From IMG/VR virus record IMGVR_UViG_3300002855_000221, positions 1-57,168 of that record: a DNA stretch of 57,168 bases; one strand, 5' to 3'. The notes beneath the pieces are model-generated. The model saw only the letters and a list, made by a program, of their open reading frames with translations, ran no database searches and was not told the DNA's origin. Origin of the DNA: a virus (taxonomy: Duplodnaviria > Caudoviricetes). Shown piece after piece: positions 1 to 57,168 of the stretch. Both the position numbers and the translations under genes were made by a program. How positions within the stretch are numbered: the first letter of the stretch is position 1; each line of letters begins with the position of its first letter.

Positions 1-204
1 CTACTTTTTAAGGGTGGCTTCTCTTCTTGCGATATTTACGGATATTTCGATCATGATCTTGTATAATTCCTTGAGGTCGTCTGGGGCAGGATCTCTGTCA
101 GGGGTTACAATTGTTATCGTTCCATGTTTGCCTCGGATTTGTCCCAGCAATCGCTCACCATCCCTATGTTCAGCGGACTTATCATTTGCCTCCAGACACT
201 CCAT
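1..204 (-). CDS. Putative recombination directionality factor (SprB-like)
   Basis: 67 aa at the end opposite an SprA-like integrase; DDLKELYK resembles my recollection of SPbeta SprB (NDLDEFYK); RBS AGGAGGGA. Confidence 0.55.
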   Translation of the reverse strand: MECLEANDKSAEHRDGERLLGQIRGKHGTITIVTPDRDPAPDDLKELYKIMIEISVNIARREATLKK

Positions 205-248
205 CTACATCCCTCCCTATTGAAAACTTATTCATGAACCCCTGCTGC

Positions 249-752
249 TTATTCGCCCTTTGATACATCAGATAGCCTCAATATATTCAAGTCATCGAAT
301 TTAAGTATTAATCTATAGAACGCCTTGTTTCTTATCTTGCCGTACGTGTCCTTACTTCTCGGCGGCTGGAATTCAAAATTGTACACGTGGTGGTCAGTGA
401 TATAGTCGGAGTCATTTGTCATGTATCTTTTCTGTATCAGAAATCGTTCCATTTTAGGCAACTCATTTACAGCCCTTTCAACCCTTTCACAAAACGACTT
501 CCTTGCTGCTCGTTGGTCAACATTATGAATTGCTATGTTGGCTGTTTGATCCGACTTCGTTCCTGTAAATCCTTTGGGTGTATCCGACCAAGATGCGGTC
601 GTGCTTGCCTCTCTTTCCTCAAAAGAAACATATTTATAGAGCCTGTACTTTTCCATTATTCCCTCGACCGCAGACTTGGTTTTTTTGTTATCAAGTTGCG
701 GAAGATCTGGGAGCTCTAAACGTATTTGTTTCAACTTGCTCCTCACCTCCAC
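249..752 (-). CDS. ArpU-family late transcriptional regulator
   Basis: ERAVNELPKMERFLIQKRYM...TYGKIRNKAFYRL pattern; at the end of the early operon. Confidence 0.85.
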   Translation of the reverse strand: MEVRSKLKQIRLELPDLPQLDNKKTKSAVEGIMEKYRLYKYVSFEEREASTTASWSDTPKGFTGTKSDQTANIAIHNVDQRAARKSFCERVERAVNELPKMERFLIQKRYMTNDSDYITDHHVYNFEFQPPRSKDTYGKIRNKAFYRLILKFDDLNILRLSDVSKGE

Positions 753-796
753 AATCTAAGGGGATGACCCCCCCGACCGATGCCGGGGCCTTATCA

Positions 797-1279
797 TCAA
801 AACGGCAGATCATCTTCATTCGGCATCGGCGGTCCGCCCTCAGCTGCTGCATTTGCCTCTTCCAGTGTCATCTGATTCGGATCCACCTCGACTGTACCGT
901 CCTGGTTGATCTTGCCTTTCAAACCTTCCCGATACTTCTTCTGATGTTCCCGGAACTCCTCAACTGTCTGACTGGCCTTGGAGATCGTTAAGATAACGTC
1001 TGTGCCAGAGAGGCTGTAGAATGCGCTGCTGCTTTCTTCGGATGTTCCGCCCTTTACCTCGAACTCCAGCACGGTCTTTTTATCATCCCTGTTGAGTTTC
1101 TTGAATTCGGCTTCGACGGTGAATTCGCCGAGGTCTTCAATTTTTAATACAACCACGCTGCGGGATAACGCGCGGAGCTCTTCTTTTTCCTCATCCGCAC
1201 CCTTGATCCAGAATGTCATGCTCTCCTTTTTGCTGTCGCGAGTTTGTTTATTGAATAAGGCCTTGATTGTAATAGACAC
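797..1279 (-). CDS. Hypothetical protein with SSB-like acidic tail (EDDLPF)
   Basis: Two internal beta-rich repeats; C-terminal DDLPF. Confidence 0.6.
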   Translation of the reverse strand: MSITIKALFNKQTRDSKKESMTFWIKGADEEKEELRALSRSVVVLKIEDLGEFTVEAEFKKLNRDDKKTVLEFEVKGGTSEESSSAFYSLSGTDVILTISKASQTVEEFREHQKKYREGLKGKINQDGTVEVDPNQMTLEEANAAAEGGPPMPNEDDLPF

Positions 1280-1282
1280 GGC

Positions 1283-1459
1283 TTATTTCCCCTCTCGTTT
1301 ATCAGTTAGATTAATTGCTGGTCCTTGCGGTATATTGACCACCTTCAGCGGTTCGAACAGTTTGGCCGTAAACTGCAGCATGCTGTTCTGCTCATCCGTC
1401 AGTGCTATAGGGTATAAAACTCCGTCTTTGCAGTAGAAGAGAACAACGCCGTCTTTCAT
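1283..1459 (-). CDS. Hypothetical protein (58 aa, MKDGVVLFYCKDG...)
   Basis: Hand-translated; RBS GAGGAGG; ATGA overlap with upstream gene. Confidence 0.7.
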   Translation of the reverse strand: MKDGVVLFYCKDGVLYPIALTDEQNSMLQFTAKLFEPLKVVNIPQGPAINLTDKREGK

Positions 1460-1593
1460 TTCTCCTCCTCGCTAGCGTCCAGTTGGATGTTCAATCCGTA
1501 CCGTGCTTGAGATTTTGCAAACTCATCCGTGGATATTTCAAGGATGTTTTTAAGTGCGGCCTTCATTCGTAAATACTCTTCTTTTTGCGTCAT
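1456..1593 (-). CDS. Hypothetical protein (start at MTQKEEY)
   Basis: RBS GGAGGT; fits operon packing. Confidence 0.6.
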   Translation of the reverse strand: MTQKEEYLRMKAALKNILEISTDEFAKSQARYGLNIQLDASEEEK

Positions 1594-1759
1594 TTCACTA
1601 CCTCCAATACAGTTACTTTCTCGTGGAAAGTTGGACAAAGGCTCCACGCTTCACACGAGTAGCTTTCATCAACCTTTTCATGCTCTTCCTCAACGGTGCA
1701 GATTAATTCGTCATTGTCATCAGAAAATGCATGGATACAAGAGAGGCAGTTTTGGTTAT

Positions 1760-2188
1760 TCATATCTCCAAAACCTCATATTCGATATCCCACTCGCCTT
1801 CTTCCCATTTCCTTAAGGGGAATGTATCCACGGTGAAATAACCATCCTGACAAAGGTTTACTTCTCGCTTTTTGATGACATCCAAATAAAATCCGCATTC
1901 TTCATCCGACCATTTGACCACGGCTTTTTCATTCCAATCGAATGTTAAACCGCCACCCAGTTCCTGCGTCCCAGTGATTAAGACAGTTACATTCTCGTAA
2001 ATCTCTTTACCAATGCGATCAGGGAGACCAACGTATTGACCTACTGTTTTAGGATCGACTTCAAATATTCCGTATGTGCTGTAAATCTCTGCTCTTTTGA
2101 CTCCATCGTCTTCCCATATGAAGGCGCCAAACCCGAACACCAACTCGCCGTTATCCAGTCGCTTCCCGCGGAATTTGTACTCTTTCAT
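1760..2188 (-). CDS. YopX family protein
   Basis: MKEYKFRGKR...EVDPKTVGQYVGLPD...EIYE. Confidence 0.88.
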   Translation of the reverse strand: MKEYKFRGKRLDNGELVFGFGAFIWEDDGVKRAEIYSTYGIFEVDPKTVGQYVGLPDRIGKEIYENVTVLITGTQELGGGLTFDWNEKAVVKWSDEECGFYLDVIKKREVNLCQDGYFTVDTFPLRKWEEGEWDIEYEVLEI

Positions 2189-2288
2189 GGTCAGCCTCCT
2201 CAAACTTGATTCGACATCCAAAATTGAATTTTTGGATTACTAAAATACCTAGAATGCAAGATCTCAATTCCGAAAGGAGGTAGATCTT

Positions 2289-2426
2289 GTGTTTAGAAGA
2301 TTGATATATTTCATACTCACTGTGTCCATTAAAGCTCTACACAACAGATATGTGTTCTGGTTGTTTGTTAACCCGTTATCTGTACAAGCGTTCCTCGTTG
2401 CACTCATATCTAATTTCATGCTGTAG
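2289..2426 (+). CDS. Small hydrophobic peptide (45 aa), counter-oriented; type I toxin-like
   Basis: RBS AAGGAGGT then GTG; MFRRLIYFILTVSIKALHNRYVFWLFVNPLSVQAFLVALISNFML; downstream hairpin GGGGAGG/CCTCCCC at 2435-2453. Confidence 0.55.
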   Translation: MFRRLIYFILTVSIKALHNRYVFWLFVNPLSVQAFLVALISNFML

Positions 2427-2458
2427 ATCAAGTTGGGGAGGATTACCCTCCCCTGAGG

Positions 2459-3208
2459 TTAAAATAGGGTTAGCTGCATTTGATCAATGCGGCGTTGACC
2501 ACCGGTTGCATATTCAGGATTCTTCTCGATTACAATGTAAGGCCGGTTGCACCGTGCAGCAGCTACTGCAGTCGTGCAGCTTCCGCCGCAATTATCAAGG
2601 ACTGTCTCCCCTTCATTCGTATAAGTCTTTATAAAGTATTCCAATAACGGTACAGGCTTTTGATTTGGGTGAATACGTTCTGGATCGTCATTGTTTACCA
2701 CTGGGAAATAGACCACACTTCGCGGATAACGTTCTGTTGACCCTGCTGGATTTGACCACGGCGTACCCTTTCCATAAACTGTTGATTTGTGGTTGTTCGT
2801 AGCTGCATTCATTGGCTTATGTCCTTGACTCATCTGCGGGTTATAGGTAGGTGTCCTTTTGTAAAACACAAGGAGGTATTCATGCGCCTGCATAGGCATG
2901 ACTGATTTATTCAAGTGGCCTGTTGCTTTGTTTTTCTCCCATACCCAATCATATTTGTATAGTTCGAGATTGCTTGCAGCCAAAACCTTATCGAATGGAG
3001 CTTTTGCAAATAGCATTATTGCCCCGTTATCCTTAATAATCCGTTCGTATTCGGGCCACAAGCTTTCAAAGGGAAGCACGGAATCCCATGGGCTTCTCGT
3101 GGTCCCATATGGCAGATCGCAGAAAATCATATCTACGCTGCCGGTCGGTATTTGTGGGAACACATCGAAGCAGTCAGCATTGATAATTTGATTTAGGAGT
3201 CCTTTCAT
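2459..3208 (-). CDS. DNA adenine/N4-cytosine methyltransferase (beta class)
   Basis: DLPY catalytic motif, HPNQKP, DNCGGS SAM-binding motif. Confidence 0.92.
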   Translation of the reverse strand: MKGLLNQIINADCFDVFPQIPTGSVDMIFCDLPYGTTRSPWDSVLPFESLWPEYERIIKDNGAIMLFAKAPFDKVLAASNLELYKYDWVWEKNKATGHLNKSVMPMQAHEYLLVFYKRTPTYNPQMSQGHKPMNAATNNHKSTVYGKGTPWSNPAGSTERYPRSVVYFPVVNNDDPERIHPNQKPVPLLEYFIKTYTNEGETVLDNCGGSCTTAVAAARCNRPYIVIEKNPEYATGGQRRIDQMQLTLF

Positions 3209-3224
3209 TCCGTCTTATCCCTCC

Positions 3225-5153
3225 TTAATGCACCATTGCCGGGATCTGATCTTCTTGCGGCGCAACCCATACCGGGTCCCAACTCATTTCAAAGGTAATT
3301 CCAGCATCTGCTTGAGCTGCAGCCAGTAGGATTACATTGCCCATAGCCTCGGCAGCATCCGGCGGTACTGCGTTTCCAATGTACTCACGGGCCTTGGCGT
3401 CTGAGCATCCCTCAAGTTGGAATGGTCGTCCATCGGGCAGGTACTGTGGAAAGCTCTGGATCATTGCCAGTTCATAAGTTGTCAAAGGACGGTGCCGAGT
3501 ACCATCCAGAGAAATGATCGTCCAGATGCCTCGCTCATTATCAGATGGGATACGAGGGTCAGCGACGGCTACTGCTGCTGCATGAACATCCGCACTACCA
3601 ATAACCGTCTTACTCGGCTTATCCCATTCAAGGACCCCCATGGTATCAGCACGTGGGGCACTCTTCATCCGCGGATCTGCGATGAGTTGGGCACCATTCT
3701 GAACGTCGGTCGATCCGGTTACGGTCCCGGCTGGTCCGTCTGCCGACTGCATGCGGAACTGATCAGAGTATCGCCCTGGTCTATCCGGTACCCGTGGATC
3801 GGACACGCTTCCTGCTGCCTGCATGATGCGGTTGGCGGAGCGGACTGTCTTGGCCGTGGCATCCCAGTCCTGAACGCCGTAGCTGTCCGGATGCAGCTTG
3901 GTATTCACTCGCGGATCAGCAACTGCAATTGCTCCCGAACCAAAGCGTGTGCCCGTTACGCACGGTGCTGGTTCATCCGCTCGAACAATCCGATACACAC
4001 CTGGATGTCTTCCTTCCCGTTCCGTGAGGTTGGGGTCAGATATGCAGCCAGCTCCCTGATTGGGACCAGCAGCTCCTGTAATACAAGTTGCCGGTTCATC
4101 AGCGATCTGCACCCGAAACAAATTCGTTTTGCCTTCCCCATTAATTTGCAGACGTGGATCAGATACAGCCGTCACGCCATTACTTCGACCAGGTCCTGCC
4201 GTACTGGTGACTGCTCTGCTTGGCTTGTCCCAATCGGCCACCTCGTAAGCACCGCTGCGAGGTTGATGTACAACGCGGAGGTTTTCCCAGTCGATCTTAT
4301 TGAGATCCCGCCAGTCTCCCCCAGCAGGGATAAGGGCAAGCCGCATCCATGTTTTCCATTGAAGCCGTGGGAGTTTGTGGAGTGGTCCGCCTGCAACTGT
4401 GTCGCCCGGCTCTGGAAGGTTTTCCAGCACGCTTCCGATGGACCGCAGCGGCTTCTTCTCCGGATAATAGATTACATTCGGCACCTGTGCTTCATGACGA
4501 GCTTTGATCAGGAAGCGGACACGATTTTGGCCAAGCCCGCCTATCTCTCCAAGGTTGTGATCTGCACGAATGCTCACTGCATATCCGTACTTGACCAAGA
4601 GCTTCTTGATTTGCTGGAGCAGCGGCTTCCCGCGGGATGTAATTCGCGGCACGTTCTCCAGCTGAATAACAGCCGGTAATTCCCCTCCGTACTCAAGACA
4701 CGCCTGCAGTACGATTTCAAGTCCATGTACAGTCAAGTAGTTGAGAGCTTGGTATTTATCAGAAGCGGCCTTGCCTGCCGGAAGCAAACCGCTCAGTCCC
4801 TTGCATGGAGGTGATAGAAACAGGAAGAAAGGAACCTGCTGTTTGAACGCCTGCCAAATATCCCAAGGGGTTACTTCTTGCCATTCTGGCGGTGGTTCAT
4901 GACCGTGCCAGGCGACGTATTGCCAACGTTTGAAGAGGTCCATCTGAACGGATGTTTCCTCTCCGGTAATCAGATCATGATTTCGGCATGCAATCGGATC
5001 GCTATCGATCGCGCATAGGACCTTGAACTTGTAAACCTTTCCGCCATACTCCACCTGGGAACGCATTGCACCGGCGGTGGCTCCCCCTACTCCTGCAAAA
5101 AGGAAAGCGGAGGTTTTGTATTCGATATTTTCTATTGCCTGCAAAGACGTCAC
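3225..5153 (-). CDS. C5-cytosine DNA methyltransferase with six internal repeats
   Basis: FAGVGG (motif I), SPPCKG (IV), ENV (VI), QNRVR (VIII), IGNAVPP (X). Confidence 0.92.
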   Translation of the reverse strand: MTSLQAIENIEYKTSAFLFAGVGGATAGAMRSQVEYGGKVYKFKVLCAIDSDPIACRNHDLITGEETSVQMDLFKRWQYVAWHGHEPPPEWQEVTPWDIWQAFKQQVPFFLFLSPPCKGLSGLLPAGKAASDKYQALNYLTVHGLEIVLQACLEYGGELPAVIQLENVPRITSRGKPLLQQIKKLLVKYGYAVSIRADHNLGEIGGLGQNRVRFLIKARHEAQVPNVIYYPEKKPLRSIGSVLENLPEPGDTVAGGPLHKLPRLQWKTWMRLALIPAGGDWRDLNKIDWENLRVVHQPRSGAYEVADWDKPSRAVTSTAGPGRSNGVTAVSDPRLQINGEGKTNLFRVQIADEPATCITGAAGPNQGAGCISDPNLTEREGRHPGVYRIVRADEPAPCVTGTRFGSGAIAVADPRVNTKLHPDSYGVQDWDATAKTVRSANRIMQAAGSVSDPRVPDRPGRYSDQFRMQSADGPAGTVTGSTDVQNGAQLIADPRMKSAPRADTMGVLEWDKPSKTVIGSADVHAAAVAVADPRIPSDNERGIWTIISLDGTRHRPLTTYELAMIQSFPQYLPDGRPFQLEGCSDAKAREYIGNAVPPDAAEAMGNVILLAAAQADAGITFEMSWDPVWVAPQEDQIPAMVH

Positions 5154-5323
5154 TCCTTCCCCTTCGCTTTGGATCTAAACTTGATCGGCTTCGTATGCGA
5201 TGCAGGAATCGGCTTACCGTTGATAAGTGCCAACTCTTCCGGACTTAGCGTGTATTTTTTAATTTCACTTGGTCGTGTTGCCCCCTGGATTTCATTCTTC
5301 CAGTTCGGTACCGATGTGCCCAT
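5150..5323 (-). CDS. Hypothetical protein
   Basis: Start MGTSVPNW with RBS; coupled to the methyltransferase. Confidence 0.6.
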   Translation of the reverse strand: MGTSVPNWKNEIQGATRPSEIKKYTLSPEELALINGKPIPASHTKPIKFRSKAKGKE

Positions 5324-5324
5324 G

Positions 5325-5780
5325 TCACTCCACTCTCCTTCTGTTATCCGAGTCAAGATGAAGTTCAATAGCCATCCGGCATATATCAAACTTGCTTCGG
5401 TTTAATTTACGAGCAGCTTCCGAACGCTTGCCCCTGTAATTCTTGTAATTTTCAAGCATCCATTCTTTTTCTTGTTCGGTCATATTTAGAGGTGGATCGG
5501 GAGGTATCTCAGGTTCTACGAAGGGCATTATGATAGCCGATTCGTCATCAGATAAAATGAACTTGCCTCTTCCGAGTTTCTCAAGGATGTTTCTTTGGAC
5601 TAAAGCGCTCGTAACTTGTGCAAAACTTGTTGGGTTCATGTTGATTTTGGATGAAGCTACTTTGCTGGAACGGCCGTGCATGAAATATGATTTCAAAACT
5701 TTGGACTGATCTTCGGTGATGTAATCCTGATTCAGAAGATACTCAATCCGTTCATTGATCTCTTCGTCCAACTTAGGCAT
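5325..5780 (-). CDS. Putative HTH DNA-binding protein
   Basis: Start MPKLDEE after GAGAGGAG; HTH-like segments (SEAARKLNRSKFDI). Confidence 0.6.
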   Translation of the reverse strand: MPKLDEEINERIEYLLNQDYITEDQSKVLKSYFMHGRSSKVASSKINMNPTSFAQVTSALVQRNILEKLGRGKFILSDDESAIIMPFVEPEIPPDPPLNMTEQEKEWMLENYKNYRGKRSEAARKLNRSKFDICRMAIELHLDSDNRRRVE

Positions 5781-5796
5781 ATCCTTGCTCCTCTCC

Positions 5797-6480
5797 TCAA
5801 AATAAGAACGGTTGTTCTGTCGTTTGGGTGTGACTATCCGCCGCCGCAGGCTTCCCCCGGCGTTTGGTTGGTTTTGATTTTGGTTTCTTCTTCTTCGATT
5901 CCGAGTACTCTTTGTATCCTTTCGGATCCACGATGGACCATATGACTTCTTGCTGGTACTCCAGATGGAATTGAGCCAGCAGTTTCTCCCCGTTTCGGAC
6001 CTGGTACACCGCCTCACTGATCCTGGCAAGTACATAGGCATCAGCGATGTTCTCCGTCGGGGGCTTATCTCCCCAATGTTCCTCAACAGCAGCCATCACA
6101 CGGCGTTTAACTTCTTTGCCGTCAAGTTTCACCTTGCTCCCAGGCTCACCTTCCCATTCGGATACATTAACGAATTTTTTCAGTTGGTTAGGAGTTGCCG
6201 TGAAGAACCTGCCGACTTTCCGGTCTGTCCCCAACCTGGCGCCCCAATTGAATCCGCTGGAAACCTTGTTTGTATCGAATTTTGCTTCCATCGCAAAACC
6301 TTCAATACAGACTTCATCATCTGGCTTTAGATGCCGGTAGACTTCATTGAGGATCATGTTTATACGAGCTGGCGCACTATCTCCTTTAGCAACAAACTCA
6401 ATCCAGCCGATGAGCTTGCCATCTGGTCCAATAGCTACAAACCCCGTGTGCGTTGCCGGATCAATCCCGACATGCCTCAT
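5797..6480 (-). CDS. RuvC-like Holliday junction resolvase
   Basis: VGIDPATHTG, VCIEGF and NIADAY acidic motifs. Confidence 0.8.
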   Translation of the reverse strand: MRHVGIDPATHTGFVAIGPDGKLIGWIEFVAKGDSAPARINMILNEVYRHLKPDDEVCIEGFAMEAKFDTNKVSSGFNWGARLGTDRKVGRFFTATPNQLKKFVNVSEWEGEPGSKVKLDGKEVKRRVMAAVEEHWGDKPPTENIADAYVLARISEAVYQVRNGEKLLAQFHLEYQQEVIWSIVDPKGYKEYSESKKKKPKSKPTKRRGKPAAADSHTQTTEQPFLF

Positions 6481-6611
6481 GTTTGTTCCCCCGCCTTCCG
6501 GCGAAGCTGAAGCTCCCGGGCAGCTGCATATTTTAGATCGTTGTTGCAATCCTCATAAAGGGCAACCTGCAGCAACTCCTCTCTGCTTGCCTTCCGCACA
6601 TCCACTTGCAT
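6477..6611 (-). CDS. Hypothetical protein (44 aa)
   Basis: Hand-translated MQVDVRKASREELL...; RBS; ATGA overlap. Confidence 0.6.
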   Translation of the reverse strand: MQVDVRKASREELLQVALYEDCNNDLKYAAARELQLRRKAGEQT

Positions 6612-6621
6612 CCTCTCCTCT

Positions 6622-7011
6622 TTAATCATCAAGCCAATCCATTAGCTTGTTCGAAGGTTTCTCTTTGACTGGCTGCGTTGGCTCCTGTGGTTCGTTCTTC
6701 TTCTCTATTTCAGGTTCTAACGGTTCAGGTATAGGTTCAGGATTTACAGGGTCTTCCTCTTTTGTTCCATCAAGCTCCTGCCACTCCCAGCCGAGTAGCT
6801 TGTATTGTTCACGCAACCCTGGGAATGTCTGAACCAACTCCCCTCGGCGGTAATATTGCACGAGCTTAGCAGTCCGATCGTATACGGCTTGCTTCTTGGA
6901 ACGCTCTTCCGGAGTCATAGGGCTCAGCGGATCATCCAGCTGCGCAGCAATCGTGACAAGACCGCTAAGAGCTTTGCTATACTGTTCATCGTTTTGAATG
7001 AGTTTGCTCAT
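6622..7011 (-). CDS. Hypothetical protein
   Basis: ORF coupled to the helicase. Confidence 0.7.
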   Translation of the reverse strand: MSKLIQNDEQYSKALSGLVTIAAQLDDPLSPMTPEERSKKQAVYDRTAKLVQYYRRGELVQTFPGLREQYKLLGWEWQELDGTKEEDPVNPEPIPEPLEPEIEKKNEPQEPTQPVKEKPSNKLMDWLDD

Positions 7012-8335
7012 ACTCCCTCACCTTCTCCGCAAGCTTTTCCTTTTGTTCCTTGCTCAGGTTGATAAAGCGCCCAGTTTTTCGGTCGAAGACCATCTCCACC
7101 GTCGCCGTCCCGATCTTACGTCCTTTAGCTATGATCAATTCGATAATTCCTTTCCGGACAGTATCCGGGTAATAGTAGTCGTCCCGATAAAGAAACATGA
7201 TGATATCTGCGTCAAACTCGATATTTCCAGATTCCCGAAGGTCGCTCATCATCGGCCGCTTGTCCTGGCGCTCCTCGCACTTCCGGCCCACGGAGCTGAT
7301 GGCGATGACCGGCACATCAAAGGTGCGGGCGATCTGTTTAAGCTGTTTGGATACGTAATTCACCCGATCTGCGTTCTGGTTGAATTTCTTCTCGGTTTCG
7401 ATCAGCTGCAGGTAGTCGATGTATATGATCAGGTTCTTGTGCTTCTTCTTCATCGCCTTTACCTGCCGACGGATATATTCAATGGTCATCCCCGGAGTGT
7501 CGTCAATGTAGATAGGCAGGCTGTCGAGAATCTCAAGCGCCTTGCTGTAGCTATGCCAATCATTTTCCGATAGGCGTCCAGCACGGACTTTCTTGCTGTC
7601 TATCCCGCCAATCGTACAGACATAGCGTTCGGCCACGTCTAGCCCCGGCATTTCGGCTGAGAACAACGCTACTGTATAACCGTTTTCTGCAGATGACCTC
7701 GAGTCGTTGACTATATAAGCGGTCTTTCCGATACTTGGCCTAGCAGCAACGATCAATACATCCTGTTTCTGATGCCCGCCTGACATCTCGTTAAAATCAT
7801 CACTGGCCGATTTTGCACCAGTCAGTCCAGCGCGGCTGCCCCGTGCCATTATCTCCTTGGGGTGTCCATCCAGAACGTCGGAAACTTTCTTCATCCCATC
7901 GACCTGCGTTTGCCCCTGGAGCTCTTCCAGTTGCTCAAGGCTCTCACGAACTGAACTTAGATTTAGCGCCCCTCCGTTCAAGACTTCACGCATTACTCTG
8001 GCGGCTCGTGATTGAATGCTGTTTTCACGAACAATTTTCTGATAATGATCAAAGTTGGATGTTGATGGAACAGAGTTCCGTAACTGCATGAGATAGGTCC
8101 AGCCGCCAATTTGTCCAAGCTCAGATCCCCAATGTTTAGCAAGTAATACTGGATCAAAGGGATCTTTCACACCCGGCTTGTTAGATAAGTTTTCATGTGC
8201 CCAACTCAATGCCTTGTAAACCAACCCGTTATTTCCTTCTGGATCGAAGTCATCGGTTCTAAGGTAACAGTCGTCAATTAAGTCTGGATTCTTCAGGATC
8301 GAACCGAGCACTGCCTGTTCTGCCTCAAAGCTCAT
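6986..8335 (-). CDS. Replicative DnaB-like helicase
   Basis: AARPSIGKT Walker A, IDYLQL, SDLRESGNIEFDAD. Confidence 0.96.
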   Translation of the reverse strand: MSFEAEQAVLGSILKNPDLIDDCYLRTDDFDPEGNNGLVYKALSWAHENLSNKPGVKDPFDPVLLAKHWGSELGQIGGWTYLMQLRNSVPSTSNFDHYQKIVRENSIQSRAARVMREVLNGGALNLSSVRESLEQLEELQGQTQVDGMKKVSDVLDGHPKEIMARGSRAGLTGAKSASDDFNEMSGGHQKQDVLIVAARPSIGKTAYIVNDSRSSAENGYTVALFSAEMPGLDVAERYVCTIGGIDSKKVRAGRLSENDWHSYSKALEILDSLPIYIDDTPGMTIEYIRRQVKAMKKKHKNLIIYIDYLQLIETEKKFNQNADRVNYVSKQLKQIARTFDVPVIAISSVGRKCEERQDKRPMMSDLRESGNIEFDADIIMFLYRDDYYYPDTVRKGIIELIIAKGRKIGTATVEMVFDRKTGRFINLSKEQKEKLAEKVREYEQTHSKR

Positions 8336-8703
8336 TTCCGGTTCACCTTCTTCTCCAGCAGCTGCTCAAGTTGAACCCGCACATGCTCCGGCATAGGTAC
8401 TGCCTTTTCGTTGTACTCAGCCAAAGCTAGCTGATCGGCTTCTTCTTGTTCCCTCTGAAGCTCATAAAATGATCGGGGTTGCCCTTGGCACGCTTGATAA
8501 ATCTCCCCTGGAGTAGGAGGGAATTTAGTCTTAGTCCGGCAAAGTTCCCTTGTCTTTTCGATCGCCAATTGATTTGGAACATCTTGAAGGATGTCGTACC
8601 AAACCGCTACCTCTTGCTCGACTTGATCATCATCTGCCGTCCGGAAGCTCCGGTAAGCCCCTGCGATGTACTTCATCAGTAATATCACGCCTGCGCGATC
8701 CAT
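8332..8703 (-). CDS. Helicase loader/inhibitor (SPP1 G39P-like)
   Basis: WYDILQDVP...KFPPTPGEI; lies between initiator and helicase. Confidence 0.75.
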   Translation of the reverse strand: MDRAGVILLMKYIAGAYRSFRTADDDQVEQEVAVWYDILQDVPNQLAIEKTRELCRTKTKFPPTPGEIYQACQGQPRSFYELQREQEEADQLALAEYNEKAVPMPEHVRVQLEQLLEKKVNRK

Positions 8704-9562
8704 CTGCTTCTAGCTCCTTTCGAAGTAATCGGTCCAGAGGGCTGCCGCCTCCCCCCTTGGAGTTTGGTTTTGTTATCTGAAGCAATCCTTCCGGATCTAC
8801 CACCTCATAATCTTCATATCGTTTTTGGTTTAAATAGGTGGATGGATGTGGGATATGCTTTTTGTCTGTCTGGAGCAGCTTATGTGTCTTTGCAAAATTC
8901 GCTGTATTTTGAATGACGATAACGGGATCGAATTCTTTATCCTTGCAATGCTTATCCCATACCTTTTGCGCATAGGCTTTTGCTACTTTGCGAGGATAGA
9001 TTTCGTAGAATTGTTCAAATTGAATTTCCGACATATTATTTAAACATTCTCCTTTAATACCTTCTTCTTTAATACCTTCTTCTTTCATTGGTTGCTGTGC
9101 TGGTTGCTCTGCTGGTTGCTCTGAAAATTCCTGCTGGTTGCTTGTGCCCGAAATCCCTTGTCCTGTCTGGATTTCTGCTGGTTGCTCTGAAAATTTCTGC
9201 TGGTTGCTCTGCTGGTTGTTCTGCTGGTTGCTAATTTGAATGATTTCAGGTTCATATTCGAAGGAATAAACGGTGAATTTGCTGTGCCTTTGGGTCTGTT
9301 TTATGAACCCTTCATCAATCATTTTTTTGATCAGCGTCTTCAGCCGCTGCTCCGATATATCAAGCCTCCGACTCCAACCAGGACGACCAAATATGAACTC
9401 CTTTTGATGGATAGTTACTTCCAGCCCGTCTATATTACGTGTCTCAGGCTTGTCTGAAAAACGGGCCAGAAAGTACATCTCGCAGAAGACCATCCAATAA
9501 TCTTTATCACGCCTGAGCCAGTGATTTTGAAGCTCCCTCCCGATTGGGATAAAACCGCTCAT
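8630..9562 (-). CDS. Phage replication initiator
   Basis: N-terminal winged helix, Q-rich linker, FEQFYEIYPRK...HPSTYLNQKRYED. Confidence 0.85.
   Translation of the reverse strand: MSGFIPIGRELQNHWLRRDKDYWMVFCEMYFLARFSDKPETRNIDGLEVTIHQKEFIFGRPGWSRRLDISEQRLKTLIKKMIDEGFIKQTQRHSKFTVYSFEYEPEIIQISNQQNNQQSNQQKFSEQPAEIQTGQGISGTSNQQEFSEQPAEQPAQQPMKEEGIKEEGIKGECLNNMSEIQFEQFYEIYPRKVAKAYAQKVWDKHCKDKEFDPVIVIQNTANFAKTHKLLQTDKKHIPHPSTYLNQKRYEDYEVVDPEGLLQITKPNSKGGGGSPLDRLLRKELEADGSRRRDITDEVHRRGLPELPDGR
9088..9232. repeat. Iteron-like repeats, probable replication origin
   Basis: About eight copies of (CTGC)TGGTTGCT inside the initiator gene, two followed by CTGAAAATT. Confidence 0.7.
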
Positions 9563-9578
9563 GCCTCCTCACCAACGT

Positions 9579-10130
9579 TCAGGTTATTAATTCTTCTGCA
9601 TGTCCCACAATCAGCTCAGTCGCTTTGTGGATATGATCAGTAGGTAAAGCTCCCTCCGGGTCGAACCATTCTTTCAATAGCCCTTCGACCTTAGCAGTTA
9701 GCTTTTCAGATGGTGTCTGTTCTATCGTGTAGCCGTTGACTAGGGCAGTCATGTAATCAAGTGGTCGTGTCTTTGCAAATTCTTTGATCGTAAGCCCAGC
9801 CTTAGAGCTATCAAATTTGTCGATGCTTAAAAACCATCCAAACACTGAAGTTTTAGAAAACCCTGTCCATTGAACACGACATTCTTCAATGGCTTCAGCC
9901 ACCTCAGCCGGCAGCGCTACCTTTTGCCCCCTCGTCGCATCATCTACTTCTTGCTGCAGCCTCAGCTTTTCCTTCTGGAGATCAACGATGGACTGAGCAT
10001 GATGAGCGAGATCGCCGATTGCCTTATCCAGTTGAGATTTCAAGATTTTGTTTTGCTCCAATGCTGCTTCATTCAGTTCTTGTAGCTGTTTGTACTCAAC
10101 GGATGTGTATACATTTTTGTAAGGTCCCAA
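9579..10130 (-). CDS. Hypothetical protein (DUF1642-like C-terminus)
   Basis: Coiled coil, then KVALPAEVAEAIE...ALVNGYTIE. Confidence 0.6.
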   Translation of the reverse strand: MGPYKNVYTSVEYKQLQELNEAALEQNKILKSQLDKAIGDLAHHAQSIVDLQKEKLRLQQEVDDATRGQKVALPAEVAEAIEECRVQWTGFSKTSVFGWFLSIDKFDSSKAGLTIKEFAKTRPLDYMTALVNGYTIEQTPSEKLTAKVEGLLKEWFDPEGALPTDHIHKATELIVGHAEELIT

Positions 10131-10886
10131 CTATACCACCTCCAAGTGATAATGCTTTCCAGCTTCGTACCCACGTTGCCGAAGTGCCATCTTCACGGTC
10201 ATCTCCGCCAGCTGCGGGGTGTTGTTCTCACCCGATAAGTGAGTCAGGTATATACGCTCACCTCGACCGCGAATTAATCGTTTCAGAACCTCTGCCGTCT
10301 GATCGTTACTCAGGTGACCTAGATCGGAGAGAATGCGGGCCTTAATGCTATCAGGCCGATTACACATCTCGACCATATCCGGATCATGATTCGCCTCAAT
10401 CAACACGTAATGGCTGCCATCCATGTACTCCAGCATTTCCTCTGTCCATTTGCCTGTATCAAAGACTACGCAGCAGCGGCCACCCTCGTCATCTTCTATT
10501 GTGTAGGCTACCGGCTCATACGCATCGTGATGGGTTTCGAAGGGATACACATGTACTGCCCCGAACTCTATCAATTCGTACTTGCCGAATCGGGTTTCTG
10601 CTACTCGGCGGAGCTCTTCATCTACACCGGATATCCCTTTCCACTCTCCTTCTGTAGCCCATACAGGGATTCGGAACTTGTTGGCTAATGGCAGCCCCTT
10701 GATGTGATCTCCATGAGCGTGAGTGATAAAAATTGCCGCTATGTGATCTGGCCGGATGCCGACTTCCAGCAGCCGCTTTTCTATCTTGGTCTTTGCTACG
10801 CCGGCATCAATTAAGATCGTCTGACTTCCGGATGTTATCGCTACGCAATTCCCGGCGCTGCCGGAAGCAAGAATGTCAATCTTCAT
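10131..10886 (-). CDS. MBL-fold metallohydrolase (YycJ-like exonuclease)
   Basis: SGSAGN, THAHGDH, HLSGENN. Confidence 0.9.
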   Translation of the reverse strand: MKIDILASGSAGNCVAITSGSQTILIDAGVAKTKIEKRLLEVGIRPDHIAAIFITHAHGDHIKGLPLANKFRIPVWATEGEWKGISGVDEELRRVAETRFGKYELIEFGAVHVYPFETHHDAYEPVAYTIEDDEGGRCCVVFDTGKWTEEMLEYMDGSHYVLIEANHDPDMVEMCNRPDSIKARILSDLGHLSNDQTAEVLKRLIRGRGERIYLTHLSGENNTPQLAEMTVKMALRQRGYEAGKHYHLEVV

Positions 10887-11130
10887 CTTGGTAATCCTCA
10901 AACAGCACAGAGTTGAACGGCTTTCCGGGAAACTCTAATAAGTAAACATCCGTATGCCAACCGCCAACCTCTGTCTTTTCGACCGTGTACACCGCTAGTT
11001 CATTCAATCCCGCCTCGCATGCTTCTTCCGCTTCTCCATCATGACCATTTCGGTTTAAAAACCTAACGCGAGATCCTTTTTGAGCATAAATATTCATGGT
11101 CGGTGGCGGGTCTATAAATTCATAATTCAT
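10876..11130 (-). CDS. Hypothetical protein
   Basis: ORF in operon; probable start MNYEF. Confidence 0.65.
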   Translation of the reverse strand: MNYEFIDPPPTMNIYAQKGSRVRFLNRNGHDGEAEEACEAGLNELAVYTVEKTEVGGWHTDVYLLEFPGKPFNSVLFEDYQDED

Positions 11131-11339
11131 ATCGCACGCTCCCTCTTTATTCGTTCCTGCCACTCCTTATCGAAAGTGCAGGTCTTTGCAGGCCATTCTT
11201 TATACCGGCGCCCCCGGGAGAAGGAGACGAACATCCCTGTCTCCTTCTCGTAGTAAACGCCGTTCAGGACAGGAGGCGAGCTGTTCAAGTCAACGCCTCC
11301 GAACAGATCCAGTTGCTCTGGTGCGCTTCCGTTTTTCAC
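11127..11339 (-). CDS. Hypothetical protein with EQLDLF motif
   Basis: ORF in operon. Confidence 0.6.
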   Translation of the reverse strand: MKNGSAPEQLDLFGGVDLNSSPPVLNGVYYEKETGMFVSFSRGRRYKEWPAKTCTFDKEWQERIKRERAI

Positions 11340-11478
11340 TTAAACTCTCCTCCAGATCCCTTTTGCAGGATTTGCACACCCGCCAATATTTGAATTTCAG
11401 CTCGCTACCAAGGCTGATTTCCGATCCACATACCTGACAATCAGGTGCTAATTGATATATTTCTATTTGAGCCCCCAT
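11290..11478 (-). CDS. Small zinc-finger protein
   Basis: CQVC...CKSC. Confidence 0.55.
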   Translation of the reverse strand: MGAQIEIYQLAPDCQVCGSEISLGSELKFKYWRVCKSCKRDLEESLSEKRKRTRATGSVRRR

Positions 11479-11481
11479 GAC

Positions 11482-12390
11482 TTACTCGGGAAGCGAGTCT
11501 TCTGCCTGTTCAGTTGCCTGTTTATCTTGGATTTGCATATCCAGAATCTTGAGGTATGCTTTGAGCTCCGCGTCCGTAGGTGTATCGCCTCTCATCTTGC
11601 AATATTCATTCATGTGAGCAGCGATGTTTTCTTTTCCAGAGATACCCAACTTCTTGTATTTTTGTTTCATCTCTGCTCGTAGTTGATCTGTTTGATTTGG
11701 TTCAGTTGCATTCGGCGAGTCGGGCTGTTTCGGTTTAATGGTCTCTGGCTCTGGCGTTACGTCCTTACGATCGTATGAATCGACATTTTGAAGTGGAGGC
11801 TGCTCGATATTCTCATCACCGAACTCAAGACCATATTGCTTTTTCAAGGCTCTCTGTTCAGCATGCTTGCCGATCATATCTGGCTCCCACTTGTTCCAGT
11901 TGTCCTTGTTCTGACCGGTGTACACATGGCCGATATGCTCTTTGTCAACAAAGACGGTCACAGGGCGATACCCATCTCTATAAGCAATTGAGTATGCTCC
12001 AACGATGGCTCCCCGAGGAAAAGTAACTTCATGTTCGATTACTTCCCACTCATCTTCACCCTTCTCATTTTTATATTTGCGTGCCTTAAAGGTGTCATTG
12101 GCACAAACCGTCTGAGTGTCAGGTGGTTGAAATCCTTCCTTTTCTCTCGCCTTCGCAAGATACGCCTCGGCAGCAAACTGTATCCGGGCTTGATTCCCGT
12201 ATTTGATGAAAAAGATTTCGTTCTTGAACGGATCGAGTCGGTACGATGCTGCTTTATGAGCAAAGAGCAAGAACTCAGGATCCGTCGCTGTCGGACAAAG
12301 AGAAGTGCGGATAACCTCAAGGACTTCAATAGGGAATGCATCTTTGACTTCTGGAGTTAGGGCCATGACCTGCGTATTAGAATTTGCCAT
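11482..12390 (-). CDS. recT: RecT/Redbeta-family single-strand annealing protein
   Basis: LDPFKNEIFFIKY...NWNKWEPDMIGKHAEQRALK. Confidence 0.88.
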   Translation of the reverse strand: MANSNTQVMALTPEVKDAFPIEVLEVIRTSLCPTATDPEFLLFAHKAASYRLDPFKNEIFFIKYGNQARIQFAAEAYLAKAREKEGFQPPDTQTVCANDTFKARKYKNEKGEDEWEVIEHEVTFPRGAIVGAYSIAYRDGYRPVTVFVDKEHIGHVYTGQNKDNWNKWEPDMIGKHAEQRALKKQYGLEFGDENIEQPPLQNVDSYDRKDVTPEPETIKPKQPDSPNATEPNQTDQLRAEMKQKYKKLGISGKENIAAHMNEYCKMRGDTPTDAELKAYLKILDMQIQDKQATEQAEDSLPE

Positions 12391-12404
12391 ATGATAAGTG
12401 CCTC

Positions 12405-12557
12405 CTAAATGTGAATAATTTTGGTGGTGCTGGTATTGCGGTGTACAATGTGCAACCTGTCCGATTCAGCTTTGAAAACGAGCCAGTTTTCCGGGTTAGA
12501 TCCTGCATCTTTGATGATCTGCTTCTGCCGACGTGTTGGGTTCTTACCGTTTTTCAT
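12405..12557 (-). CDS. Small phage protein (MKNGKNPTRRQK...NPENWLV)
   Basis: Hand-translated 50 aa; RBS AGGAGG. Confidence 0.7.
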   Translation of the reverse strand: MKNGKNPTRRQKQIIKDAGSNPENWLVFKAESDRLHIVHRNTSTTKIIHI

Positions 12558-12937
12558 CGTTCGTATCCTCCTGCTGCAAGGCCAAGGAGGGTCATAGCCT
12601 GCCGAATTGCCTTCCTGGCAGTTCGATCCACTTCGGTATCCTTTGGATATTGGTCCAGCAGCCCGCTAAGACGGCTTTGGTCAACGATGCTGATATAGGT
12701 TTCAGGGAACAGTTCCTTTGGCGGCTCTAGCTGCTTAACCGAACCGATTACTGCATCAAGTGAATTTTTAAGATCAAGAGCTTCTGAAAAGGTCATCTCG
12801 ACATTCGGTGTATCTTCGAGAAAAGGAAAAGCGATTGCCACACTCTGGTCCTTCTCGTTTTTTCGAATTACTATAGCTTCGCTACTGGCCCCGAATCGCC
12901 AAGATCGATAAGTTACGATTTTAATCAAATCAATCAC
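12554..12937 (-). CDS. Hypothetical protein
   Basis: ORF coupled in operon. Confidence 0.65.
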   Translation of the reverse strand: MIDLIKIVTYRSWRFGASSEAIVIRKNEKDQSVAIAFPFLEDTPNVEMTFSEALDLKNSLDAVIGSVKQLEPPKELFPETYISIVDQSRLSGLLDQYPKDTEVDRTARKAIRQAMTLLGLAAGGYER

Positions 12938-13197
12938 CCCTGGGCATTGAACTTTTGAAATGGCTTACCATCGATCTTTGCAAGACGTCTCCGCTCTTTC
13001 CGGCTCAAAACGACCCCGTGGAATGTTTCCTTAATCGCTGTAACAATCGCAGATGGTCCGATGCTTCCAGGCTTGTACGGTTTCTTTTCGATAGCCTCAC
13101 GCTTGAATTGACGACGAGATTTGATGATTGCAAAATCATGTGCTGCTCCTGCTTGAAGTGCTGCGGTAAGTGCGTGCTTTTTATTGGTTATTCTCAT
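12934..13197 (-). CDS. Hypothetical basic protein
   Basis: ORF coupled in operon. Confidence 0.65.
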   Translation of the reverse strand: MRITNKKHALTAALQAGAAHDFAIIKSRRQFKREAIEKKPYKPGSIGPSAIVTAIKETFHGVVLSRKERRRLAKIDGKPFQKFNAQG

Positions 13198-14755
13198 GGG
13201 ATAATTCCTCCGATTCGATTTTTAATGGTTTTCCTTCAATGACTTGGCATAAGATCAATTGCCCTCGTGGAGCCTTGTAGTGCGTAACACTTTCCTTGTT
13301 GTCGATAAAACATGGGGCTATCCAGCCGCTCTGCTGGCTGATGACGTTTCGGACTTCCAAGCCCGCCCGTATAGCTCCTGATAGGGAAAACTGTGTTGGA
13401 GTCTTGCCGTATTGATCAATCACAAAATCCGCTTTGATGTCGCCGTTCTTTTGTTCCTTAAAGAGCCGGATCTTAATCGTTTCGAAAAGCCCTTGTACCT
13501 TGGCTGCTTGCAACTCGGCAGCTTTAGCTTCATAAGACTTAATAGCGTCCAGGATAAAGATGGAATCGTTACGGCTCGCCAACGTAGCAGCCTCATCTGC
13601 CCGTGCCTTTTCCAGATCGGCTTGCAAGCTCTGACTTCGGTTGTATAATCCAATCGCGTCCGCTTTGGTATCCCTGCGCTTCTCCAACGCTCTCATCTGT
13701 TCCCAAAGCTCTGACACGTCTATAAGTTCCACAGCGGCCAGCTCTACCTCTAGCTCTTTACGTTGAGCAACCAACTTGTCATGCTCATCTCGCAGAGGCT
13801 TCTTGCGCTCATCTTTATTAGTTTCAGCCGCCTGTTTAGCTGCCTCATCAAATGGCCGCTTACAAGTTGAACATTCCTCTGCAATTTCTTCATTGTGAAC
13901 CTTCATGTATCGATCCTTGGCAGCTGCAATCTGCTGCCGAACATTTTCAATCGTTCCTTCAAGTACCGCCTGCTTCCGCTTGGGCTCATCGGCCAGCTCG
14001 ATCTTGGCATGGATTGCCTTGACCTGCTTGACCAGCTCAGCGTCCTCCGCTTTAATCGCCTCGATGTCTTCCGGCATCTCTGGTAGCTGCCGGAATTGCT
14101 CTTCAAGGGTTTCTGTTCTCCCTTGTGCCTTTTTATGTGCAGTGTCCTTGTCGTTCTTATTCTTCTTATGGATTTCCTCAAGTTGTGGCAGCGTGTGTTT
14201 CTTAACCAGCTCAGCCAGCTTCTCAGCTTGAGGGTTCAATTTGATATCCTTCAGTTTCTGGTCTGGATCCGTCCGGCTCATTTCGGCAAACACTTCTTTT
14301 TGGGTCGGCGGCATTTCATATCGAAGCATTATTTCACGCTGCTTTTCCCAATGAAGAGAGAAAAAGTATGAAGGATTGTATAAGCATAGGAACAGATCCT
14401 TGTCGATCAGAGACTTTACGATCTCTTCAAAGTCGCTCGCCTTGCTTGGCACATCATTGATGTAATAGGTGGCTTTCCCCTTCTCGATCCCGCGGCCAAA
14501 TTTCAGCAGCTTGCCATCCACTTCCAGCAGCGTTTCTGCCATGACATAATCGTATTTATACGTCGTAGGAGTAGGGTCCATCTTGCTCCCAAAGGTGTCC
14601 GTGCCGTACAATGTCCATGGAGGGATATCCAGAACACTGGACTTTCCTTCCTCGTTGTCCCCCGTGATCTTGGTCAGGTCGCCAAACTTAACACATAGAT
14701 CACGGTGGGCTTTAAAGTTATGACACATGCCCTCAATTAACTTGAATTGGTTCAT
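13181..14755 (-). CDS. Rad50/SMC-like ATPase
   Basis: GDNEEGKS Walker A, long coiled coil, CSTC zinc hook, FIDNKE Walker B. Confidence 0.88.
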   Translation of the reverse strand: MNQFKLIEGMCHNFKAHRDLCVKFGDLTKITGDNEEGKSSVLDIPPWTLYGTDTFGSKMDPTPTTYKYDYVMAETLLEVDGKLLKFGRGIEKGKATYYINDVPSKASDFEEIVKSLIDKDLFLCLYNPSYFFSLHWEKQREIMLRYEMPPTQKEVFAEMSRTDPDQKLKDIKLNPQAEKLAELVKKHTLPQLEEIHKKNKNDKDTAHKKAQGRTETLEEQFRQLPEMPEDIEAIKAEDAELVKQVKAIHAKIELADEPKRKQAVLEGTIENVRQQIAAAKDRYMKVHNEEIAEECSTCKRPFDEAAKQAAETNKDERKKPLRDEHDKLVAQRKELEVELAAVELIDVSELWEQMRALEKRRDTKADAIGLYNRSQSLQADLEKARADEAATLASRNDSIFILDAIKSYEAKAAELQAAKVQGLFETIKIRLFKEQKNGDIKADFVIDQYGKTPTQFSLSGAIRAGLEVRNVISQQSGWIAPCFIDNKESVTHYKAPRGQLILCQVIEGKPLKIESEELSHENNQ

Positions 14756-15104
14756 CCTTTTTTCTTGCCTCCTTTACTCCAGTCAGCCCTAGGCTAATTA
14801 GGATTTTCTGGTCCACGCCATTCATCTCGTATTTGCTGAGGTACTCACCTGTTTGGAACAAAAGCCTACTTTTGCAGACGGTTCGAATTTGCTCCAGCAA
14901 GACGACTGATGGCTTTTCCGTACTCCATATCTCTTGATGTGTCGGCATATATCGCTTATTACAATCTGTAATAGGTGCAATGATCGTTGTGGGTGAATGA
15001 AGATTGCCCACATCGTTTTGAAGGATCACAACTGGTCGAGTTCCGTGCTGTTCACTGCCCAGCCCTTCTCCAAGGTCAGCCATCCAAATTTGTCCTCTTT
15101 TCAT
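14733..15104 (-). CDS. PemK/MazF-family endoribonuclease (orphan)
   Basis: MKRGQIWMADL...GSEQHGTRPVVILQNDVGN...LLEQIRTV. Confidence 0.9.
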   Translation of the reverse strand: MKRGQIWMADLGEGLGSEQHGTRPVVILQNDVGNLHSPTTIIAPITDCNKRYMPTHQEIWSTEKPSVVLLEQIRTVCKSRLLFQTGEYLSKYEMNGVDQKILISLGLTGVKEARKKDEPIQVN

Positions 15105-15117
15105 TTGCCTGCCTCCC

Positions 15118-15735
15118 CTAAATCTCCGTCTTCTTTTGTTCCAGCGAATCAATTTCCGCCGCCTTTTCCTGTAAGCTCTTTAGCATCGAAGGGATATTCA
15201 ACCGGCTGATAATATCAGCAGACAACTGTTCGCGAAGATTCTTCTCAAGGGTTTTCAGAACTGTGTCCTCCGCTCGTTGCCGCGCATCTGCAATTAGCGC
15301 AGCCAACTTGTTTTCAAGCTCTCTACCAAGCATGTTATGGGCAAAGTATTCATGGATTGTATACTTTGCTTCACGCTCCCGTTCAGTACGATTGCCACGT
15401 TCGTCGAAGACCTTCCGTTCAAGGAACTTGTCGTACTGTTTGCCTACATACTCACTGAGAGGCAACAACTTAACTTCATCCCGCCACATTCCTGTTTCCC
15501 AAGGGATTTTGATATTTTGAAGCTTCTCCTCAAAAATGGTTGTAAGAAATTCACTTGTTACTTTGTCTGCCGCTTCAGTGATCTTCGCTTCAATGGTTGA
15601 TTGCACTTGCTTCTCGACCTTGCTTATGAGTCGATCCTGCAATCCCCTTACAACCTCGTCTCTAAGCTCGTCTGAAACGTTCCCGGTCTCAGAATCAAAC
15701 CAATCTAACTCCAATTCGACTTTCATTTTGGACAT
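15118..15735 (-). CDS. Hypothetical protein
   Basis: 205-aa ORF with RBS. Confidence 0.7.
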   Translation of the reverse strand: MSKMKVELELDWFDSETGNVSDELRDEVVRGLQDRLISKVEKQVQSTIEAKITEAADKVTSEFLTTIFEEKLQNIKIPWETGMWRDEVKLLPLSEYVGKQYDKFLERKVFDERGNRTEREREAKYTIHEYFAHNMLGRELENKLAALIADARQRAEDTVLKTLEKNLREQLSADIISRLNIPSMLKSLQEKAAEIDSLEQKKTEI

Positions 15736-15783
15736 CGCGCATTCTCCTTTTTGGGCTCAACCCCCCGATTTTGGCAAAAAAAA

Positions 15784-16344
15784 TTATGGCGTCTTCAATT
15801 TGACGCTCGCTTCTTTGGAATAAGGCATGAATTTCGCTCGAGCGTTTTTCACTGCTTTGTCAGCTTCTTCGACCGTGTCATATCTACCGATGGTCTTTGT
15901 TTTCCCTTGAAGCACTACGGCAGCCACCCAGTTCTGACTTTTCTTGTTCCAACTTACCCCTCTTGCCCCAGATGTGTTATTACGTTGGTTTCTAGCTCTG
16001 TTTTGTTGATTTCCTGACCTGGAAACTATCCTTAAATTCGCGTCAGTGTTATCTAGGGTTTTGTTGTTGAAGTGATCAACTTGCATATTTTGTGGACAAT
16101 TGGTGATCCATCTATGAAGATACACAGTGGATATCCTTCCGTTAGGAAGTTTGATCCTTCCAGCACAATAGAAGCTTTTTGTGATGGGGCTCCAATTCGC
16201 ATACCATGTCCCTTCGTATGATTGGGCTACCTGTAGGTTGCTTGTGCTAATTAAAGTTTCCATGCGACCGTAACGCGGGCTATTAAGAATGATGGCAGTT
16301 ACTTCACCTCGGACCCAATACATGTTTTTCATCGCTTTGTTCAC
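15784..16344 (-). CDS. HNH-AP2 homing endonuclease
   Basis: LHRWI...VDHFNNKTLDN...NLR, then SGARGVSW AP2 domain. Confidence 0.88.
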   Translation of the reverse strand: MNKAMKNMYWVRGEVTAIILNSPRYGRMETLISTSNLQVAQSYEGTWYANWSPITKSFYCAGRIKLPNGRISTVYLHRWITNCPQNMQVDHFNNKTLDNTDANLRIVSRSGNQQNRARNQRNNTSGARGVSWNKKSQNWVAAVVLQGKTKTIGRYDTVEEADKAVKNARAKFMPYSKEASVKLKTP

Positions 16345-16366
16345 CTCCCTTCAAGGAATATGTTCC

Positions 16367-16549
16367 TTACATTGCCACCTGTAAGCTCCTACGATCGCCC
16401 CAGAGTGTCAGCAGCTCCTGTCGGCATTTTCGATATTCACCACGAGCGTTCAGTGCTTCAAGGTGCCTGCCTTCCGTCAGCATGCGGCGTTCTGTTTGTA
16501 ATGCCTGTACCATTTTCATGCGTAGGTAATTCTCTTCGTTCAATTTCAT
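16367..16549 (-). CDS. Hypothetical protein
   Basis: RBS AAGGAG; in operon. Confidence 0.55.
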   Translation of the reverse strand: MKLNEENYLRMKMVQALQTERRMLTEGRHLEALNARGEYRKCRQELLTLWGDRRSLQVAM

Positions 16550-16639
16550 TTCTCCTTTCTCTTATTTCAGCTGCCAGTAAGAGTCGGCAGAAGATCAAAG
16601 CATTAATGAGTAACCAACCGATGAAGATCAACGCGGCTA

Positions 16640-16798
16640 TCATGATTCTTTAATGCCAGGAACGTCGCGCTCGATCATTGTGATTTCCATATGAACAAAG
16701 TCAATCTTTGCTGGGTTTACAAGGCCGCTGTTCTTGAACCTGTGGAGATTGTTATAGTGTTGAATGACTTCGGCCGGAATCTCGTTGAGTTGAGTCAT
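16640..16798 (-). CDS. Hypothetical protein (52 aa)
   Basis: Hand-translated MTQLNEIPAEV...; ATGA overlaps. Confidence 0.55.
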   Translation of the reverse strand: MTQLNEIPAEVIQHYNNLHRFKNSGLVNPAKIDFVHMEITMIERDVPGIKES

Positions 16799-17061
16799 GA
16801 ATACTTAGCCTCCATTCCATCAAGCTTCATAGTGATTTCTTGCACCCATTTCATGTCTCCAGCTGTTTGCGCCTCAAGAGCCAGGTTCTTTAGCTCGTCC
16901 GTTTCACGGACAAGTCTGAGGTTGTCAATCAGCAGTGGAAGTAGCAGCCTCGTCTCGATTGATCCAACACGTAATTCGCCGCTGCCATGATCGATTATCA
17001 TGAGTACCAGTTCCGCAAGCTTTCGATGTACTGGATGAATGATGACTGCCATTATTCTCAC
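16795..17061 (-). CDS. Hypothetical protein
   Basis: IHPVHRKLAEL; in the early operon. Confidence 0.7.
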   Translation of the reverse strand: MRIMAVIIHPVHRKLAELVLMIIDHGSGELRVGSIETRLLLPLLIDNLRLVRETDELKNLALEAQTAGDMKWVQEITMKLDGMEAKYS

Positions 17062-17339
17062 CTCTCCTCTAAGTTGGCTTGATTTAGTAAATCTCTTAAT
17101 TGGATCAAGCCCTGTAAATTTGTAATACTGATTGATTTTGCTGGGATGTATATCCCTTGTTCTTGATCGTGGAGCTCAGCTTCAAACACAGTTAATGTGC
17201 AGGCAGTACCTCTCTTGATAAGCGATGCAGTTTGATCATCTGTAATCACAACTGATTGAGCTTTCATCCGCTCGACCTCCAATCGGAAATAATATCCAAA
17301 AGATATTGACGAAATATACGACTTTACCGTATAATTCAA
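17058..17339 (-). CDS. Hypothetical protein (start uncertain)
   Basis: ORF after cro; probable true start MKAQS. Confidence 0.55.
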   Translation of the reverse strand: MNYTVKSYISSISFGYYFRLEVERMKAQSVVITDDQTASLIKRGTACTLTVFEAELHDQEQGIYIPAKSISITNLQGLIQLRDLLNQANLEER

Positions 17340-17354
17340 CTTGTAGCCAAATTC

Positions 17355-17591
17355 TTAATTATTAAGAATACTAGGGCATAGCAATTCCTTGGGATTAAGC
17401 TCCAACTCCTCAACCATACACAGCTTCTCAACTTCATCGGCATGTAGCGTTGATGAACCGTCCATCACCCGGTAGAATCTCCCGAGTGGGATACCTGACT
17501 TCTCTGCTGCAACCTTTAACGGTATGCCCTTAGAACGGATATGGTTCCGGATTCGTTGAGACACGGAGGATTCAGTAGATGAATTCAACAT
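17355..17591 (-). CDS. Cro-like HTH regulator
   Basis: IRSKGIPLKVAAEKSGIPLGRFYRV; divergent from cI; RBS GGAGGTG. Confidence 0.82.
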   Translation of the reverse strand: MLNSSTESSVSQRIRNHIRSKGIPLKVAAEKSGIPLGRFYRVMDGSSTLHADEVEKLCMVEELELNPKELLCPSILNN

Positions 17592-17622
17592 GGCTATCAC
17601 CTCCATTCTATTCAATTTCCCA

Positions 17623-17748
17623 ATTCCTAGAATCTAAGAATTTCGTAAACCAAATATACATCCTATTTTCTAAGAATGCAACCCTTATTTTAGGAATATT
17701 TTTATTTTTTTCTGCGTATTTAAGAATAAGTTCTCCGTTTCTAGGAAT
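17623..17748. promoter_or_regulatory. Immunity-region operators
   Basis: Half-site TYTARGAAT at 17633, 17669, 17689, 17719 and 17740; near-palindrome ATTCCTAGAATCTAAGAAT at 17623-17641; related ATTCTTAATTATTAAGAAT at 17351-17369. Confidence 0.7.
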
Positions 17749-17787
17749 TATGATAGTATCTGAGTTGTTAAGGAGAGGTGGATTTAT

Positions 17788-18162
17788 ATGTTACCGATTT
17801 ATGCTAATCGTCTTAAAGAAGCGCGCATTAACAAGAAGTTTTCTCAAGTCCAAGTGAAACAGCATACTGGGATCAATAATAAGACTCTAAGTGGGTATGA
17901 AAACGGGGTAAGTGAACCGGATTATGACACACTCAAGGTCTTGTGTGACCTCTATGAGGTATCAACTGATTGGGTACTTGGAAACACAAACAACCCTAAC
18001 AGCAGCTTGACGGATGCCGAAAGGGATGCGGTAAAAAAGATAAATTTAAGTGACGATTCCTTTTTGAGTTTAGACATGGAAATAGACGGTAGGGAACTAA
18101 CAGATGCACAAAAACAGAAGGTCCTTGCTATGGCTCGTCTGCTTCTTCAACAAGATCACTAA
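17788..18162 (+). CDS. CI-like XRE repressor (no peptidase domain)
   Basis: RLKEAR...TLSGYENGVSEPD...VSTDWVLG. Confidence 0.9.
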   Translation: MLPIYANRLKEARINKKFSQVQVKQHTGINNKTLSGYENGVSEPDYDTLKVLCDLYEVSTDWVLGNTNNPNSSLTDAERDAVKKINLSDDSFLSLDMEIDGRELTDAQKQKVLAMARLLLQQDH

Positions 18163-18339
18163 TTAGCAACTGGATTAAGTTTTGATTTTGTGGCGTATCC
18201 TTTGCAATTGACTTCAAGAAACAAGCAACATCCAAACCACCTGATGAATTCTTCATAAATTTGTTACCCCCATATATTTTTTTATTACAAGCGAATGATG
18301 TGTTTATTCAAATTTTAATTTTATATTTGGAGGATCAAT

Positions 18340-18567
18340 ATGGCACTGCAACTCGGCAGGTGCCTATTGCGCTATTATCGGACTAAGGCTGGCCTTACTC
18401 AGGAATGCCTTGCCGATCGTCTCCGGAATGATTTGGGATTAACGGTGTCATCGACAATGATCAGTCAATATGAGAATGACCATCGGCCCATGTCCCCTCT
18501 CATTATGCGCGGGGTATGCATTATTCTTGGATGTACAGAGGCCGATTTATATGAATGGCCCCATTAG
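18340..18567 (+). CDS. Small XRE HTH regulator
   Basis: GRCLL...GLTQECLAD...ISQYEND...LGCTEADLYEW. Confidence 0.85.
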   Translation: MALQLGRCLLRYYRTKAGLTQECLADRLRNDLGLTVSSTMISQYENDHRPMSPLIMRGVCIILGCTEADLYEWPH

Positions 18568-18770
18568 CGTAATAGGTATGGAGTGAGTAGTTTACTGCTC
18601 CCTGCCGAGGCTGACTTTACAAGCTCGTAAAGTTTTTATTTGTCAACAAATTTGTTTGTTATACATTATTTAACTCCAGATGGGTGATATTGTAAACAAA
18701 AGCTGGGGAATCCGAATTTATTTGTAAAAACATCAAACTTTCTCCACTTCTGAAGTGTTATATATAAATG

Positions 18771-18807
18771 AGCAAAAAAAACGGACCTATCACTCCTGTG
18801 TAGGTCC
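18771..18807 (-). terminator. Rho-independent terminator of the agr-like operon
   Basis: GGACCTA/TAGGTCC stem followed by a U-tract on the minus strand. Confidence 0.7.
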
Positions 18808-18823
18808 TCTTTCATATTTCAAC

Positions 18824-19204
18824 TCAATTTATGATTAATTGCGGATTAAGCATCATAAATTCCTTCTCAAGTTCCGAATACCTCCAATATGCCAGGGTGC
18901 AGTATTTAGAGGTTTTCTTGACTTCATCGCTAAAGTACGCCCTCTTTTGTAAACTATCCATCAAGACAATCTTATCGATGTTAACCGCGATATTCCGATC
19001 AACAATTCGATAACTTTCCCCGCTACTGTTAAGAGTAGTTGCCCAATACTTCAATGTACCTGGTAAGTAAAACTCTTCTCTCTCAGTATGAACAGCTACC
19101 CTTTGAATTGGCTTTCTTGACTCCAGGAATATGATGTCATTTCGGTTCAGATTTACAATTCCTGATTCGCCCTCAATATCCCTTGTCACTGTAAGATATT
19201 GCAT
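18824..19204 (-). CDS. Stand-alone LytTR DNA-binding protein (no receiver domain)
   Basis: DIIFLES...VAVHT...GTL...YRIVDRNIAVNIDKI; only 126 aa. Confidence 0.85.
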   Translation of the reverse strand: MQYLTVTRDIEGESGIVNLNRNDIIFLESRKPIQRVAVHTEREEFYLPGTLKYWATTLNSSGESYRIVDRNIAVNIDKIVLMDSLQKRAYFSDEVKKTSKYCTLAYWRYSELEKEFMMLNPQLIIN

Positions 19205-19225
19205 TGCTGAATCAGCTCCATTTTC

Positions 19226-19351
19226 TTATTTATTTAACAATTCCGCTGGTGGTTCCGGATTGTTAACAAAAATCAGACTTGCTGGGTAAACGGACAGTAC
19301 GGCAAGAGCGGATAATACCGTTGCGAATTTGGAATATACATATGATCTCAT
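19226..19351 (-). CDS. agrD: AgrD-like cyclic lactone autoinducer precursor (41 aa)
   Basis: Hand-translated MRSYVYSKFATVLSALAVLSVYPASLIFVNNPEPPAELLNK; ATGA overlap with agrB; PxxPxxL tail. Confidence 0.85.
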   Translation of the reverse strand: MRSYVYSKFATVLSALAVLSVYPASLIFVNNPEPPAELLNK

Positions 19352-19887
19352 GACTGCTTCTCACCTCCTTTCATGATCTTGTTTAGGATTAAAGTAATAC
19401 ATTGAACAAAGAAAGCTATCGCAACGGAGTTAGAAGTAAGCAATAGATTTAATATAACCAGTAAGAAAGACACCATCTTCAATGCTGGAAAGAACTTCGG
19501 TGGGATAATGGTTTGTTTTTCAATACCGGTAGGTGCATACAACAGAACTAGGATTGCACTGATGATTGTAAGAGTAACGATCCAGAAATGATCCAAGGAA
19601 ATGAACGAAAGCAACGTGGCTGTGGCTGCTGTGATCAATGCGCAGCTTGTACTTGACCTCAAGTGTAAACCGCCGGAAAGTTGTCTTAGGGCAGCAAAGG
19701 ATGATAATAAAATAACTACTTCGCGCGTATTCCCTGTGAACAACGAAACCGTCAATGATAGTCCTACAACTGCAGTAACGTTCAGGATGATAATCAGGAT
19801 ATGATTGAGAACCGCAACAGAGGCAGGATGATCCGGCACCACCGACTTAATATGTGTTGCCATCTTCCAGGCCATGTTCTCTATCAT
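19348..19887 (-). CDS. agrB: AgrB-family peptide-processing membrane protease
   Basis: LRQLSGGLHLRSSTSC with catalytic His/Cys spacing, YAP motif, multiple TM segments; start MIENMAW. Confidence 0.92.
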   Translation of the reverse strand: MIENMAWKMATHIKSVVPDHPASVAVLNHILIIILNVTAVVGLSLTVSLFTGNTREVVILLSSFAALRQLSGGLHLRSSTSCALITAATATLLSFISLDHFWIVTLTIISAILVLLYAPTGIEKQTIIPPKFFPALKMVSFLLVILNLLLTSNSVAIAFFVQCITLILNKIMKGGEKQS

Positions 19888-20471
19888 AAGAAATCCTCCC
19901 GTTCCTTCTGAATTGCGTAATATAAGAAAAGTCCTGATGCCACAGCGAAAAATAATATGTTTATCCATACCTGATGCTGATACAAAGAGATTGTCATCAA
20001 GATGAACGATAATATAATCACGGTGATGACAATGATGCGTTCTCCTTTAAACCTCAGCTTGTCAAAATCGAGAGCAAATCCTATTCCGAACCGGTACAAT
20101 ACATACGACAATGCCATAATTAACACACTTGTGACGATCTGTAGTAATTCTCCTCTAATCGTTGTAAACAAAACCGCTTGGATGGTTCCATAAAGGAAGA
20201 ATCCTATACACGCAACGATGGCTGACCAAATCAGTGAGACTTTAACAACGGTTGTTAACAGAAGGACGTAACAGAGTAGATTAATTAGCGTTGCTATGTA
20301 TCCCAAGTCAACCTCTCTTAAAAAGTAACTCTGAATGCCCATCAATAATGCGATAATGAAAGACTGCCAGATGTACTCAAGTGCGTTCATTCTGAATATC
20401 GCCATCATCAATACAAATGCTGCGTAGACCTCTAATGTTGAGAACAGCATAAACATGACCATATCCCACAT
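19884..20471 (-). CDS. Multi-pass membrane protein, AgrC sensor-like, no kinase domain
   Basis: 195 aa, almost all hydrophobic (about 6-7 TM); ATGA-coupled to agrB; no H-box or ATPase motifs. Confidence 0.7.
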   Translation of the reverse strand: MWDMVMFMLFSTLEVYAAFVLMMAIFRMNALEYIWQSFIIALLMGIQSYFLREVDLGYIATLINLLCYVLLLTTVVKVSLIWSAIVACIGFFLYGTIQAVLFTTIRGELLQIVTSVLIMALSYVLYRFGIGFALDFDKLRFKGERIIVITVIILSFILMTISLYQHQVWINILFFAVASGLFLYYAIQKEREDFL

Positions 20472-20492
20472 CGGCTCTAATCCCCTTAATAA

Positions 20493-20798
20493 TTATTTCT
20501 TGCTGCGCCACTCCTCGAGCTGATCCTTATAATGTTGAATACTTGTCTCAAACCAAAACGGCCGAGTTCCAACCATGAAATCTGGATCAGGAAAAAATCG
20601 AGTCTTTCGGGCATGGTGCATGTTCTTGGGGTCAATTCCGATGGCGTCTGCAACTTCTTTGTTACCCAAGACCCTCGGGAATTTAATCCCTGCAATGATC
20701 TCTCGGGCTTCTTTCAACTGGTTAACAAGTTCTAAAATTTCTAACCCTTTTTCTCCCCCTATCTCTTCTGCCATCAAGCGGTACTTATTCAAGGTCAA
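20493..20798 (-). CDS. AlpA/excisionase-like HTH protein heading the agr operon
   Basis: VLGNKEVADAIGID...FFPDPDFMVGTRPFW. Confidence 0.7.
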   Translation of the reverse strand: MTLNKYRLMAEEIGGEKGLEILELVNQLKEAREIIAGIKFPRVLGNKEVADAIGIDPKNMHHARKTRFFPDPDFMVGTRPFWFETSIQHYKDQLEEWRSKK

Positions 20799-20854
20799 GT
20801 GAAACCATCTCCTCTGCTGTAAATTCCTCGTTTGTTATATATTGGTTGATTGAC

Positions 20855-20906
20855 GTTGTATAAAATATACGACATTGTCATATAAAATACAAGACTTTAT
20901 CGTATA
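20855..20906 (-). promoter_or_regulatory. Sigma-A-like promoter with overlapping repeats for the HTH-agr operon
   Basis: Minus strand TTGTAT-17-TATATT; TATAAAATA at 20859 and 20881; imperfect palindrome GTTGTATA-AAA-TATACGAC. Confidence 0.55.
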
Positions 20907-20966
20907 TAATTCACAAAAAAATAACCGGGAAAACATCCCGGATATTTTGCCAGCCTAACTTCAAGA

Positions 20967-21218
20967 TCATAGACCTTCTAATGTTTCAATCTGACTATTC
21001 GTAAGTTTGTGTCTAAACGCGTTATCTAAATGCATGTATATATCTTGAATCCCGTCCAGGACACCGTTTAATCGTGATATTTCATGCTCAAGGTTGTTCC
21101 TTTCTTTCGGGCTAACTGTTGTATAATCAATTTTCTTTTGAATTCGTTCTTTTTCATCCTCTATTTCATTTTTATATACAATAATCCTTTTCAATTGTTC
21201 AAATAAGATATCACCCAC
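20967..21218 (-). CDS. Hypothetical protein (AT-rich accessory gene)
   Basis: RBS AAGGAG; terminator-like CCGGGA/TCCCGG at about 20915-20947. Confidence 0.65.
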   Translation of the reverse strand: MGDILFEQLKRIIVYKNEIEDEKERIQKKIDYTTVSPKERNNLEHEISRLNGVLDGIQDIYMHLDNAFRHKLTNSQIETLEGL

Positions 21219-21313
21219 ATCAATTACTCCTTTCCTAGAACTAATTATTTTTTGTATTTCAATTCAGTAAGGACTATTGTACCACGGTTGGAAGAGTGTG
21301 GAATCAAATCGCA

Positions 21314-21916
21314 CTATTTTATTCGTTTCAACATCTCATCCACCGGACTCTGGAACACCCTGAACAACCTTCCATCCGTGCGATAATTCCCAGTCCCGGA
21401 CCCGATTATCCAGATATACGGGAACACCTTCTTGGCCGCCGGCTGCCAAGGCTCCTGTTCCCATTCACCGCTAAGGTAATACTGCTCATATCGGTTCATC
21501 TTCTCCTGCATTACTCTGTCTGAAAACTGGCTCCTTTGTATCTCCACGAACCACGGAGCACCCTTCCAGATCGTGAACACGTCCGGCTCAGGTCTTCCCT
21601 TACCTCCCGTCTTGGGCTCCACATTAAACACCCTCGGTTCCTCAACCTTCCGGATCTCTTTATAGAAATTTACGATAGCCAGGAAGTGTCCGATCTTAGC
21701 ACTGTCCTTTTTAATGCCTGGCACAGGGAAGTATATGTACTTCCGGCGATCGGTGGTACATGTAATGATGTCATCTCGACGCAGCCGCTTAAGTACCATG
21801 TTCGCCTGGGTTATCGGATTCTTTACATTGGAGAAATGGAGTTCCGCCACATCATCACGAGTGAGGCAACGGAACCGCTCCAGATCCTTTACAATAGCCA
21901 TGTCACGCGCATTCAA
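21314..21916 (-). CDS. Replication-relaxation (Replic_Relax) family protein
   Basis: RDMAIVKDLERFRCLTRD...HFLAI...PDVF...FVEIQRS...KMNRY. Confidence 0.85.
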   Translation of the reverse strand: MNARDMAIVKDLERFRCLTRDDVAELHFSNVKNPITQANMVLKRLRRDDIITCTTDRRKYIYFPVPGIKKDSAKIGHFLAIVNFYKEIRKVEEPRVFNVEPKTGGKGRPEPDVFTIWKGAPWFVEIQRSQFSDRVMQEKMNRYEQYYLSGEWEQEPWQPAAKKVFPYIWIIGSGTGNYRTDGRLFRVFQSPVDEMLKRIK

Positions 21917-21918
21917 TC

Positions 21919-23133
21919 CTACAACACCCCAATCTCAATGGTGTCATCTTCCTGAGCTTCCTGATCAACAGCCTGAGCCGTTGCCGCCTCCTCTGAGCGC
22001 GTGTATGGCTCCAGGAGTGCCTTTGCCTTGGGAATATCTAAGTATGGCCCTTGAACTGATTTCATGCCATCCAGCTTCAATATCATGCGGCCCTTTTGGC
22101 TCTGCTGGATATCTGCAGCTTCTCCGCTGCCTAGGGTAATACGGCTGTTGATCTCGTCACTATGGCGGAATGCCATCCTTACTGTAAGATTATTCTTGAG
22201 CTTACCGTCCAGGACGTCAGCATCTGGCCGCTGCATCGAGAGGATCAAGAACACACCCAGGGCTCTGCCGATCGCGCTGATCTCCTCGATTCCTTCCATG
22301 AGGTCCTTTTCCTTTTTGAGCAGTGCCACTTCATCAATCGCCAAGACGATGTAGGGAGGCCGATCAGCTACCGGCAGATCCTCAATGTTTGCCAAGCCAG
22401 CTCGGTCCAGCAGATCCCCGCGACGCCTCATCTCTTTCCTGATCTTAAGCACGATCTGGTGCAGCTGAGGAGCTTCAACAACAACCTGCTGGGCGATAGA
22501 TTTGAATATATGGAACTCTGACCGCTTAAGGTCAGCGCAATACAATTCCAGTCTGTCCGCCGCTGTCCGGATTATCGTTGTAAGTATGGACCTCAAGGCA
22601 ACCGACTTCCCACTGCCAGTCTCCCCGGCCACCAATAAATGCGGGTGCTCCGTCATGTCATACACTTCATCCCCTGTCCGGCTCCGTCCGACATAGATAG
22701 GTAGCCTGAGTCCTTGCACGGCCTTTTCCACGGTTTCTAGGTTATAATCAAACCGCTGTACATCCTGACCGTAGATGTTGAGTGTGAACGTCTTAGAGGA
22801 CCCCGTCAGCTCAATGTTGTCGCCAAATGTTTGTTCAAATAGCCATGCTCTCTTACGAACCTCCTGCGGGTCCAAACCATTTGGTAGGATAAACACCACC
22901 TGCACGCAATCATGGTACACCGTGACCCGGCTTACCTGCGGGTAAGCGCGAATCTCCTTCCCCTGTCGAACCTTCCGCTTATAACATATCTCTCCGGCCA
23001 GAAAGAGCTTCCGCATCTTGGCTCTGTACACAGAATCCGCGCTCGATCTATAAACCGTCCACGCACCTCCCAGGCATCCGCACGCTGCCGCTAATTTCAA
23101 GACTGCGAATCCTCCTACTCCGCTAATTACCAT
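21919..23133 (-). CDS. FtsK/SpoIIIE-domain ATPase
   Basis: PHLLVAGETGSGKS, IDEVA, LSMQRPDA. Confidence 0.92.
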   Translation of the reverse strand: MVISGVGGFAVLKLAAACGCLGGAWTVYRSSADSVYRAKMRKLFLAGEICYKRKVRQGKEIRAYPQVSRVTVYHDCVQVVFILPNGLDPQEVRKRAWLFEQTFGDNIELTGSSKTFTLNIYGQDVQRFDYNLETVEKAVQGLRLPIYVGRSRTGDEVYDMTEHPHLLVAGETGSGKSVALRSILTTIIRTAADRLELYCADLKRSEFHIFKSIAQQVVVEAPQLHQIVLKIRKEMRRRGDLLDRAGLANIEDLPVADRPPYIVLAIDEVALLKKEKDLMEGIEEISAIGRALGVFLILSMQRPDADVLDGKLKNNLTVRMAFRHSDEINSRITLGSGEAADIQQSQKGRMILKLDGMKSVQGPYLDIPKAKALLEPYTRSEEAATAQAVDQEAQEDDTIEIGVL

Positions 23134-23266
23134 TCGCTTCGCCTCTTTTCGCTATCGCTCAAAACAAATTCATAATTTCTTTATCCCTCAAGGTTTTTGC
23201 TCGTACTACAATTGCAATGTTACTGCTGCATATACAAACTTACCTGCATAGGTCTCTGCTAATGCA

Positions 23267-23470
23267 TCAAACATGCACTCCAAAGGTGCGGGCAACCATC
23301 TGCAAGCAATCCCACCAGGCATCAAGTGAGATGTATGCACACGCCACATACCCAGCAATCTTGATGTACATTACCTTGCCGCCGTGCCCCATGTTCTCCA
23401 GTACATTGGAACAGAAATGAGATACTACCCCGATCCCGAGGATTTTAAAAATAGCCGTCAGTTCGATCAT
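23267..23470 (-). CDS. SpoIIIAC/AD-like small membrane protein
   Basis: IFKILGIGVV...VLENMG pattern resembles SpoIIIAC. Confidence 0.6.
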   Translation of the reverse strand: MIELTAIFKILGIGVVSHFCSNVLENMGHGGKVMYIKIAGYVACAYISLDAWWDCLQMVARTFGVHV

Positions 23471-23481
23471 GTTATCCCTCC

Positions 23482-23688
23482 TTAGATAAACCCCTCAACC
23501 GCAAAATCTTCCTGCAGTTCCGCTACCTGCTGCCGAGGCCCTGGGAAGCCTCCGTCAATATCTCGCTGGATCAATCGTTTTAGAAAGCCCGACTGATTAG
23601 GCCGCAGCCGCACATGCTCATATTGCTGCAGCTGGTCGGGATCCAGAACGTTAAACGCCACCTGTATAATCCGGATATCCTTAGCCAT
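23482..23688 (-). CDS. Putative ParR-like adaptor / ribbon-helix-helix protein
   Basis: VAFNVLDP...NQSGFLKRLIQRDI; coupled to the parM-like gene. Confidence 0.55.
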   Translation of the reverse strand: MAKDIRIIQVAFNVLDPDQLQQYEHVRLRPNQSGFLKRLIQRDIDGGFPGPRQQVAELQEDFAVEGFI

Positions 23689-24484
23689 AGACCTTCCTCG
23701 CGATCAGATAAAATGCTTTTACATTTGCATATTCTGGGTCACCCTCAATCATCCGAACATCAGGAAAGTAAGCCTTCAGCGCAGCCAGGACATCCCCCGC
23801 ACCACCTCCGCAAAGATAAACTGTGTCATTCGCTTTCCAGCCCCTTGCGAGCGCTCTGAGTGCTATCTGGCGGGCGAAATCTGCTGGCTGCACGGATCGC
23901 AAGGTTTCCATGCCGGTACCGAGCGTGAAGCTTCCTCGGTCATTAAAGCGACGATCGATGAGCGTGCCAAAATTAACCGTACCGCTGCCGACATCGATCA
24001 CGCGAACCAAACCACCACCCGGCACCAGTAATCCGGCAGTTACTCCTTCCGCTGCCACCTCGCAGCGCCGAATGACGATGATCTTTCTCTTGCCGTTTAC
24101 AGTCAGCTCATGCCGGCCACATAGCATTTCTTTGATAGCCGACTTTTCAGCCTCGTGGTGCGTGCTGATCGGCTGGCCGACAATGATCTGATGCTCTATC
24201 CCCTCGCCAAACTGATGTAAAGCCAGTAGCGTCCGCAGGCGTGCATCTGGATGAGCTTTGGTTTCCCCTTTACGACTATCCGCGCATTCGCTCTCATGTA
24301 GTGCCAGCGTGCCAGCGAAGCCACGCTGCCCGTCATATTCCCATTCATAGTCAAACTCGCCATACTGCTGTTTCAGATTCCGCTCCCTATACTCCCCGAT
24401 CAGAGAGGGGAATGCTTGCAGCTTCCTACCGTCATAAAACTTGGTCCTGTAATTTCCCGCATCAATGGCCGATATCATCCGCAT
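23681..24484 (-). CDS. ParM/StbA actin-like ATPase
   Basis: IDAGNYRTK, AEG, IDVGSGT and LCGGGA actin-fold motifs. Confidence 0.9.
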   Translation of the reverse strand: MRMISAIDAGNYRTKFYDGRKLQAFPSLIGEYRERNLKQQYGEFDYEWEYDGQRGFAGTLALHESECADSRKGETKAHPDARLRTLLALHQFGEGIEHQIIVGQPISTHHEAEKSAIKEMLCGRHELTVNGKRKIIVIRRCEVAAEGVTAGLLVPGGGLVRVIDVGSGTVNFGTLIDRRFNDRGSFTLGTGMETLRSVQPADFARQIALRALARGWKANDTVYLCGGGAGDVLAALKAYFPDVRMIEGDPEYANVKAFYLIARKVYG

Positions 24485-24553
24485 CCCGCCTTGTTGTTGA
24501 ACTGGTTACGGTACTGGACTGGCGCCTTAGCCCTTGGTGCCGTATCTGGTTAC

Positions 24554-24581
24554 ATATCTATGCGGTACAGCTTGCCTATGT
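24554..24581 (-). promoter_or_regulatory. Putative sigma-K (mother-cell) promoter of the parM cassette
   Basis: Minus strand ACA-N16-CATAGATAT matches the sigma-K consensus. Confidence 0.45.
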
Positions 24582-24639
24582 TTCATAGTTACATGAATAA
24601 AATTTTCATAGACTGTCCATCCTCTGTAGTAGAAGGGGA

Positions 24640-24870
24640 GTGGGGAATATGTTTGGATTAGGGAAAAAGAGGTCTCGACTCGGGAGATTTTTGGATAAGA
24701 ATGGCATCACCCAGGGCTGGCTAGTGGAGAATGCAAAACTGAATAGGAACACCCTTACGCAGCTTTGCGGGGATGATCACTATGAACCTAGAGCTGAGAC
24801 CGTCCAGAAGATCATTTCAGCTCTTCGTAAACGTGGGTTTGATGTCCGGGGAAGTGACTTTTGGGGATAA
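24640..24870 (+). CDS. XRE HTH regulator
   Basis: FGLGKKRSRLGRFLDKNGITQ...; divergent from parM. Confidence 0.8.
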   Translation: MGNMFGLGKKRSRLGRFLDKNGITQGWLVENAKLNRNTLTQLCGDDHYEPRAETVQKIISALRKRGFDVRGSDFWG

Positions 24871-24921
24871 TTTGGGGATAAAAAACGCCTGACGCATTTA
24901 GCGGCAGGCTTTCTTGTGCTT

Positions 24922-25197
24922 TCAATATTTTGTCCAGTAATCCATGTTTCTCTGTTTGCTTGGAGGTGACTGCTCCATGACTTCCGCTTTGATGATTTGA
25001 ATGTTCTCTGTTGTTGATTTATTCGGCCATATTATATATCCGTGGTCTTCCAAATAACGAAGCCCTTTCAGTAAATCCTGGTAACTCCGTCCGGTCATCA
25101 TCTCTAAACGTCTATAATCAGGCATACGGCTCTTATGTACGGGACTCGGATAATTGATCAGGATCCGGAGTAACTTTCGCTCGCGATCCGGCAGCAT
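24922..25197 (-). CDS. LexA-N-like winged-helix protein
   Basis: RERKLLRIL...MPDYRRLEMMTGRS...LRYLEDHGYI. Confidence 0.65.
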   Translation of the reverse strand: MLPDRERKLLRILINYPSPVHKSRMPDYRRLEMMTGRSYQDLLKGLRYLEDHGYIIWPNKSTTENIQIIKAEVMEQSPPSKQRNMDYWTKY

Positions 25198-25220
25198 GAT
25201 GATTACCTCCTAGAATAACA

Positions 25221-25234
25221 AGAACATTTGTTTG
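25221..25234. promoter_or_regulatory. Putative SOS (Cheo) box
   Basis: AGAACATTTGTTTG fits GAAC-N4-GTTY, just upstream of the RBS of 24922..25197. Confidence 0.55.
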
Positions 25235-25369
25235 TATTATATGTGATTGTTAGTTCTTAATTCAATCAGTATATATTTTAGAACTCACATAATGAAGTAT
25301 TAACCTAACCATACCTATCTGGTATAATTCTCCTTAAGAAAGAAGAATGTAAATTTTAGGAGGATTTAG

Positions 25370-25729
25370 ATGATTTCTGACGAAGTAGGACCCTATATTA
25401 TTTTAGTTGTATTTTTCGGGGGATTATTTCTAGCTATATTTTTTAGAAATTTATATGAGAGACGTATTGAGAAACGCAGCTTAAAAAAACCAGTAGTAGC
25501 TATACCTTGTAAAATTGTAGATAAGCGTATGGAAAGCAGTGGAGGAGGAAGTACCGATATAACTAATAGCTATTTCTTAACTCTTGAATTTGATGATGGT
25601 TCGCGAAGAGTGCTGAATGTGGACTCCTATGAATATGGATTTCTTATTATAGGTGACGATGCTAAGTATTGCACGCAAGGAGACCTCACTTGGATCGAAC
25701 GCATGAATATAGCTAAGTCACAAATGTAG
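25370..25729 (+). CDS. DUF2500 (YhhM-like) membrane-anchored protein
   Basis: N-terminal TM, KIVDKR...YFLTLEFDDGSR...EYGFL..GD...QG. Confidence 0.75.
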   Translation: MISDEVGPYIILVVFFGGLFLAIFFRNLYERRIEKRSLKKPVVAIPCKIVDKRMESSGGGSTDITNSYFLTLEFDDGSRRVLNVDSYEYGFLIIGDDAKYCTQGDLTWIERMNIAKSQM

Positions 25730-25741
25730 CGCCACTAACAT

Positions 25742-25774
25742 AGACCCTGCCAGCATTTTAACTGGTAGGGTCTT
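25742..25774. terminator. Terminator hairpin (copy 1)
   Basis: AGACCCTGCCAG...CTGGTAGGGTCT. Confidence 0.7.
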
Positions 25775-25819
25775 CGTGTAGATTTAATTGTGTTAAAATT
25801 TATACATTAAGGAGGTAAC

Positions 25820-26689
25820 ATGAAAAAATTATACATAATACTAGGACTTATTTTATCATTACTGGTCGCCTGCTCCCCGGGTTTCCCCACATCAGCAGCA
25901 AGCGAACCGATCCCAGAGAGACATACATCTGGCTCACTTCAGGTCTTTTACCTAGATGTTGGACAGGGTGATTCTACCCTAATACGTACACCAAAGGGGC
26001 AAAATATCCTGATTGACGGAGGAGACAACCACAAGGGAGACGAGGTCGTTGATTATCTCAAGCAGCTTGGCGTTAAAAGCCTTGATGCTATCATTGCCAC
26101 TCACCCGGACGCTGACCACATCGGCGGCTTGGATACAGTGATTGATGCAATACCAACCAAGAGTGTTTATGCTCCTCGAGTATCTCACACCACAAATACA
26201 TACAAGGACTTTTTGCTTGCAGTTAAAAACAGTGGATTAAAAATAAAAACTGCTAAGGCTGGACTTACGCTCCCGCTTGAAGGGGTCACAGCGGAGTTTA
26301 TTGCCCCGGTTGCGGATTATGGAAAAGACTTGAACGCTTGGAGCGCTGTGTTACGAGTACAATATGGCAACACATCTTTCCTATTTACGGGCGATGCCGA
26401 AACTAAGAGCGAAACCGACATGCTGAAGAGGCCGGACCTATTGAATGCCGACGTGCTGAAGGTGGGACATCATGGATCGGATACATCGACCTCACTGAAA
26501 TTTCTCAATGCTGTCAACCCGAAGTATGCCGTAATTAGTGCAGGCAAAGATAATAAATATGGTCACCCAAAGTCTGCAATTGTTAATCGTTTAAAAAAAT
26601 CTAAGGTTACTATCTACCGGACTGATACTCAGGGTACGATCACAGCAATAAGCGATGGGAAGAATATAAAATTCAAGACTGTGAGGTAA
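25820..26689 (+). CDS. ComEC/Rec2-type MBL-fold lipoprotein (probable nuclease)
   Basis: Lipobox LVAC, LDVGQGDS, THPDADHIGG, KVGHHGS, NKYGHP. Confidence 0.9.
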   Translation: MKKLYIILGLILSLLVACSPGFPTSAASEPIPERHTSGSLQVFYLDVGQGDSTLIRTPKGQNILIDGGDNHKGDEVVDYLKQLGVKSLDAIIATHPDADHIGGLDTVIDAIPTKSVYAPRVSHTTNTYKDFLLAVKNSGLKIKTAKAGLTLPLEGVTAEFIAPVADYGKDLNAWSAVLRVQYGNTSFLFTGDAETKSETDMLKRPDLLNADVLKVGHHGSDTSTSLKFLNAVNPKYAVISAGKDNKYGHPKSAIVNRLKKSKVTIYRTDTQGTITAISDGKNIKFKTVR

Positions 26690-26694
26690 TCAAA

Positions 26695-26913
26695 ATGATA
26701 AAAGGTGTTATTGACCGATTTGAGAGCGATACAGTGGTAATTGAAATCGAGGATGGCCATACAGTGGATTATCCAAAACACCTCCTGCCGATAGATGCTG
26801 AAGTTGGTGATGTGGTTAGAATTGAGGGTGACCATTTTACCTTGGACAGAGAAGAGACAAAAAAGCGAAGAAATGAAATCGATGGGCTCATGGATGAGCT
26901 TTTCGAGGATTAA
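26695..26913 (+). CDS. DUF3006 family protein
   Basis: GVIDRFE...LP...GDV; usual partner of ComEC-like MBL genes. Confidence 0.8.
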   Translation: MIKGVIDRFESDTVVIEIEDGHTVDYPKHLLPIDAEVGDVVRIEGDHFTLDREETKKRRNEIDGLMDELFED

Positions 26914-26920
26914 TGCAGAA

Positions 26921-26953
26921 AAGACCCTACCAGCCATGAGCTGATAGGGTCTT
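26921..26953. terminator. Bidirectional terminator hairpin (copy 2)
   Basis: AAGACCCTACCAGC...GCTGATAGGGTCTT between convergent genes. Confidence 0.75.
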
Positions 26954-26963
26954 AATTATTAAA

Positions 26964-27623
26964 TTACTTCTTTGTAGTGACCGTGGCGGTCTTGGTCTTA
27001 TTATCCCAGTCTATTTTTGCTTCGAGCGCCTCACCAACAGCTCTCAGAGGTACATAGGTCACGCCATTCTCCAACTTTCCATCTTTGATCTGTTTCCCGT
27101 TTACAATGACATTTACCTTCTCGCTATTATCCACGGTTGAGGCCCCTTTCATTGTGTCGTATTGATACAGGTTGTATGCATCCATGATAGATATTAGCTT
27201 ATCGGCATACTTTGGATCGGTAGCATAACCGGCCTTCTGGATTTCTTGCGCTGCTGTTTTACCATCCACTCCGATAACCTTCTTGTATTTGTTTCGGTCC
27301 CAGCTCACACCATTTAAAATCAATTTGGTATGATCTGCAATGGACTCGCCCCAATTGTTATAAGCGCGGAATTCCGCGCTTACTTTGATATCCTTACCTT
27401 TTACATGCTCCGTTGTTAACATCGTGCAGCTACCGGCTGGCCCTTTGCCTTTTATCCCAAATAAATTGTTACCCTTTTGGGTTAGTCCCGATGTACCCCA
27501 ATTACTTTCAAGTGCAGCCTGGGCAATAGTTAGCGATGTAGGGATAAAGGTATTCTTCATATCTGCCACTGCAAAAGAGGCGATTTTTTGGATGAACGCC
27601 GCCTTACTACTCATTGGGACCAC
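26964..27623 (-). CDS. Endolysin, GH73 glucosaminidase with C-terminal cell-wall domain
   Basis: AQAALESNWG, NNLFGIKG, GYATDPKYA; C-terminal TYVPLRAVGEAL. Confidence 0.92.
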   Translation of the reverse strand: MVPMSSKAAFIQKIASFAVADMKNTFIPTSLTIAQAALESNWGTSGLTQKGNNLFGIKGKGPAGSCTMLTTEHVKGKDIKVSAEFRAYNNWGESIADHTKLILNGVSWDRNKYKKVIGVDGKTAAQEIQKAGYATDPKYADKLISIMDAYNLYQYDTMKGASTVDNSEKVNVIVNGKQIKDGKLENGVTYVPLRAVGEALEAKIDWDNKTKTATVTTKK

Positions 27624-27882
27624 CCACTGCCTTGACTGTCTGTTTTACCGCTTGGTGACCGAAAACAGCGAAAGCCCCACACAGGATTCCCTGGATGACT
27701 GCCTGAACACTAAATCCTTGGATCAAGCAAACAAATACAATAGCTACCACACCGACTAAATAAACAATGGACCAATCAGGAATAAACGGCGTCCGTTTAA
27801 GGACGTAACCAATAATCCAGCATGCAAAAACAACCCCGATGAGCTCAGGGTTGATGTAATCAAATATCAAGTTCCATTCCAT
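27607..27882 (-). CDS. Holin
   Basis: 3 TM segments, IPDWSI, GHQAVKQ; directly upstream of the endolysin. Confidence 0.85.
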   Translation of the reverse strand: MEWNLIFDYINPELIGVVFACWIIGYVLKRTPFIPDWSIVYLVGVVAIVFVCLIQGFSVQAVIQGILCGAFAVFGHQAVKQTVKAVGGPNE

Positions 27883-27899
27883 GTACTTTCATCCTCCTA

Positions 27900-28289
27900 T
27901 TAATTAAGTGCTGCTAATTTGATACCGGCCCAGACAGCAGTCATAATACCACCAGCAACCCCAGCGATAACCACACCGAAAAAAGTACGCTTGAACCATT
28001 TCTGGCTCTCAGCCTGTGCTTCTTGTGTTTTGATAGCCTCGTTCGCTTTCCGGAGTGCTTCCTCCGCAATTATCTTAGTTTGATTAAATTCAACTTCCAG
28101 ACCTTCAAGTTTCTGCTTCACCTGCTGTGCGCACGTCAATGCTTCTCTGGATGTTTCCTTCACATCCGCTACGGATGGAACCAAAGCGGCCAATGGCTTC
28201 AATGTCTCTTCGATCCTGGCGAGTTGTATTTGCAAGCTAACCAATGTATTTACATCGTGCACGTCACCCACCCCTTGTGTTGTAGACAT
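27900..28289 (-). CDS. XhlA-like lysis-associated membrane protein
   Basis: Coiled coil plus C-terminal TM after KWFKRT. Confidence 0.65.
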   Translation of the reverse strand: MSTTQGVGDVHDVNTLVSLQIQLARIEETLKPLAALVPSVADVKETSREALTCAQQVKQKLEGLEVEFNQTKIIAEEALRKANEAIKTQEAQAESQKWFKRTFFGVVIAGVAGGIMTAVWAGIKLAALN

Positions 28290-28370
28290 CCCCTCGTCCC
28301 CCTATCTTTGTATATAAGAGAAGCCCTCGGACCACCCAAGAGCATAAAAAATACGCCTTACGGCGCTGTG

Positions 28371-28511
28371 CTATGCTACATATTCAACTTTAGCGATTTG
28401 TTGGTACTGCTCCGGTGTAATCATCTTTGCTGCAACAAATGTTTTTAGACTGTCATCGTTGTATAGAGGATGATGATTGTCATAATATCGTTTGACGATC
28501 GGATACCACAT
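28371..28511 (-). CDS. XkdX-family protein
   Basis: Hand-translated MWYPIVKRYYD...FVAAKMITPEQYQQI. Confidence 0.8.
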   Translation of the reverse strand: MWYPIVKRYYDNHHPLYNDDSLKTFVAAKMITPEQYQQIAKVEYVA

Positions 28512-28961
28512 CTACTCTGCACCTCCCTTCAGTGCAGCTACCTCAAATAGCAATGTCCCGACTGTTTCTTCTAGGGATGATATGGTTGCCTTATCGTTCG
28601 CACTCTCCATCAGTAGAGTTCCCATAGTTACATTTAGCTCATCAACCTCTTCCGTTAGTGGCTTGCGGTACACAGGCTGTTCTTCTGGATCGTCTGGATT
28701 TGGATATGCAAACTGAATGTTTCCAGTATCAGGATCAAACCTCCAATCTATCGCCCTTGAAAACTCCTCCTCGTACTGTCTTGGTTCGAACGTGGTCATT
28801 TCGATGGCGTCCGGATCATACGGTTTTAACTCAACATAAACCTCAAAATCTTCTTCCTTGGTCGATTCAATGCCCCATGGCATCTCTCCACGTTGTGCCA
28901 CAATATTACCTGTTGACTTGACCCAGAAAAAGCGTCTCCCTAATGCTGTTGGCTCGCTCAT
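28512..28961 (-). CDS. Tail fibre-associated/chaperone protein
   Basis: Position between the fibre gene and xkdX. Confidence 0.6.
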   Translation of the reverse strand: MSEPTALGRRFFWVKSTGNIVAQRGEMPWGIESTKEEDFEVYVELKPYDPDAIEMTTFEPRQYEEEFSRAIDWRFDPDTGNIQFAYPNPDDPEEQPVYRKPLTEEVDELNVTMGTLLMESANDKATISSLEETVGTLLFEVAALKGGAE

Positions 28962-28975
28962 TTATTACATCCCTC

Positions 28976-30343
28976 CTATGCTCCGAACACTTGATAAGGC
29001 TGCGCCCCGATGTAAAACCCCTCATGCCCCCAATTGGATTGCACGTCAAAATTTACGTGGTTTGCACCGAATACAACATCCTTTAGTTGGGCTATGCTCT
29101 GGTTAACTTGTAAATTACCTAGTACAACTACACCGGATCCGAGATTATAAGCTGACATTAGTCCTCTACCATATGCATCAGAAACTGCAGGTGGATATTT
29201 AACTTCCACCCTTATGATAAGGATCATTGGCTTAAAAGGTAGGTTCGAAATAGTCCTTGTATTCCAGTCCAAGGTCCCGCTTGCCATTTTAATACCGGTA
29301 TTAATCTGACTTATTTTATTGGCTAATGCTGCAAATTCCTCGCTACCTGTTGCTGGAATTCCCTTGCCGCTAATGGCGGTAGCGATCGCCTGTTTCCCGT
29401 TAGCGACAGAGGTAAAAAGGTCTTGTGTCCAAGGCCCCCAAGTTACTACGCCACCACCCACATCCGAGCCTGTGCGCATTTGATAAGTATTGCTGAATAA
29501 ATCTATAGCTTCTTGTTTTACCCACGCGCCAGCGTACATCGCGATTACATTAATGTAATACCACTTCCCATCCCCTGTTGCAGGTGCATTAGCAATATTT
29601 TCACCAACGTAAAAACCAGCTGCTGTAAGATTATTTGCATTACCATTGCTCACGTTAATTGAAGCGCCATTTTCTTCTGTCAATTTTCGTTTCTGCCACG
29701 GTTTGTTATTTACATAATCTGTTGTAGCAAAACCACTATCCTCAACCGATCTCATAAAATCGTTCCATTGTTTCTGATACTCAGCAGTTTTTGTATTCAG
29801 CCACTGTTGAAATTGATTGAATATAGCTGTCGTGTCTGCTTGTTGTACCACGCCAGTAACTACGCCACATACCGTATTGTCTAACCTTTCATCTGTGATA
29901 TTTTCCGGTAACACAATACTGCTGTTGGCCTTTATTCTAACCTGTGCAAGACTCAGGTCATAAATATCACCCGCTCGAACTATGCCTGGGGCAACAGGTG
30001 ATGCCGCTGGGGTGCCTTGTAAAACTAAAGCTTGTACAGCTCTTACAGGAGCGCTAGTATCAAGTCGTAAAACAATCCGATCAATTCGATCTTGTGTTGT
30101 CGCTGGCTGAATAGGTAATACAAGAGGTGAATCATAGACGGTATATTTATATCCGTTTATCCACCCATTACCAAGCGCAACAGATACGTTGGCATCCTTA
30201 CCTGTTGCTGTTACCTTTAAATAGGTCCCTCCTTTGTACACACCGTTTCCGATGAAAAGCGCGAAAAACTCAGCAAATTCTCGAGCTGGATAATACCTTT
30301 CATCACCAGGAGCCGAATCAAAAAAGCTGCTCTTTTGCGGCAT
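28976..30343 (-). CDS. Baseplate/tail fibre (receptor-binding) protein
   Basis: SFFDS...RIDRIVLRLD...ITDERL N-terminus; fibre-like C-terminal segments. Confidence 0.8.
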   Translation of the reverse strand: MPQKSSFFDSAPGDERYYPAREFAEFFALFIGNGVYKGGTYLKVTATGKDANVSVALGNGWINGYKYTVYDSPLVLPIQPATTQDRIDRIVLRLDTSAPVRAVQALVLQGTPAASPVAPGIVRAGDIYDLSLAQVRIKANSSIVLPENITDERLDNTVCGVVTGVVQQADTTAIFNQFQQWLNTKTAEYQKQWNDFMRSVEDSGFATTDYVNNKPWQKRKLTEENGASINVSNGNANNLTAAGFYVGENIANAPATGDGKWYYINVIAMYAGAWVKQEAIDLFSNTYQMRTGSDVGGGVVTWGPWTQDLFTSVANGKQAIATAISGKGIPATGSEEFAALANKISQINTGIKMASGTLDWNTRTISNLPFKPMILIIRVEVKYPPAVSDAYGRGLMSAYNLGSGVVVLGNLQVNQSIAQLKDVVFGANHVNFDVQSNWGHEGFYIGAQPYQVFGA

Positions 30344-30346
30344 GTG

Positions 30347-31444
30347 CTAACCACTCCTTTTAACATCGTTTTTAAGTCTTTTCACAAAATTCGTTATTGT
30401 AGGTATCTCATCACCAAGGACGGCTTCGATCTTTGACGCTGGTTCGTATATTTCTTTGACCTCCGTGATTCGATTGTCCATCGCAAGATTCCATGATCGA
30501 TTTTGCAAAGTCACACGGTCTCCAAGATCCCAGTCCTTCTCATACACGAAACTATTTGTGTTCAGAATCATTCCGTTATAGGTCACGATTTGTTTCAACT
30601 CGGATAGTTTCTGCTTACCTAAATCGATCAGCTCGGTTGCATTATCAGCGGAGGAGCAATCCAGAAAAACCTCCCGTCGATTAAGGCCAAGACCACCGCC
30701 TACGAATTGAATCAAACGATCTTCATCTTCGCCTTTCCCGCCTGCATATCCGGCATTTTTGTATTGCAATTTAGAATCGACATATTGTTGAGATTGGATA
30801 TTGTCAAAGTCATGAGAAAATATCACTGGCGGCAGAATGCTTTGCCCTGCTGTCAAATCCCTTCCCGGCAGAACATCAAACATCCATTTCTTGTTCTGAA
30901 AATCCAGTTTTACCAACCAACCTATATCACACCATTCAGCGATCTTTTCCATTACTTGATCCAGTGGATCGAAACGGGTTTGCCATGGTGTTTCTTTGCC
31001 CCTATATTGATTTGGAGCAACAGAAAAGACCGGAATATTCCGGTCTGGGTAGGCGCTGCTTATAAGGTGATTGGTTACATAATGCTTCATGACGGTTTCA
31101 GCCGGTCCTCTAATGCGATCGTAGTTGCTTGTGACGGTTACACGTTGATCCAAGACACCACCAAGAGTGGGGCCCTTTACAATTAACGTTTCAATCCCAC
31201 TGTCATCTTCAGTAATTTCCCTGTATCGGATAATACCTGACTTATGAGGCTGATTGTTGATGTATATCACTCGATCGTGTAGTAGTTGGTCTGTATGACG
31301 TTTGCCAATATGAATATGCATTTCAAACTCTCCGGGTCGGTAAAATCTCCGGGTAAACTGCAGGCTTTCATAATTGTCAATTTCTCCGAGCAAATTGAAA
31401 TCTGTATCCAATATCCTTACTGATGGTCCGCTGATCGTCATCAC
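30347..31444 (-). CDS. Siphovirus Gp37-like minor tail protein
   Basis: GEIDNYESLQFTRRFY.PGEFE...YEKDWDLGDRVT. Confidence 0.8.
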   Translation of the reverse strand: MMTISGPSVRILDTDFNLLGEIDNYESLQFTRRFYRPGEFEMHIHIGKRHTDQLLHDRVIYINNQPHKSGIIRYREITEDDSGIETLIVKGPTLGGVLDQRVTVTSNYDRIRGPAETVMKHYVTNHLISSAYPDRNIPVFSVAPNQYRGKETPWQTRFDPLDQVMEKIAEWCDIGWLVKLDFQNKKWMFDVLPGRDLTAGQSILPPVIFSHDFDNIQSQQYVDSKLQYKNAGYAGGKGEDEDRLIQFVGGGLGLNRREVFLDCSSADNATELIDLGKQKLSELKQIVTYNGMILNTNSFVYEKDWDLGDRVTLQNRSWNLAMDNRITEVKEIYEPASKIEAVLGDEIPTITNFVKRLKNDVKRSG

Positions 31445-32298
31445 CCCCCAACATATCTGTTATTCCAATACACTGTTACTGTTGCGGCTTGCTGGTCACT
31501 GTCTTTGTCGGATCCGTATTTTAAAATATTAGGTCCAGGTCGAAGTTGGAAAAACGTGCTCCCGAGATCAATCCAATGGAATACGTTCGTTCGGCTACCA
31601 TCGGCATTCAATACTTCAACACGCTTATTACCAAATGCCGTATTAATTATTAAAGTGTCATGTTCTGTGAGTTCATAGTTTACCTTGATGTATTCACCCG
31701 TTGTTTCACTCTCTACGATAGGGTTTGTGGCTGGTCCTTTATATCGGATCTCTACAGGAGTTTCCTCATCTCCCGAATTCGTGAAAGTCCCCCTATATGC
31801 CGAGAAAGCGAATTGTGTGGGCAATCTAAGCGGAAATGTCATCCCACCAGATTCAAAACGGAGCCCTTGAACCGTTTGGTTCTCGTCCCTCCAATACGGA
31901 TCGTTTGCCACAAAGTTAACTGTAAACATCTGGTTAGCTACATAACGTTCATTAAATACCGGACTCTCTTCGGCAATCGCCGTAATTGCATAACTTCGGG
32001 CATCATTGCTATACACCATTTTTCCGGGGCCCAGTTTTGGATTCAGGATCCTTACCAATTCACGCCTAAGCTCATACATTTCTTGTTGTTGATTTGATTT
32101 TATAAAGCCTTGTATAAATATATCCCGATCCGTAAACTGAGCACTTACAAAGGTGCTGCCATCCTGATAGGGAGACTTAGTTGATTTAATATCCAGTGGT
32201 GGCGCTCCTGTTCCCTCGATTTTTTCCAGCACAAAAGGCCCGTAGGTGCCGATTACTACGGTCTCACCTCGGGGATTTACAAATGTAACTCTTTGCAA
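31441..32298 (-). CDS. Distal tail protein (Dit)
   Basis: Follows the tape measure gene; DPYW, FFQLRPGPN. Confidence 0.85.
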   Translation of the reverse strand: MQRVTFVNPRGETVVIGTYGPFVLEKIEGTGAPPLDIKSTKSPYQDGSTFVSAQFTDRDIFIQGFIKSNQQQEMYELRRELVRILNPKLGPGKMVYSNDARSYAITAIAEESPVFNERYVANQMFTVNFVANDPYWRDENQTVQGLRFESGGMTFPLRLPTQFAFSAYRGTFTNSGDEETPVEIRYKGPATNPIVESETTGEYIKVNYELTEHDTLIINTAFGNKRVEVLNADGSRTNVFHWIDLGSTFFQLRPGPNILKYGSDKDSDQQAATVTVYWNNRYVGG

Positions 32299-32309
32299 TT
32301 CGGCACCTC

Positions 32310-35300
32310 CTATGATCCCATAGCTAATTGTTGAGCAGATCGTGTACTTGCTCTCGAAACGTCAGAAGGTGATGTAACAGGGGTATTAAAGTTATTAGTT
32401 ACGCTGATAACTTTACCTTGGATCGGTCCCGAGCTAGATGGTGGAGCGCTACCTCCTGAACTCTTCCCGCCCCCGCCTGAAGGCATGTTAGCCGCTTCGT
32501 TCATAGCAGCCACCGCCATACTTCGCGCGGCATTAATCTGTGCAACCACATTAGCGATCATTCCAGATATTTCATCAATATGCGGCCTAATGCCATCAAC
32601 TAGCTCTTCTCCGAGAGTATGCCCAGCTTGGTTGTAACCATCGCCGAAACTCTCCAACAGCTTTAATATATCTTCTTGTTGTTTGTTGATGATCATCTTC
32701 TCGGCTTCTGCCTGGATGTTCTTGGCGTTTAAGAGCTCGTTATAGTGATTCTGGGTGTCAATCAGTTGCTGATCTAGAGAAGCTTTCTGAGCGTTGTATA
32801 TGGCATTAATATTGGCCTGTTGAGCCTCATACTCTGCAAGCATGATTTCTTTCTTAAGAGCGAGTTGTTCTTTAACCGAGTCAATTTCTTCCTTCTGCTT
32901 GTTTTTCAACTCTTCTTGCTCTGTTTTTAATGCTTCCTTGTGGTCCTCAAGCTGTTCCAGTCTATGGCGTTCAGCTTGTTCAGCCATGACCTTGTTGAGT
33001 TCCTTTTGCAGTTCCACTCGGTTAAATTCATCATGCTCATATTCGATTAGACCTTGAAGTCGGGATATTTTCTTAGCATCCTCTGCATCCAGCTCTTCTC
33101 GCGATTTTTGCTTCTCAGCTTGGTTAAGCAAATCCAATTCTTTTTGGATCGCTGCTATTCTGGCATTATAAGTGCTCTCAATGGCAGCTATTTCTGCATC
33201 TGCAGCACGTTGAGCCGATTCGATCCGAGCATCATGAACTGTCTTGATTGCATCCAGCTGGGATCTCTTCCACTCTTCATTCGCTTGTTGAGCATTTTTG
33301 ATGCGCTCTTCGTCGATTTTCTTCTCTTCCTGGTACTTATTACGGAGGGCCTCTTGAACAGCCTTGGACATCTCATTGATTCTGTTGACCTGCTCTTTTC
33401 TAACCTGTTCGTTATAATCCCGTTCGAGTTTTAAGCGTTCGTTGGTTTGCTTTCGAACAACCTCAGTGATCTCCCGCTCGATCTTCTTCTTCTCATCAGC
33501 TGTATACCGATTATCCGCAAGCACCTTCTTGAGATAATTGTTATTCAGGTAAATCTGGTCGTTAAGCAGCCGGTCCTGAAGTTTATACTGTTCTTCTGCC
33601 GACAACTCTTCACGGGCCAAACGGTCCTCATAGGCAGCTTGTAATTGCTGGGATACATAATCGGTCGCTTCCTTACGGAGTTGCTTTTCTTCTTCGATTT
33701 TCTTTTTGAGCGCTTCCTGCCGACGAATTTCTGCATCGAAGATCATATCATCGATTTGCTTGCGCTCTTCCGCCGAGTCTGCATATTGCTTTTTGATGCG
33801 CTTCAGGCGCTGAATCTCTTGGTCCTCGGATAGCTTACCAAGACGTTTCGACTTGTCCAAATCATCAAGAGCATTTTCCAGGGTTTTGTCGCCAAGAGCC
33901 TTACGAACAGCGTAGATGCGCTCTTCGATTTCCATGCGTTCATCAGAGGTCTTGACGTGTGCTGCCTTGATTTTTTCGAGCATCTTAAGCTCGCTCTCAA
34001 GCGTCAAATCATCCATTTTTTTCTTATGCTCTAGTTGTTTATAAGCCTCATCTAAAGCTTTGTTTTCGTAGGCTTTGGCTTTAGGCGTTTTAGTTTTAGA
34101 TGTTTTCTCTTTTTTACCACCGCCACCACCCGGGATATTAACTGGTGTGATTACAACCGGATCAATTTTAAAATCATCCGGCTTCATATCCAATATTTGT
34201 TGTAAGCTTGCTGCTTCACCGCGTAATCGATCGAGCTCATTATTCATTCGGTTTAGGGCAGCTTCAGCGATTCCACCTTCACCCGCAATCCGAACAATAC
34301 CCTCGGCGATTTTAATAGCCGCTTCTTGTTTTGCAATTGCTGTATCTGTCTCTTGTTTTGCCTCTCGAGCTTTTAATTGGATATTAGCCCATGTGAGGTT
34401 GATATCTTGGTTTTTAGTGGCTATTAAACTCTCAATAGCTTGTACGTTAATACCGGCAGCTGTACTAAGGTGAGGGAACATTTTAGCGAGCTCGTTTTGA
34501 GCTGCCTTGTATTCATCAGAGCCTTTTTTGGCCGTTTTATATGTGGTAACAAGAGCCTGAATGCCATTAACCTCTTGTTTGCGCATTGCTAACTGTTTGG
34601 CAGACTCGTTTACTTCTAACGCTGTTTCCCTTTTTGCATCCTTCACGGCCTTGGTGAGAGTATTCTGAGCGTCACGTAATTGATTCATGGATTTCGCCGT
34701 TAACTTTCCGTTCTCATCGACAAATTCCAATGTGACCCCAAACTCTTTCGCCGTCTTCATAAGCTCTTTCATGTCTACGTCCAGCTCGTCAACTGCTGTA
34801 TCTAACGCAAGGACATTGTTTCCCAGTTGGGCTGAGTTAGTAGCGGATGCGGCATCGATCAGCTTTTGATAAGTATCGATTAGCTGGTCCAGTTTTTCGA
34901 TTTTCTCTTCTGTTGCCTCGATTTCATCCCTTGTAATTCCGTTTTCCTGAATCGTTTGTAAGTCCTGTTGAGCCTGAGCCAACTCTTCGGTAGCAGCTTT
35001 CGCTTCTGCCATGCTATTTTTTAGGCTGAAAAATAATGTTACTGCCCCAGCAATGGCCATCAGTACCAAACCAACAGGATTTGTTGCTAACCACATCAGA
35101 GCAGTTCCCAAGCCCTTAATAACAGGGATCAGCAAACCTATACTTTCAACGAGTTTTCCTACAACAATCAGCAACGGACCCGCTGCTGCGACAATAGCCA
35201 CAAGAGTAAGAACAGACTTCTGTCCAGACGCATCCAAACTTGCAAACCAAGCAGCACCCTTCTCTATGGATTCAAATAACGGTTCTAAAGAATCCAATGC

Positions 35301-36758
35301 TGACATGATGGCTGGCACAAGAGCGTCACCAAACGTAATAGCTGCATCTGTAATACGGTTTCCAAGCATGGTCAGCTTGGATGCAGTAGTCTCGTATCTT
35401 TGATTCGCTTCGTCCGTTAATGCGGTATTCTCTTTCCAAGCCTTTGAACCAAGCTCAATGGATTCACGGAATAGATCACCAGCACCAGAAGCACGAAGTA
35501 GTGTATCCCGTACCCGTATCTCCGATAAACCCAACTTATCAAGCGCGAGGAATGTATTTTCTCCGGCCTTGGACATGCGGCCTAACCCTTCAATGAAAGA
35601 GATTATCGCTCCCGTAGCATCCTGTTCGAATTGCTTCTTAAATTCGGATGCAGACATTCCAGCTACAGAAGCAAACATTTTCAGGTCATCGCCGCCCATT
35701 TTCGCTGCCATCGCCATGTTGATCATGACCCGAGAAAATGCCGATCCACCCATTTCAGCCTCAATACCTACTGAGGCGAGAGAGCCTGCAAACGAAAGGA
35801 TTTGATCTTCGGTCATCCCGACCTGTTTTCCAGCCCCCGCAAGACGGAGGCCCATGTTAACGATCTCTGATTCAGTCGCAGCCAAATTGTTACCGAGCGC
35901 AACGATTGTTGCCCCGAGTCGGTCAAAGTTTTCTTGTGGCATTTGAGTGATATTCGCCAACCTTGCAAGGGCAGTAGCCGCATCCGAAGCAGTCATATTT
36001 GTTGCTACACCCAAGTCAGTCATAGTACGAGTAAAGCCCATTAAGCTTTCATTCTTAATACCAAGTTGACCGGCTGCTTCTGCTACTTCCGAGATGGCCG
36101 TTGCCGTTGCCGGAATGTCTTTGGACATTTGACGAATCTCTTTCGAGAATGCTTGGAATTCAGCCTCAGTAGCATCTACCGTTTTTCTCACACCAGCGAA
36201 AGCCGACTCAAAATCAATTGATGCCTTTGCACCTGCTGTTCCTATTGCAGCAATAGGCGCTGTAACCATTAAGGACATTTCTTGACCGGCCGACTTCATG
36301 CTCTGCCCAATTGACTGCATCTTTTTTGAAGCTGCATCCAACTGCTGGGATACTTTTTTCCATGCAGACGATTGTTTTTCTATCTCCGCTGTTGTTCTCT
36401 GTAACTCGTTATACATTTTGTTGTACAGAGAGACGGCCTTATTCAGTTTGATTTCGAGATTTTGAGTTTCTCTGGCATCCTTACCTTTTGCTGCTGCTGC
36501 CTCATCATGCTGTTGCTTCAATTTAGCTATTTTTTGCTGTTGAATCTCCATCTGCTTATTCAATGCATCTGCTTTTGTCCGGAGAGATTCCTGAGAGTTA
36601 GCATGCTCTCCGAGTCTGGCCGAAGCTGCTTTGAACTCACTCTCAACAACCTTCATTTGTCGTGCCAATTGAGCCATCGATTTTTCAACATCATTATCTT
36701 CAATCGATATTTTGGTGACTAGATTTGCAACTTCTATGTTGTCTGCCATGATTTTCAC
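32310..36758 (-). CDS. Tail tape measure protein
   Basis: 1482 aa; DFESAFAGVRKTVD TP901-type domain; coiled coils. Confidence 0.95.
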   Translation of the reverse strand: MKIMADNIEVANLVTKISIEDNDVEKSMAQLARQMKVVESEFKAASARLGEHANSQESLRTKADALNKQMEIQQQKIAKLKQQHDEAAAAKGKDARETQNLEIKLNKAVSLYNKMYNELQRTTAEIEKQSSAWKKVSQQLDAASKKMQSIGQSMKSAGQEMSLMVTAPIAAIGTAGAKASIDFESAFAGVRKTVDATEAEFQAFSKEIRQMSKDIPATATAISEVAEAAGQLGIKNESLMGFTRTMTDLGVATNMTASDAATALARLANITQMPQENFDRLGATIVALGNNLAATESEIVNMGLRLAGAGKQVGMTEDQILSFAGSLASVGIEAEMGGSAFSRVMINMAMAAKMGGDDLKMFASVAGMSASEFKKQFEQDATGAIISFIEGLGRMSKAGENTFLALDKLGLSEIRVRDTLLRASGAGDLFRESIELGSKAWKENTALTDEANQRYETTASKLTMLGNRITDAAITFGDALVPAIMSALDSLEPLFESIEKGAAWFASLDASGQKSVLTLVAIVAAAGPLLIVVGKLVESIGLLIPVIKGLGTALMWLATNPVGLVLMAIAGAVTLFFSLKNSMAEAKAATEELAQAQQDLQTIQENGITRDEIEATEEKIEKLDQLIDTYQKLIDAASATNSAQLGNNVLALDTAVDELDVDMKELMKTAKEFGVTLEFVDENGKLTAKSMNQLRDAQNTLTKAVKDAKRETALEVNESAKQLAMRKQEVNGIQALVTTYKTAKKGSDEYKAAQNELAKMFPHLSTAAGINVQAIESLIATKNQDINLTWANIQLKAREAKQETDTAIAKQEAAIKIAEGIVRIAGEGGIAEAALNRMNNELDRLRGEAASLQQILDMKPDDFKIDPVVITPVNIPGGGGGKKEKTSKTKTPKAKAYENKALDEAYKQLEHKKKMDDLTLESELKMLEKIKAAHVKTSDERMEIEERIYAVRKALGDKTLENALDDLDKSKRLGKLSEDQEIQRLKRIKKQYADSAEERKQIDDMIFDAEIRRQEALKKKIEEEKQLRKEATDYVSQQLQAAYEDRLAREELSAEEQYKLQDRLLNDQIYLNNNYLKKVLADNRYTADEKKKIEREITEVVRKQTNERLKLERDYNEQVRKEQVNRINEMSKAVQEALRNKYQEEKKIDEERIKNAQQANEEWKRSQLDAIKTVHDARIESAQRAADAEIAAIESTYNARIAAIQKELDLLNQAEKQKSREELDAEDAKKISRLQGLIEYEHDEFNRVELQKELNKVMAEQAERHRLEQLEDHKEALKTEQEELKNKQKEEIDSVKEQLALKKEIMLAEYEAQQANINAIYNAQKASLDQQLIDTQNHYNELLNAKNIQAEAEKMIINKQQEDILKLLESFGDGYNQAGHTLGEELVDGIRPHIDEISGMIANVVAQINAARSMAVAAMNEAANMPSGGGGKSSGGSAPPSSSGPIQGKVISVTNNFNTPVTSPSDVSRASTRSAQQLAMGS

Positions 36759-36764
36759 CTCCCG

Positions 36765-37307
36765 CTAGACGTACATGTCAATGAATGCTTGTTGCTGTTG
36801 TGTCAGTTTTTCTTCTGCTTGGTCCAAGCCGTTACTAATCCTGTACTCCTTCCAAAGAGCAAGAAGTTTAACAGGCGTACAACGCCAAAAAACCGCCTCC
36901 GACATGTTCAAGAGTACGGTTCCTATGAAGTAAAAACGGGTCCAGTTCCACTCGCCCTTTTCTGATGATGAGTTGGTCTGTTTCGGTGTTTCGGTGTCGT
37001 CTTTATTCAATCCGGTCCACGCTGTAAGAAAGGCCCGAAGTATATTCATCTTCACATTCAGTTTCCCAGCTAAATCTAGGGAGTTGTAATGATTGAGTAT
37101 TGATTCTTCTAATTCGGGCCTCTCTTCTTCGTGCAGAAGTCCAGCCCACAAAAAATTGATAACATCTTGTTCACTCATCTGTGAACTCACATCAAAAAAA
37201 GCATCAAATGATCCATACAATTGTTCCAATTCGTACACGGCACCCAAATCAAAAACGAGATATCGCTTTTTATCAAGCACGATGGGGTGCTTTTTCACCT
37301 TCATCAT
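36765..37307 (-). CDS. Tail assembly chaperone
   Basis: LDKKRYLVFDLGA...; LNMSEAVFWRCTP; immediately upstream of the tape measure gene. Confidence 0.7.
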   Translation of the reverse strand: MMKVKKHPIVLDKKRYLVFDLGAVYELEQLYGSFDAFFDVSSQMSEQDVINFLWAGLLHEEERPELEESILNHYNSLDLAGKLNVKMNILRAFLTAWTGLNKDDTETPKQTNSSSEKGEWNWTRFYFIGTVLLNMSEAVFWRCTPVKLLALWKEYRISNGLDQAEEKLTQQQQAFIDMYV

Positions 37308-37380
37308 ATAGTTTCCTCCAATACAAAAAGAGAGGCGGTATATTCCCTCCTCTCTTGGTGCATGAAATACCCAAATCAGT

Positions 37381-38598
37381 TCACTTGAAAGTCAGCAGGT
37401 AATCTCGAACCGCACTGGCTGCTGCGTTGTCATGACCGAATGTGTTTGGGTGTGTCCCATCATCAGTAGCCTTTTGCGGGGAAACCTTCCATAAGCCACT
37501 CTCAGGGGAAGACTCCCAACCTGCATTGGGGTCCACTCCTACAACATCATCAGTGTTGTTCATAATCCAAGCATTTAGCTTCCCTCGTGTACTATTAGCT
37601 CCTGGACCGAAGTGTTCATTAATCGGTGTTTGTTTTTCGAGAGTAGCCCAGCCATCGGTTGAATTTGTTCTCGGGTTAACAGTTACCTGAACTGTCTTTA
37701 TTCCTCGATCCCAGAATAGTCTGTGAATGGTTAACAAATCGTCACGGATAGACTCGAATGTCCGATGTGCATCTGATAAATCATTGCTAGCATATTGCAC
37801 AACGACAAGGTCACAACTTTCCAGCAGTTCTACGCGTTTACCTCTTCGGGTCATATTTGCAAAGTCTGCTGCGCGCTGACCATTCATTGCAGCGGTAAGA
37901 TACCCCCAGCCTGCCATCATGGCCCCCATCTGCAGATATCCAATCTCTCCCTGGGGATGCCCTTCCCAAACAGTGTTAGCTCTTCCGGTGCCGTTTGCAC
38001 TACTACTACCTACAATACCGATTGTCTTAAAGCTTGATTCGGCTGCTGTTGGCGTTGCATACAATGCCAGAGGAGTTAATCCATATAAAGTGCCAGCTAC
38101 TGGTGTAACTGCTCCTGCTTTAGCGGTGGCATCTCCAACGGTGTACCCTTCATTATTTGGTGAACTGAAGAGTAGCAGCCCTCTAGGGTGTTTCTCACCC
38201 GGTTTTTGTAAGATATGCGCTCGTACCCAGAACACATCGTTCTTTTTGAAGGTAACATCAGGCAATGGATCTGTAGCCACTAAAGCGCCCACATCTACTC
38301 TTCTTACCATATCCCCCTTGTTGAATGTGAGAGGATATACATTGCCGTTATAATAAATGGACAACTTTAGGTCGTAGGGAGCAAGGTCAATAGTTCGCCC
38401 ATCATTATAAAAGTTGCCGAACACTAAAACCAACCCGTAACAATCGGCTAAAACCTCATGCTTAGATTGATACGTAATATCGGTATTTGTACCATCGGAG
38501 GTTGTACTATAATATTTGCCTCGAGAGATTGCAGGGACACTTCTCTTGGGTTGGTGTAGATTTGCCAGCCGTGCAAGCGCTACTCTTCCGAAATCCAC
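37381..38598 (-). CDS. SGNH/GDSL hydrolase-domain protein
   Basis: VGSSSANG (block I variant), YASND (block III), DGTHPNTFGH (block V). Confidence 0.75.
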   Translation of the reverse strand: MDFGRVALARLANLHQPKRSVPAISRGKYYSTTSDGTNTDITYQSKHEVLADCYGLVLVFGNFYNDGRTIDLAPYDLKLSIYYNGNVYPLTFNKGDMVRRVDVGALVATDPLPDVTFKKNDVFWVRAHILQKPGEKHPRGLLLFSSPNNEGYTVGDATAKAGAVTPVAGTLYGLTPLALYATPTAAESSFKTIGIVGSSSANGTGRANTVWEGHPQGEIGYLQMGAMMAGWGYLTAAMNGQRAADFANMTRRGKRVELLESCDLVVVQYASNDLSDAHRTFESIRDDLLTIHRLFWDRGIKTVQVTVNPRTNSTDGWATLEKQTPINEHFGPGANSTRGKLNAWIMNNTDDVVGVDPNAGWESSPESGLWKVSPQKATDDGTHPNTFGHDNAAASAVRDYLLTFK

Positions 38599-38599
38599 C

Positions 38600-39070
38600 T
38601 CACGTCACCGCCTTCCCCTTGATCGTCACGTTACCGCCTTTGACTGCACCGATCCGGGTACGGAATGAGTATCCTGCCGGAACCTCAACTTGCCAACTCT
38701 CCGGGGCCGAGTTACTACCGCCAGTACACTGTGAGTCAAACTTAGTTGCATCTGTAACACTGAAGGCCGTAACAGGCATGTATTTACCACTCGGTCCGGC
38801 CAACTCGAAAAAGACTGTTCTGCTGGTGCTCGTACCAGTGATTTCGAAAGTTAAGACACAGTTACCGTTCGTAGGAGAAAACGGAGCTCCGTTATTATCA
38901 TTAGAGGCAGCATCTTGTAGGGTGACATCTTGGGGGAAATTCCTAACATATACGTGGGAAGCCCCTTTCGTTCCCTGGGTCACTTCGTAATCATCAATTT
39001 CCTGACTGTAATGCTGAGGTGCTAGTAACCCACCTTTCGCTGTTTTTAGGGTCTTATCATTAGCAGCCAT
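38600..39070 (-). CDS. Hypothetical beta-rich protein (possible virion accessory)
   Basis: RBS GGAGGG; 1 bp from the SGNH gene. Confidence 0.7.
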   Translation of the reverse strand: MAANDKTLKTAKGGLLAPQHYSQEIDDYEVTQGTKGASHVYVRNFPQDVTLQDAASNDNNGAPFSPTNGNCVLTFEITGTSTSRTVFFELAGPSGKYMPVTAFSVTDATKFDSQCTGGSNSAPESWQVEVPAGYSFRTRIGAVKGGNVTIKGKAVT

Positions 39071-39126
39071 TTACGTTTTCCCTCCATCCAAAAAATTGGG
39101 CGGCCGGAGCCGCCTGAAATAATAAG

Positions 39127-39189
39127 AACGATCTTTTTATCAATCATTTAGTTGTCTTAACTGGCTGCCTTGGAGATAAAAAGATCGTT
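39127..39189. repeat. 15-bp perfect inverted repeat after the major tail gene
   Basis: AACGATCTTTTTATC ... GATAAAAAGATCGTT. Confidence 0.85.
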
Positions 39190-39799
39190 AGGGGTTTGGG
39201 ACTGCATCCGCAGAAGGAACAGCAGTAAACCAAGAATCAATTAAGGCCGCACTGGCCGGATTATTGCTGTCTGCTCGAAATCTCCAGTGACCATCGTACA
39301 ACCGTCTTAGGAACGTGGCTGAGATGGTCGGTGTCTGGAAGGAAACTTCCTCTTGTTTTGTTTGTGCTTCTTCTGCTGGCAGCTGAAATTTACCTTTTAA
39401 CAGCCATACATAAACATAGCTGCCGTCACTCATTGTTCTCCGGTATCCAAGAGCAACTTCAGGTGCTTGGTCATCGGAATTATCGATCAACAATCCGTCA
39501 CTGTTGATTGTGGAACCGAGCAGATCAGCTTGAGTTTCCAAAGGAAGTGCAGCCACACCAATCTCGACAGTAATTGGGCCCAATGCGTTTGCTGTTACAA
39601 TAGGTCCGTCATTACCATTGAGGGTGGATGAGTTAACAGTAGGTGTGATGTTCGCGGTGATAGCTGGCAGCATCATTTTCGGAGTGTCGTACTCGATCCC
39701 TGTTGCATCATCTTTGATGAGTTTGGCATAGTAAATATCTTTCAGACCTACAGGTACAGCAAGTTGGTTTTGTCCTGCCATAATTAGATCAACCTCCAA
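39188..39799 (-). CDS. Major tail protein (phi13 family)
   Basis: VGLKDIYYA...PEVALGY...VWLLKGKF; probable start MAGQNQ. Confidence 0.9.
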   Translation of the reverse strand: MEVDLIMAGQNQLAVPVGLKDIYYAKLIKDDATGIEYDTPKMMLPAITANITPTVNSSTLNGNDGPIVTANALGPITVEIGVAALPLETQADLLGSTINSDGLLIDNSDDQAPEVALGYRRTMSDGSYVYVWLLKGKFQLPAEEAQTKQEEVSFQTPTISATFLRRLYDGHWRFRADSNNPASAALIDSWFTAVPSADAVPNP

Positions 39800-40160
39800 G
39801 TTTAATAGCTTTGTATCTCAAAATTTTTCTGAATCGTTTTGGCGTAGAATCATTGTCATATCCGTCAAGCGAGGAAGTACGCACAAATTCAAGCTCTTCC
39901 ATCGTCCGGTTCAATTCCTGGACAAATGGACCCGTGTTATGTGGGGTCCAGATGTCAAAATGGAAGTGAATTTCGCTAGAAAGTGCTTGATCGCTAGCAT
40001 AGTCCTTGTCAAAGTTCGTGATTTCTTGGTACGTGATGTAAGAGGGGAGGCTTTCATCCGGTGAACTCATCGGATAGATGTGATCGCCCCCCAACAAAGA
40101 AACAAGCGCTGCATTTTTTAGCAGCGCTTGCGTTATTTCAGGATGGAGATCGATGTACAT
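39789..40160 (-). CDS. Tail terminator/completion protein
   Basis: PSYITYQEI...FDIW; position in module. Confidence 0.75.
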   Translation of the reverse strand: MYIDLHPEITQALLKNAALVSLLGGDHIYPMSSPDESLPSYITYQEITNFDKDYASDQALSSEIHFHFDIWTPHNTGPFVQELNRTMEELEFVRTSSLDGYDNDSTPKRFRKILRYKAIKLGG

Positions 40161-40546
40161 CAGTCCATTCCCCCTCTCATATAGCTGGCGAGAAGTTGAG
40201 AGACACGTTGTTTATTCTCATGGAAAGCTGGATAAATGAACGGCTGTGCGGGGTGCTGTCTTGTACCGATTTCAAGGAAATGAGCTCTCCACCCCGTCTT
40301 TATGCCAGGACCAATATTCACATAGCGCATCCCCATGTCTCTCCGGACATTGCTCACCTTGATGTCATCCTCCATGTGCAGATGCTTGATGTTACTGACT
40401 GCCACCTTTTCGCGTTGAGATTCTGCGAATATCTCTCCTCCTGCCCGTAGGCCTTGATTTTCTAGGCGTTCTACGCCTGATTTCAGTTTCTGGCGGATAG
40501 ATTGAAGCATTTGGTTGCTCCCGATGAGATCAACACCACTACGCAT
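40160..40546 (-). CDS. HK97 gp10-like protein
   Basis: AHFLEIGT...AQPFIYPAF. Confidence 0.85.
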   Translation of the reverse strand: MRSGVDLIGSNQMLQSIRQKLKSGVERLENQGLRAGGEIFAESQREKVAVSNIKHLHMEDDIKVSNVRRDMGMRYVNIGPGIKTGWRAHFLEIGTRQHPAQPFIYPAFHENKQRVSQLLASYMRGGMD

Positions 40547-40904
40547 TGGAAGTCACCGCAGCCACAATGTGGGTTTCAGTTCGATCATCAAAGACGTCAT
40601 CAAGGACTGCCTTTATTTCATAAGAGCGCTTATCCTTTTTGTCATACAGCCGCATATCCTCCGTGATCCCTTCCCGGTACCAAATCTTATATCGAACAGT
40701 CAGCTCAGCATGATCTGCCCCTGCCGCAAAGAACTCCCTGCCGCGCATAGGCTCCCTGAAGGCCCAAACTGTAACAATGTCCTTCCATTCATGCTCATTC
40801 GGGGTCGGGAAGTTCGCTTCGTCTCGCTTCACTTCTTTTAATTGGAAGGTAACTCGGCGGTTTAAATCATTCGTCTGTAGGCGCTTCGCCATCTGAATCA
40901 CCAT
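40539..40904 (-). CDS. Head closure / head-tail adaptor
   Basis: LNRRVTFQ...TVWA...GREFFAA...GITEDMR. Confidence 0.88.
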   Translation of the reverse strand: MVIQMAKRLQTNDLNRRVTFQLKEVKRDEANFPTPNEHEWKDIVTVWAFREPMRGREFFAAGADHAELTVRYKIWYREGITEDMRLYDKKDKRSYEIKAVLDDVFDDRTETHIVAAVTSNA

Positions 40905-41172
40905 CCGTCTTCACGTCGGCATCCTTTTTCTTGCGCCCACGCTTCTTTGGAGTTCCGTCGGTGACTTCGTCATCGGCTTTAGGCTTGTCCTCGCTTTCTT
41001 TTTCACTGCTCGGAGCCTGTGCTTCTGGGACAGCTTTAATAAAGCCCAATTGAATCAATTGATCCGCACGTTCTTTATTCGGTGGAGTATGGGGCTCTCC
41101 CGGGCGGCAATATCGGCCACCGTCGAATCTATCCGTGAAGTCCTTAAGAACGACATACTTCACAGGTATCAC
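40867..41172 (-). CDS. Hypothetical head-module protein
   Basis: YVVLKDFTD...ERADQLIQLGFI. Confidence 0.7.
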   Translation of the reverse strand: MIPVKYVVLKDFTDRFDGGRYCRPGEPHTPPNKERADQLIQLGFIKAVPEAQAPSSEKESEDKPKADDEVTDGTPKKRGRKKKDADVKTDGDSDGEAPTDE

Positions 41173-41179
41173 CTTCCTT

Positions 41180-41443
41180 TCAAATGCCTGTTTTTAATTG
41201 CAAAATGATGCTTGTGAGAGACTTTTTGACCCGTTCGACCTCTTTTTCTTCCCGAGCCCTTTCTTGATGGACACGGAGCATTACGGCGAGGTCGTAAAGC
41301 TTAGAGCCTTCTCCCGCTTCCGGTTTCTTAACGCCTGCGTTTTTCAGGTACTCCTTTGCAGCATCAAGTAAAAGAGCGAGGACAATATCGTCCTCGCTCC
41401 CATCAATTCGCAGATATGATTTTAGTAATTCCAGGTCTGCCAT
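41180..41443 (-). CDS. Head-tail connector (gp6-like)
   Basis: LKSYLRIDGSEDD...AAKEYL...SIILQL. Confidence 0.88.
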   Translation of the reverse strand: MADLELLKSYLRIDGSEDDIVLALLLDAAKEYLKNAGVKKPEAGEGSKLYDLAVMLRVHQERAREEKEVERVKKSLTSIILQLKTGI

Positions 41444-41458
41444 ATGCGGGCTCCTCCC

Positions 41459-41749
41459 TTATGGATTAGGTACCCAGTCCAAAGACGCTGTGTATAGCTT
41501 GCCGGTGGTGGTCAGAACCTCAAAATCATACTTTCCTGCCGGGTTTGTAGCAGCAAACCAAAGTGTTTCCTGGTCATCAGGCTTAAAATTCTCCCCGTCT
41601 TTCTTGATGTAAACCACCGATCCAGCGGCGAGGGAAATTCGCGCCCCTTCTCCATCCAACAGCTCGAACTCGGTGTTGTTCACACCATCACGCTCGCCCT
41701 CTCGGCCAGTTGGATGCCATGTTGCTGGCGAAGAGGCTACTTCTTTTTT
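41459..41749 (-). CDS. C-terminal extension of major capsid protein via -1 frameshift
   Basis: A AAA AAG slippery site at 41743-41749 plus a downstream hairpin; the -1 frame stays open to 41459. Confidence 0.7.
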   Translation of the reverse strand, partial: KKEVASSPATWHPTGREGERDGVNNTEFELLDGEGARISLAAGSVVYIKKDGENFKPDDQETLWFAATNPAGKYDFEVLTTTGKLYTASLDWVPNP

Positions 41750-42879
41750 GCGATACGGAATGCGGACTTCAGTTTGATTTGATGATCGATCCAAGCCGTC
41801 AACACGAAATCCCAGATACCAGTACGAACGTTTTTATCACGGTCGTAAATGATCTCTGGGTCATAGTTGAAGTGAGAATAACGGAAATCACCAACAACAG
41901 GATCAACTGCCATGTCACAGAATTCAACCGGCTTGCCGAGAATTTGTTCCGGCTGCGCTTGGTACAGAGTGGCGTTTCCATTCGCCAGCGTTTCAATGAT
42001 GTCCATGTAATCGATGTAACGCATAACGATGGTTGCATTTTCACGGTAGTCCTCGTGCAAATCAGCAACGGCTGCTTTAATTGCGGCATAACGTGTCGCA
42101 CCTGTCACCTCTTTGATAACAGAGGCCCCACCCGCATCTTTTTGGTAGAAGCTCATATGCTCCTCACCCGTCTTTGGAGTGGTCGCAAACGATACTTTCT
42201 TCTCCTTGGCTGCCAAGCCGGAACGAAGGGCCGCTTCCACCGTCTCTACCAGATTGGTGTCAGTAGCTGCGAGAACAGTTTCGGATACCGGAGCAAACAC
42301 TTTAAATTTGTGCCGACCGAAATTGACCACATCACCAGTTGCCTTGAGTTCTTTGGCGATCTCGGTATCTTCAATAAAGTCATCATCGTCCAGTGCAAAG
42401 TCCACCTTCGGAATCTCAAGATTTGTAACGCTGGTGAACGTCGAGACATCACGAAGTGGATTCTTTACGAACGGCTCATGCAGAAGCTCTGTCGTCATTG
42501 TGGACGGCAGAATTTTTTCACCGCCTGTGCTGTTGCCATCGCCCAGTGCTGCCTTAATTTCTCCAGGCACCGATTCGCCCCGGATGGTAGCTCTAATCAA
42601 GGATGCTTTTGCTGCAGTAGCTTTTACTTTTGGATCAGCAGAGCTTTGAATAGGGTTTTTATTCAGGCTCTGCATTTGCTCTGCTTGCATCGCATCATGT
42701 TCTCTTTGCAGGATGTCAAAACGAGCCTGCAGATTTGACTCTTTCGTTTCAAGAGCCTTGATATCATCTACACTTGCATTTGGGTCCGCAGCCTTTGCTA
42801 ATTTTTCTTGTTTCGCGGAAGACAATGCTGCCCCGATTGTGATCAAATCATTTTTAATATCAAAAAGCGTTTTAGCCAT
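41737..42879 (-). CDS. Major capsid protein (HK97 fold)
   Basis: Start MAKTLF after GGAGGG; coiled-coil delta domain; GGEKILP, ILGKPV. Confidence 0.93.
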   Translation of the reverse strand: MAKTLFDIKNDLITIGAALSSAKQEKLAKAADPNASVDDIKALETKESNLQARFDILQREHDAMQAEQMQSLNKNPIQSSADPKVKATAAKASLIRATIRGESVPGEIKAALGDGNSTGGEKILPSTMTTELLHEPFVKNPLRDVSTFTSVTNLEIPKVDFALDDDDFIEDTEIAKELKATGDVVNFGRHKFKVFAPVSETVLAATDTNLVETVEAALRSGLAAKEKKVSFATTPKTGEEHMSFYQKDAGGASVIKEVTGATRYAAIKAAVADLHEDYRENATIVMRYIDYMDIIETLANGNATLYQAQPEQILGKPVEFCDMAVDPVVGDFRYSHFNYDPEIIYDRDKNVRTGIWDFVLTAWIDHQIKLKSAFRIAKKK

Positions 42880-43639
42880 GAATAATTCCCTCCAAATATG
42901 AATTAATATTTTGAATTTCAAATGGTGCCGAATCCATGATGCGCTGGCGTTGCTTATCTTGAGCTTGAGCCTGTATATTTCCGACTCCCTGCTTGTTGTT
43001 GATCACGAAGTCCTCCGGCACATTGCGGTAATGTGCGAACAGCTCGTCACTGATACACGCTGCTGCTTGGCTCGCTTCCCCAACCACGTCACATAAGCCG
43101 TAGTCGTAACATTCCTGAGCGGAAAGCCACGTCTCGGCGTTTAGAAGTTCGGTCAATTTGTCCTCTGCCAGCTTGTCACCAGCACGTTCTAGGTATGTTT
43201 GCTTCATGCTGATTCCAATTCGATCAAGATCATCAGCCGCTTTCCGGAGCTCGGCAGCGTTCCCCCAGGTGAAGGTCCATGGATTATGGATCATCATCAT
43301 GGCGTTACGTGGCATATGAATCTCGTCTCCAGCCATTGCGATTACAGATGCAATGGAAGCCGCTAAACCATCCACATGCACAACAACCCGGGCTTTGTGG
43401 CGTTTAAGGATGTTATGAATCGTCACCCCTTCAAACACCGACCCGCCCGGGCTGTTAATGTAAAGCTGTAGCGTATGGATATCACCTTGCGCGTCCAAGT
43501 CCCTTTTGAAACTGTTGGCGCTGGTATCGGAATCATCCCATTCCCATGAAGTTATATCCCCGTAGATGTAGAGCTCACCTTCGCCCTCACGGGCAGCAGC
43601 TTTGAAGCTCCAATAAGGCTTTTTCTCGTTCTTTTTCAC
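42872..43639 (-). CDS. ClpP-like prohead protease
   Basis: INSPGGSV, DGLAASIAS, MIHNPW, ETWLSA. Confidence 0.95.
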   Translation of the reverse strand: MKKNEKKPYWSFKAAAREGEGELYIYGDITSWEWDDSDTSANSFKRDLDAQGDIHTLQLYINSPGGSVFEGVTIHNILKRHKARVVVHVDGLAASIASVIAMAGDEIHMPRNAMMMIHNPWTFTWGNAAELRKAADDLDRIGISMKQTYLERAGDKLAEDKLTELLNAETWLSAQECYDYGLCDVVGEASQAAACISDELFAHYRNVPEDFVINNKQGVGNIQAQAQDKQRQRIMDSAPFEIQNINSYLEGIIHG

Positions 43640-44865
43640 GTTTTACTCACCCCCTTTCCCCGGTTTTTTCGCTCGGAAACGGGCAGATCAATCGGATATA
43701 GGTCCCCGCTAATAAACAGCTTGTCTCCGCCCGGCTCCGGCGGCAGTTCCTCCAGAGCTCGAATTTCGTTCGGCTTGTACCCTCCAGAGCGCATCATTTT
43801 GAAATAGAACTCCCCGCGGGTTTTCATATCTCCACGCAAAAGAGCGTTCACGTTGAACTTGTAATAAAGTCCACGCAAACGCTCTTCGCGGGTAAGCAAT
43901 TTTCGGTTAAATTCCTGCTCGTACTGTCGAACGATCGGCACCATTGTATTGGTCACGTAGTTTAGAGATAGCTGTTCCATGCTGGAATAGCTGACTCCAT
44001 CGGTCTCCCCAAGTAGGAACAATGGAATGTTGTAGACCATTGCAACTCGGGATTTGGTGATTTTCTCGACCTCAAACACCTTGGGATCAATGAAATTTCT
44101 TTGGATCGGCTCGATTTCAACTCCATTTTCCTGAATGAGTACACCGCCATTTTCCTTATAAAACTGTTGGAAATTGGCGTAAATCTCTTTCTTCTTATCC
44201 TCATTGACGTTGGTTGCCATCTTTAAAATGAACGATGCCTTTATCGAGGTGTCCAATTGATCCAATGTGAACTGCCGGACATTCTTGTCAAACTCGATTG
44301 TGTTAGAAAGGACGTCAATTGGATTAATCCCCTTGTATCCTGGACCATGTATGTGCTTCACATGAATCATGTCCATGCTGTGCACGTAATACTGTCCTTT
44401 AGGTCCATAAACGCAGTACCAGAGCTCATTAGTGTCCTGTTCTACGACCGGTTCAACATAAGCCGGATCAAGGATCAGAAGGGAACTGAGTTGAAACCTG
44501 GCATCATACATTTTCAGTGCGTAGGCATTACCGTGAGTATTTCTAATCACTTCCATTGTCCGGATGAAATCGAACCCGGTCATGTTGTTATTAGGTGCAT
44601 TCGCGATCATATCAGCCGTCGGAGATGTGACAGGTGCAAAATCCTGGTATAGCTTCAACGGCAGGGATGCCATTGAATTGGACAGCCTAGTGACCGCAGC
44701 GAATATGGTTTCGTTCGTTGCAAGCGTACTTCCGGACTTTCCTTGAAATATCGATCGCCCTCGGAAGAACCATTTTTCAAAGCCCGCTGCAACTGCTTTG
44801 AAGTCGTTACGGACGATATTCCAGGCCAATCTTACTCTTTGTCGTAGTTTCAAAGCTTTCCTCAC
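43636..44865 (-). CDS. Portal protein (HK97 family)
   Basis: GNAYA, DMIHVK, FNVNALLRGD, NEIRALEELPP..GGD. Confidence 0.95.
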   Translation of the reverse strand: MRKALKLRQRVRLAWNIVRNDFKAVAAGFEKWFFRGRSIFQGKSGSTLATNETIFAAVTRLSNSMASLPLKLYQDFAPVTSPTADMIANAPNNNMTGFDFIRTMEVIRNTHGNAYALKMYDARFQLSSLLILDPAYVEPVVEQDTNELWYCVYGPKGQYYVHSMDMIHVKHIHGPGYKGINPIDVLSNTIEFDKNVRQFTLDQLDTSIKASFILKMATNVNEDKKKEIYANFQQFYKENGGVLIQENGVEIEPIQRNFIDPKVFEVEKITKSRVAMVYNIPLFLLGETDGVSYSSMEQLSLNYVTNTMVPIVRQYEQEFNRKLLTREERLRGLYYKFNVNALLRGDMKTRGEFYFKMMRSGGYKPNEIRALEELPPEPGGDKLFISGDLYPIDLPVSERKNRGKGVSKT

Positions 44866-46652
44866 CCCCTTTTCAGAAGATCGTTGATACTAACGAATTC
44901 GACTTTCCCGGTCGGTGCTGGTACTGCCAACTTCTTCATGACTTCTACATGCGCATTAATAAAGGCCGCGAAACCGTCAATTTTACGGTAGCGACCTTGC
45001 TTTTTTGGCAGCCGATCCCGCTTCGGATCATTGCCTAATTTGACATTGTTGACATACCACCGGAACATCCTGTTCTTGTTGTAAACGACCTTGCCATCGA
45101 TAAACAATTCTTTTGCATCGTCAACGGCAGGGCCAAGAGTCAACTGGCCTTGTCTGACGACTTCCATTTCAAATCCATACGCCTTCAATGCTTCAACGAG
45201 TTGAAACGCCTTCGCAGGGTCATACATGATTTTTTCGATAGCAAACCGCTTCGATTGCTCAATGAACCAATCATAGACGTACTCTTTTTTGACATACTCA
45301 CCTGGGACAATGGTGACGAACCCCTGCTTTTGCCGCTCATAATATGGAATTTTCTCGTTGTCCATCTTTGCCTTGGCTTCCGGAACCCACGAATGAGAGA
45401 TAACAGCCACTTGCCCAGTCTCGAGGATCGGAAACTCCAGGCATGCACTCGTTAAATCCTCAGAATCGGAAAGGTCAAATCCTCCCACGCAACTCTTTTT
45501 CTCGAGCTCCTCTTCCGGGATCATGTTATTATTTCGATTCAATATTTCCGGAGTAACGAAAGCCTGCTCGCTGTTGTTCATGAAAATGTTGAATTGCTTG
45601 GTGATCCAGTCACTTAATTCCTGTGGTACATGCCTGTCAGTATTGAAATCTTGGATCAATTCAGGAAGGTTCAACGTCACACCGATATTCGGGTTAGCTT
45701 TGATCCACATCGCTGGATTATCAATTTCAGAGATATCATCAAGTTCTGCCATGAAATAAAATTTTCGTTCCTGCTCGGTCTCTCCGGCAAGCACATCTGT
45801 CGCGATCTCGTAATACTCCATTAATGGCCCATCCAATTGATATCCAGCAGTTGTGATGTAAACAACCATTGGCTGCCGACGGGCGGACCAGGAGCGCTTG
45901 ATTACGTTGATCAGCTTAAAATCCTTGAATTCATGGATCTCGTCAAAAATACCAAGGTGTGTGTTCAGTCCATCCAGCTTCTCACTGTCGGATGCACGCG
46001 GTTCGATTTGGCTAAAAGTCTTGGCGTAAAAGATACCCTTTTGATTCTCGCGGAAGCGTCTTTTTAGCGCCGGTGACTTCTTGACCATTGCCCGGGATTC
46101 CTCGAACAATTCACCCGCTTGCTGCTTCGTGTTCGCCAGAACATAGACACGAGCGCCCTCTTCCCCGTCTTTTGACATGGAGAACAGCGACAAACCACTA
46201 ATTTTAGTTGTTTTTCCGTTCTTCCGGCCAATAAAAACAAGCCCTTCGCGAAAGCGTCGGACTTTGGTATCCTTATGAACCCAGCCATAGAGTGAACCAA
46301 TAACAAAGTGCTGCCATGGCTGCAGGATGAGCTTTTCATAGTCACCTTTGGATGGCTTGCAAAACTTCTCGATGAATCCGATCGGCCTGTGAGCCAATTC
46401 CTCGTCAAAGACGTAAGGGAAATCATCAGTACCCTGTCTTTTCAAGTCATTTAGGTGCCGAAAACATGCCTGAATGACCTTTTTACAAGCCGTTATGTGT
46501 CCTTTTACAACCTGCTCTGCATACCAAGTCGTTAGCAAAACCGGGGAAAAGTCATCCAAAATGTGCCGCTTGGCGATCTGTTCTCTTCGCCAATCGTCAT
46601 ACCACTGTTGGATCTTTGTCGGACTAGTAGTCGTCGAAATCGTCATCGTCAT
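44862..46652 (-). CDS. terL: Terminase large subunit
   Basis: GRKNGKT, DEIHE, ITTAG, GFDLS, KIDG. Confidence 0.96.
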   Translation of the reverse strand: MTMTISTTTSPTKIQQWYDDWRREQIAKRHILDDFSPVLLTTWYAEQVVKGHITACKKVIQACFRHLNDLKRQGTDDFPYVFDEELAHRPIGFIEKFCKPSKGDYEKLILQPWQHFVIGSLYGWVHKDTKVRRFREGLVFIGRKNGKTTKISGLSLFSMSKDGEEGARVYVLANTKQQAGELFEESRAMVKKSPALKRRFRENQKGIFYAKTFSQIEPRASDSEKLDGLNTHLGIFDEIHEFKDFKLINVIKRSWSARRQPMVVYITTAGYQLDGPLMEYYEIATDVLAGETEQERKFYFMAELDDISEIDNPAMWIKANPNIGVTLNLPELIQDFNTDRHVPQELSDWITKQFNIFMNNSEQAFVTPEILNRNNNMIPEEELEKKSCVGGFDLSDSEDLTSACLEFPILETGQVAVISHSWVPEAKAKMDNEKIPYYERQKQGFVTIVPGEYVKKEYVYDWFIEQSKRFAIEKIMYDPAKAFQLVEALKAYGFEMEVVRQGQLTLGPAVDDAKELFIDGKVVYNKNRMFRWYVNNVKLGNDPKRDRLPKKQGRYRKIDGFAAFINAHVEVMKKLAVPAPTGKVEFVSINDLLKRG

Positions 46653-46959
46653 CTACTTTCCCACCCATCCCCAACAATGCTGCTTTTTTGCGCTGCGCGG
46701 GAGTGAGTCCGAGAGATTTCAACAGGTTATTAAGGGTCTGAACAGTCTTAGTAATCTCGATGGCTAAAGGGTTTTTCACGATATTCGTTGCCCCAGCCTT
46801 ATTAGTATGATTGAACATAAGATCATGCTTGTTTACTTCTTTTTTTAGCTTGCGATAATATTTGTGCGTATCAACATAGAGTTGAATCAACTCTTCATCC
46901 GACTCCCGATATTTATCCCCCAGATACTCCCGGATTTTTTCGGCTGTAGGAACTGCCAC
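46624..46959 (-). CDS. terS: Terminase small subunit (P27 family)
   Basis: NKAGATNIVKNP...LGLTPAQR. Confidence 0.9.
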   Translation of the reverse strand: MAVPTAEKIREYLGDKYRESDEELIQLYVDTHKYYRKLKKEVNKHDLMFNHTNKAGATNIVKNPLAIEITKTVQTLNNLLKSLGLTPAQRKKAALLGMGGKVDDDDDFDDY

Positions 46960-47029
46960 GTTTTTCTCACTCCCTTCCAGCTAGGGGATACCCCCCTTAA
47001 TCTAAAAAAGTGATGCGCGCAACGAACGA

Positions 47030-47085
47030 AGGGCCCACGCCGGTCCCAAACGGCTCTAAGGCTCAAAATTCGAGGGAGGGGGGCA
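47030..47085. other. Putative cos region
   Basis: Non-coding gap between HNH and terS; minus strand CCCCCCTCCC...GACCGGCGTGGGCCC resembles 3'-cos contexts (inference). Confidence 0.45.
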
Positions 47086-47200
47086 TGTGTTCGCATTTTC
47101 GCGTGAAACTCCAACTCTCGACCCCGAAACGCCTCAGAACCCCCTTAGAATCGCTCTCATGACGTACAAACTTTTGAATACGATTATCTATCCACGTCAC

Positions 47201-47512
47201 TCACCACCTCTCAGGGTTAGGCTCTACCTTCAACACGGTCGCCCTACGCTTTCTCTGCGGTTCTTGCTTCTTGGACCGTCCTTTCTCCGGATGCTCCTTG
47301 TTGTGGCATGCTGCACACACACTCTCAAGGTTCTCTTCGTCTAATGCGAGCTCAGGGTAATCCTCCCTTGGTTTGATATGGTGGACTATGTTGGCTGTCT
47401 CAAGCTTCTCCTTCCTTAAGCAAGGCTGACAGAGATACTTATCTCGACGCAAGATAACTTCACGACACTTCCGCCACTCCTTGCTCTTGTAAAAGGGATC
47501 AACCTTCTTCAT
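47201..47512 (-). CDS. Packaging-associated HNH endonuclease
   Basis: FYKSKEW...CQPC...VHHI...NLESVCAACHNKEH. Confidence 0.92.
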   Translation of the reverse strand: MKKVDPFYKSKEWRKCREVILRRDKYLCQPCLRKEKLETANIVHHIKPREDYPELALDEENLESVCAACHNKEHPEKGRSKKQEPQRKRRATVLKVEPNPERW

Positions 47513-47515
47513 TGG

Positions 47516-47743
47516 TCACGATTGATGGAATTCATTGGTATTCCCTCTTACTTTAATCTGCTCAGCTGCCATAGCGATGATGGTTGCAGCCGAGCATTCC
47601 TTTCCATCAACAATGATCTTGATCGGCTCTGATCGGCTCATGATGATTGGCCGGATATCATAACGTTCTCTCAGCCATTCACTGCGCTCGTCGATGATTC
47701 CAATATCGTTCATGCCTATCTCCTCTCTGTTTCCAGACAACAA
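47516..47743 (-). CDS. Hypothetical protein
   Basis: ORF; probable start MNDIG. Confidence 0.55.
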   Translation of the reverse strand: MLSGNREEIGMNDIGIIDERSEWLRERYDIRPIIMSRSEPIKIIVDGKECSAATIIAMAAEQIKVRGNTNEFHQS

Positions 47744-47815
47744 AAAAAGGCCCAGCGATCAGCAGCCGTTTGATTGGCATACTGAACACTGGGCCTCTAG
47801 GGTCTCTGGTTCGGT

Positions 47816-48220
47816 TTAAAGTATTTGCTTTACAATCTTCCAATAAACATCGCACAAGTCCTGTGCAAGAGCTACTCTTGACTTGCCGTCTTTCCTTGCA
47901 ACAACTTCCCATTCTTCTTCATACGTGTTCATGTAAACACCGTAGCCATTTGACTTTAGTAGCTCAATCATCTGTCCGATCGTAAGAAGTGGAAGACACC
48001 GCAACTTATGATGTTTGTTACGGAATGGTTCGATAGTGTATCCGTCACCGGGACTGTAATGAGTCACATATGCCCCATATGCATCGATTGCGTAGTAGAC
48101 CCCCAGCAACTCCTGGTAACAATAAGCATCCCCCTGTTGCGGTTTCCACCATTCCCGCAGTAGTTGCTTCTGCTCTTCCGATAACTCTCTGAGTTGCCCG
48201 TTTGTTATACGTTGCTTCAT
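47816..48220 (-). CDS. Hypothetical protein
   Basis: MKQRIT...PLLTIGQMIELL. Confidence 0.7.
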   Translation of the reverse strand: MKQRITNGQLRELSEEQKQLLREWWKPQQGDAYCYQELLGVYYAIDAYGAYVTHYSPGDGYTIEPFRNKHHKLRCLPLLTIGQMIELLKSNGYGVYMNTYEEEWEVVARKDGKSRVALAQDLCDVYWKIVKQIL

Positions 48221-48448
48221 TCGTTATACACCACCCAGCAACTCGACTATCTCGTATTCATCAACCGAGGGATTAATCTCTATCGGAAAGTTAGCAATCC
48301 TGTTCATCCCGTTTTGCAAATCTAAAGTAACATACTTTATCGAATCCTCGTCGTTCATGATCTCATGGAAAACTCTCGGATGCATCCTGACTCCAACATG
48401 ATGCTAAGGATTTTGTACAACTTAGTCATCTCGTGACTCTCCTCTCAA

Positions 48449-48772
48449 TTACCTGACGCTGCCATCACAGTTCTTTTCGTCTACATTAAGGATGATTCCA
48501 TTGCCGTACATTTTGCATCGATCGTGGGTACCGTCATTGTATAATGAAGTGCATTCTGAGCAACTCTCTGCATTAATCTTCATCTTTCTAATTTCCGTCC
48601 ACTGATCACTGTACAATTTCGATTCTGTTTCCTTACGAAGTTGTTCAGGAACATCGAATGTATTGAGTGCTTTACAACGTGTACACATGATCTCTGCTCT
48701 GCCCTCTATCCTACCAAGCAGCTTATTACATTCTCTACACCTGCACTCCTGCAGCATGCTGTTCCCCCTCAT
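48449..48772 (-). CDS. Com-family zinc-finger protein
   Basis: RCRECNKLLG...IMCTRCKALN. Confidence 0.7.
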   Translation of the reverse strand: MRGNSMLQECRCRECNKLLGRIEGRAEIMCTRCKALNTFDVPEQLRKETESKLYSDQWTEIRKMKINAESCSECTSLYNDGTHDRCKMYGNGIILNVDEKNCDGSVR

Positions 48773-49026
48773 ATATGGATCAACGTTTCATCAGTCATGC
48801 TTCTCAATTGTTCACGTGCCTGTATCTTCTCTTCATCAGTAGCATTATCTCCAAGGAGAATGTAAGGATCGTTCCGCTTTATACCTGCTATTAGGAATAA
48901 CTTATTGCAGAGTCCATATGTTATCGCAGATCCAGTTCTATGGTAGGTTGCAAGAATCTCTACTGCTTGTTTAGTCGTTATTGCCTGGTCATTATTCAAT
49001 GTTAACGCCTCCTCAGAACTGATCAT
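48769..49026 (-). CDS. Hypothetical protein
   Basis: ORF in operon. Confidence 0.55.
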   Translation of the reverse strand: MISSEEALTLNNDQAITTKQAVEILATYHRTGSAITYGLCNKLFLIAGIKRNDPYILLGDNATDEEKIQAREQLRSMTDETLIHI

Positions 49027-49687
49027 ATCTTCCTACCTCAAACCGTCTGTCTGATGTATGTAGGAAAGCAATGATGTTCCCGTTATTCTTTTTGGGCAGG
49101 TTCTCGAAATGATCTTTCACTTGGTTTTCCCATTCCTCAACAGTTACATCATGAGCAGTTAGATGATTGATCTGATTCTGAATCCATTGTCCTTGCTCTT
49201 CGGTTATTCTCATATGCTTCTTACTCTTCTTAAGCTCGAAGTATTTCAGATAGATATCGATGTATTGATCATTGCTTTTAGAAGCGATGTATTTATTAAA
49301 TCTTTTATCATTCGTTATTATATAATCATTCGTTACTAGTGTTGGATTTTCCACAACTGGAAAACCCGATTCTGGACGTAACGTCGGGGTTTCATAGATA
49401 TCGATCTCCCAAGACATGATCTTCCCGCGGCTATCCTTGATGGAGTAACGCTTGATATAACCCAGGCGCTCGAGCTCCTTTAGTCCGGCTCGGATGCTGT
49501 CCTTCCCTTCGGTCGTATGCTTGGTCAGCTCCTCAATGTAGAACCGGTAGTTATCCGGCTTGGATAGCATGTAGGCGAGCAGGCCGCGGGCTTTGAAGCT
49601 CAGTCGTTCATCATGCAGGGATACATTTAGGATGCGGGTAAACGGCGGCGCCTTATTCCCTGTCTTATTGATCCGATAGGTTGCCAC
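49013..49687 (-). CDS. Initiator-like winged-HTH protein
   Basis: DERLSFKARGLLAYMLSKPD...GLKELERLGYI. Confidence 0.75.
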   Translation of the reverse strand: MATYRINKTGNKAPPFTRILNVSLHDERLSFKARGLLAYMLSKPDNYRFYIEELTKHTTEGKDSIRAGLKELERLGYIKRYSIKDSRGKIMSWEIDIYETPTLRPESGFPVVENPTLVTNDYIITNDKRFNKYIASKSNDQYIDIYLKYFELKKSKKHMRITEEQGQWIQNQINHLTAHDVTVEEWENQVKDHFENLPKKNNGNIIAFLHTSDRRFEVGRYDQF

Positions 49688-49693
49688 ATCGGT

Positions 49694-49975
49694 TTATTCC
49701 TCTTCTACGATCACGGTCGCATTGTAGATCAAGATCCGTTTGCCATCCAAGTCAAACTTGATCTTGTTACCGTACCTATCTACCTTAATGTCAAACTTTC
49801 CTCTATATGTTTTAATCTCATTACCTGCTTGATCATACACAGTAGCCACACGTTGCAAGCCCTTCACACTAGAGCCGATATCCTTTACAGTTCGATCCCA
49901 ACTCTCACACCCAGCCAAAACAAATAAGACAGCCAGTGCAGCTGCCGTGGTAACCAGTTTTCTTTTCATATTCAT
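49694..49975 (-). CDS. Phage lipoprotein
   Basis: Lipobox LAGC; RBS GAGAAAGG. Confidence 0.75.
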   Translation of the reverse strand: MNMKRKLVTTAAALAVLFVLAGCESWDRTVKDIGSSVKGLQRVATVYDQAGNEIKTYRGKFDIKVDRYGNKIKFDLDGKRILIYNATVIVEEE

Positions 49976-49976
49976 T

Positions 49977-50351
49977 TCATCCTTTCTCCTCGACAACATC
50001 AGCACCACGCTGTTTAAACCATTGAATGGAGCTGCTTTCAAACGCTGGATTGAGCCAGTATTCTCCAACCAATACAATCAACATCTTACTCGCATTCAAT
50101 CCGTCCAGCATGTATTCATTTCTGCTGACGTACTTGACTCGAGCCTCTTTCGGATACTTATCCCTCACGGATCTCCACAGGAATTGTGCTTGGGCGGAGT
50201 TCTTCGCGATCACCAGGATTGTATCGTATTGCCTCTCCGCAGGTTCGGGATTTGTTAGCCTATTAAGTTCTTCTCGGGCTTGATTGACAGTCATCTGGCC
50301 GTTGTACACATCATCGGTAAACGGTCCAAAATCTACAGTACGTTTGCTCAT
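49977..50351 (-). CDS. Hypothetical protein (start MSKRTVD)
   Basis: 3' part of track ORF 49977..50546. Confidence 0.6.
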   Translation of the reverse strand: MSKRTVDFGPFTDDVYNGQMTVNQAREELNRLTNPEPAERQYDTILVIAKNSAQAQFLWRSVRDKYPKEARVKYVSRNEYMLDGLNASKMLIVLVGEYWLNPAFESSSIQWFKQRGADVVEEKG

Positions 50352-50358
50352 AATGGCT

Positions 50359-50661
50359 TCACCCTTCCACCTTGGCCCGTAGCGCGTCCATCTTCTCCTT
50401 GATCTGCGCCTTAAGTTCAGCTTCCTTCCGAGCAGCATTCTCATGGTTATCCTTCGGATCCGTAAAACGTTTCTGCACCCTCCTGATGCGGGCCTGTAGC
50501 TTTCGTATTTCTTCGTCTGTATAGAATGCAACATACTCATGGTCACAGTGAGGACAGGTGAAGTATGTCTTCTCTATCCCGTCAGGCAGTTTTAAGAAAG
50601 AGAAATCATCAAAGGTAAAGGCTTGGTTGCATCCAGCATCACAGTTGGTTGATATGCTCAT
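50359..50661 (-). CDS. Zinc-ribbon/coiled-coil protein
   Basis: CDAGC...CPHC. Confidence 0.65.
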   Translation of the reverse strand: MSISTNCDAGCNQAFTFDDFSFLKLPDGIEKTYFTCPHCDHEYVAFYTDEEIRKLQARIRRVQKRFTDPKDNHENAARKEAELKAQIKEKMDALRAKVEG

Positions 50662-51002
50662 GACTGACCGATCCTTTCAGCTGCAATTCTCAATCCATTC
50701 GCTGTACGTTCTCCGCTCTCAGCAGTCATTTCACCCAATTCTTTAAGCTTCCGTTCAAGGTTGGATGTATCAACGGACATTTTGACAACTATGTTTCCTG
50801 CTACAGTCTCTTTCTTTATCCCTAGATCAGATTCGATGCTGTCGCACACTTTAGCGATCCTTTCAATTATTGTTTCTTTCTCAGGAAGGAGGCTTAGATG
50901 ACGCTTATACGTATTAAGCAAACCATTTAGTTGTTCTAAATATTCCATCTTCAATTCTGTTTTACTTCTCAAACAGAACTCAGTCCCCGTATTAGTGATC
51001 AT
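50658..51002 (-). CDS. Hypothetical protein
   Basis: ORF in operon. Confidence 0.6.
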   Translation of the reverse strand: MITNTGTEFCLRSKTELKMEYLEQLNGLLNTYKRHLSLLPEKETIIERIAKVCDSIESDLGIKKETVAGNIVVKMSVDTSNLERKLKELGEMTAESGERTANGLRIAAERIGQS

Positions 51003-51026
51003 TTCATATCATCCTTTCATCGTTTA

Positions 51027-51410
51027 TTACTTTGTCTTTCTGAAGTCGATATCCGGTAGAATGGTTTGTGGTTTGAATGTTACGCGGTAATGATATGCAC
51101 TCACCTTCGCAGTCTCTGTCTGTTCGGCAAAGTATGTTACGTTGTCAGACAATCCAAGGAAGTGCTTTTTATAGGCATCTTCTCCAGTTTTGCATGTCAC
51201 CGTTACCTGCTGAGAACGATCATCCGAATTGCCCAGCGAGCAGCGTCCTTCAATCGTCAGCAGATATGTGTCCGTGATCCCATTGTAAAATACAATCCTG
51301 CGGTTGATTTCAAAGTTGTCTGCCGCCTTGGACAGATTTTGAGATGCGATATCTGCGTCTGTACAAGCTGTCAGAATTATCAGCATGAATATGAGAACGA
51401 GCTTCTTCAT
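51027..51410 (-). CDS. Phage lipoprotein
   Basis: MKKLVL...LTAC lipobox; NLSKAADNFEINRRIVFYNGIT. Confidence 0.8.
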   Translation of the reverse strand: MKKLVLIFMLIILTACTDADIASQNLSKAADNFEINRRIVFYNGITDTYLLTIEGRCSLGNSDDRSQQVTVTCKTGEDAYKKHFLGLSDNVTYFAEQTETAKVSAYHYRVTFKPQTILPDIDFRKTK

Positions 51411-51451
51411 ACGTTCACTTCCTTTACTTTGATAAAATAAAAAAGACACCG

Positions 51452-51697
51452 TTAAGCGTCCATATCCTTCGATATATTCTTGATTACCTTACGTATTGTT
51501 TCCTCGTGATCAGGTGTATGTCCATTCATGACTATTTGTTCAGGACGCAAGGATATCTCAATCTTAATGCTTATTCCTTTTGATTCTATTACTGCCGTTA
51601 GTTCCGTTGTTGATGGTACGGTTAATACCGGAGCACTAGATTCATCAGAATAAAGTGCAGTGTGTTTATATTTAATCTCTTCGATGTAGATATTCAT
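51452..51697 (-). CDS. Hypothetical protein
   Basis: RBS AGGAGG before MNIYIE. Confidence 0.6.
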   Translation of the reverse strand: MNIYIEEIKYKHTALYSDESSAPVLTVPSTTELTAVIESKGISIKIEISLRPEQIVMNGHTPDHEETIRKVIKNISKDMDA

Positions 51698-51729
51698 GAT
51701 ATCCCTCCTAAATAAAAAAAGCCGCTGAA

Positions 51730-52008
51730 TTAATTTCTTGTCTTGCTTCCTCTCAGTTCCCATTTAATCGCATCAGCGGTTGCGATCCCACTTTCTAATA
51801 AATTCCGTCTACCAACATACGAATTAAAGCTTCGCAATCCATTTACCTCATTAACTTCGATTGTTCTAATTTCTCGAATCTCTTGTTCATCAAAACCTTG
51901 ACTGTTCCAAAACTCGTTATCTCCTTGCTCGAGTCGATTCAGTAACTGTCTTTGTTTCTCCAATTCATTTTCGCTCGGAAAGAAAGCTTTTCTAAAAGAG
52001 CAAAGCAT
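51730..52008 (-). CDS. Hypothetical protein
   Basis: ORF with RBS. Confidence 0.55.
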   Translation of the reverse strand: MLCSFRKAFFPSENELEKQRQLLNRLEQGDNEFWNSQGFDEQEIREIRTIEVNEVNGLRSFNSYVGRRNLLESGIATADAIKWELRGSKTRN

Positions 52009-52049
52009 TCAGTTCACCCTTTCTTCGCAAACAAAAAAGCCGCCAATTA

Positions 52050-52349
52050 TTAGCGACTTCTCCGTGATTTATCTTCTGCATTTATTCCATTGCCATGATA
52101 CTTATAATCCCCGTCTGTAAATTTCCTGTAGGATCCATATTCGCACGTTACAAGAATAGTCGGTATCACCCTTTGGAACCCATGCTTAAGAACTAAATAA
52201 TCCGCAACACCATCATTATCATTCTCGCCTTCATCTACAGCCTTATTAAACATTTCTCCGAACTGTTCTTTATTGAATTCAATCTCATGAGACAATGTAA
52301 CTTCCCTATAGTCGTCATAAGTTCCTATAGTCAATGTATAGAAATACAT
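52050..52349 (-). CDS. Hypothetical protein
   Basis: RBS GAGGTG. Confidence 0.65.
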   Translation of the reverse strand: MYFYTLTIGTYDDYREVTLSHEIEFNKEQFGEMFNKAVDEGENDNDGVADYLVLKHGFQRVIPTILVTCEYGSYRKFTDGDYKYHGNGINAEDKSRRSR

Positions 52350-52390
52350 TTTATCACCTCATACAGATAATACCATAACCTTTCGGCTAC

Positions 52391-52648
52391 TTACCCAGCA
52401 CTAGACACCTTCTTTTTCGGTGTCCAGGACTTTTTGCAATCATTGCATTGATGGACTGGCGGGAAGAAGAAACTGATCGGCGATGCAATGACAAGTGATA
52501 TCGAGATGACCATCAAAGGTGAGAACAGCAAACCAAACCAAAACAGGACACTTCCGGTACCAAACAGTATCAGAAAGAAAAACAATTTCCCCTTGACCTC
52601 CACGCTGTTAGAACCACACCTCGGACAATTTTCCCAGTTACCACTCAT
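52391..52648 (-). CDS. LITAF-like zinc-ribbon membrane protein
   Basis: CPRC - hydrophobic hairpin - CNDC. Confidence 0.7.
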   Translation of the reverse strand: MSGNWENCPRCGSNSVEVKGKLFFFLILFGTGSVLFWFGLLFSPLMVISISLVIASPISFFFPPVHQCNDCKKSWTPKKKVSSAG

Positions 52649-52717
52649 ATTTCATCCGCTCCCCCCGTGTTATTTGGGTACATTGTAGCATATGTGGAAA
52701 GACATGGAAACATGTAG

Positions 52718-52870
52718 AACCCCGCAGGCATGGTGCGCAGCACGATGCCGAAGCGACACCCGCAAAGGTTTCGGCTTCGCAGTACACGGTCACCGACTTC
52801 CTTGCATTTGTCTCACGAGGGTGACGGTGTACGGAGCGATGCTTTCATATCCGGGAAGCGGGATGGAACC
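52718..52870. ncRNA. Candidate structured ncRNA
   Basis: GC-rich intergenic island with several stems: GCCGAAGC/GTTTCGGC, GTACAC/GTGTAC, GTCACC/GGTGAC. Confidence 0.4.
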
Positions 52871-52897
52871 AAAAGAAAAGCCGCTCAAATGAGCGAC

Positions 52898-53668
52898 TTA
52901 ATTTAGTGGGACTGAAACTCTGATTTTATGACGTCGTTCCCTTTCTTCTTCAATTTCTTCAAGCGATGTTCTTATGAAATATAACGTATCTTCAACATCA
53001 CTAATCAAGGTTTGAATAACTTCTCCTGATATAATATCCATTTTGAGTTTTAATACTTTATTAAGCTCCTTGTTGATTTTCGCAACATTAGCCAACTTTT
53101 CAAATTCAGCACCGGGTGATTCAAAGACCTCTCTTGAATACCTCTGACTTGTACTTTTCTGTAAAAAAAAGTCGTACATGAATGCCTCTGATACTTGCTG
53201 ATACTTAAATTTGATACTTAATAAGTCCGCTATAAGATCAACGCTTTCCAACTGATCAATTGCAGTCCAATATTGTTCGAAAGGGACATACATGTCTTGT
53301 TGATATCCAAGGATACTATCGTTATCCTCTAAACCTTTGTTTATATCGATATTTGTGAGAATACTTTTCAGAGAGTCATGTATGTTTTCTAATTCGTATC
53401 TTATTTTCATTAAGGCCGGCGTTTGGGATATAAATTTTATCGTTTCCTCATTAGCTATTTGTTTTTTTGACTGTTCATTTATCTGATACCTCGCAACGAG
53501 AAATGCAACCAAACCACCGATTATACCACCTATATAGCCACCAAAAAAACCAACCCACGAATTCTCATCTCCTATGGTCCATTGACCAAATGGCAGCCGA
53601 ATGAATTGGCTTATAATGATTGGAGAAACAAAAATCGTTAATACTACAACTACTAAAATTCTCTTCAA
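52898..53668 (-). CDS. Membrane-anchored hypothetical protein (AT-rich accessory gene)
   Basis: 2 TM segments, WVGFFGGYIGGIIGG; own promoter and terminator (52872-52898). Confidence 0.75.
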   Translation of the reverse strand: MKRILVVVVLTIFVSPIIISQFIRLPFGQWTIGDENSWVGFFGGYIGGIIGGLVAFLVARYQINEQSKKQIANEETIKFISQTPALMKIRYELENIHDSLKSILTNIDINKGLEDNDSILGYQQDMYVPFEQYWTAIDQLESVDLIADLLSIKFKYQQVSEAFMYDFFLQKSTSQRYSREVFESPGAEFEKLANVAKINKELNKVLKLKMDIISGEVIQTLISDVEDTLYFIRTSLEEIEEERERRHKIRVSVPLN

Positions 53669-53690
53669 GTCCAACTCCCCCTCGACATCA

Positions 53691-53720
53691 CATTTCGACA
53701 ACGGGAGTTCTATTCCTGCA
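53691..53720 (-). promoter_or_regulatory. Sigma-H-like promoter
   Basis: Minus strand GCAGGAATA...TGTCGAAAT. Confidence 0.5.
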
Positions 53721-53807
53721 TTTTCCATTCAAACAAGACCTAGCGTTCGATATTAGGAGGATCAGACCCTTACTTTTAGCATAGAAAAAGCACCCATAAT
53801 GGGCGCT

Positions 53808-54032
53808 TTAATCATAGTCATAGAAGAAAATGCTGTATACCACAATTACAGTAAATGGAATAATAGTCGAAAATGAAAGAAATATAAAATTAAATACTTT
53901 CTCGCTATTCCTCAATCTCTCTGGCAAGATTTTAGTTTGCGTTAACAAATACAAAAGTGAAAATGAAATAGTGAAAGTCAAAGCTACTACTCCAAAAGTT
54001 TGGCTATCATCATAACCATAACGCGAGTCCAT
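53808..54032 (-). CDS. Small 2-TM membrane protein
   Basis: RBS GGAGGG; terminator at about 53783-53808. Confidence 0.65.
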   Translation of the reverse strand: MDSRYGYDDSQTFGVVALTFTISFSLLYLLTQTKILPERLRNSEKVFNFIFLSFSTIIPFTVIVVYSIFFYDYD

Positions 54033-54054
54033 TTACAACCCCTCCAAAATACAT

Positions 54055-54083
54055 GTTTCGACATTCAAAGGGGAATTCCTCCA
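54055..54083 (-). promoter_or_regulatory. Sigma-H-like promoter
   Basis: Minus strand GGAGGAATT...TGTCGAAAC. Confidence 0.5.
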
Positions 54084-54091
54084 TTTACCTA

Positions 54092-54949
54092 TCACACAAC
54101 AAACTCAACAAACGCTGGCGACCTCAGCATTCCTTTTTTGGTCCAGTTCCGGGTTTTAACCTTCGCCCTGATCCGCGGCTCCAGATGGACAAAATTCCTA
54201 TCCTCTCCAGTTACAAGTTGCTGGCTCACACCATAAAATGCTCGTTTAGCTTTCGGAGGCACTCCCAACTCAATGATCCCGGTCGGCCGCATGTGACCAG
54301 ACTCCGTAACTACAGACGTAAGCCATCCGAACTCTTCTTTCCGGTACCCGGTGATAAATACCTCGGCATAGGTCCAGTTGATGACCTTCTGCCAGTTAGG
54401 AGATCGACGACTCTCATAGATGCTGTTCATCTTCTTGCCGACCATTCCTTCAAGCTCCTGGGCCTCCATCTGCTCAAACAACGCCTCGCCTGCACCTTCT
54501 ACAAACGGCACAACGCCGAAATGCGGGTTCGGCATGGTAATCCCACTCAGGATCTCCTTGCGCTGCATCAGGGGCAATTTCCGGAGGTCCTGGCCCTTAT
54601 ACCGAAGGATATCGAACACGACATACATCACAGGCGATATACCCATGAGCTGCCGAATACACTGCTCTTTCTTCGCCTGGAAGCGGGTCATTACATTTTC
54701 GAAGTCCACCAGCCCCGTCTCCGGATCGGTACAAGCGACTTCACCATCCAAGAGAATATCATCCTCAAAAGGCGCCAACAGCTCAGGATACTGTTTTGTA
54801 CATTCGGTCTCATGACGGGTATACAATCGAATGCGGCCATCTTCCTGCGAGAACAGCAGCCGGTGCCCGTCTATCTTTGGTTCAAATATATAATTATCAT
54901 GGCTGAATGGGCCACTTGCTGTTTCTAGTAACATCGGACTTATAAACAT
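54092..54949 (-). CDS. ATP-dependent DNA ligase (LigD-ligase/LigB-like)
   Basis: EPKIDGHR, LDGEV, FDIL, EGMVGK; start MFISPMLL after GAGGTG. Confidence 0.93.
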   Translation of the reverse strand: MFISPMLLETASGPFSHDNYIFEPKIDGHRLLFSQEDGRIRLYTRHETECTKQYPELLAPFEDDILLDGEVACTDPETGLVDFENVMTRFQAKKEQCIRQLMGISPVMYVVFDILRYKGQDLRKLPLMQRKEILSGITMPNPHFGVVPFVEGAGEALFEQMEAQELEGMVGKKMNSIYESRRSPNWQKVINWTYAEVFITGYRKEEFGWLTSVVTESGHMRPTGIIELGVPPKAKRAFYGVSQQLVTGEDRNFVHLEPRIRAKVKTRNWTKKGMLRSPAFVEFVV

Positions 54950-55270
54950 ATAAACACCTCTCAACTGATTATACCTATTGGTATGTTCGATTGGAGGCGG
55001 TAAGTCTTGTAAATAAATAGGGATACCGAGACCGTGCCTTATAGGTATCTCGATATCCCTCACCCGTATGCCGGTACAATGCCCCAGCAGGCAGATCTTA
55101 TTTAGAACATTTAACCCGCTTGTTCTACCCTTGCGGCTCTACTGTAGGTCTTTATTTGCGAGGGGCTAACTGGCGCCGCTCGTCTTATCGCCTACCACCG
55201 TCAAACAGGTATGTTTGTTGTGTCGGGTGATGTTCTGGAAACCGGAAGGGAGCTTTGCACCACTCCATAT

Positions 55271-55296
55271 AAAAAGGCCGGCCCAATGGCCGACCC
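55271..55296 (-). terminator. Terminator/attenuator hairpin upstream of the late region
   Basis: Minus strand GGTCGGCC/GGCCGGCC stem followed by a U-tract. Confidence 0.6.
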
Positions 55297-55438
55297 CGAT
55301 CACTAGGACATTCATGCCCCTGTGGTGTCCTCTTCTCGATTTCCCATGTTATAACTATAACCTATAAATCAGCAAATGTATTCGCTGTTTTTCCTATAAT
55401 ACAACTAATATTTTTCTGAAATTTGCAGAGTGTTCGGA

Positions 55439-55468
55439 TTTACATCTATCATTTGGTTTGTTTATAAT
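55439..55468 (+). promoter_or_regulatory. Sigma-A-like integrase promoter
   Basis: TTTACA-18-TATAAT. Confidence 0.5.
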
Positions 55469-55515
55469 ATGTGGCACATACCAAAAAAGTTAAACCAAAG
55501 AAAGGATAGGCAGAC

Positions 55516-57168
55516 ATGGCCCCAGTAAGTAGAGAGTTCCTAACAAGTCTAGGAATTGAATTCATGATCAATTACCTACGTAAATCCCGAGCCGATGAAG
55601 AACATGAGAAGAGAACTGGAGAGAATGTGCTCCAAGCTCAGAAAGAGCTGATGGATCGTGTACTTGAACCGATAGGCATACCCTACGATCAACGTATGGA
55701 AGTCGGGTCAGGTGACAAAATTTCAACCCGACCTGTATTTCAAGGCGTTATTGAGAACTTGCAGCAAAACAAGTATCAGGCAATCGCAGTAAAAGAAATT
55801 TCTCGTATGGGTCGAGGGTCATATACAGACATGGGGATTATTTATGATCTAATTGTAGACAACAGAATCTATATTTTGACACCTTACAAATTGTATGACC
55901 CCCGTAACCCTTCCGACCTACGGCAAATTCGTTTCGAGTTGTTTATGTCCAGAGAAGAATTTGAAACCACTAGGGAACGCCTAGTTGGTGGCCGGGTTAA
56001 TAATGCTATTCAAGGACGTTGGGTAGCTGGAGCTGCGCCTTTCGGATATTCTTACAACAAATCCACGAAAACGCTTGAGATAAAAGACGACGAAGCAGCT
56101 GTCGTGCGACTTATTTATGATTATTATGTAAATGGCGTTCCTAATGGTCCAGACGGATCAAGGAGGGAAGTAAGCTTTCGCGCGCTGGCTACCTACCTTA
56201 CCAATAAGACGCCTCTCCTGACTCCATCAGGCAAAAAGAACTGGCAACCACAGGTCTTGCGGCAGCTCCTAAGTAATGATCGCTATATAGGCATCTTGCG
56301 ATTTAGGACCACTCAAAGAGTAAACGGGAAAATAGTGGATCGCCCCCAGGAAGAACATATTATCATCCCGGATGCATTTGAACCTATAATAGACGAAGAC
56401 ACTTGGGAGAAAGCGCAAACCAAGTTTAAAGATACAGCACATAAGCCTCGTGCAAAGATGGATTTTAGCCCATGCGAATTGGCGGGACTATGTATCTGCT
56501 CTGTATGTGGTAGGCGTATGGTTCGACAGTACAGTGTCCAGAACTATACCGCAAAAAAATCCGGAGAAGTGACTCAATATCACAAAGAATTCTTATGGTG
56601 TACCACTGCAAGCTGTACCTTTGTTAAATATAGAGACGTGGAAAATGAGATCATTGAAGTTCTTAAAAGTCTGAATGAATTAAATGATGAAGAACTGGAA
56701 GCCACCTTTCAAAGCGTTGTAGAAGGAGCGAAGAAATCAGCTCAATTTAAGGGACCTGAAACAGATATCAAGGATTATATAGATCAAAGAACGAAAGAAC
56801 TCAAAAAGCGTATGGATTTTATCTTCGAGAAATATGAAACTGGAAAATACACTGATGAGATGTTCGACGAACGGAAAGCAGAAGTGGACAAGGAGTTATC
56901 CCATTTACAAACTCTGGCTGATCAGTCTCAAAGTGATGGTGAATCCTCAGAAGAAGTTAATACAAAAATTGTCCGGAGCAACATCTCTTCATTGTTAGAG
57001 GCTTATGAGCGTTCGGAGGATAAGACGGAGAAAAATAAACTCTTGAGAGCTGCTTTTGAGTATGTAGAGGTTCACTTGGTCCAGAAAGGTCGCGGAAGAA
57101 TCCCCGCAGTATTTAATCTTCGGATATCAATTCATCCGGCATTGAACTCTAATTTAATTTTGGTTTAA
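55516..57168 (+). CDS. Large serine recombinase/integrase (SprA-like)
   Basis: YLRKS catalytic Ser, SG...RPVF, SRMGR, APFGY, zinc ribbon CSVC...C; YDPRNP.D.RQIRFELFM.REEFE matches my recollection of SPbeta SprA. Confidence 0.95.
   Translation: MAPVSREFLTSLGIEFMINYLRKSRADEEHEKRTGENVLQAQKELMDRVLEPIGIPYDQRMEVGSGDKISTRPVFQGVIENLQQNKYQAIAVKEISRMGRGSYTDMGIIYDLIVDNRIYILTPYKLYDPRNPSDLRQIRFELFMSREEFETTRERLVGGRVNNAIQGRWVAGAAPFGYSYNKSTKTLEIKDDEAAVVRLIYDYYVNGVPNGPDGSRREVSFRALATYLTNKTPLLTPSGKKNWQPQVLRQLLSNDRYIGILRFRTTQRVNGKIVDRPQEEHIIIPDAFEPIIDEDTWEKAQTKFKDTAHKPRAKMDFSPCELAGLCICSVCGRRMVRQYSVQNYTAKKSGEVTQYHKEFLWCTTASCTFVKYRDVENEIIEVLKSLNELNDEELEATFQSVVEGAKKSAQFKGPETDIKDYIDQRTKELKKRMDFIFEKYETGKYTDEMFDERKAEVDKELSHLQTLADQSQSDGESSEEVNTKIVRSNISSLLEAYERSEDKTEKNKLLRAAFEYVEVHLVQKGRGRIPAVFNLRISIHPALNSNLILV

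What the first reader, a model, noticed from the sequence alone, without database searches (positions are those of the whole stretch)
18824..20906. Prophage-encoded Agr-like cyclic-peptide communication operon next to the lysis-lysogeny switch
Seen: one promoter-to-terminator unit containing an HTH gene, a membrane protein, agrB, agrD and a LytTR gene, with two ATGA overlaps. It ends about 0.7 kb from cI, and AgrB retains its catalytic His and Cys. Known: AgrB cyclises AgrD into a secreted autoinducer. Characterised phage lysis-lysogeny peptide communication (arbitrium) uses linear peptides and RRNPP receptors. Phage agr genes in C. difficile phiCDHM1 include a kinase but no regulator. Inference: a chemically distinct phage quorum-sensing system that counts lysogens or infections and biases the switch. 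The link to the switch rests on adjacency only.
Basis: partly seen in the sequence, partly recalled or inferred. Interest (0 to 1): 0.93.

Follow-up and report, generated by a model that had tools for sequence, protein, structure and literature searches.

The report
Kinase-less Agr peptide signalling module in prophage
A complete prophage carries genes to make a cyclic signalling peptide plus an unusual sensor with no kinase, placed and wired beside the genes that choose between dormancy and killing, so it may be a second chemical language for phage communication.

Summary
On the minus strand, 20798-18824, one unit between two terminators encodes a MerR-like HTH protein (H), a 7-helix membrane protein with no kinase (M), AgrB, AgrD and a LytTR-only protein (L), with two ATGA overlaps. 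The window is a complete siphovirus-type provirus. The M-AgrB-AgrD-L cassette recurs in 47 Paenibacillaceae genome loci, 43 IMG/VR viral loci and Brevibacillus phages Abouo and Davies. AgrD has Ser (79) or Cys (7) at one fixed register and 45 different ring pentamers. The link to the switch is more than adjacency. A small convergent XRE gene follows L in 29 of 35 viral loci. A conserved promoter after L reads antisense into that gene in 39 of 45 distinct intergenic regions. The palindromic operator in the operon promoter recurs in a second promoter just past the cro-like gene, aimed at cI, in 10 of 12 loci, and co-varies in one. XRE-less copies of the cassette also sit among housekeeping genes, so phages probably captured a host system. 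Hargreaves et al. (2014) noted agrB, agrD and kinase-less membrane genes in Abouo and Davies, but not the LytTR gene or this wiring. Function and direction of effect are untested. I call it a new variant of a known kind.

The parts
20911..20941 (-). Intrinsic terminator that ends the upstream 83-aa gene and insulates the operon
   Evidence: stem 20941-20925, 5 G-C pairs, followed by TTATTTTTTT. Sequence read.
20864..20906 (-). Operon promoter P_agr: TTGTAT (20892-20887), 17-bp spacer, TATATT (20869-20864). A palindromic operator sits in the spacer (20866-20884). A degenerate second copy lies 22 bp upstream (20888-20906).
   Evidence: The 22-nt tandem matches at 17/22, and 0 of 1000 shuffles reach that. 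The same promoter-plus-operator geometry appears upstream of H in 16 of 17 loci that have H.
20493..20798 (-). H: 101-aa DNA-binding protein with a MerR/excisionase-type winged HTH; the presumed binder of the palindromic operator
   Evidence: phrog_597 'DNA binding protein', E 1.5e-7. AF2 model pLDDT 82.3. Foldseek finds RacA, BmrR, CarH, BldC, MtaN and RdfS at probability 0.7-0.97 and E 0.13-1. H is present in 17 of 92 cassette loci, and the operator is present only where H is.
19884..20471 (-). M: 195-aa membrane protein with seven helices and no kinase domain; candidate peptide sensor and partner of L
   Evidence: No Pfam hit. 93 cluster representatives at E<=1e-3, all 75-234 aa long, so 0 of 93 are kinase-fused. 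AF2 pLDDT 94.5 with 7 helices. M lies next to AgrB in 45 of 47 genome loci and 42 of 43 viral loci. The ESM Atlas structural neighbours include the N-terminal part of PF14501 kinases, TM 0.64-0.66.
19348..19887 (-). AgrB: membrane peptidase/cyclase for AgrD
   Evidence: PF04647 at 53.1 bits. phrog_10353 at 103 bits over the full length. R68/G73/H75/C82 are invariant in 20 relatives.
19226..19351 (-). AgrD precursor (41 aa). Predicted ring S-L-I-F-V (Ser lactone) followed by the tail NNPEPPAELLNK.
   Evidence: TIGR04223 at 17.7 bits, cut-off 19. 87 of 91 loci have an AgrD-type C-terminus. At the position 10 residues before the conserved Pro, 79 have Ser, 7 have Cys and 1 has Ala. There are 45 distinct pentamers.
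18824..19204 (-). L: 126-aa protein with a LytTR DNA-binding domain only and no receiver domain
   Evidence: PF04397 at 27.7 bits, residues 15-93. L is present after AgrD in 40 of 47 genome loci and 39 of 40 viral loci that have room for it.
18774..18807 (-). Terminator of the operon: hairpin GGACCTA...TAGGTCC followed by a T-run
   Evidence: Read. A hairpin plus T-run occupies the same place in the aligned relatives.
18668..18696 (-). P_x: conserved promoter after the operon terminator, TTTACA-17-TTAAAT, reading antisense towards the XRE gene and cI
   Evidence: Present in 39 of 45 distinct L-XRE intergenic regions, against 2 of 45 on the other strand and a shuffle mean of 1.0 (maximum 4).
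18340..18567 (+). x75: 75-aa XRE-family HTH gene, convergent with the operon; a conserved partner of phage-borne cassettes
   Evidence: phrog_3 and phrog_8 repressor/regulator families. Conserved family alignment. Found within 700 bp after L in 29 of 35 viral loci and 14 of 39 genome loci.
17788..18162 (+). cI-like repressor (124 aa)
   Evidence: HTH_3 at 46.8 bits and HTH_19 at 48.8 bits. NCBIfam RstR-family repressor at 53.7 bits, below its cut-off of 80.
17355..17615 (-). c: cro-like first gene of the early leftward operon (86 aa)
   Evidence: Divergent from cI. Weak phrog_18104 'transcriptional regulator' hit, E 0.0089. Homologues occur in 12 loci, all of them loci with H.
17306..17369 (+). 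Second promoter carrying the same operator: TTGACG-18-TATAAT (17306-17335), operator 17315-17333. It lies in the 88-bp gap after c and reads antisense through c towards cI. A perfect palindrome, ATTCTTAAT-T-ATTAAGAAT (17351-17369), follows it and resembles the repeats between cI and c.
   Evidence: (11 of 12 promoter match). An operator within 60 bp after c is found in 10 of 12 loci that have c, and L059 has one at relaxed stringency.

Best explanation
This is a phage-borne Agr-type quorum-sensing module that lacks a kinase and is wired into the lysis-lysogeny switch of a temperate Paenibacillus-type phage. What the sequence shows: (1) AgrB keeps its catalytic residues. (2) AgrD has a Ser/Cys nucleophile at a fixed register. 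(3) A 7-helix membrane protein (M) is translationally coupled to AgrB. (4) A LytTR-only protein (L) follows. (5) All of these sit in one insulated operon inside the lysogeny region. What I infer, in order. AgrB cleaves AgrD and closes a five-residue ring (S-L-I-F-V, a lactone), and the peptide is released. M senses the peptide and controls L without phosphotransfer, following the logic of LytTR regulatory systems in which a membrane protein holds back a LytTR regulator. Free L then acts at the conserved promoter P_x just after its own gene. P_x transcribes antisense into the convergent XRE gene x75 and on towards cI, which shifts the balance between repressor and lytic transcription. In the subfamily that includes this window, the first gene H (a MerR-like winged helix) binds a palindrome placed between the -35 and -10 boxes of two promoters: the operon's own promoter, and a second promoter just past the cro-like gene that points back through cro towards cI. 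This geometry resembles lambda P_RE (recalled). It would couple expression of the signalling operon to repressor-directed transcription. I cannot tell whether the peptide favours lysogeny or lysis.
For: Operon and domains. AgrB catalytic residues are invariant, with the S. aureus spacing. AgrD: 87 of 91 loci have the AgrD-type C-terminus, with Ser 79 / Cys 7 / Ala 1 at one register and 45 distinct pentamers, the pattern expected of a cyclisation nucleophile and of diversifying pherotypes. A Ser-lactone AIP has precedent: I saw only the title of Ji et al. 2005, in the reference list of PMC12180512. The M-B-D-L order holds in nearly all of 90 related loci. It also holds in phages Abouo and Davies, whose gp47/gp48 'peptidase' is a LytTR domain protein (29.4 and 16.9 bits), located between the integrase and cI. 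M: 0 of 93 homologues carry a kinase. Its confident 7-helix model has as structural neighbours the membrane part of PF14501 (AgrC-type) kinases, TM 0.64-0.66 (a lead only). Links to the switch: a convergent small XRE gene follows L in 29 of 35 viral loci, and it stays next to the cassette even where an integrase separates it from cI (L041, L072, L074, L075, L077, L090). P_x is present in 39 of 45 distinct intergenic regions, against 2 of 45 on the other strand and a shuffle mean of 1.0. GTCGWW repeats lie upstream of P_x, at least one copy in 41 of 45 regions against a shuffle mean of 9.5, and paired copies occur after L but never upstream of the cassette. The operator pattern lies upstream of H in 16 of 17 loci with H, and within 100 bp upstream of M in 0 of 75 loci without H. 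A second copy lies after c in 10 of 12 loci, and in L091 both copies change together to ATAAG...CTTAT. Only 0.47 matches are expected by chance in the window. The H fold is MerR-like. That MerR-family regulators bind inside promoter spacers is my recalled knowledge.
Against: There is no experimental or expression evidence. No binding partner of any DNA motif has been shown. 25 of 39 evaluable genome loci have the cassette without the XRE gene. For the four of these loci that I sampled, flanking genes include housekeeping genes (sucCD, adhE, comM-like), so the module is not intrinsically a phage device. The window itself lacks the GTCGWW repeats upstream of P_x, so a site for L cannot be named here. 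The direct repeats that define LytTR regulatory systems (9 bp, 11-13 bp apart, just upstream of -35) were not detectably enriched upstream of the cassette. M shows no sequence or profile similarity to four Paenibacillus PF14501 kinases. The P_x transcript is inferred from promoter consensus only. The hairpins downstream of it could equally be the terminator of x75. The loci are not independent: several are identical or appear in both collections.
Confidence: 0.6

Rival explanations
1. Lysogenic-conversion cargo. The cassette is a host-type quorum-sensing unit captured by phages. In lysogens it reprograms host behaviour (for example antibiotic or bacteriocin production, or sporulation) and does not feed into the phage's own decision.
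For: The same cassette lies in chromosomal, non-phage contexts (25 of 39 genome loci lack the XRE gene). In four of these loci that I sampled, flanking genes include sucCD, a MarR gene, a ComM-like gene, adhE and a GNAT gene. It is a self-contained unit with its own promoter and terminators, like a moron. In P. polymyxa, AIPs control secondary-metabolite clusters (PMC12180512, abstract and passages).
Against: The phage-borne copies have features the sampled chromosomal copies lack: the convergent x75 gene, P_x with its upstream repeats, and in this subfamily an operator shared with a promoter beside cro. The position within the lysogeny module is conserved in two genera of hosts.
Confidence: 0.2
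2. Two unrelated functions share one transcript. H is an ordinary early or lysogeny regulator of the switch that happens to be co-transcribed. The M-AgrB-AgrD-L genes signal independently, with L acting only on its own operon or on host genes, and M serving peptide export, processing or immunity rather than sensing.
For: H is present in only 17 of 92 cassette loci, so the shared operator is not a general feature of the cassette. M overlaps AgrB translationally, which would also fit a biosynthetic partner. No sequence similarity links M to AgrC-type sensors.
Against: P_x and x75 accompany cassettes without H too. M and L co-occur almost invariably, as expected of a sensor-regulator pair. The structural neighbours of M are the membrane modules of kinases.
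Confidence: 0.15
3. The cassette controls the plasmid-like maintenance or transfer genes next to it (ParM, FtsK/SpoIIIE, replication-relaxation protein) rather than the cI/cro switch.
For: In the window these genes lie directly upstream, at 21314-24484. A related gene set sits on a 62.9-kb circular Paenibacillus plasmid that also carries phage tail and lysis genes.
Against: The replication-relaxation gene accompanies the cassette in only 5 of the 92 cassette loci scanned (L021, L024, L067, L071 and the window), and FtsK and ParM each in only 5 to 7. Neither the operator nor the P_x motif was found beside these genes in the window.
Confidence: 0.04

Closest known systems
agr cassette of Brevibacillus phages Abouo, Davies and Emery (noted by Hargreaves et al. 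2014, PMC3901668)
   Same: Same gene order: membrane protein, AgrB, AgrD, then a roughly 120-aa LytTR-only protein. No kinase. Located in the lysogeny region between the integrase and cI/cro. AgrB is 34-35% identical over more than 90% of its length.
   Different: The proteins are very divergent. M matches only at E 0.012 over 52 residues, and L shows no BLASTP similarity. The HTH gene after L is on the same strand rather than convergent. There is no H gene and no palindromic operator. The LytTR genes are annotated 'peptidase', and the passages I read in the 2014 paper do not mention them.
Canonical Agr system (AgrBDCA of staphylococci)
   Same: AgrB with its catalytic Arg/Gly/His/Cys. AgrD with an amphipathic leader, a five-residue ring and an acidic PxxP-EL tail. 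The output regulator has a LytTR domain.
   Different: There is no AgrC histidine kinase and no receiver domain on the regulator, so no phosphorelay is possible. The nucleophile is mostly Ser (lactone) rather than Cys. The gene order is sensor-B-D-regulator.
LytTR regulatory systems (HdrRM, BrsRM of Streptococcus mutans; Zou et al. 2018, PMC6193735)
   Same: A soluble LytTR-only regulator encoded in one operon with a multi-pass membrane protein. No kinase and no sigma factor (abstract and passages).
   Different: The signals of LytTR regulatory systems are unknown, whereas here a dedicated peptide-signal pair (agrBD) sits between the two genes. The defining 9-bp direct repeats next to the operon's -35 box were not found. 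The order is membrane gene first. M matches no Pfam family, whereas HdrM carries DUF2154 according to the paper.
Arbitrium (AimR-AimP-AimX) of SPbeta-like phages
   Same: A phage-encoded peptide signal in the lysogeny region. A regulated promoter lies immediately downstream of the signal genes, and its transcript (AimX, described as a non-coding RNA in PMC8270828, passages) tips the decision. Many peptide variants exist.
   Different: Arbitrium uses a linear hexapeptide re-imported by Opp and bound by a cytoplasmic RRNPP receptor. Here the peptide is cyclised by AgrB and presumably sensed at the membrane, and the regulator is a LytTR protein. There is no homology between the components.
phiCDHM1 agr3 locus (Clostridioides difficile phage)
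   Same: Phage-borne agrB and agrD.
   Different: phiCDHM1 encodes an AgrC kinase and no regulator (PMC3901668). This module has a regulator and no kinase.

Membership tests
Agr quorum-sensing system (AgrBDCA) | AgrB membrane peptidase with catalytic His and Cys | tested here: met
   PF04647 at 53.1 bits, cut-off 23. R68/G73/H75/C82 are invariant in 20 relatives and spaced as S. aureus R70/G75/H77/C84.
Agr quorum-sensing system (AgrBDCA) | AgrD precursor with a Cys/Ser nucleophile five residues before the cleavage site and a conserved acidic tail | tested here: met
   TIGR04223 at 17.7 bits, just under its cut-off of 19. Family-wide, the fixed register holds Ser 79, Cys 7 and Ala 1 across the 87 loci that have an AgrD-type C-terminus.
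Agr quorum-sensing system (AgrBDCA) | AgrC: membrane sensor fused to an HPK10/GHKL histidine kinase | tested here: not met
   M is 195 aa with no Pfam domain. 0 of 93 homologues are longer than 234 aa. No kinase gene lies within the operon.
Agr quorum-sensing system (AgrBDCA) | AgrA: receiver domain plus LytTR domain | tested here: not met
   L is 126 aa and the LytTR domain spans residues 15-93, which leaves no room for a receiver. Relatives are 111-160 aa.
AgrC-type sensor module (membrane domain only) | Homology of M to the N-terminal membrane domain of PF14501 kinases | tested here: inconclusive
   ESM Atlas structural neighbours are two clusters of PF14501 kinases, TM by query 0.66 and 0.64. 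hmmsearch and hhalign against four Paenibacillus PF14501 kinases found nothing. No solved structure matches.
LytTR regulatory system (LRS) | LytTR-family regulator without a receiver, encoded in one operon with a transmembrane protein | tested here: met
   The pairing is kept in 40 of 47 genome loci and 39 of 40 viral loci.
LytTR regulatory system (LRS) | The membrane protein inhibits the regulator | not testable with these tools
   This needs genetics or biochemistry.
LytTR regulatory system (LRS) | Two 9-bp direct repeats 11-13 bp apart, 4-11 bp upstream of the operon's -35 box (positive autoregulation) | tested here: inconclusive
   No enrichment of repeats with a 20-23-bp period in 84 distinct upstream regions. 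The window's 22-bp tandem overlaps the -35 box, spacer and -10 box, and is better read as two copies of the palindromic operator.
Arbitrium / RRNPP phage communication | Cytoplasmic TPR (RRNPP) receptor and a linear secreted peptide | tested here: not met
   No such domain appears among the operon proteins. The peptide is of AgrD type.
MerR-superfamily winged-helix regulators (for H) | MerR/excisionase-type winged HTH fold | tested here: inconclusive
   Model pLDDT 82.3. The top Foldseek matches are RacA, BmrR, CarH, BldC, MtaN and RdfS at probability 0.7-0.97, but E is 0.13-1 over about 60 residues. Pfam HTH_17 matches only 1 of 16 members, at E 0.02.

The most novel reading that the evidence does not exclude
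Temperate phages of Paenibacillaceae talk to each other with AgrB-made cyclic lactone or thiolactone peptides, of which there are at least 45 ring variants. A 7-helix AgrC-like sensor that has lost its kinase reads the peptide and gates a LytTR-only regulator directly. That regulator fires a promoter which transcribes antisense into the XRE/cI lysogeny genes. This would be an arbitrium analogue built from entirely different parts. It would also be the first LytTR regulatory system with an identified ligand.
Probability: 0.4. Interest if true: 0.9.

Novelty: new variant of a known kind. Interest (0 to 1): 0.8.

Why it matters
Peptide communication that sets phage lysis-lysogeny decisions is so far characterised for arbitrium, which uses a linear peptide and an RRNPP receptor. 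A second class, chemically and mechanistically unrelated, would show that such communication evolved more than once. It would also supply many orthogonal peptide-receptor pairs. Separately, LytTR regulatory systems are widespread but their signals are unknown (PMC6193735). A version with its own signal-synthesis genes makes that question directly testable. The predictions are concrete: a predicted ring sequence, three mapped promoters, one operator, and cultured relatives (Abouo, Davies) in which to test them.

Tried and rejected
DNA similarity of 17001-25000 to the phage collection found nothing. In the plasmid collection only the FtsK/Rep genes matched. tblastn of M against phages found nothing.

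I first read the 22-bp tandem upstream of the operon as LytTR direct repeats. I dropped that reading when relatives showed a palindrome inside the promoter spacer. A search for direct repeats with a 20-23-bp period upstream of the cassette showed no enrichment.

M has no significant match among solved structures, by sequence (best E 0.03 to CorA) or by fold (best E 0.48). A profile comparison with AgrC-type kinases was negative.

Complex prediction for M with L returned 'no answer' (score 0.26, mark 0.32). That is neither support nor evidence against binding. There was no Rfam match in 17000-21300. The putative P_x leader folds with z = -2.8, but this cannot separate a P_x RNA from the x75 terminator on the other strand. 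No sequencing run was listed for 17001-21300, and no RNA holder was listed, so expression could not be examined and read laying was not used.

Literature. Searches turned up no paper describing a LytTR-only or kinase-less agr module in phages. No paper in the library holds both 'LytTR regulatory system' and 'AgrB'. Subscription journals and supplementary files were not seen. Figure S3 and the tables of PMC3901668, and table S3 of PMC12180512, may bear on what was already noted.

I considered whether H is the phage excisionase (weak Xis_Gifsy_1 hit, E 0.0089). The operators inside two promoter spacers fit a transcription factor better, but an excisionase role is not excluded.
Full report
THE ELEMENT

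The window is a single IMG/VR provirus record of 57,168 bases rated 100% complete. It is a temperate siphovirus-type genome. Its genes include:
- a serine integrase (55516-57168);
- a large terminase (44862-46652);
- a 1482-aa ORF in the tail region (32310-36758), whose size suggests a tape-measure protein (listed, not scanned against any family library);
- an endolysin (26964-27623);
- a DnaB-like helicase, a replication initiator and RecT in the leftward early operon.

Between the lysis genes and the immunity region lie a ParM-like partition gene, an FtsK/SpoIIIE gene and a replication-relaxation gene. The only DNA-level relative in the annotated collections is a 62.9-kb circular Paenibacillus plasmid that also carries phage tail and lysis genes. 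AgrB relatives are all from Paenibacillus or Cohnella, so the host is most likely a Paenibacillus.

On the minus strand there is one unit bounded by a terminator at 20941-20925 and a hairpin plus T-run at about 18807-18774. It encodes H (20798-20493), M (20471-19884), AgrB (19887-19348), AgrD (19351-19226) and L (19204-18824). The M/AgrB and AgrB/AgrD junctions are ATGA overlaps.

- AgrB scores 53.1 bits on Pfam. In an alignment of 20 relatives R68, G73, H75 and C82 are invariant, spaced exactly as the S. aureus residues R70, G75, H77 and C84 that are needed for proteolysis (passages of PMC10196373).
- AgrD is just under the TIGR04223 cut-off (17.7 against 19 bits), but the family evidence below is stronger than that score.
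- L is a LytTR domain and nothing else (27.7 bits, residues 15-93 of 126).
- M has no Pfam family. It models confidently as seven helices (pLDDT 94.5).
- H has no significant Pfam hit. Its model (pLDDT 82.3) resembles MerR/excisionase-type winged helices: RacA, BmrR, CarH, BldC, MtaN and RdfS, at Foldseek probability 0.7-0.97 but E 0.13-1 over about 60 residues.

THE CASSETTE IS A CONSERVED FAMILY

An AgrB alignment retrieved 47 loci in Paenibacillus and Cohnella genomes and 43 loci in IMG/VR viral contigs. Some loci are identical or occur in both sets, so they are not all independent; there are 85 distinct AgrB sequences. I scanned the ORFs of these loci with profiles built here.
- M lies next to AgrB in 45 of 47 genome loci and 42 of 43 viral loci.
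- L follows in 40 of 47 genome loci and 39 of 40 viral loci that have enough sequence.
- H is present in only 17 of 92 loci (the 90 loci plus Abouo, Davies and the window).

tblastn against the phage collection found AgrB only in Brevibacillus phages Abouo and Davies (4 records). There the order is integrase, membrane protein(s), AgrB, AgrD, a 'peptidase', an HTH gene, then cI and cro. The 'peptidase' is in fact a LytTR domain protein (29.4 bits in Abouo, 16.9 bits in Davies). PHROGs holds this AgrB family as 'unknown function' (phrog_10353, 103 bits).

THE PEPTIDE

An AgrD-type C-terminus follows AgrB in 87 of 91 loci. At the position ten residues before a conserved Pro, the residue is Ser in 79 loci, Cys in 7 and Ala in 1; the Ala case is an apparent one-residue shift. 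A Ser/Cys exchange at one fixed register is what a cyclisation nucleophile would show. The five residues starting there give 45 different pentamers, while the tail (xxP-x-x-P-x-E-L-L) is conserved.

For the window the predicted ring is S-L-I-F-V with the tail NNPEPPAELLNK. The length of the exocyclic N-terminal part cannot be predicted. Ser-lactone AIPs are known in Staphylococcus intermedius; I saw only the title of Ji et al. 2005, in a reference list.

THE SENSING SIDE HAS NO KINASE

An exhaustive HMMER search of 1.8 billion representatives found 93 relatives of M at E<=1e-3. All are 75-234 aa long, so none is fused to a kinase. The operon contains no kinase gene, and L has no room for a receiver domain.

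The pairing of a LytTR-only regulator with a co-operonic membrane protein is the definition of a LytTR regulatory system (Zou et al. 2018, PMC6193735, abstract and passages). In those systems the membrane protein inhibits the regulator and the signal is unknown.

Is M a former AgrC sensor? The ESM Atlas lists, among the nearest predicted structures, two clusters of PF14501 (AgrC-type GHKL) kinases of 422 and 432 aa, aligned over 164 and 191 residues with TM by query 0.66 and 0.64. That is a lead, not a test. hmmsearch and hhalign against four Paenibacillus PF14501 kinases gave nothing, and no solved structure matches. The direct repeats that mark LRS operon promoters were not found enriched upstream of the cassette.

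LINK TO THE SWITCH, 1: SYNTENY

In the window the operon converges on a 75-aa XRE gene (x75, 18340-18567), which follows the cI-like gene (17788-18162). The cro-like gene c (17615-17355) diverges from cI.

A homologue of x75, convergent and within 700 bp of L, is present in 29 of 35 evaluable viral loci and 14 of 39 genome loci. A larger XRE protein on the same strand within 4.5 kb is present in 18 of 27 viral loci and 12 of 38 genome loci. Where an integrase lies between x75 and cI, x75 stays with the cassette (L041, L072, L074, L075, L077, L090).

The 25 genome loci without x75 are flanked by large, varied genes. In four loci that I sampled these include sucC/sucD, a MarR gene, a ComM-like gene, adhE, a GNAT acetyltransferase and a hybrid kinase. 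So the cassette also exists as an ordinary chromosomal system, and phages probably captured it.

LINK TO THE SWITCH, 2: A CONSERVED PROMOTER AFTER L

The L-x75 intergenic region is 188-463 bp long in the 45 distinct sequences and is conserved in layout. Reading from L it contains:
- the operon terminator;
- GTCGWW repeats in most loci;
- an AATTC...GAATT-type inverted repeat;
- a sigma-A-type promoter on the cassette strand;
- two hairpins next to the x75 stop codon.

A relaxed promoter pattern (TT[TG][AC]C[AT], 16-18 nt, [TAC]WWAWT) is present in 39 of 45 regions. It is present in 2 of 45 on the opposite strand, and in shuffles the mean is 1.0 and the maximum 4. In the window it is TTTACA-17-TTAAAT at 18696-18668, so transcription would run antisense into x75 and on towards cI.

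GTCGWW occurs at least once in 41 of 45 regions (shuffle mean 9.5, maximum 17) and at least twice in 27 of 45. Paired copies were found after L but never upstream of the cassette. The window itself lacks GTCGWW, so I cannot name a site for L here.

The arrangement, signal genes followed by a regulated promoter whose transcript acts on the decision, recalls aimR-aimP-aimX (PMC8270828, passages). No conserved ORF follows P_x and no Rfam family matches.

LINK TO THE SWITCH, 3: A SHARED OPERATOR

Upstream of H the promoter is TTGTAT-17-TATATT (20892-20864). A palindrome, TATATGAC-AAT-GTCGTATA, fills the spacer and overlaps the -10 box, and a degenerate copy lies 22 bp upstream.

The 17-nt pattern ATANGN7CNTAT occurs 60 times in 1.54 Mb of loci. 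It lies within 100 bp upstream of H in 16 of 17 loci that have H (L028 lacks it). It lies within 100 bp upstream of M in 0 of the 75 loci without H.

A second copy lies within 60 bp after the stop codon of c in 10 of the 12 loci that have c. L059 has one with two arm mismatches, and L073 has none. In all of these the second copy sits in the spacer of a promoter (TTGAC[GT] or TTGCGG, then TATACT or TATAAT) that points back through c towards cI.

In the window this promoter is TTGACG-18-TATAAT at 17306-17335, the best promoter match in the 9-kb scan (11 of 12). It lies in the 88-bp gap between c and the next early gene, whose ATG at 17266 has a GGAGG nine bases upstream. In L091 both copies carry ATAAG...CTTAT instead of ATACG...CGTAT. 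That is co-variation between two sites in one genome.

The operator goes with H rather than with c: L037, L046, L055 and L077 have H and the operator but no c. The repeats between cI and c are of a different kind (TAAGAAT-type). One perfect palindrome of that kind (17351-17369) lies just downstream of the second promoter.

I infer that H binds the palindrome and so couples the signalling operon to a repressor-directed promoter. That promoter has the geometry of lambda P_RE (recalled). An operator within a 17-18-bp spacer suggests repression, but MerR-type activation is not excluded.

WHAT IS KNOWN

Hargreaves et al. [quoted passage not shown] The passages I read list three Pseudomonas phages as the ones with LytTR genes, not these phages.

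A 2025 review (PMC11945551, passages) still states that phage agr sets lack a response regulator. The Brevibacillus phage paper (PMC4909266, passages) only lists the AgrB family. P. polymyxa AIP work (PMC12180512 and PMC13700820, passages) concerns chromosomal loci with agrE or agrCA.

My searches turned up no description of the LytTR-only partner, of P_x, of x75 or of the shared operator. The library omits most subscription journals, and supplements were closed.

VERDICT

The finding is real, and I could find only a partial description of it in print. I rate the chance that it is a functional peptide-signalling module as high. I rate the chance that it feeds into the phage's lysis-lysogeny decision at about 0.6, because the evidence is conserved synteny, a conserved promoter and a co-varying operator, with no experiment. 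The main rival is a host-directed conversion function (0.2). The sign of the effect, the binding site of L in this phage and the role of M remain open.

Noticed in passing
window 21314-24484 (-): ParM-like partition gene (phrog_691, E 1e-42), FtsK/SpoIIIE gene and replication-relaxation gene (phrog_2190 'replication initiation', E 2e-37) sit between the lysis genes and the agr operon, in a phage that also has a serine integrase. A related FtsK plus Rep pair lies on a 62.9-kb circular Paenibacillus plasmid that carries phage tail and lysis genes. The phage may be able to persist as a plasmid.
   Followed up: partly
window 17616-17787 and 17351-17369: The cI-c intergenic region holds several TAAGAAT / TAGGAAT-type repeats. 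A perfect palindrome of the same kind, ATTCTTAAT-T-ATTAAGAAT, overlaps the stop codon of c just downstream of the 17306 promoter. This may be a distal operator for cI or Cro.
   Followed up: partly
L022:10168-10698 (-): In one chromosomal copy of the cassette, the gene next to L is a GNAT acetyltransferase (PF13302 at 118 bits). This recalls agrE, the AIP N-acetyltransferase described beside the P. polymyxa agr locus in PMC12180512.
   Followed up: no
L004:4604-6008 and L051:8295-11640: Phage Davies has two tandem M paralogues upstream of AgrB. Genome locus L051 has two M-AgrB units in tandem, and the first AgrB is split into two ORFs.
   Followed up: no
L003:6651-7019 and L004:6654-7019: The genes annotated 'peptidase' (gp47 of Abouo, gp48 of Davies) are LytTR domain proteins on Pfam (29.4 and 16.9 bits). 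The public annotation appears wrong.
   Followed up: yes
L072:10583-11047, L092:10569-11030, L047:10066-10452: Some loci carry a second LytTR-only gene, either beyond x75 or directly after the first one.
   Followed up: no
window 2459-5153 (-) and 54092-55063 (-): Two DNA methyltransferase genes lie side by side in the early region. A DNA-ligase-like ORF (phrog_114, E 4e-31) lies beside the integrase and overlaps a 291-aa ORF on the other strand.
   Followed up: no
L018:9687-10742 and L030:9859-10989: In two chromosomal loci without L, a 351-376-aa ORF follows AgrD on the same strand. I did not identify it.
   Followed up: no

What the first reader, a model, noticed from the sequence alone, without database searches (positions are those of the whole stretch)
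18824..20471. Matched absence of kinase and receiver domains: phosphorylation-free Agr signalling
Seen: the protein in the sensor position is 195 aa of TM helices with no HisKA/HATPase domain, and the regulator is LytTR-only with no REC domain. Both ORFs are intact and tightly packed, which does not look like decay. Known: streptococcal LytTR Regulatory Systems (HdrRM, BrsRM) pair a LytTR activator with a membrane inhibitor. Inference: an Agr/LRS hybrid in which peptide binding makes the membrane protein release or sequester LytTR. An alternative is a decoy receptor that jams host Agr.
Basis: partly seen in the sequence, partly recalled or inferred. Interest (0 to 1): 0.82.

Follow-up and report, generated by a model that had tools for sequence, protein, structure and literature searches.

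The report
Kinase-less Agr-type peptide signalling cassette on prophage
A Paenibacillus prophage carries a tight operon that makes an Agr-type cyclic signalling peptide, but in place of the usual sensor kinase and phospho-accepting regulator it has a small seven-helix membrane protein and a DNA-binding-only regulator; this layout proves common and unstudied in this bacterial family.

Summary
On the minus strand, 18824-20471 holds four intact, overlapping genes:
- a 195-aa seven-helix membrane protein with no Pfam or NCBIfam domain;
- AgrB;
- a 41-aa AgrD with serine in place of cysteine;
- a 126-aa LytTR-only protein with no receiver domain.

A fifth gene, a small DNA-binding protein at 20493-20798, heads the operon. 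Terminators bracket the unit.

- The window is a complete temperate prophage, and the cassette lies beside its immunity region.
- The membrane protein belongs to a large family of proteins named only "hypothetical". It matched in 257 of 401 sampled Paenibacillaceae genomes and sat directly upstream of AgrB in 35 of 36 chromosomal and 9 of 9 phage loci examined. None of the 150 best relatives reaches kinase length.
- Kinase-less "AgrC-like" membrane proteins beside phage agrBD were mentioned in one paragraph in 2014.

A LytTR-only gene follows in 9 of 9 phage loci but only 18 of 36 chromosomal loci.

The best reading (0.45) is a phosphorylation-free peptide sensor that controls the LytTR protein by contact. 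The main rival (0.27) is a helper of AgrB in peptide maturation or export. No experiment or co-fold decides between them. It counts as a new variant of a known kind.

The parts
20925..20941 (-). Terminator-like hairpin followed by a T-run, ending the upstream unit and insulating the cassette
   Evidence: scan (6-bp stem, 5 G-C pairs, T-run).
20859..20902 (-). Promoter region of the cassette. It holds two tandem 22-nt direct repeats that overlap sigma-70-like -35 and -10 hexamers.
   Evidence: -: repeat family D1, spacing 22, 77% identity.
- the paired motif occurs once in the window, against 0 in 100 shuffles.
- 9 of 200 shuffles of the 212-nt upstream region reach the score, and no equivalent repeat exists in the 7 related loci.
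- the alignment shows a conserved -35/-10 pair, with a palindrome in the spacer in the other loci.
20493..20798 (-). First gene of the operon: a 101-aa small DNA-binding protein
   Evidence: - phrog_597 'DNA binding protein', E 1.5e-7.
- It stops 21 nt before the 7TM start.
- It is present upstream of the 7TM gene in all 7 related phage loci and in some chromosomal loci, such as L054, L091 and L093.
19884..20471 (-). 195-aa seven-helix membrane protein (the '7TM' family), with no kinase domain; candidate peptide sensor
19348..19887 (-). AgrB, 179 aa from the ATG that overlaps the 7TM stop; the peptidase/cyclase for AgrD
   Evidence: - PF04647, 53.1 bits.
- phrog_10353, E 5.5e-29, alignment starting at residue 28 of the longest ORF.
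- ATGA overlap with the 7TM stop.
19226..19351 (-). AgrD precursor, 41 aa. It has an A-S motif followed by four hydrophobic residues and a proline/acidic tail, and no cysteine, so a serine lactone ring is predicted.
   Evidence: - TIGR04223, E 0.003, 17.7 bits, under the cut-off of 19.
- The same [AP]S-xxxx motif is in all 33 AgrD sequences recovered from 38 loci.
- The Abouo homologue is annotated as 'cyclic lactone autoinducer peptide'.
18824..19204 (-). LytTR-only DNA-binding protein, 126 aa, with no receiver domain
   Evidence: - PF04397, 27.7 bits.
- A profile of 23 family members finds the AgrA DNA-binding domain (3bs1, 4xqq, 4xqj) as its best solved relatives, E 1.5e-5.
18774..18808 (-). 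Terminator-like hairpin (7-bp perfect stem, 11-nt loop, run of 8 T) just after the LytTR stop
   Evidence: Read directly. The scan missed it because its loop limit is 8.
17355..18567 (.). Phage immunity region next to the cassette. It comprises an 86-aa HTH gene (17355-17615, -), a 124-aa cI-like repressor (17788-18162, +) and a 75-aa HTH gene (18340-18567, +). The last is convergent with the cassette.
   Evidence: Pfam HTH_3 and HTH_19; phrog_8, phrog_3 and phrog_4 repressor families.

Best explanation
The window is a complete temperate Paenibacillus prophage. Between its replication/partition genes and its immunity region it carries a self-contained five-gene operon: a small DNA-binding protein, a seven-helix membrane protein (7TM), AgrB, AgrD and a LytTR-only protein.

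Proposed mechanism:
1. AgrB cleaves and cyclises AgrD into a five-residue serine-lactone autoinducing peptide, which leaves the cell.
2. The 7TM protein senses that peptide. Its N-terminus is outside and its C-terminus inside. Conserved polar residues sit in the outer half of the bundle, and a conserved cytoplasmic loop and tail sit on the inside.
3. It has no kinase, so it passes the signal by protein contact. Most likely it holds or releases the LytTR-only regulator, as membrane inhibitors do in LytTR Regulatory Systems.
4. The regulator then binds DNA at the cassette's own promoter and/or at phage or host targets.

Shown here: gene content, order and coupling; absence of kinase and receiver domains in every relative seen; wide conservation.

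Inferred: the peptide's chemistry, the sensor role, the sequestration step and the output.
For: - Architecture: ATGA overlaps, terminators on both sides and one promoter.
- No other receptor candidate exists in the cassette or the phage. The whole record holds one AgrB and no further Agr gene.
- Length: the 7TM family is always stand-alone. The 14 close relatives are 192-208 aa. None of the 150 best of 262 representatives exceeds 293 aa. The 'longer' searches found nothing.
- Fold: in the ESM Atlas structure search, two of the three best named-or-unnamed rows are AgrC-type kinases (PF14501 in 100% of members, 422 and 432 aa). They align to residues 28-195 and 3-195 at TM-by-query 0.66 and 0.64. 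An AlphaFold2 model of a Paenibacillus AgrC-type sensor domain is likewise a seven-helix bundle of about 200 aa.
- Topology: K+R counts are 7.5 in loops 1, 3 and 5 plus 3.1 in the C-tail, against 2.0 in loops 2, 4 and 6. This puts the C-terminus in the cytoplasm, as in a sensor module.
- Invariant residues fall into two groups: an outer-half polar group (S11, E14, Q47, R52, Q98, Q111) and a cytoplasmic group (R27, Y126, G129, G131, F132, E144, Y185, K189).
- A LytTR-only gene of 122-136 aa follows AgrD in 9 of 9 phage loci and 18 of 36 chromosomal loci.
- LRS precedent: LytTR regulators without receivers are controlled by co-encoded membrane proteins (PMC6193735, passages seen).
- Covariation: 7TM divergence tracks ring-residue differences slightly better than AgrB divergence does. 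Partial Mantel r is 0.243, with 0 of 2000 permutations reaching it, against 0.128 with 49 of 2000 (33 loci). This is weak evidence, because relatedness is not fully controlled.
Against: - In 18 of 36 chromosomal loci no LytTR gene follows. The 7TM protein therefore cannot depend on LytTR everywhere.
- Its constant partner is AgrB, with translational coupling.
- The conserved cytoplasmic loop is also present in loci without LytTR, for example the P. polymyxa type. That argues for a partner common to all loci.
- The window's LytTR protein is only 25-28% identical to those of the 7 related phages, whereas 7TM is 51-59% and AgrB 50-57% identical. This suggests module exchange rather than tight co-evolution.
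- There is no sequence-profile similarity to an AgrC-type sensor family (hhalign probability under 1%).
- The structural resemblance rests on one service's predicted models and has no E-value.
- LRS-type direct repeats are not conserved.
Confidence: 0.45

Rival explanations
1. The 7TM protein is a helper of AgrB rather than a receptor. It would export the cyclised intermediate, remove the N-terminal leader, or scaffold AgrB. On this reading the peptide is sensed elsewhere, and the LytTR-only protein is regulated in some other way.
For: - The 7TM gene lies directly upstream of AgrB in 35 of 36 chromosomal and 9 of 9 phage loci, usually with overlapping stop and start codons.
- Half of the chromosomal loci have no LytTR gene.
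- The conserved cytoplasmic loop is shared by loci with and without LytTR.
- Every AgrD recovered from the 38 main loci is of the serine type (33 of 33), so a special maturation need is conceivable.
- In staphylococci, leader removal and export need factors outside agr. This point is recalled, not checked here.
Against: - Canonical AgrB and AgrD suffice for peptide production in a heterologous host. This was shown for a cysteine-type P. polymyxa locus expressed in B. subtilis (PMC12180512, passages). That is a different locus type.
- The family has no protease or transporter signature. No Pfam family recurs in 36 members, and there is no invariant histidine.
- Divergent members sit beside cysteine-type AgrD as well (L090, L091, L093), so the family is not serine-specific.
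- This reading would leave the phage cassette with a signal and a regulator but no sensor.
Confidence: 0.27
2. Signalling runs through the host. The phage peptide is read by a chromosomal AgrC-type kinase and LytTR response-regulator pair that has no agrBD of its own. The phage LytTR-only protein competes with, or substitutes for, the host regulator at its DNA sites. The 7TM protein modulates this or acts as a decoy.
For: - All three host genomes with related prophages hold an orphan pair: a 429-432-aa kinase (PF14501, 96-104 bits) next to a LytTR response regulator (a 255-aa ORF read in G001; open frames of 246-259 aa in the three genomes). No AgrB lies nearby.
- Those hosts have no AgrB other than the prophage-type ones.
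- The best solved relative of the LytTR-only protein is the DNA-binding domain of AgrA.
Against: - Across the family sample the kinase's sensor domain is in 127 of 401 genomes and is negatively associated with the 7TM family. The counts are 67 both, 190 7TM only, 60 kinase only and 84 neither, giving odds ratio 0.49. This is not corrected for relatedness.
- A protein without a receiver domain cannot take a phosphoryl signal.
- The three hosts are close relatives, so 3 of 3 is weak evidence.
- The window's own host genome is not available.
Confidence: 0.12
3. The two genes are decayed remnants of agrC and agrA from a canonical agrBDCA locus picked up by the phage.
For: Nothing beyond their positions next to agrBD.
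Against: - The gene order is 7TM-B-D-LytTR, not B-D-C-A.
- The ORFs are intact, overlapping and of constant length in 45 loci.
- Residues are strongly conserved.
- No kinase-length relative is among the 150 best representatives.
- No spare DNA is left for lost domains.
Confidence: 0.03

Closest known systems
Canonical Agr quorum sensing (agrBDCA of Staphylococcus, Listeria and Clostridium; an agrABCD locus is also reported in the P. polymyxa paenibacillin cluster, PMC13700820)
   Same: - The AgrB peptidase and the AgrD precursor have the usual leader, five-residue ring and proline/acidic tail.
- The regulator has a LytTR DNA-binding domain whose nearest solved relative is AgrA.
- All genes lie in one operon.
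   Different: - There is no histidine kinase and no receiver domain.
- The sensor-position gene comes first, not third.
- Serine replaces cysteine in the ring.
- An extra small DNA-binding gene heads the operon.
- The cassette is carried by a phage.
LytTR Regulatory Systems (HdrRM and BrsRM of Streptococcus mutans; PMC6193735)
   Same: A LytTR regulator without a receiver domain is co-transcribed with a membrane protein, and no phosphotransfer is involved.
   Different: - The LRS membrane inhibitors carry DUF3021 or DUF2154 and follow the regulator gene. Here the membrane protein has neither domain, precedes the regulator, and is separated from it by agrBD.
- The signals for LRS are unknown. 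Here a dedicated peptide signal is encoded.
- The conserved promoter direct repeats that define LRS were not found across the related loci.
agr genes of Clostridioides difficile phage phiCDHM1, and the cassette noted in phages Abouo, Davies and Emery (PMC3901668)
   Same: - These are phage-borne agrB and agrD next to the lysogeny module.
[quoted passage not shown]
- Abouo gp44 is a member of the same 7TM family (hhalign probability 99.1%, E 1.4e-18).
- Abouo gp47, annotated 'peptidase', matches the LytTR-only profile (probability 81%, E 1.2e-5).
   Different: - phiCDHM1 has a kinase-bearing AgrC and no regulator.
- The 2014 note did not recognise the LytTR-only partner, the size of the family or its chromosomal spread.
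- I found no functional follow-up.
Arbitrium (AimP/AimR) peptide communication of Bacillus phages
   Same: It is a phage-encoded secreted peptide system placed beside the lysis-lysogeny switch. This is an analogy of position only, recalled from memory and not tested here.
   Different: - Arbitrium uses a linear peptide that is imported and bound by a cytoplasmic receptor.
- Here the peptide would be cyclic and sensed at the membrane.
- No link to the lysis-lysogeny decision has been shown.

Membership tests
Agr quorum-sensing system (agrBDCA) | AgrB membrane peptidase | tested here: met
   PF04647, 53.1 bits, cut-off 23.
Agr quorum-sensing system (agrBDCA) | AgrD precursor with a ring-forming Cys or Ser five residues before the cleavage site and a conserved proline/acidic tail | tested here: met
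   - The motif is visible in the sequence.
- TIGR04223 scores 17.7 bits, just under the cut-off of 19.
- Serine takes the place of cysteine in 33 of 33 related precursors.
Agr quorum-sensing system (agrBDCA) | AgrC: membrane sensor fused to a HisKA/HATPase_c_5 kinase | tested here: not met
   - The 195-aa protein has no kinase domain.
- None of its 150 best relatives has one.
- No other kinase gene lies in the cassette.
Agr quorum-sensing system (agrBDCA) | AgrA: receiver domain plus LytTR domain | tested here: not met
   Only the LytTR domain is present. The protein is 126 aa, and the relatives are 122-136 aa.
LytTR Regulatory System (LRS) | LytTR-family regulator lacking a receiver domain | tested here: met
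LytTR Regulatory System (LRS) | Co-transcribed membrane protein that carries DUF3021 or DUF2154 and is encoded downstream of the regulator | tested here: not met
   - A membrane protein is co-transcribed, but it has no Pfam domain.
- It lies upstream of the regulator, with agrBD between them.
- The definition is taken from PMC6193735.
LytTR Regulatory System (LRS) | Direct repeats about 12 bp apart just upstream of the operon's -35, giving positive autoregulation | tested here: inconclusive
   - The window has two 22-nt tandem repeats at the promoter, but they overlap the -35 and -10 hexamers.
- The 7 related loci show nothing above shuffles.
LytTR Regulatory System (LRS) | The membrane protein inhibits the regulator | not testable with these tools
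   This needs genetics or binding assays.
AgrC-type (HPK10) sensor domain | Multi-helix N-terminal membrane module with a cytoplasmic C-terminal end, homologous to AgrC, ComD or FsrC sensors | tested here: inconclusive
   - Seven helices, N-terminus outside and C-terminus inside.
- ESM Atlas structure rows to PF14501 kinases at TM-by-query 0.66 and 0.64.
- No sequence-profile similarity to one Paenibacillus AgrC-type sensor family.
- The PDB is uninformative: a model of that kinase's own sensor domain also finds nothing there.

The most novel reading that the evidence does not exclude
A temperate phage uses an Agr-type cyclic lactone peptide as its own communication channel. Lysogens secrete the peptide. 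A kinase-less seven-helix receptor reads it at the membrane and, without phosphorylation, frees or traps a LytTR-only regulator. That regulator tunes the neighbouring lysis-lysogeny switch. This would be a membrane-sensed counterpart of arbitrium. The same receptor-regulator logic would then serve hundreds of chromosomal Agr-like loci in Paenibacillaceae, making it a third way, besides kinases and cytoplasmic receptors, for Gram-positive bacteria to sense peptides.
Probability: 0.2. Interest if true: 0.85.

Novelty: new variant of a known kind. Interest (0 to 1): 0.62.

Why it matters
Agr signalling is the textbook case of peptide sensing through a histidine kinase. A large family of Agr loci that replaces the kinase and the receiver domain would have several consequences:
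- It would show a phosphorylation-free route from an extracellular cyclic peptide to DNA.
- It would give LytTR Regulatory Systems, whose signals are unknown, their first defined ligand.
- It would add a second kind of peptide communication to temperate phages.

The question is directly testable. Related cultured phages (Brevibacillus phages Abouo and Davies) and common soil Paenibacillus strains carry the cassette.

If the membrane protein instead helps AgrB, it would fill the long-open gap of how Agr peptides are exported or trimmed.

Tried and rejected
**Co-folding.** I co-folded the 7TM and LytTR-only proteins with 23-row alignments. The verdict was 'no answer': scores 0.27 and 0.00 against a mark of 0.32, and the controls were not run. 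This is evidence neither way.

**Solved structures.**
- A profile search of PDB sequences gave 0 hits.
- As a control, a model of a real AgrC-type sensor domain also found nothing in the PDB. These blanks therefore say nothing about likeness to AgrC.

**Sequence-profile comparison.** hhalign of the 7TM family against a 21-member AgrC-type sensor alignment gave probability under 1%.

**Searches for kinase-length relatives.**
- The single sequence against 343-2000 aa proteins gave none of 884 candidates.
- The 36-row profile covered only 514-2000 aa and gave none. Profile coverage of 343-513 aa is therefore missing.
- Only the best 150 of the 262 hits were visible.

**Other database searches.**
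- The ESM Atlas feature search among named clusters gave no usable hit.
- GenBank phages gave no DNA match for 17500-21000.
- tblastn with the 7TM protein found no match.
- tblastn with AgrB found 4 records, covering two Brevibacillus phages.

**Promoter repeats.** LRS-type direct repeats in the promoter were not conserved.

**Peptide-receptor covariation.** The first run mis-parsed one precursor, L002. The corrected run is. The effect is small and relatedness is not controlled.

**Sequencing runs.** None was listed, and no RNA holder was listed.

**Rejected readings.**
- Decay of agrC and agrA: rejected for the reasons given under rival explanations.
- Decoy against host Agr: no host agrBD other than 7TM-type cassettes was found in the 3 host genomes.

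**Papers.**
- Supplementary files were not opened. Table S3 of PMC12180512 and Table S3 of PMC6193735 could bear on whether these loci were catalogued.
- Papers were read as passages only or as search listings.
- The claim that no functional study is in print rests on searches alone.
Full report
**1. What is in the sequence**

The interval 18824-20471 holds four minus-strand ORFs:
- a 195-aa membrane protein, 19884-20471;
- AgrB, 19348-19887, counted from the ATG at residue 28 of the longest ORF, where the PHROG alignment begins;
- a 41-aa AgrD, 19226-19351;
- a 126-aa LytTR protein, 18824-19204.

The stop of the membrane gene overlaps the AgrB start, and the AgrB stop overlaps the AgrD start. 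Both are ATGA overlaps. LytTR begins 21 nt after AgrD.

Domain searches gave the following:
- Pfam gives AgrB (53.1 bits) and LytTR (27.7 bits, residues 15-93). It gives nothing for the membrane protein, and no kinase or receiver domain anywhere.
- NCBIfam gives nothing for the membrane or LytTR proteins. It puts AgrD just under the TIGR04223 cut-off.

A fifth gene, a 101-aa DNA-binding protein (20493-20798, phrog_597), ends 21 nt upstream of the membrane gene. The unit is bracketed by a terminator at 20925-20941 and a hairpin plus T-run at 18774-18808 (read).

**2. Context**

The window is a whole IMG/VR provirus record that CheckV rates complete. It carries:
- a tape-measure protein, large terminase and partition protein;
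- a Replic_Relax-type initiator and an FtsK-like protein;
- a serine integrase at its end.

The cassette sits next to the immunity region. That region holds a cI-like repressor at 17788-18162 and HTH genes at 17355-17615 and 18340-18567. The cassette is transcribed towards it. The host is Paenibacillus, judged from the relatives.

**3. Relatives on phages**

- Seven related loci carry the same five genes in the same order: three Paenibacillus genomes and four IMG/VR contigs.
- Their AgrD ring region is almost invariant (A-S-L-I/V-F-V), while the 7TM and AgrB proteins are only 50-59% identical to the window's.
- The window's LytTR protein is just 25-28% identical to theirs. It is 52% identical to a chromosomal one, L043.
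- The cultured Brevibacillus phage Abouo has the same layout between its integrase and its repressors: membrane protein gp44, AgrB gp45, 'cyclic lactone autoinducer peptide' gp46 and a 122-aa gp47 annotated 'peptidase'.
- gp44 belongs to the 7TM family (hhalign probability 99.1%). gp47 matches the LytTR-only profile (probability 81%).

**4. The 7TM family at large**

- An exhaustive profile search found 262 cluster representatives at E <= 0.001. The best 150 are 58-293 aa, so none is of kinase length.
- In a sample of 401 Paenibacillaceae genomes, 257 have at least one match, with up to seven per genome.
- Sources name the proteins only 'hypothetical protein', and no Pfam family recurs in 36 diverse members.
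- In the 30 best chromosomal loci, AgrB follows in 30 of 30, AgrD was detected in 26 of 30, and a LytTR-only gene follows in 17 of 30.
- A second locus in one host has 7TM-AgrB-AgrD but no LytTR.
- Of five divergent members, four are followed by AgrB, one of them with LytTR and three with cysteine-type AgrD. One has a peptide gene but no AgrB.
- In total, AgrB is adjacent in 35 of 36 chromosomal and 9 of 9 phage loci. LytTR-only follows in 18 of 36 chromosomal and 9 of 9 phage loci.

**5. Is the 7TM protein like an AgrC sensor?**

- AlphaFold2 gives seven helices (pLDDT 83.6).
- Loop charges place the N-terminus outside and the C-terminus inside.
- Invariant residues form an outer-half polar group and a cytoplasmic group centred on loop 5 and the C-tail.
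- The ESM Atlas structure search returns two clusters of PF14501 kinases at TM-by-query 0.66 and 0.64 over nearly the whole protein.
- A model of a Paenibacillus AgrC-type sensor domain is also a seven-helix bundle of about 200 aa.
- Against this, profile-profile comparison with that sensor family finds nothing.
- The PDB holds no usable reference, because both models draw blanks there.

The resemblance is a lead, not proof.

**6. The host side**

- The three host genomes have no AgrB apart from the prophage's, plus one further 7TM-type cassette. There is thus no canonical host agrBD to jam.
- Each host has an orphan AgrC-type kinase next to a LytTR response regulator.
- Across the sample, that kinase's sensor domain is in 127 of 401 genomes and is negatively associated with the 7TM family (67/190/60/84, odds ratio 0.49).
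- The 7TM systems as a class therefore do not depend on it, though the phage subgroup might.

**7. Regulator and DNA sites**

- The nearest solved relatives of the LytTR-only family are AgrA DNA-binding domains (E 1.5e-5).
- The window's promoter holds two 22-nt tandem repeats. This pairing is unique in the window, and the spacing suits LytTR proteins.
- The seven related loci lack such repeats. They show instead a palindrome between the -35 and -10 hexamers.
- The regulator's targets remain unknown.

**8. Mechanism**

I favour a phosphorylation-free sensor that controls the LytTR protein by contact (0.45). The reasons are:
- The cassette otherwise has a signal and a regulator but no receptor.
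- The topology and the two conserved faces suit a transducer.
- The fold lead points to AgrC-type sensors.
- LytTR-only regulators elsewhere are governed by membrane partners (PMC6193735).
- 7TM divergence tracks ring differences slightly better than AgrB does.

The main rival is an AgrB helper (0.27). It is fed by the near-absolute link to AgrB, by the many loci without LytTR, and by the cytoplasmic motif shared by both locus types.

A host-kinase route (0.12) and gene decay (0.03) are less likely.

**9. Prior knowledge and novelty**

- Hargreaves et al. [quoted passage not shown]
- Phage genome papers list only the AgrB gene.
- Work on P. polymyxa concerns cysteine-type loci with a kinase and response regulator.
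- My searches found no paper on the LytTR-only partner, the family's spread or its function. Supplements were not seen.

I rate it a new variant of a known kind. It is Agr-type signal production joined to a kinase-less, receiver-less output. It is widespread, is carried by phages, and can be tested.

Noticed in passing
window 14733-15152 (-): A 139-aa ORF matches a MazF-like growth inhibitor (phrog_1936, E 9.4e-27). It overlaps the end of the next gene. No antitoxin partner was looked for.
   Followed up: no
window 21314-24484 and 55516-57168: The prophage combines plasmid-like genes with a large serine integrase that runs off the window end (phrog_95). The plasmid-like genes are a Replic_Relax initiator, an FtsK-like ATPase and a ParM-like partition protein.
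   Followed up: partly
window 18128-18256 (-); L002-L008 about 8224-8357 (+): A 40-42-aa ORF with an acidic tail lies downstream of the LytTR gene on the same strand. It overlaps the 3' end of the cI-like gene in antisense. It is conserved in all 7 related phage loci.
   Followed up: no
L003-L008, about 60 nt upstream of the first cassette gene (alignment A3, columns 215-255): The related phages have a perfect palindrome (ATACGG, five bases, CCGTAT) between the -35 and -10 hexamers of the cassette promoter. It is a likely operator for a dimeric helix-turn-helix protein. At that position the window has a different, imperfect palindrome.
   Followed up: partly
L013/L028 (G001), L014 (G002), L015 (G003): An orphan AgrC-type kinase and LytTR response-regulator pair has no agrBD nearby. 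In G001 (L028) a PdxS-like ORF lies alongside; the name is assigned by eye. The sensor domain is found in 127 of 401 sampled genomes. Its signal is unknown.
   Followed up: partly
L094 (G030:C13) 1288-2145 (-): A divergent 7TM-family member (E 3.5e-15) is followed by a 50-aa peptide gene that does not look like AgrD. No AgrB is present. This is the only AgrB-less locus seen.
   Followed up: no
L092/L095 (G017:C88) 1086-1965 (+): Here the 7TM gene is split into two overlapping ORFs, probably by a frameshift. AgrB, AgrD and LytTR-only downstream are intact.
   Followed up: no
L034-L040, L042 (P. polymyxa-type loci): In the two loci read in full (L034 and L038), a multi-pass membrane ORF of about 390-416 aa lies immediately upstream of the 7TM gene. 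By eye it looks like an acyltransferase. These eight cassettes have no LytTR gene.
   Followed up: no
cluster 1: One 90%-identity cluster lists both the 210-aa 7TM proteins and the 171-aa AgrB proteins of P. polymyxa. The two sequences are unrelated, so this looks like a clustering artefact, perhaps caused by a fused gene call.
   Followed up: partly
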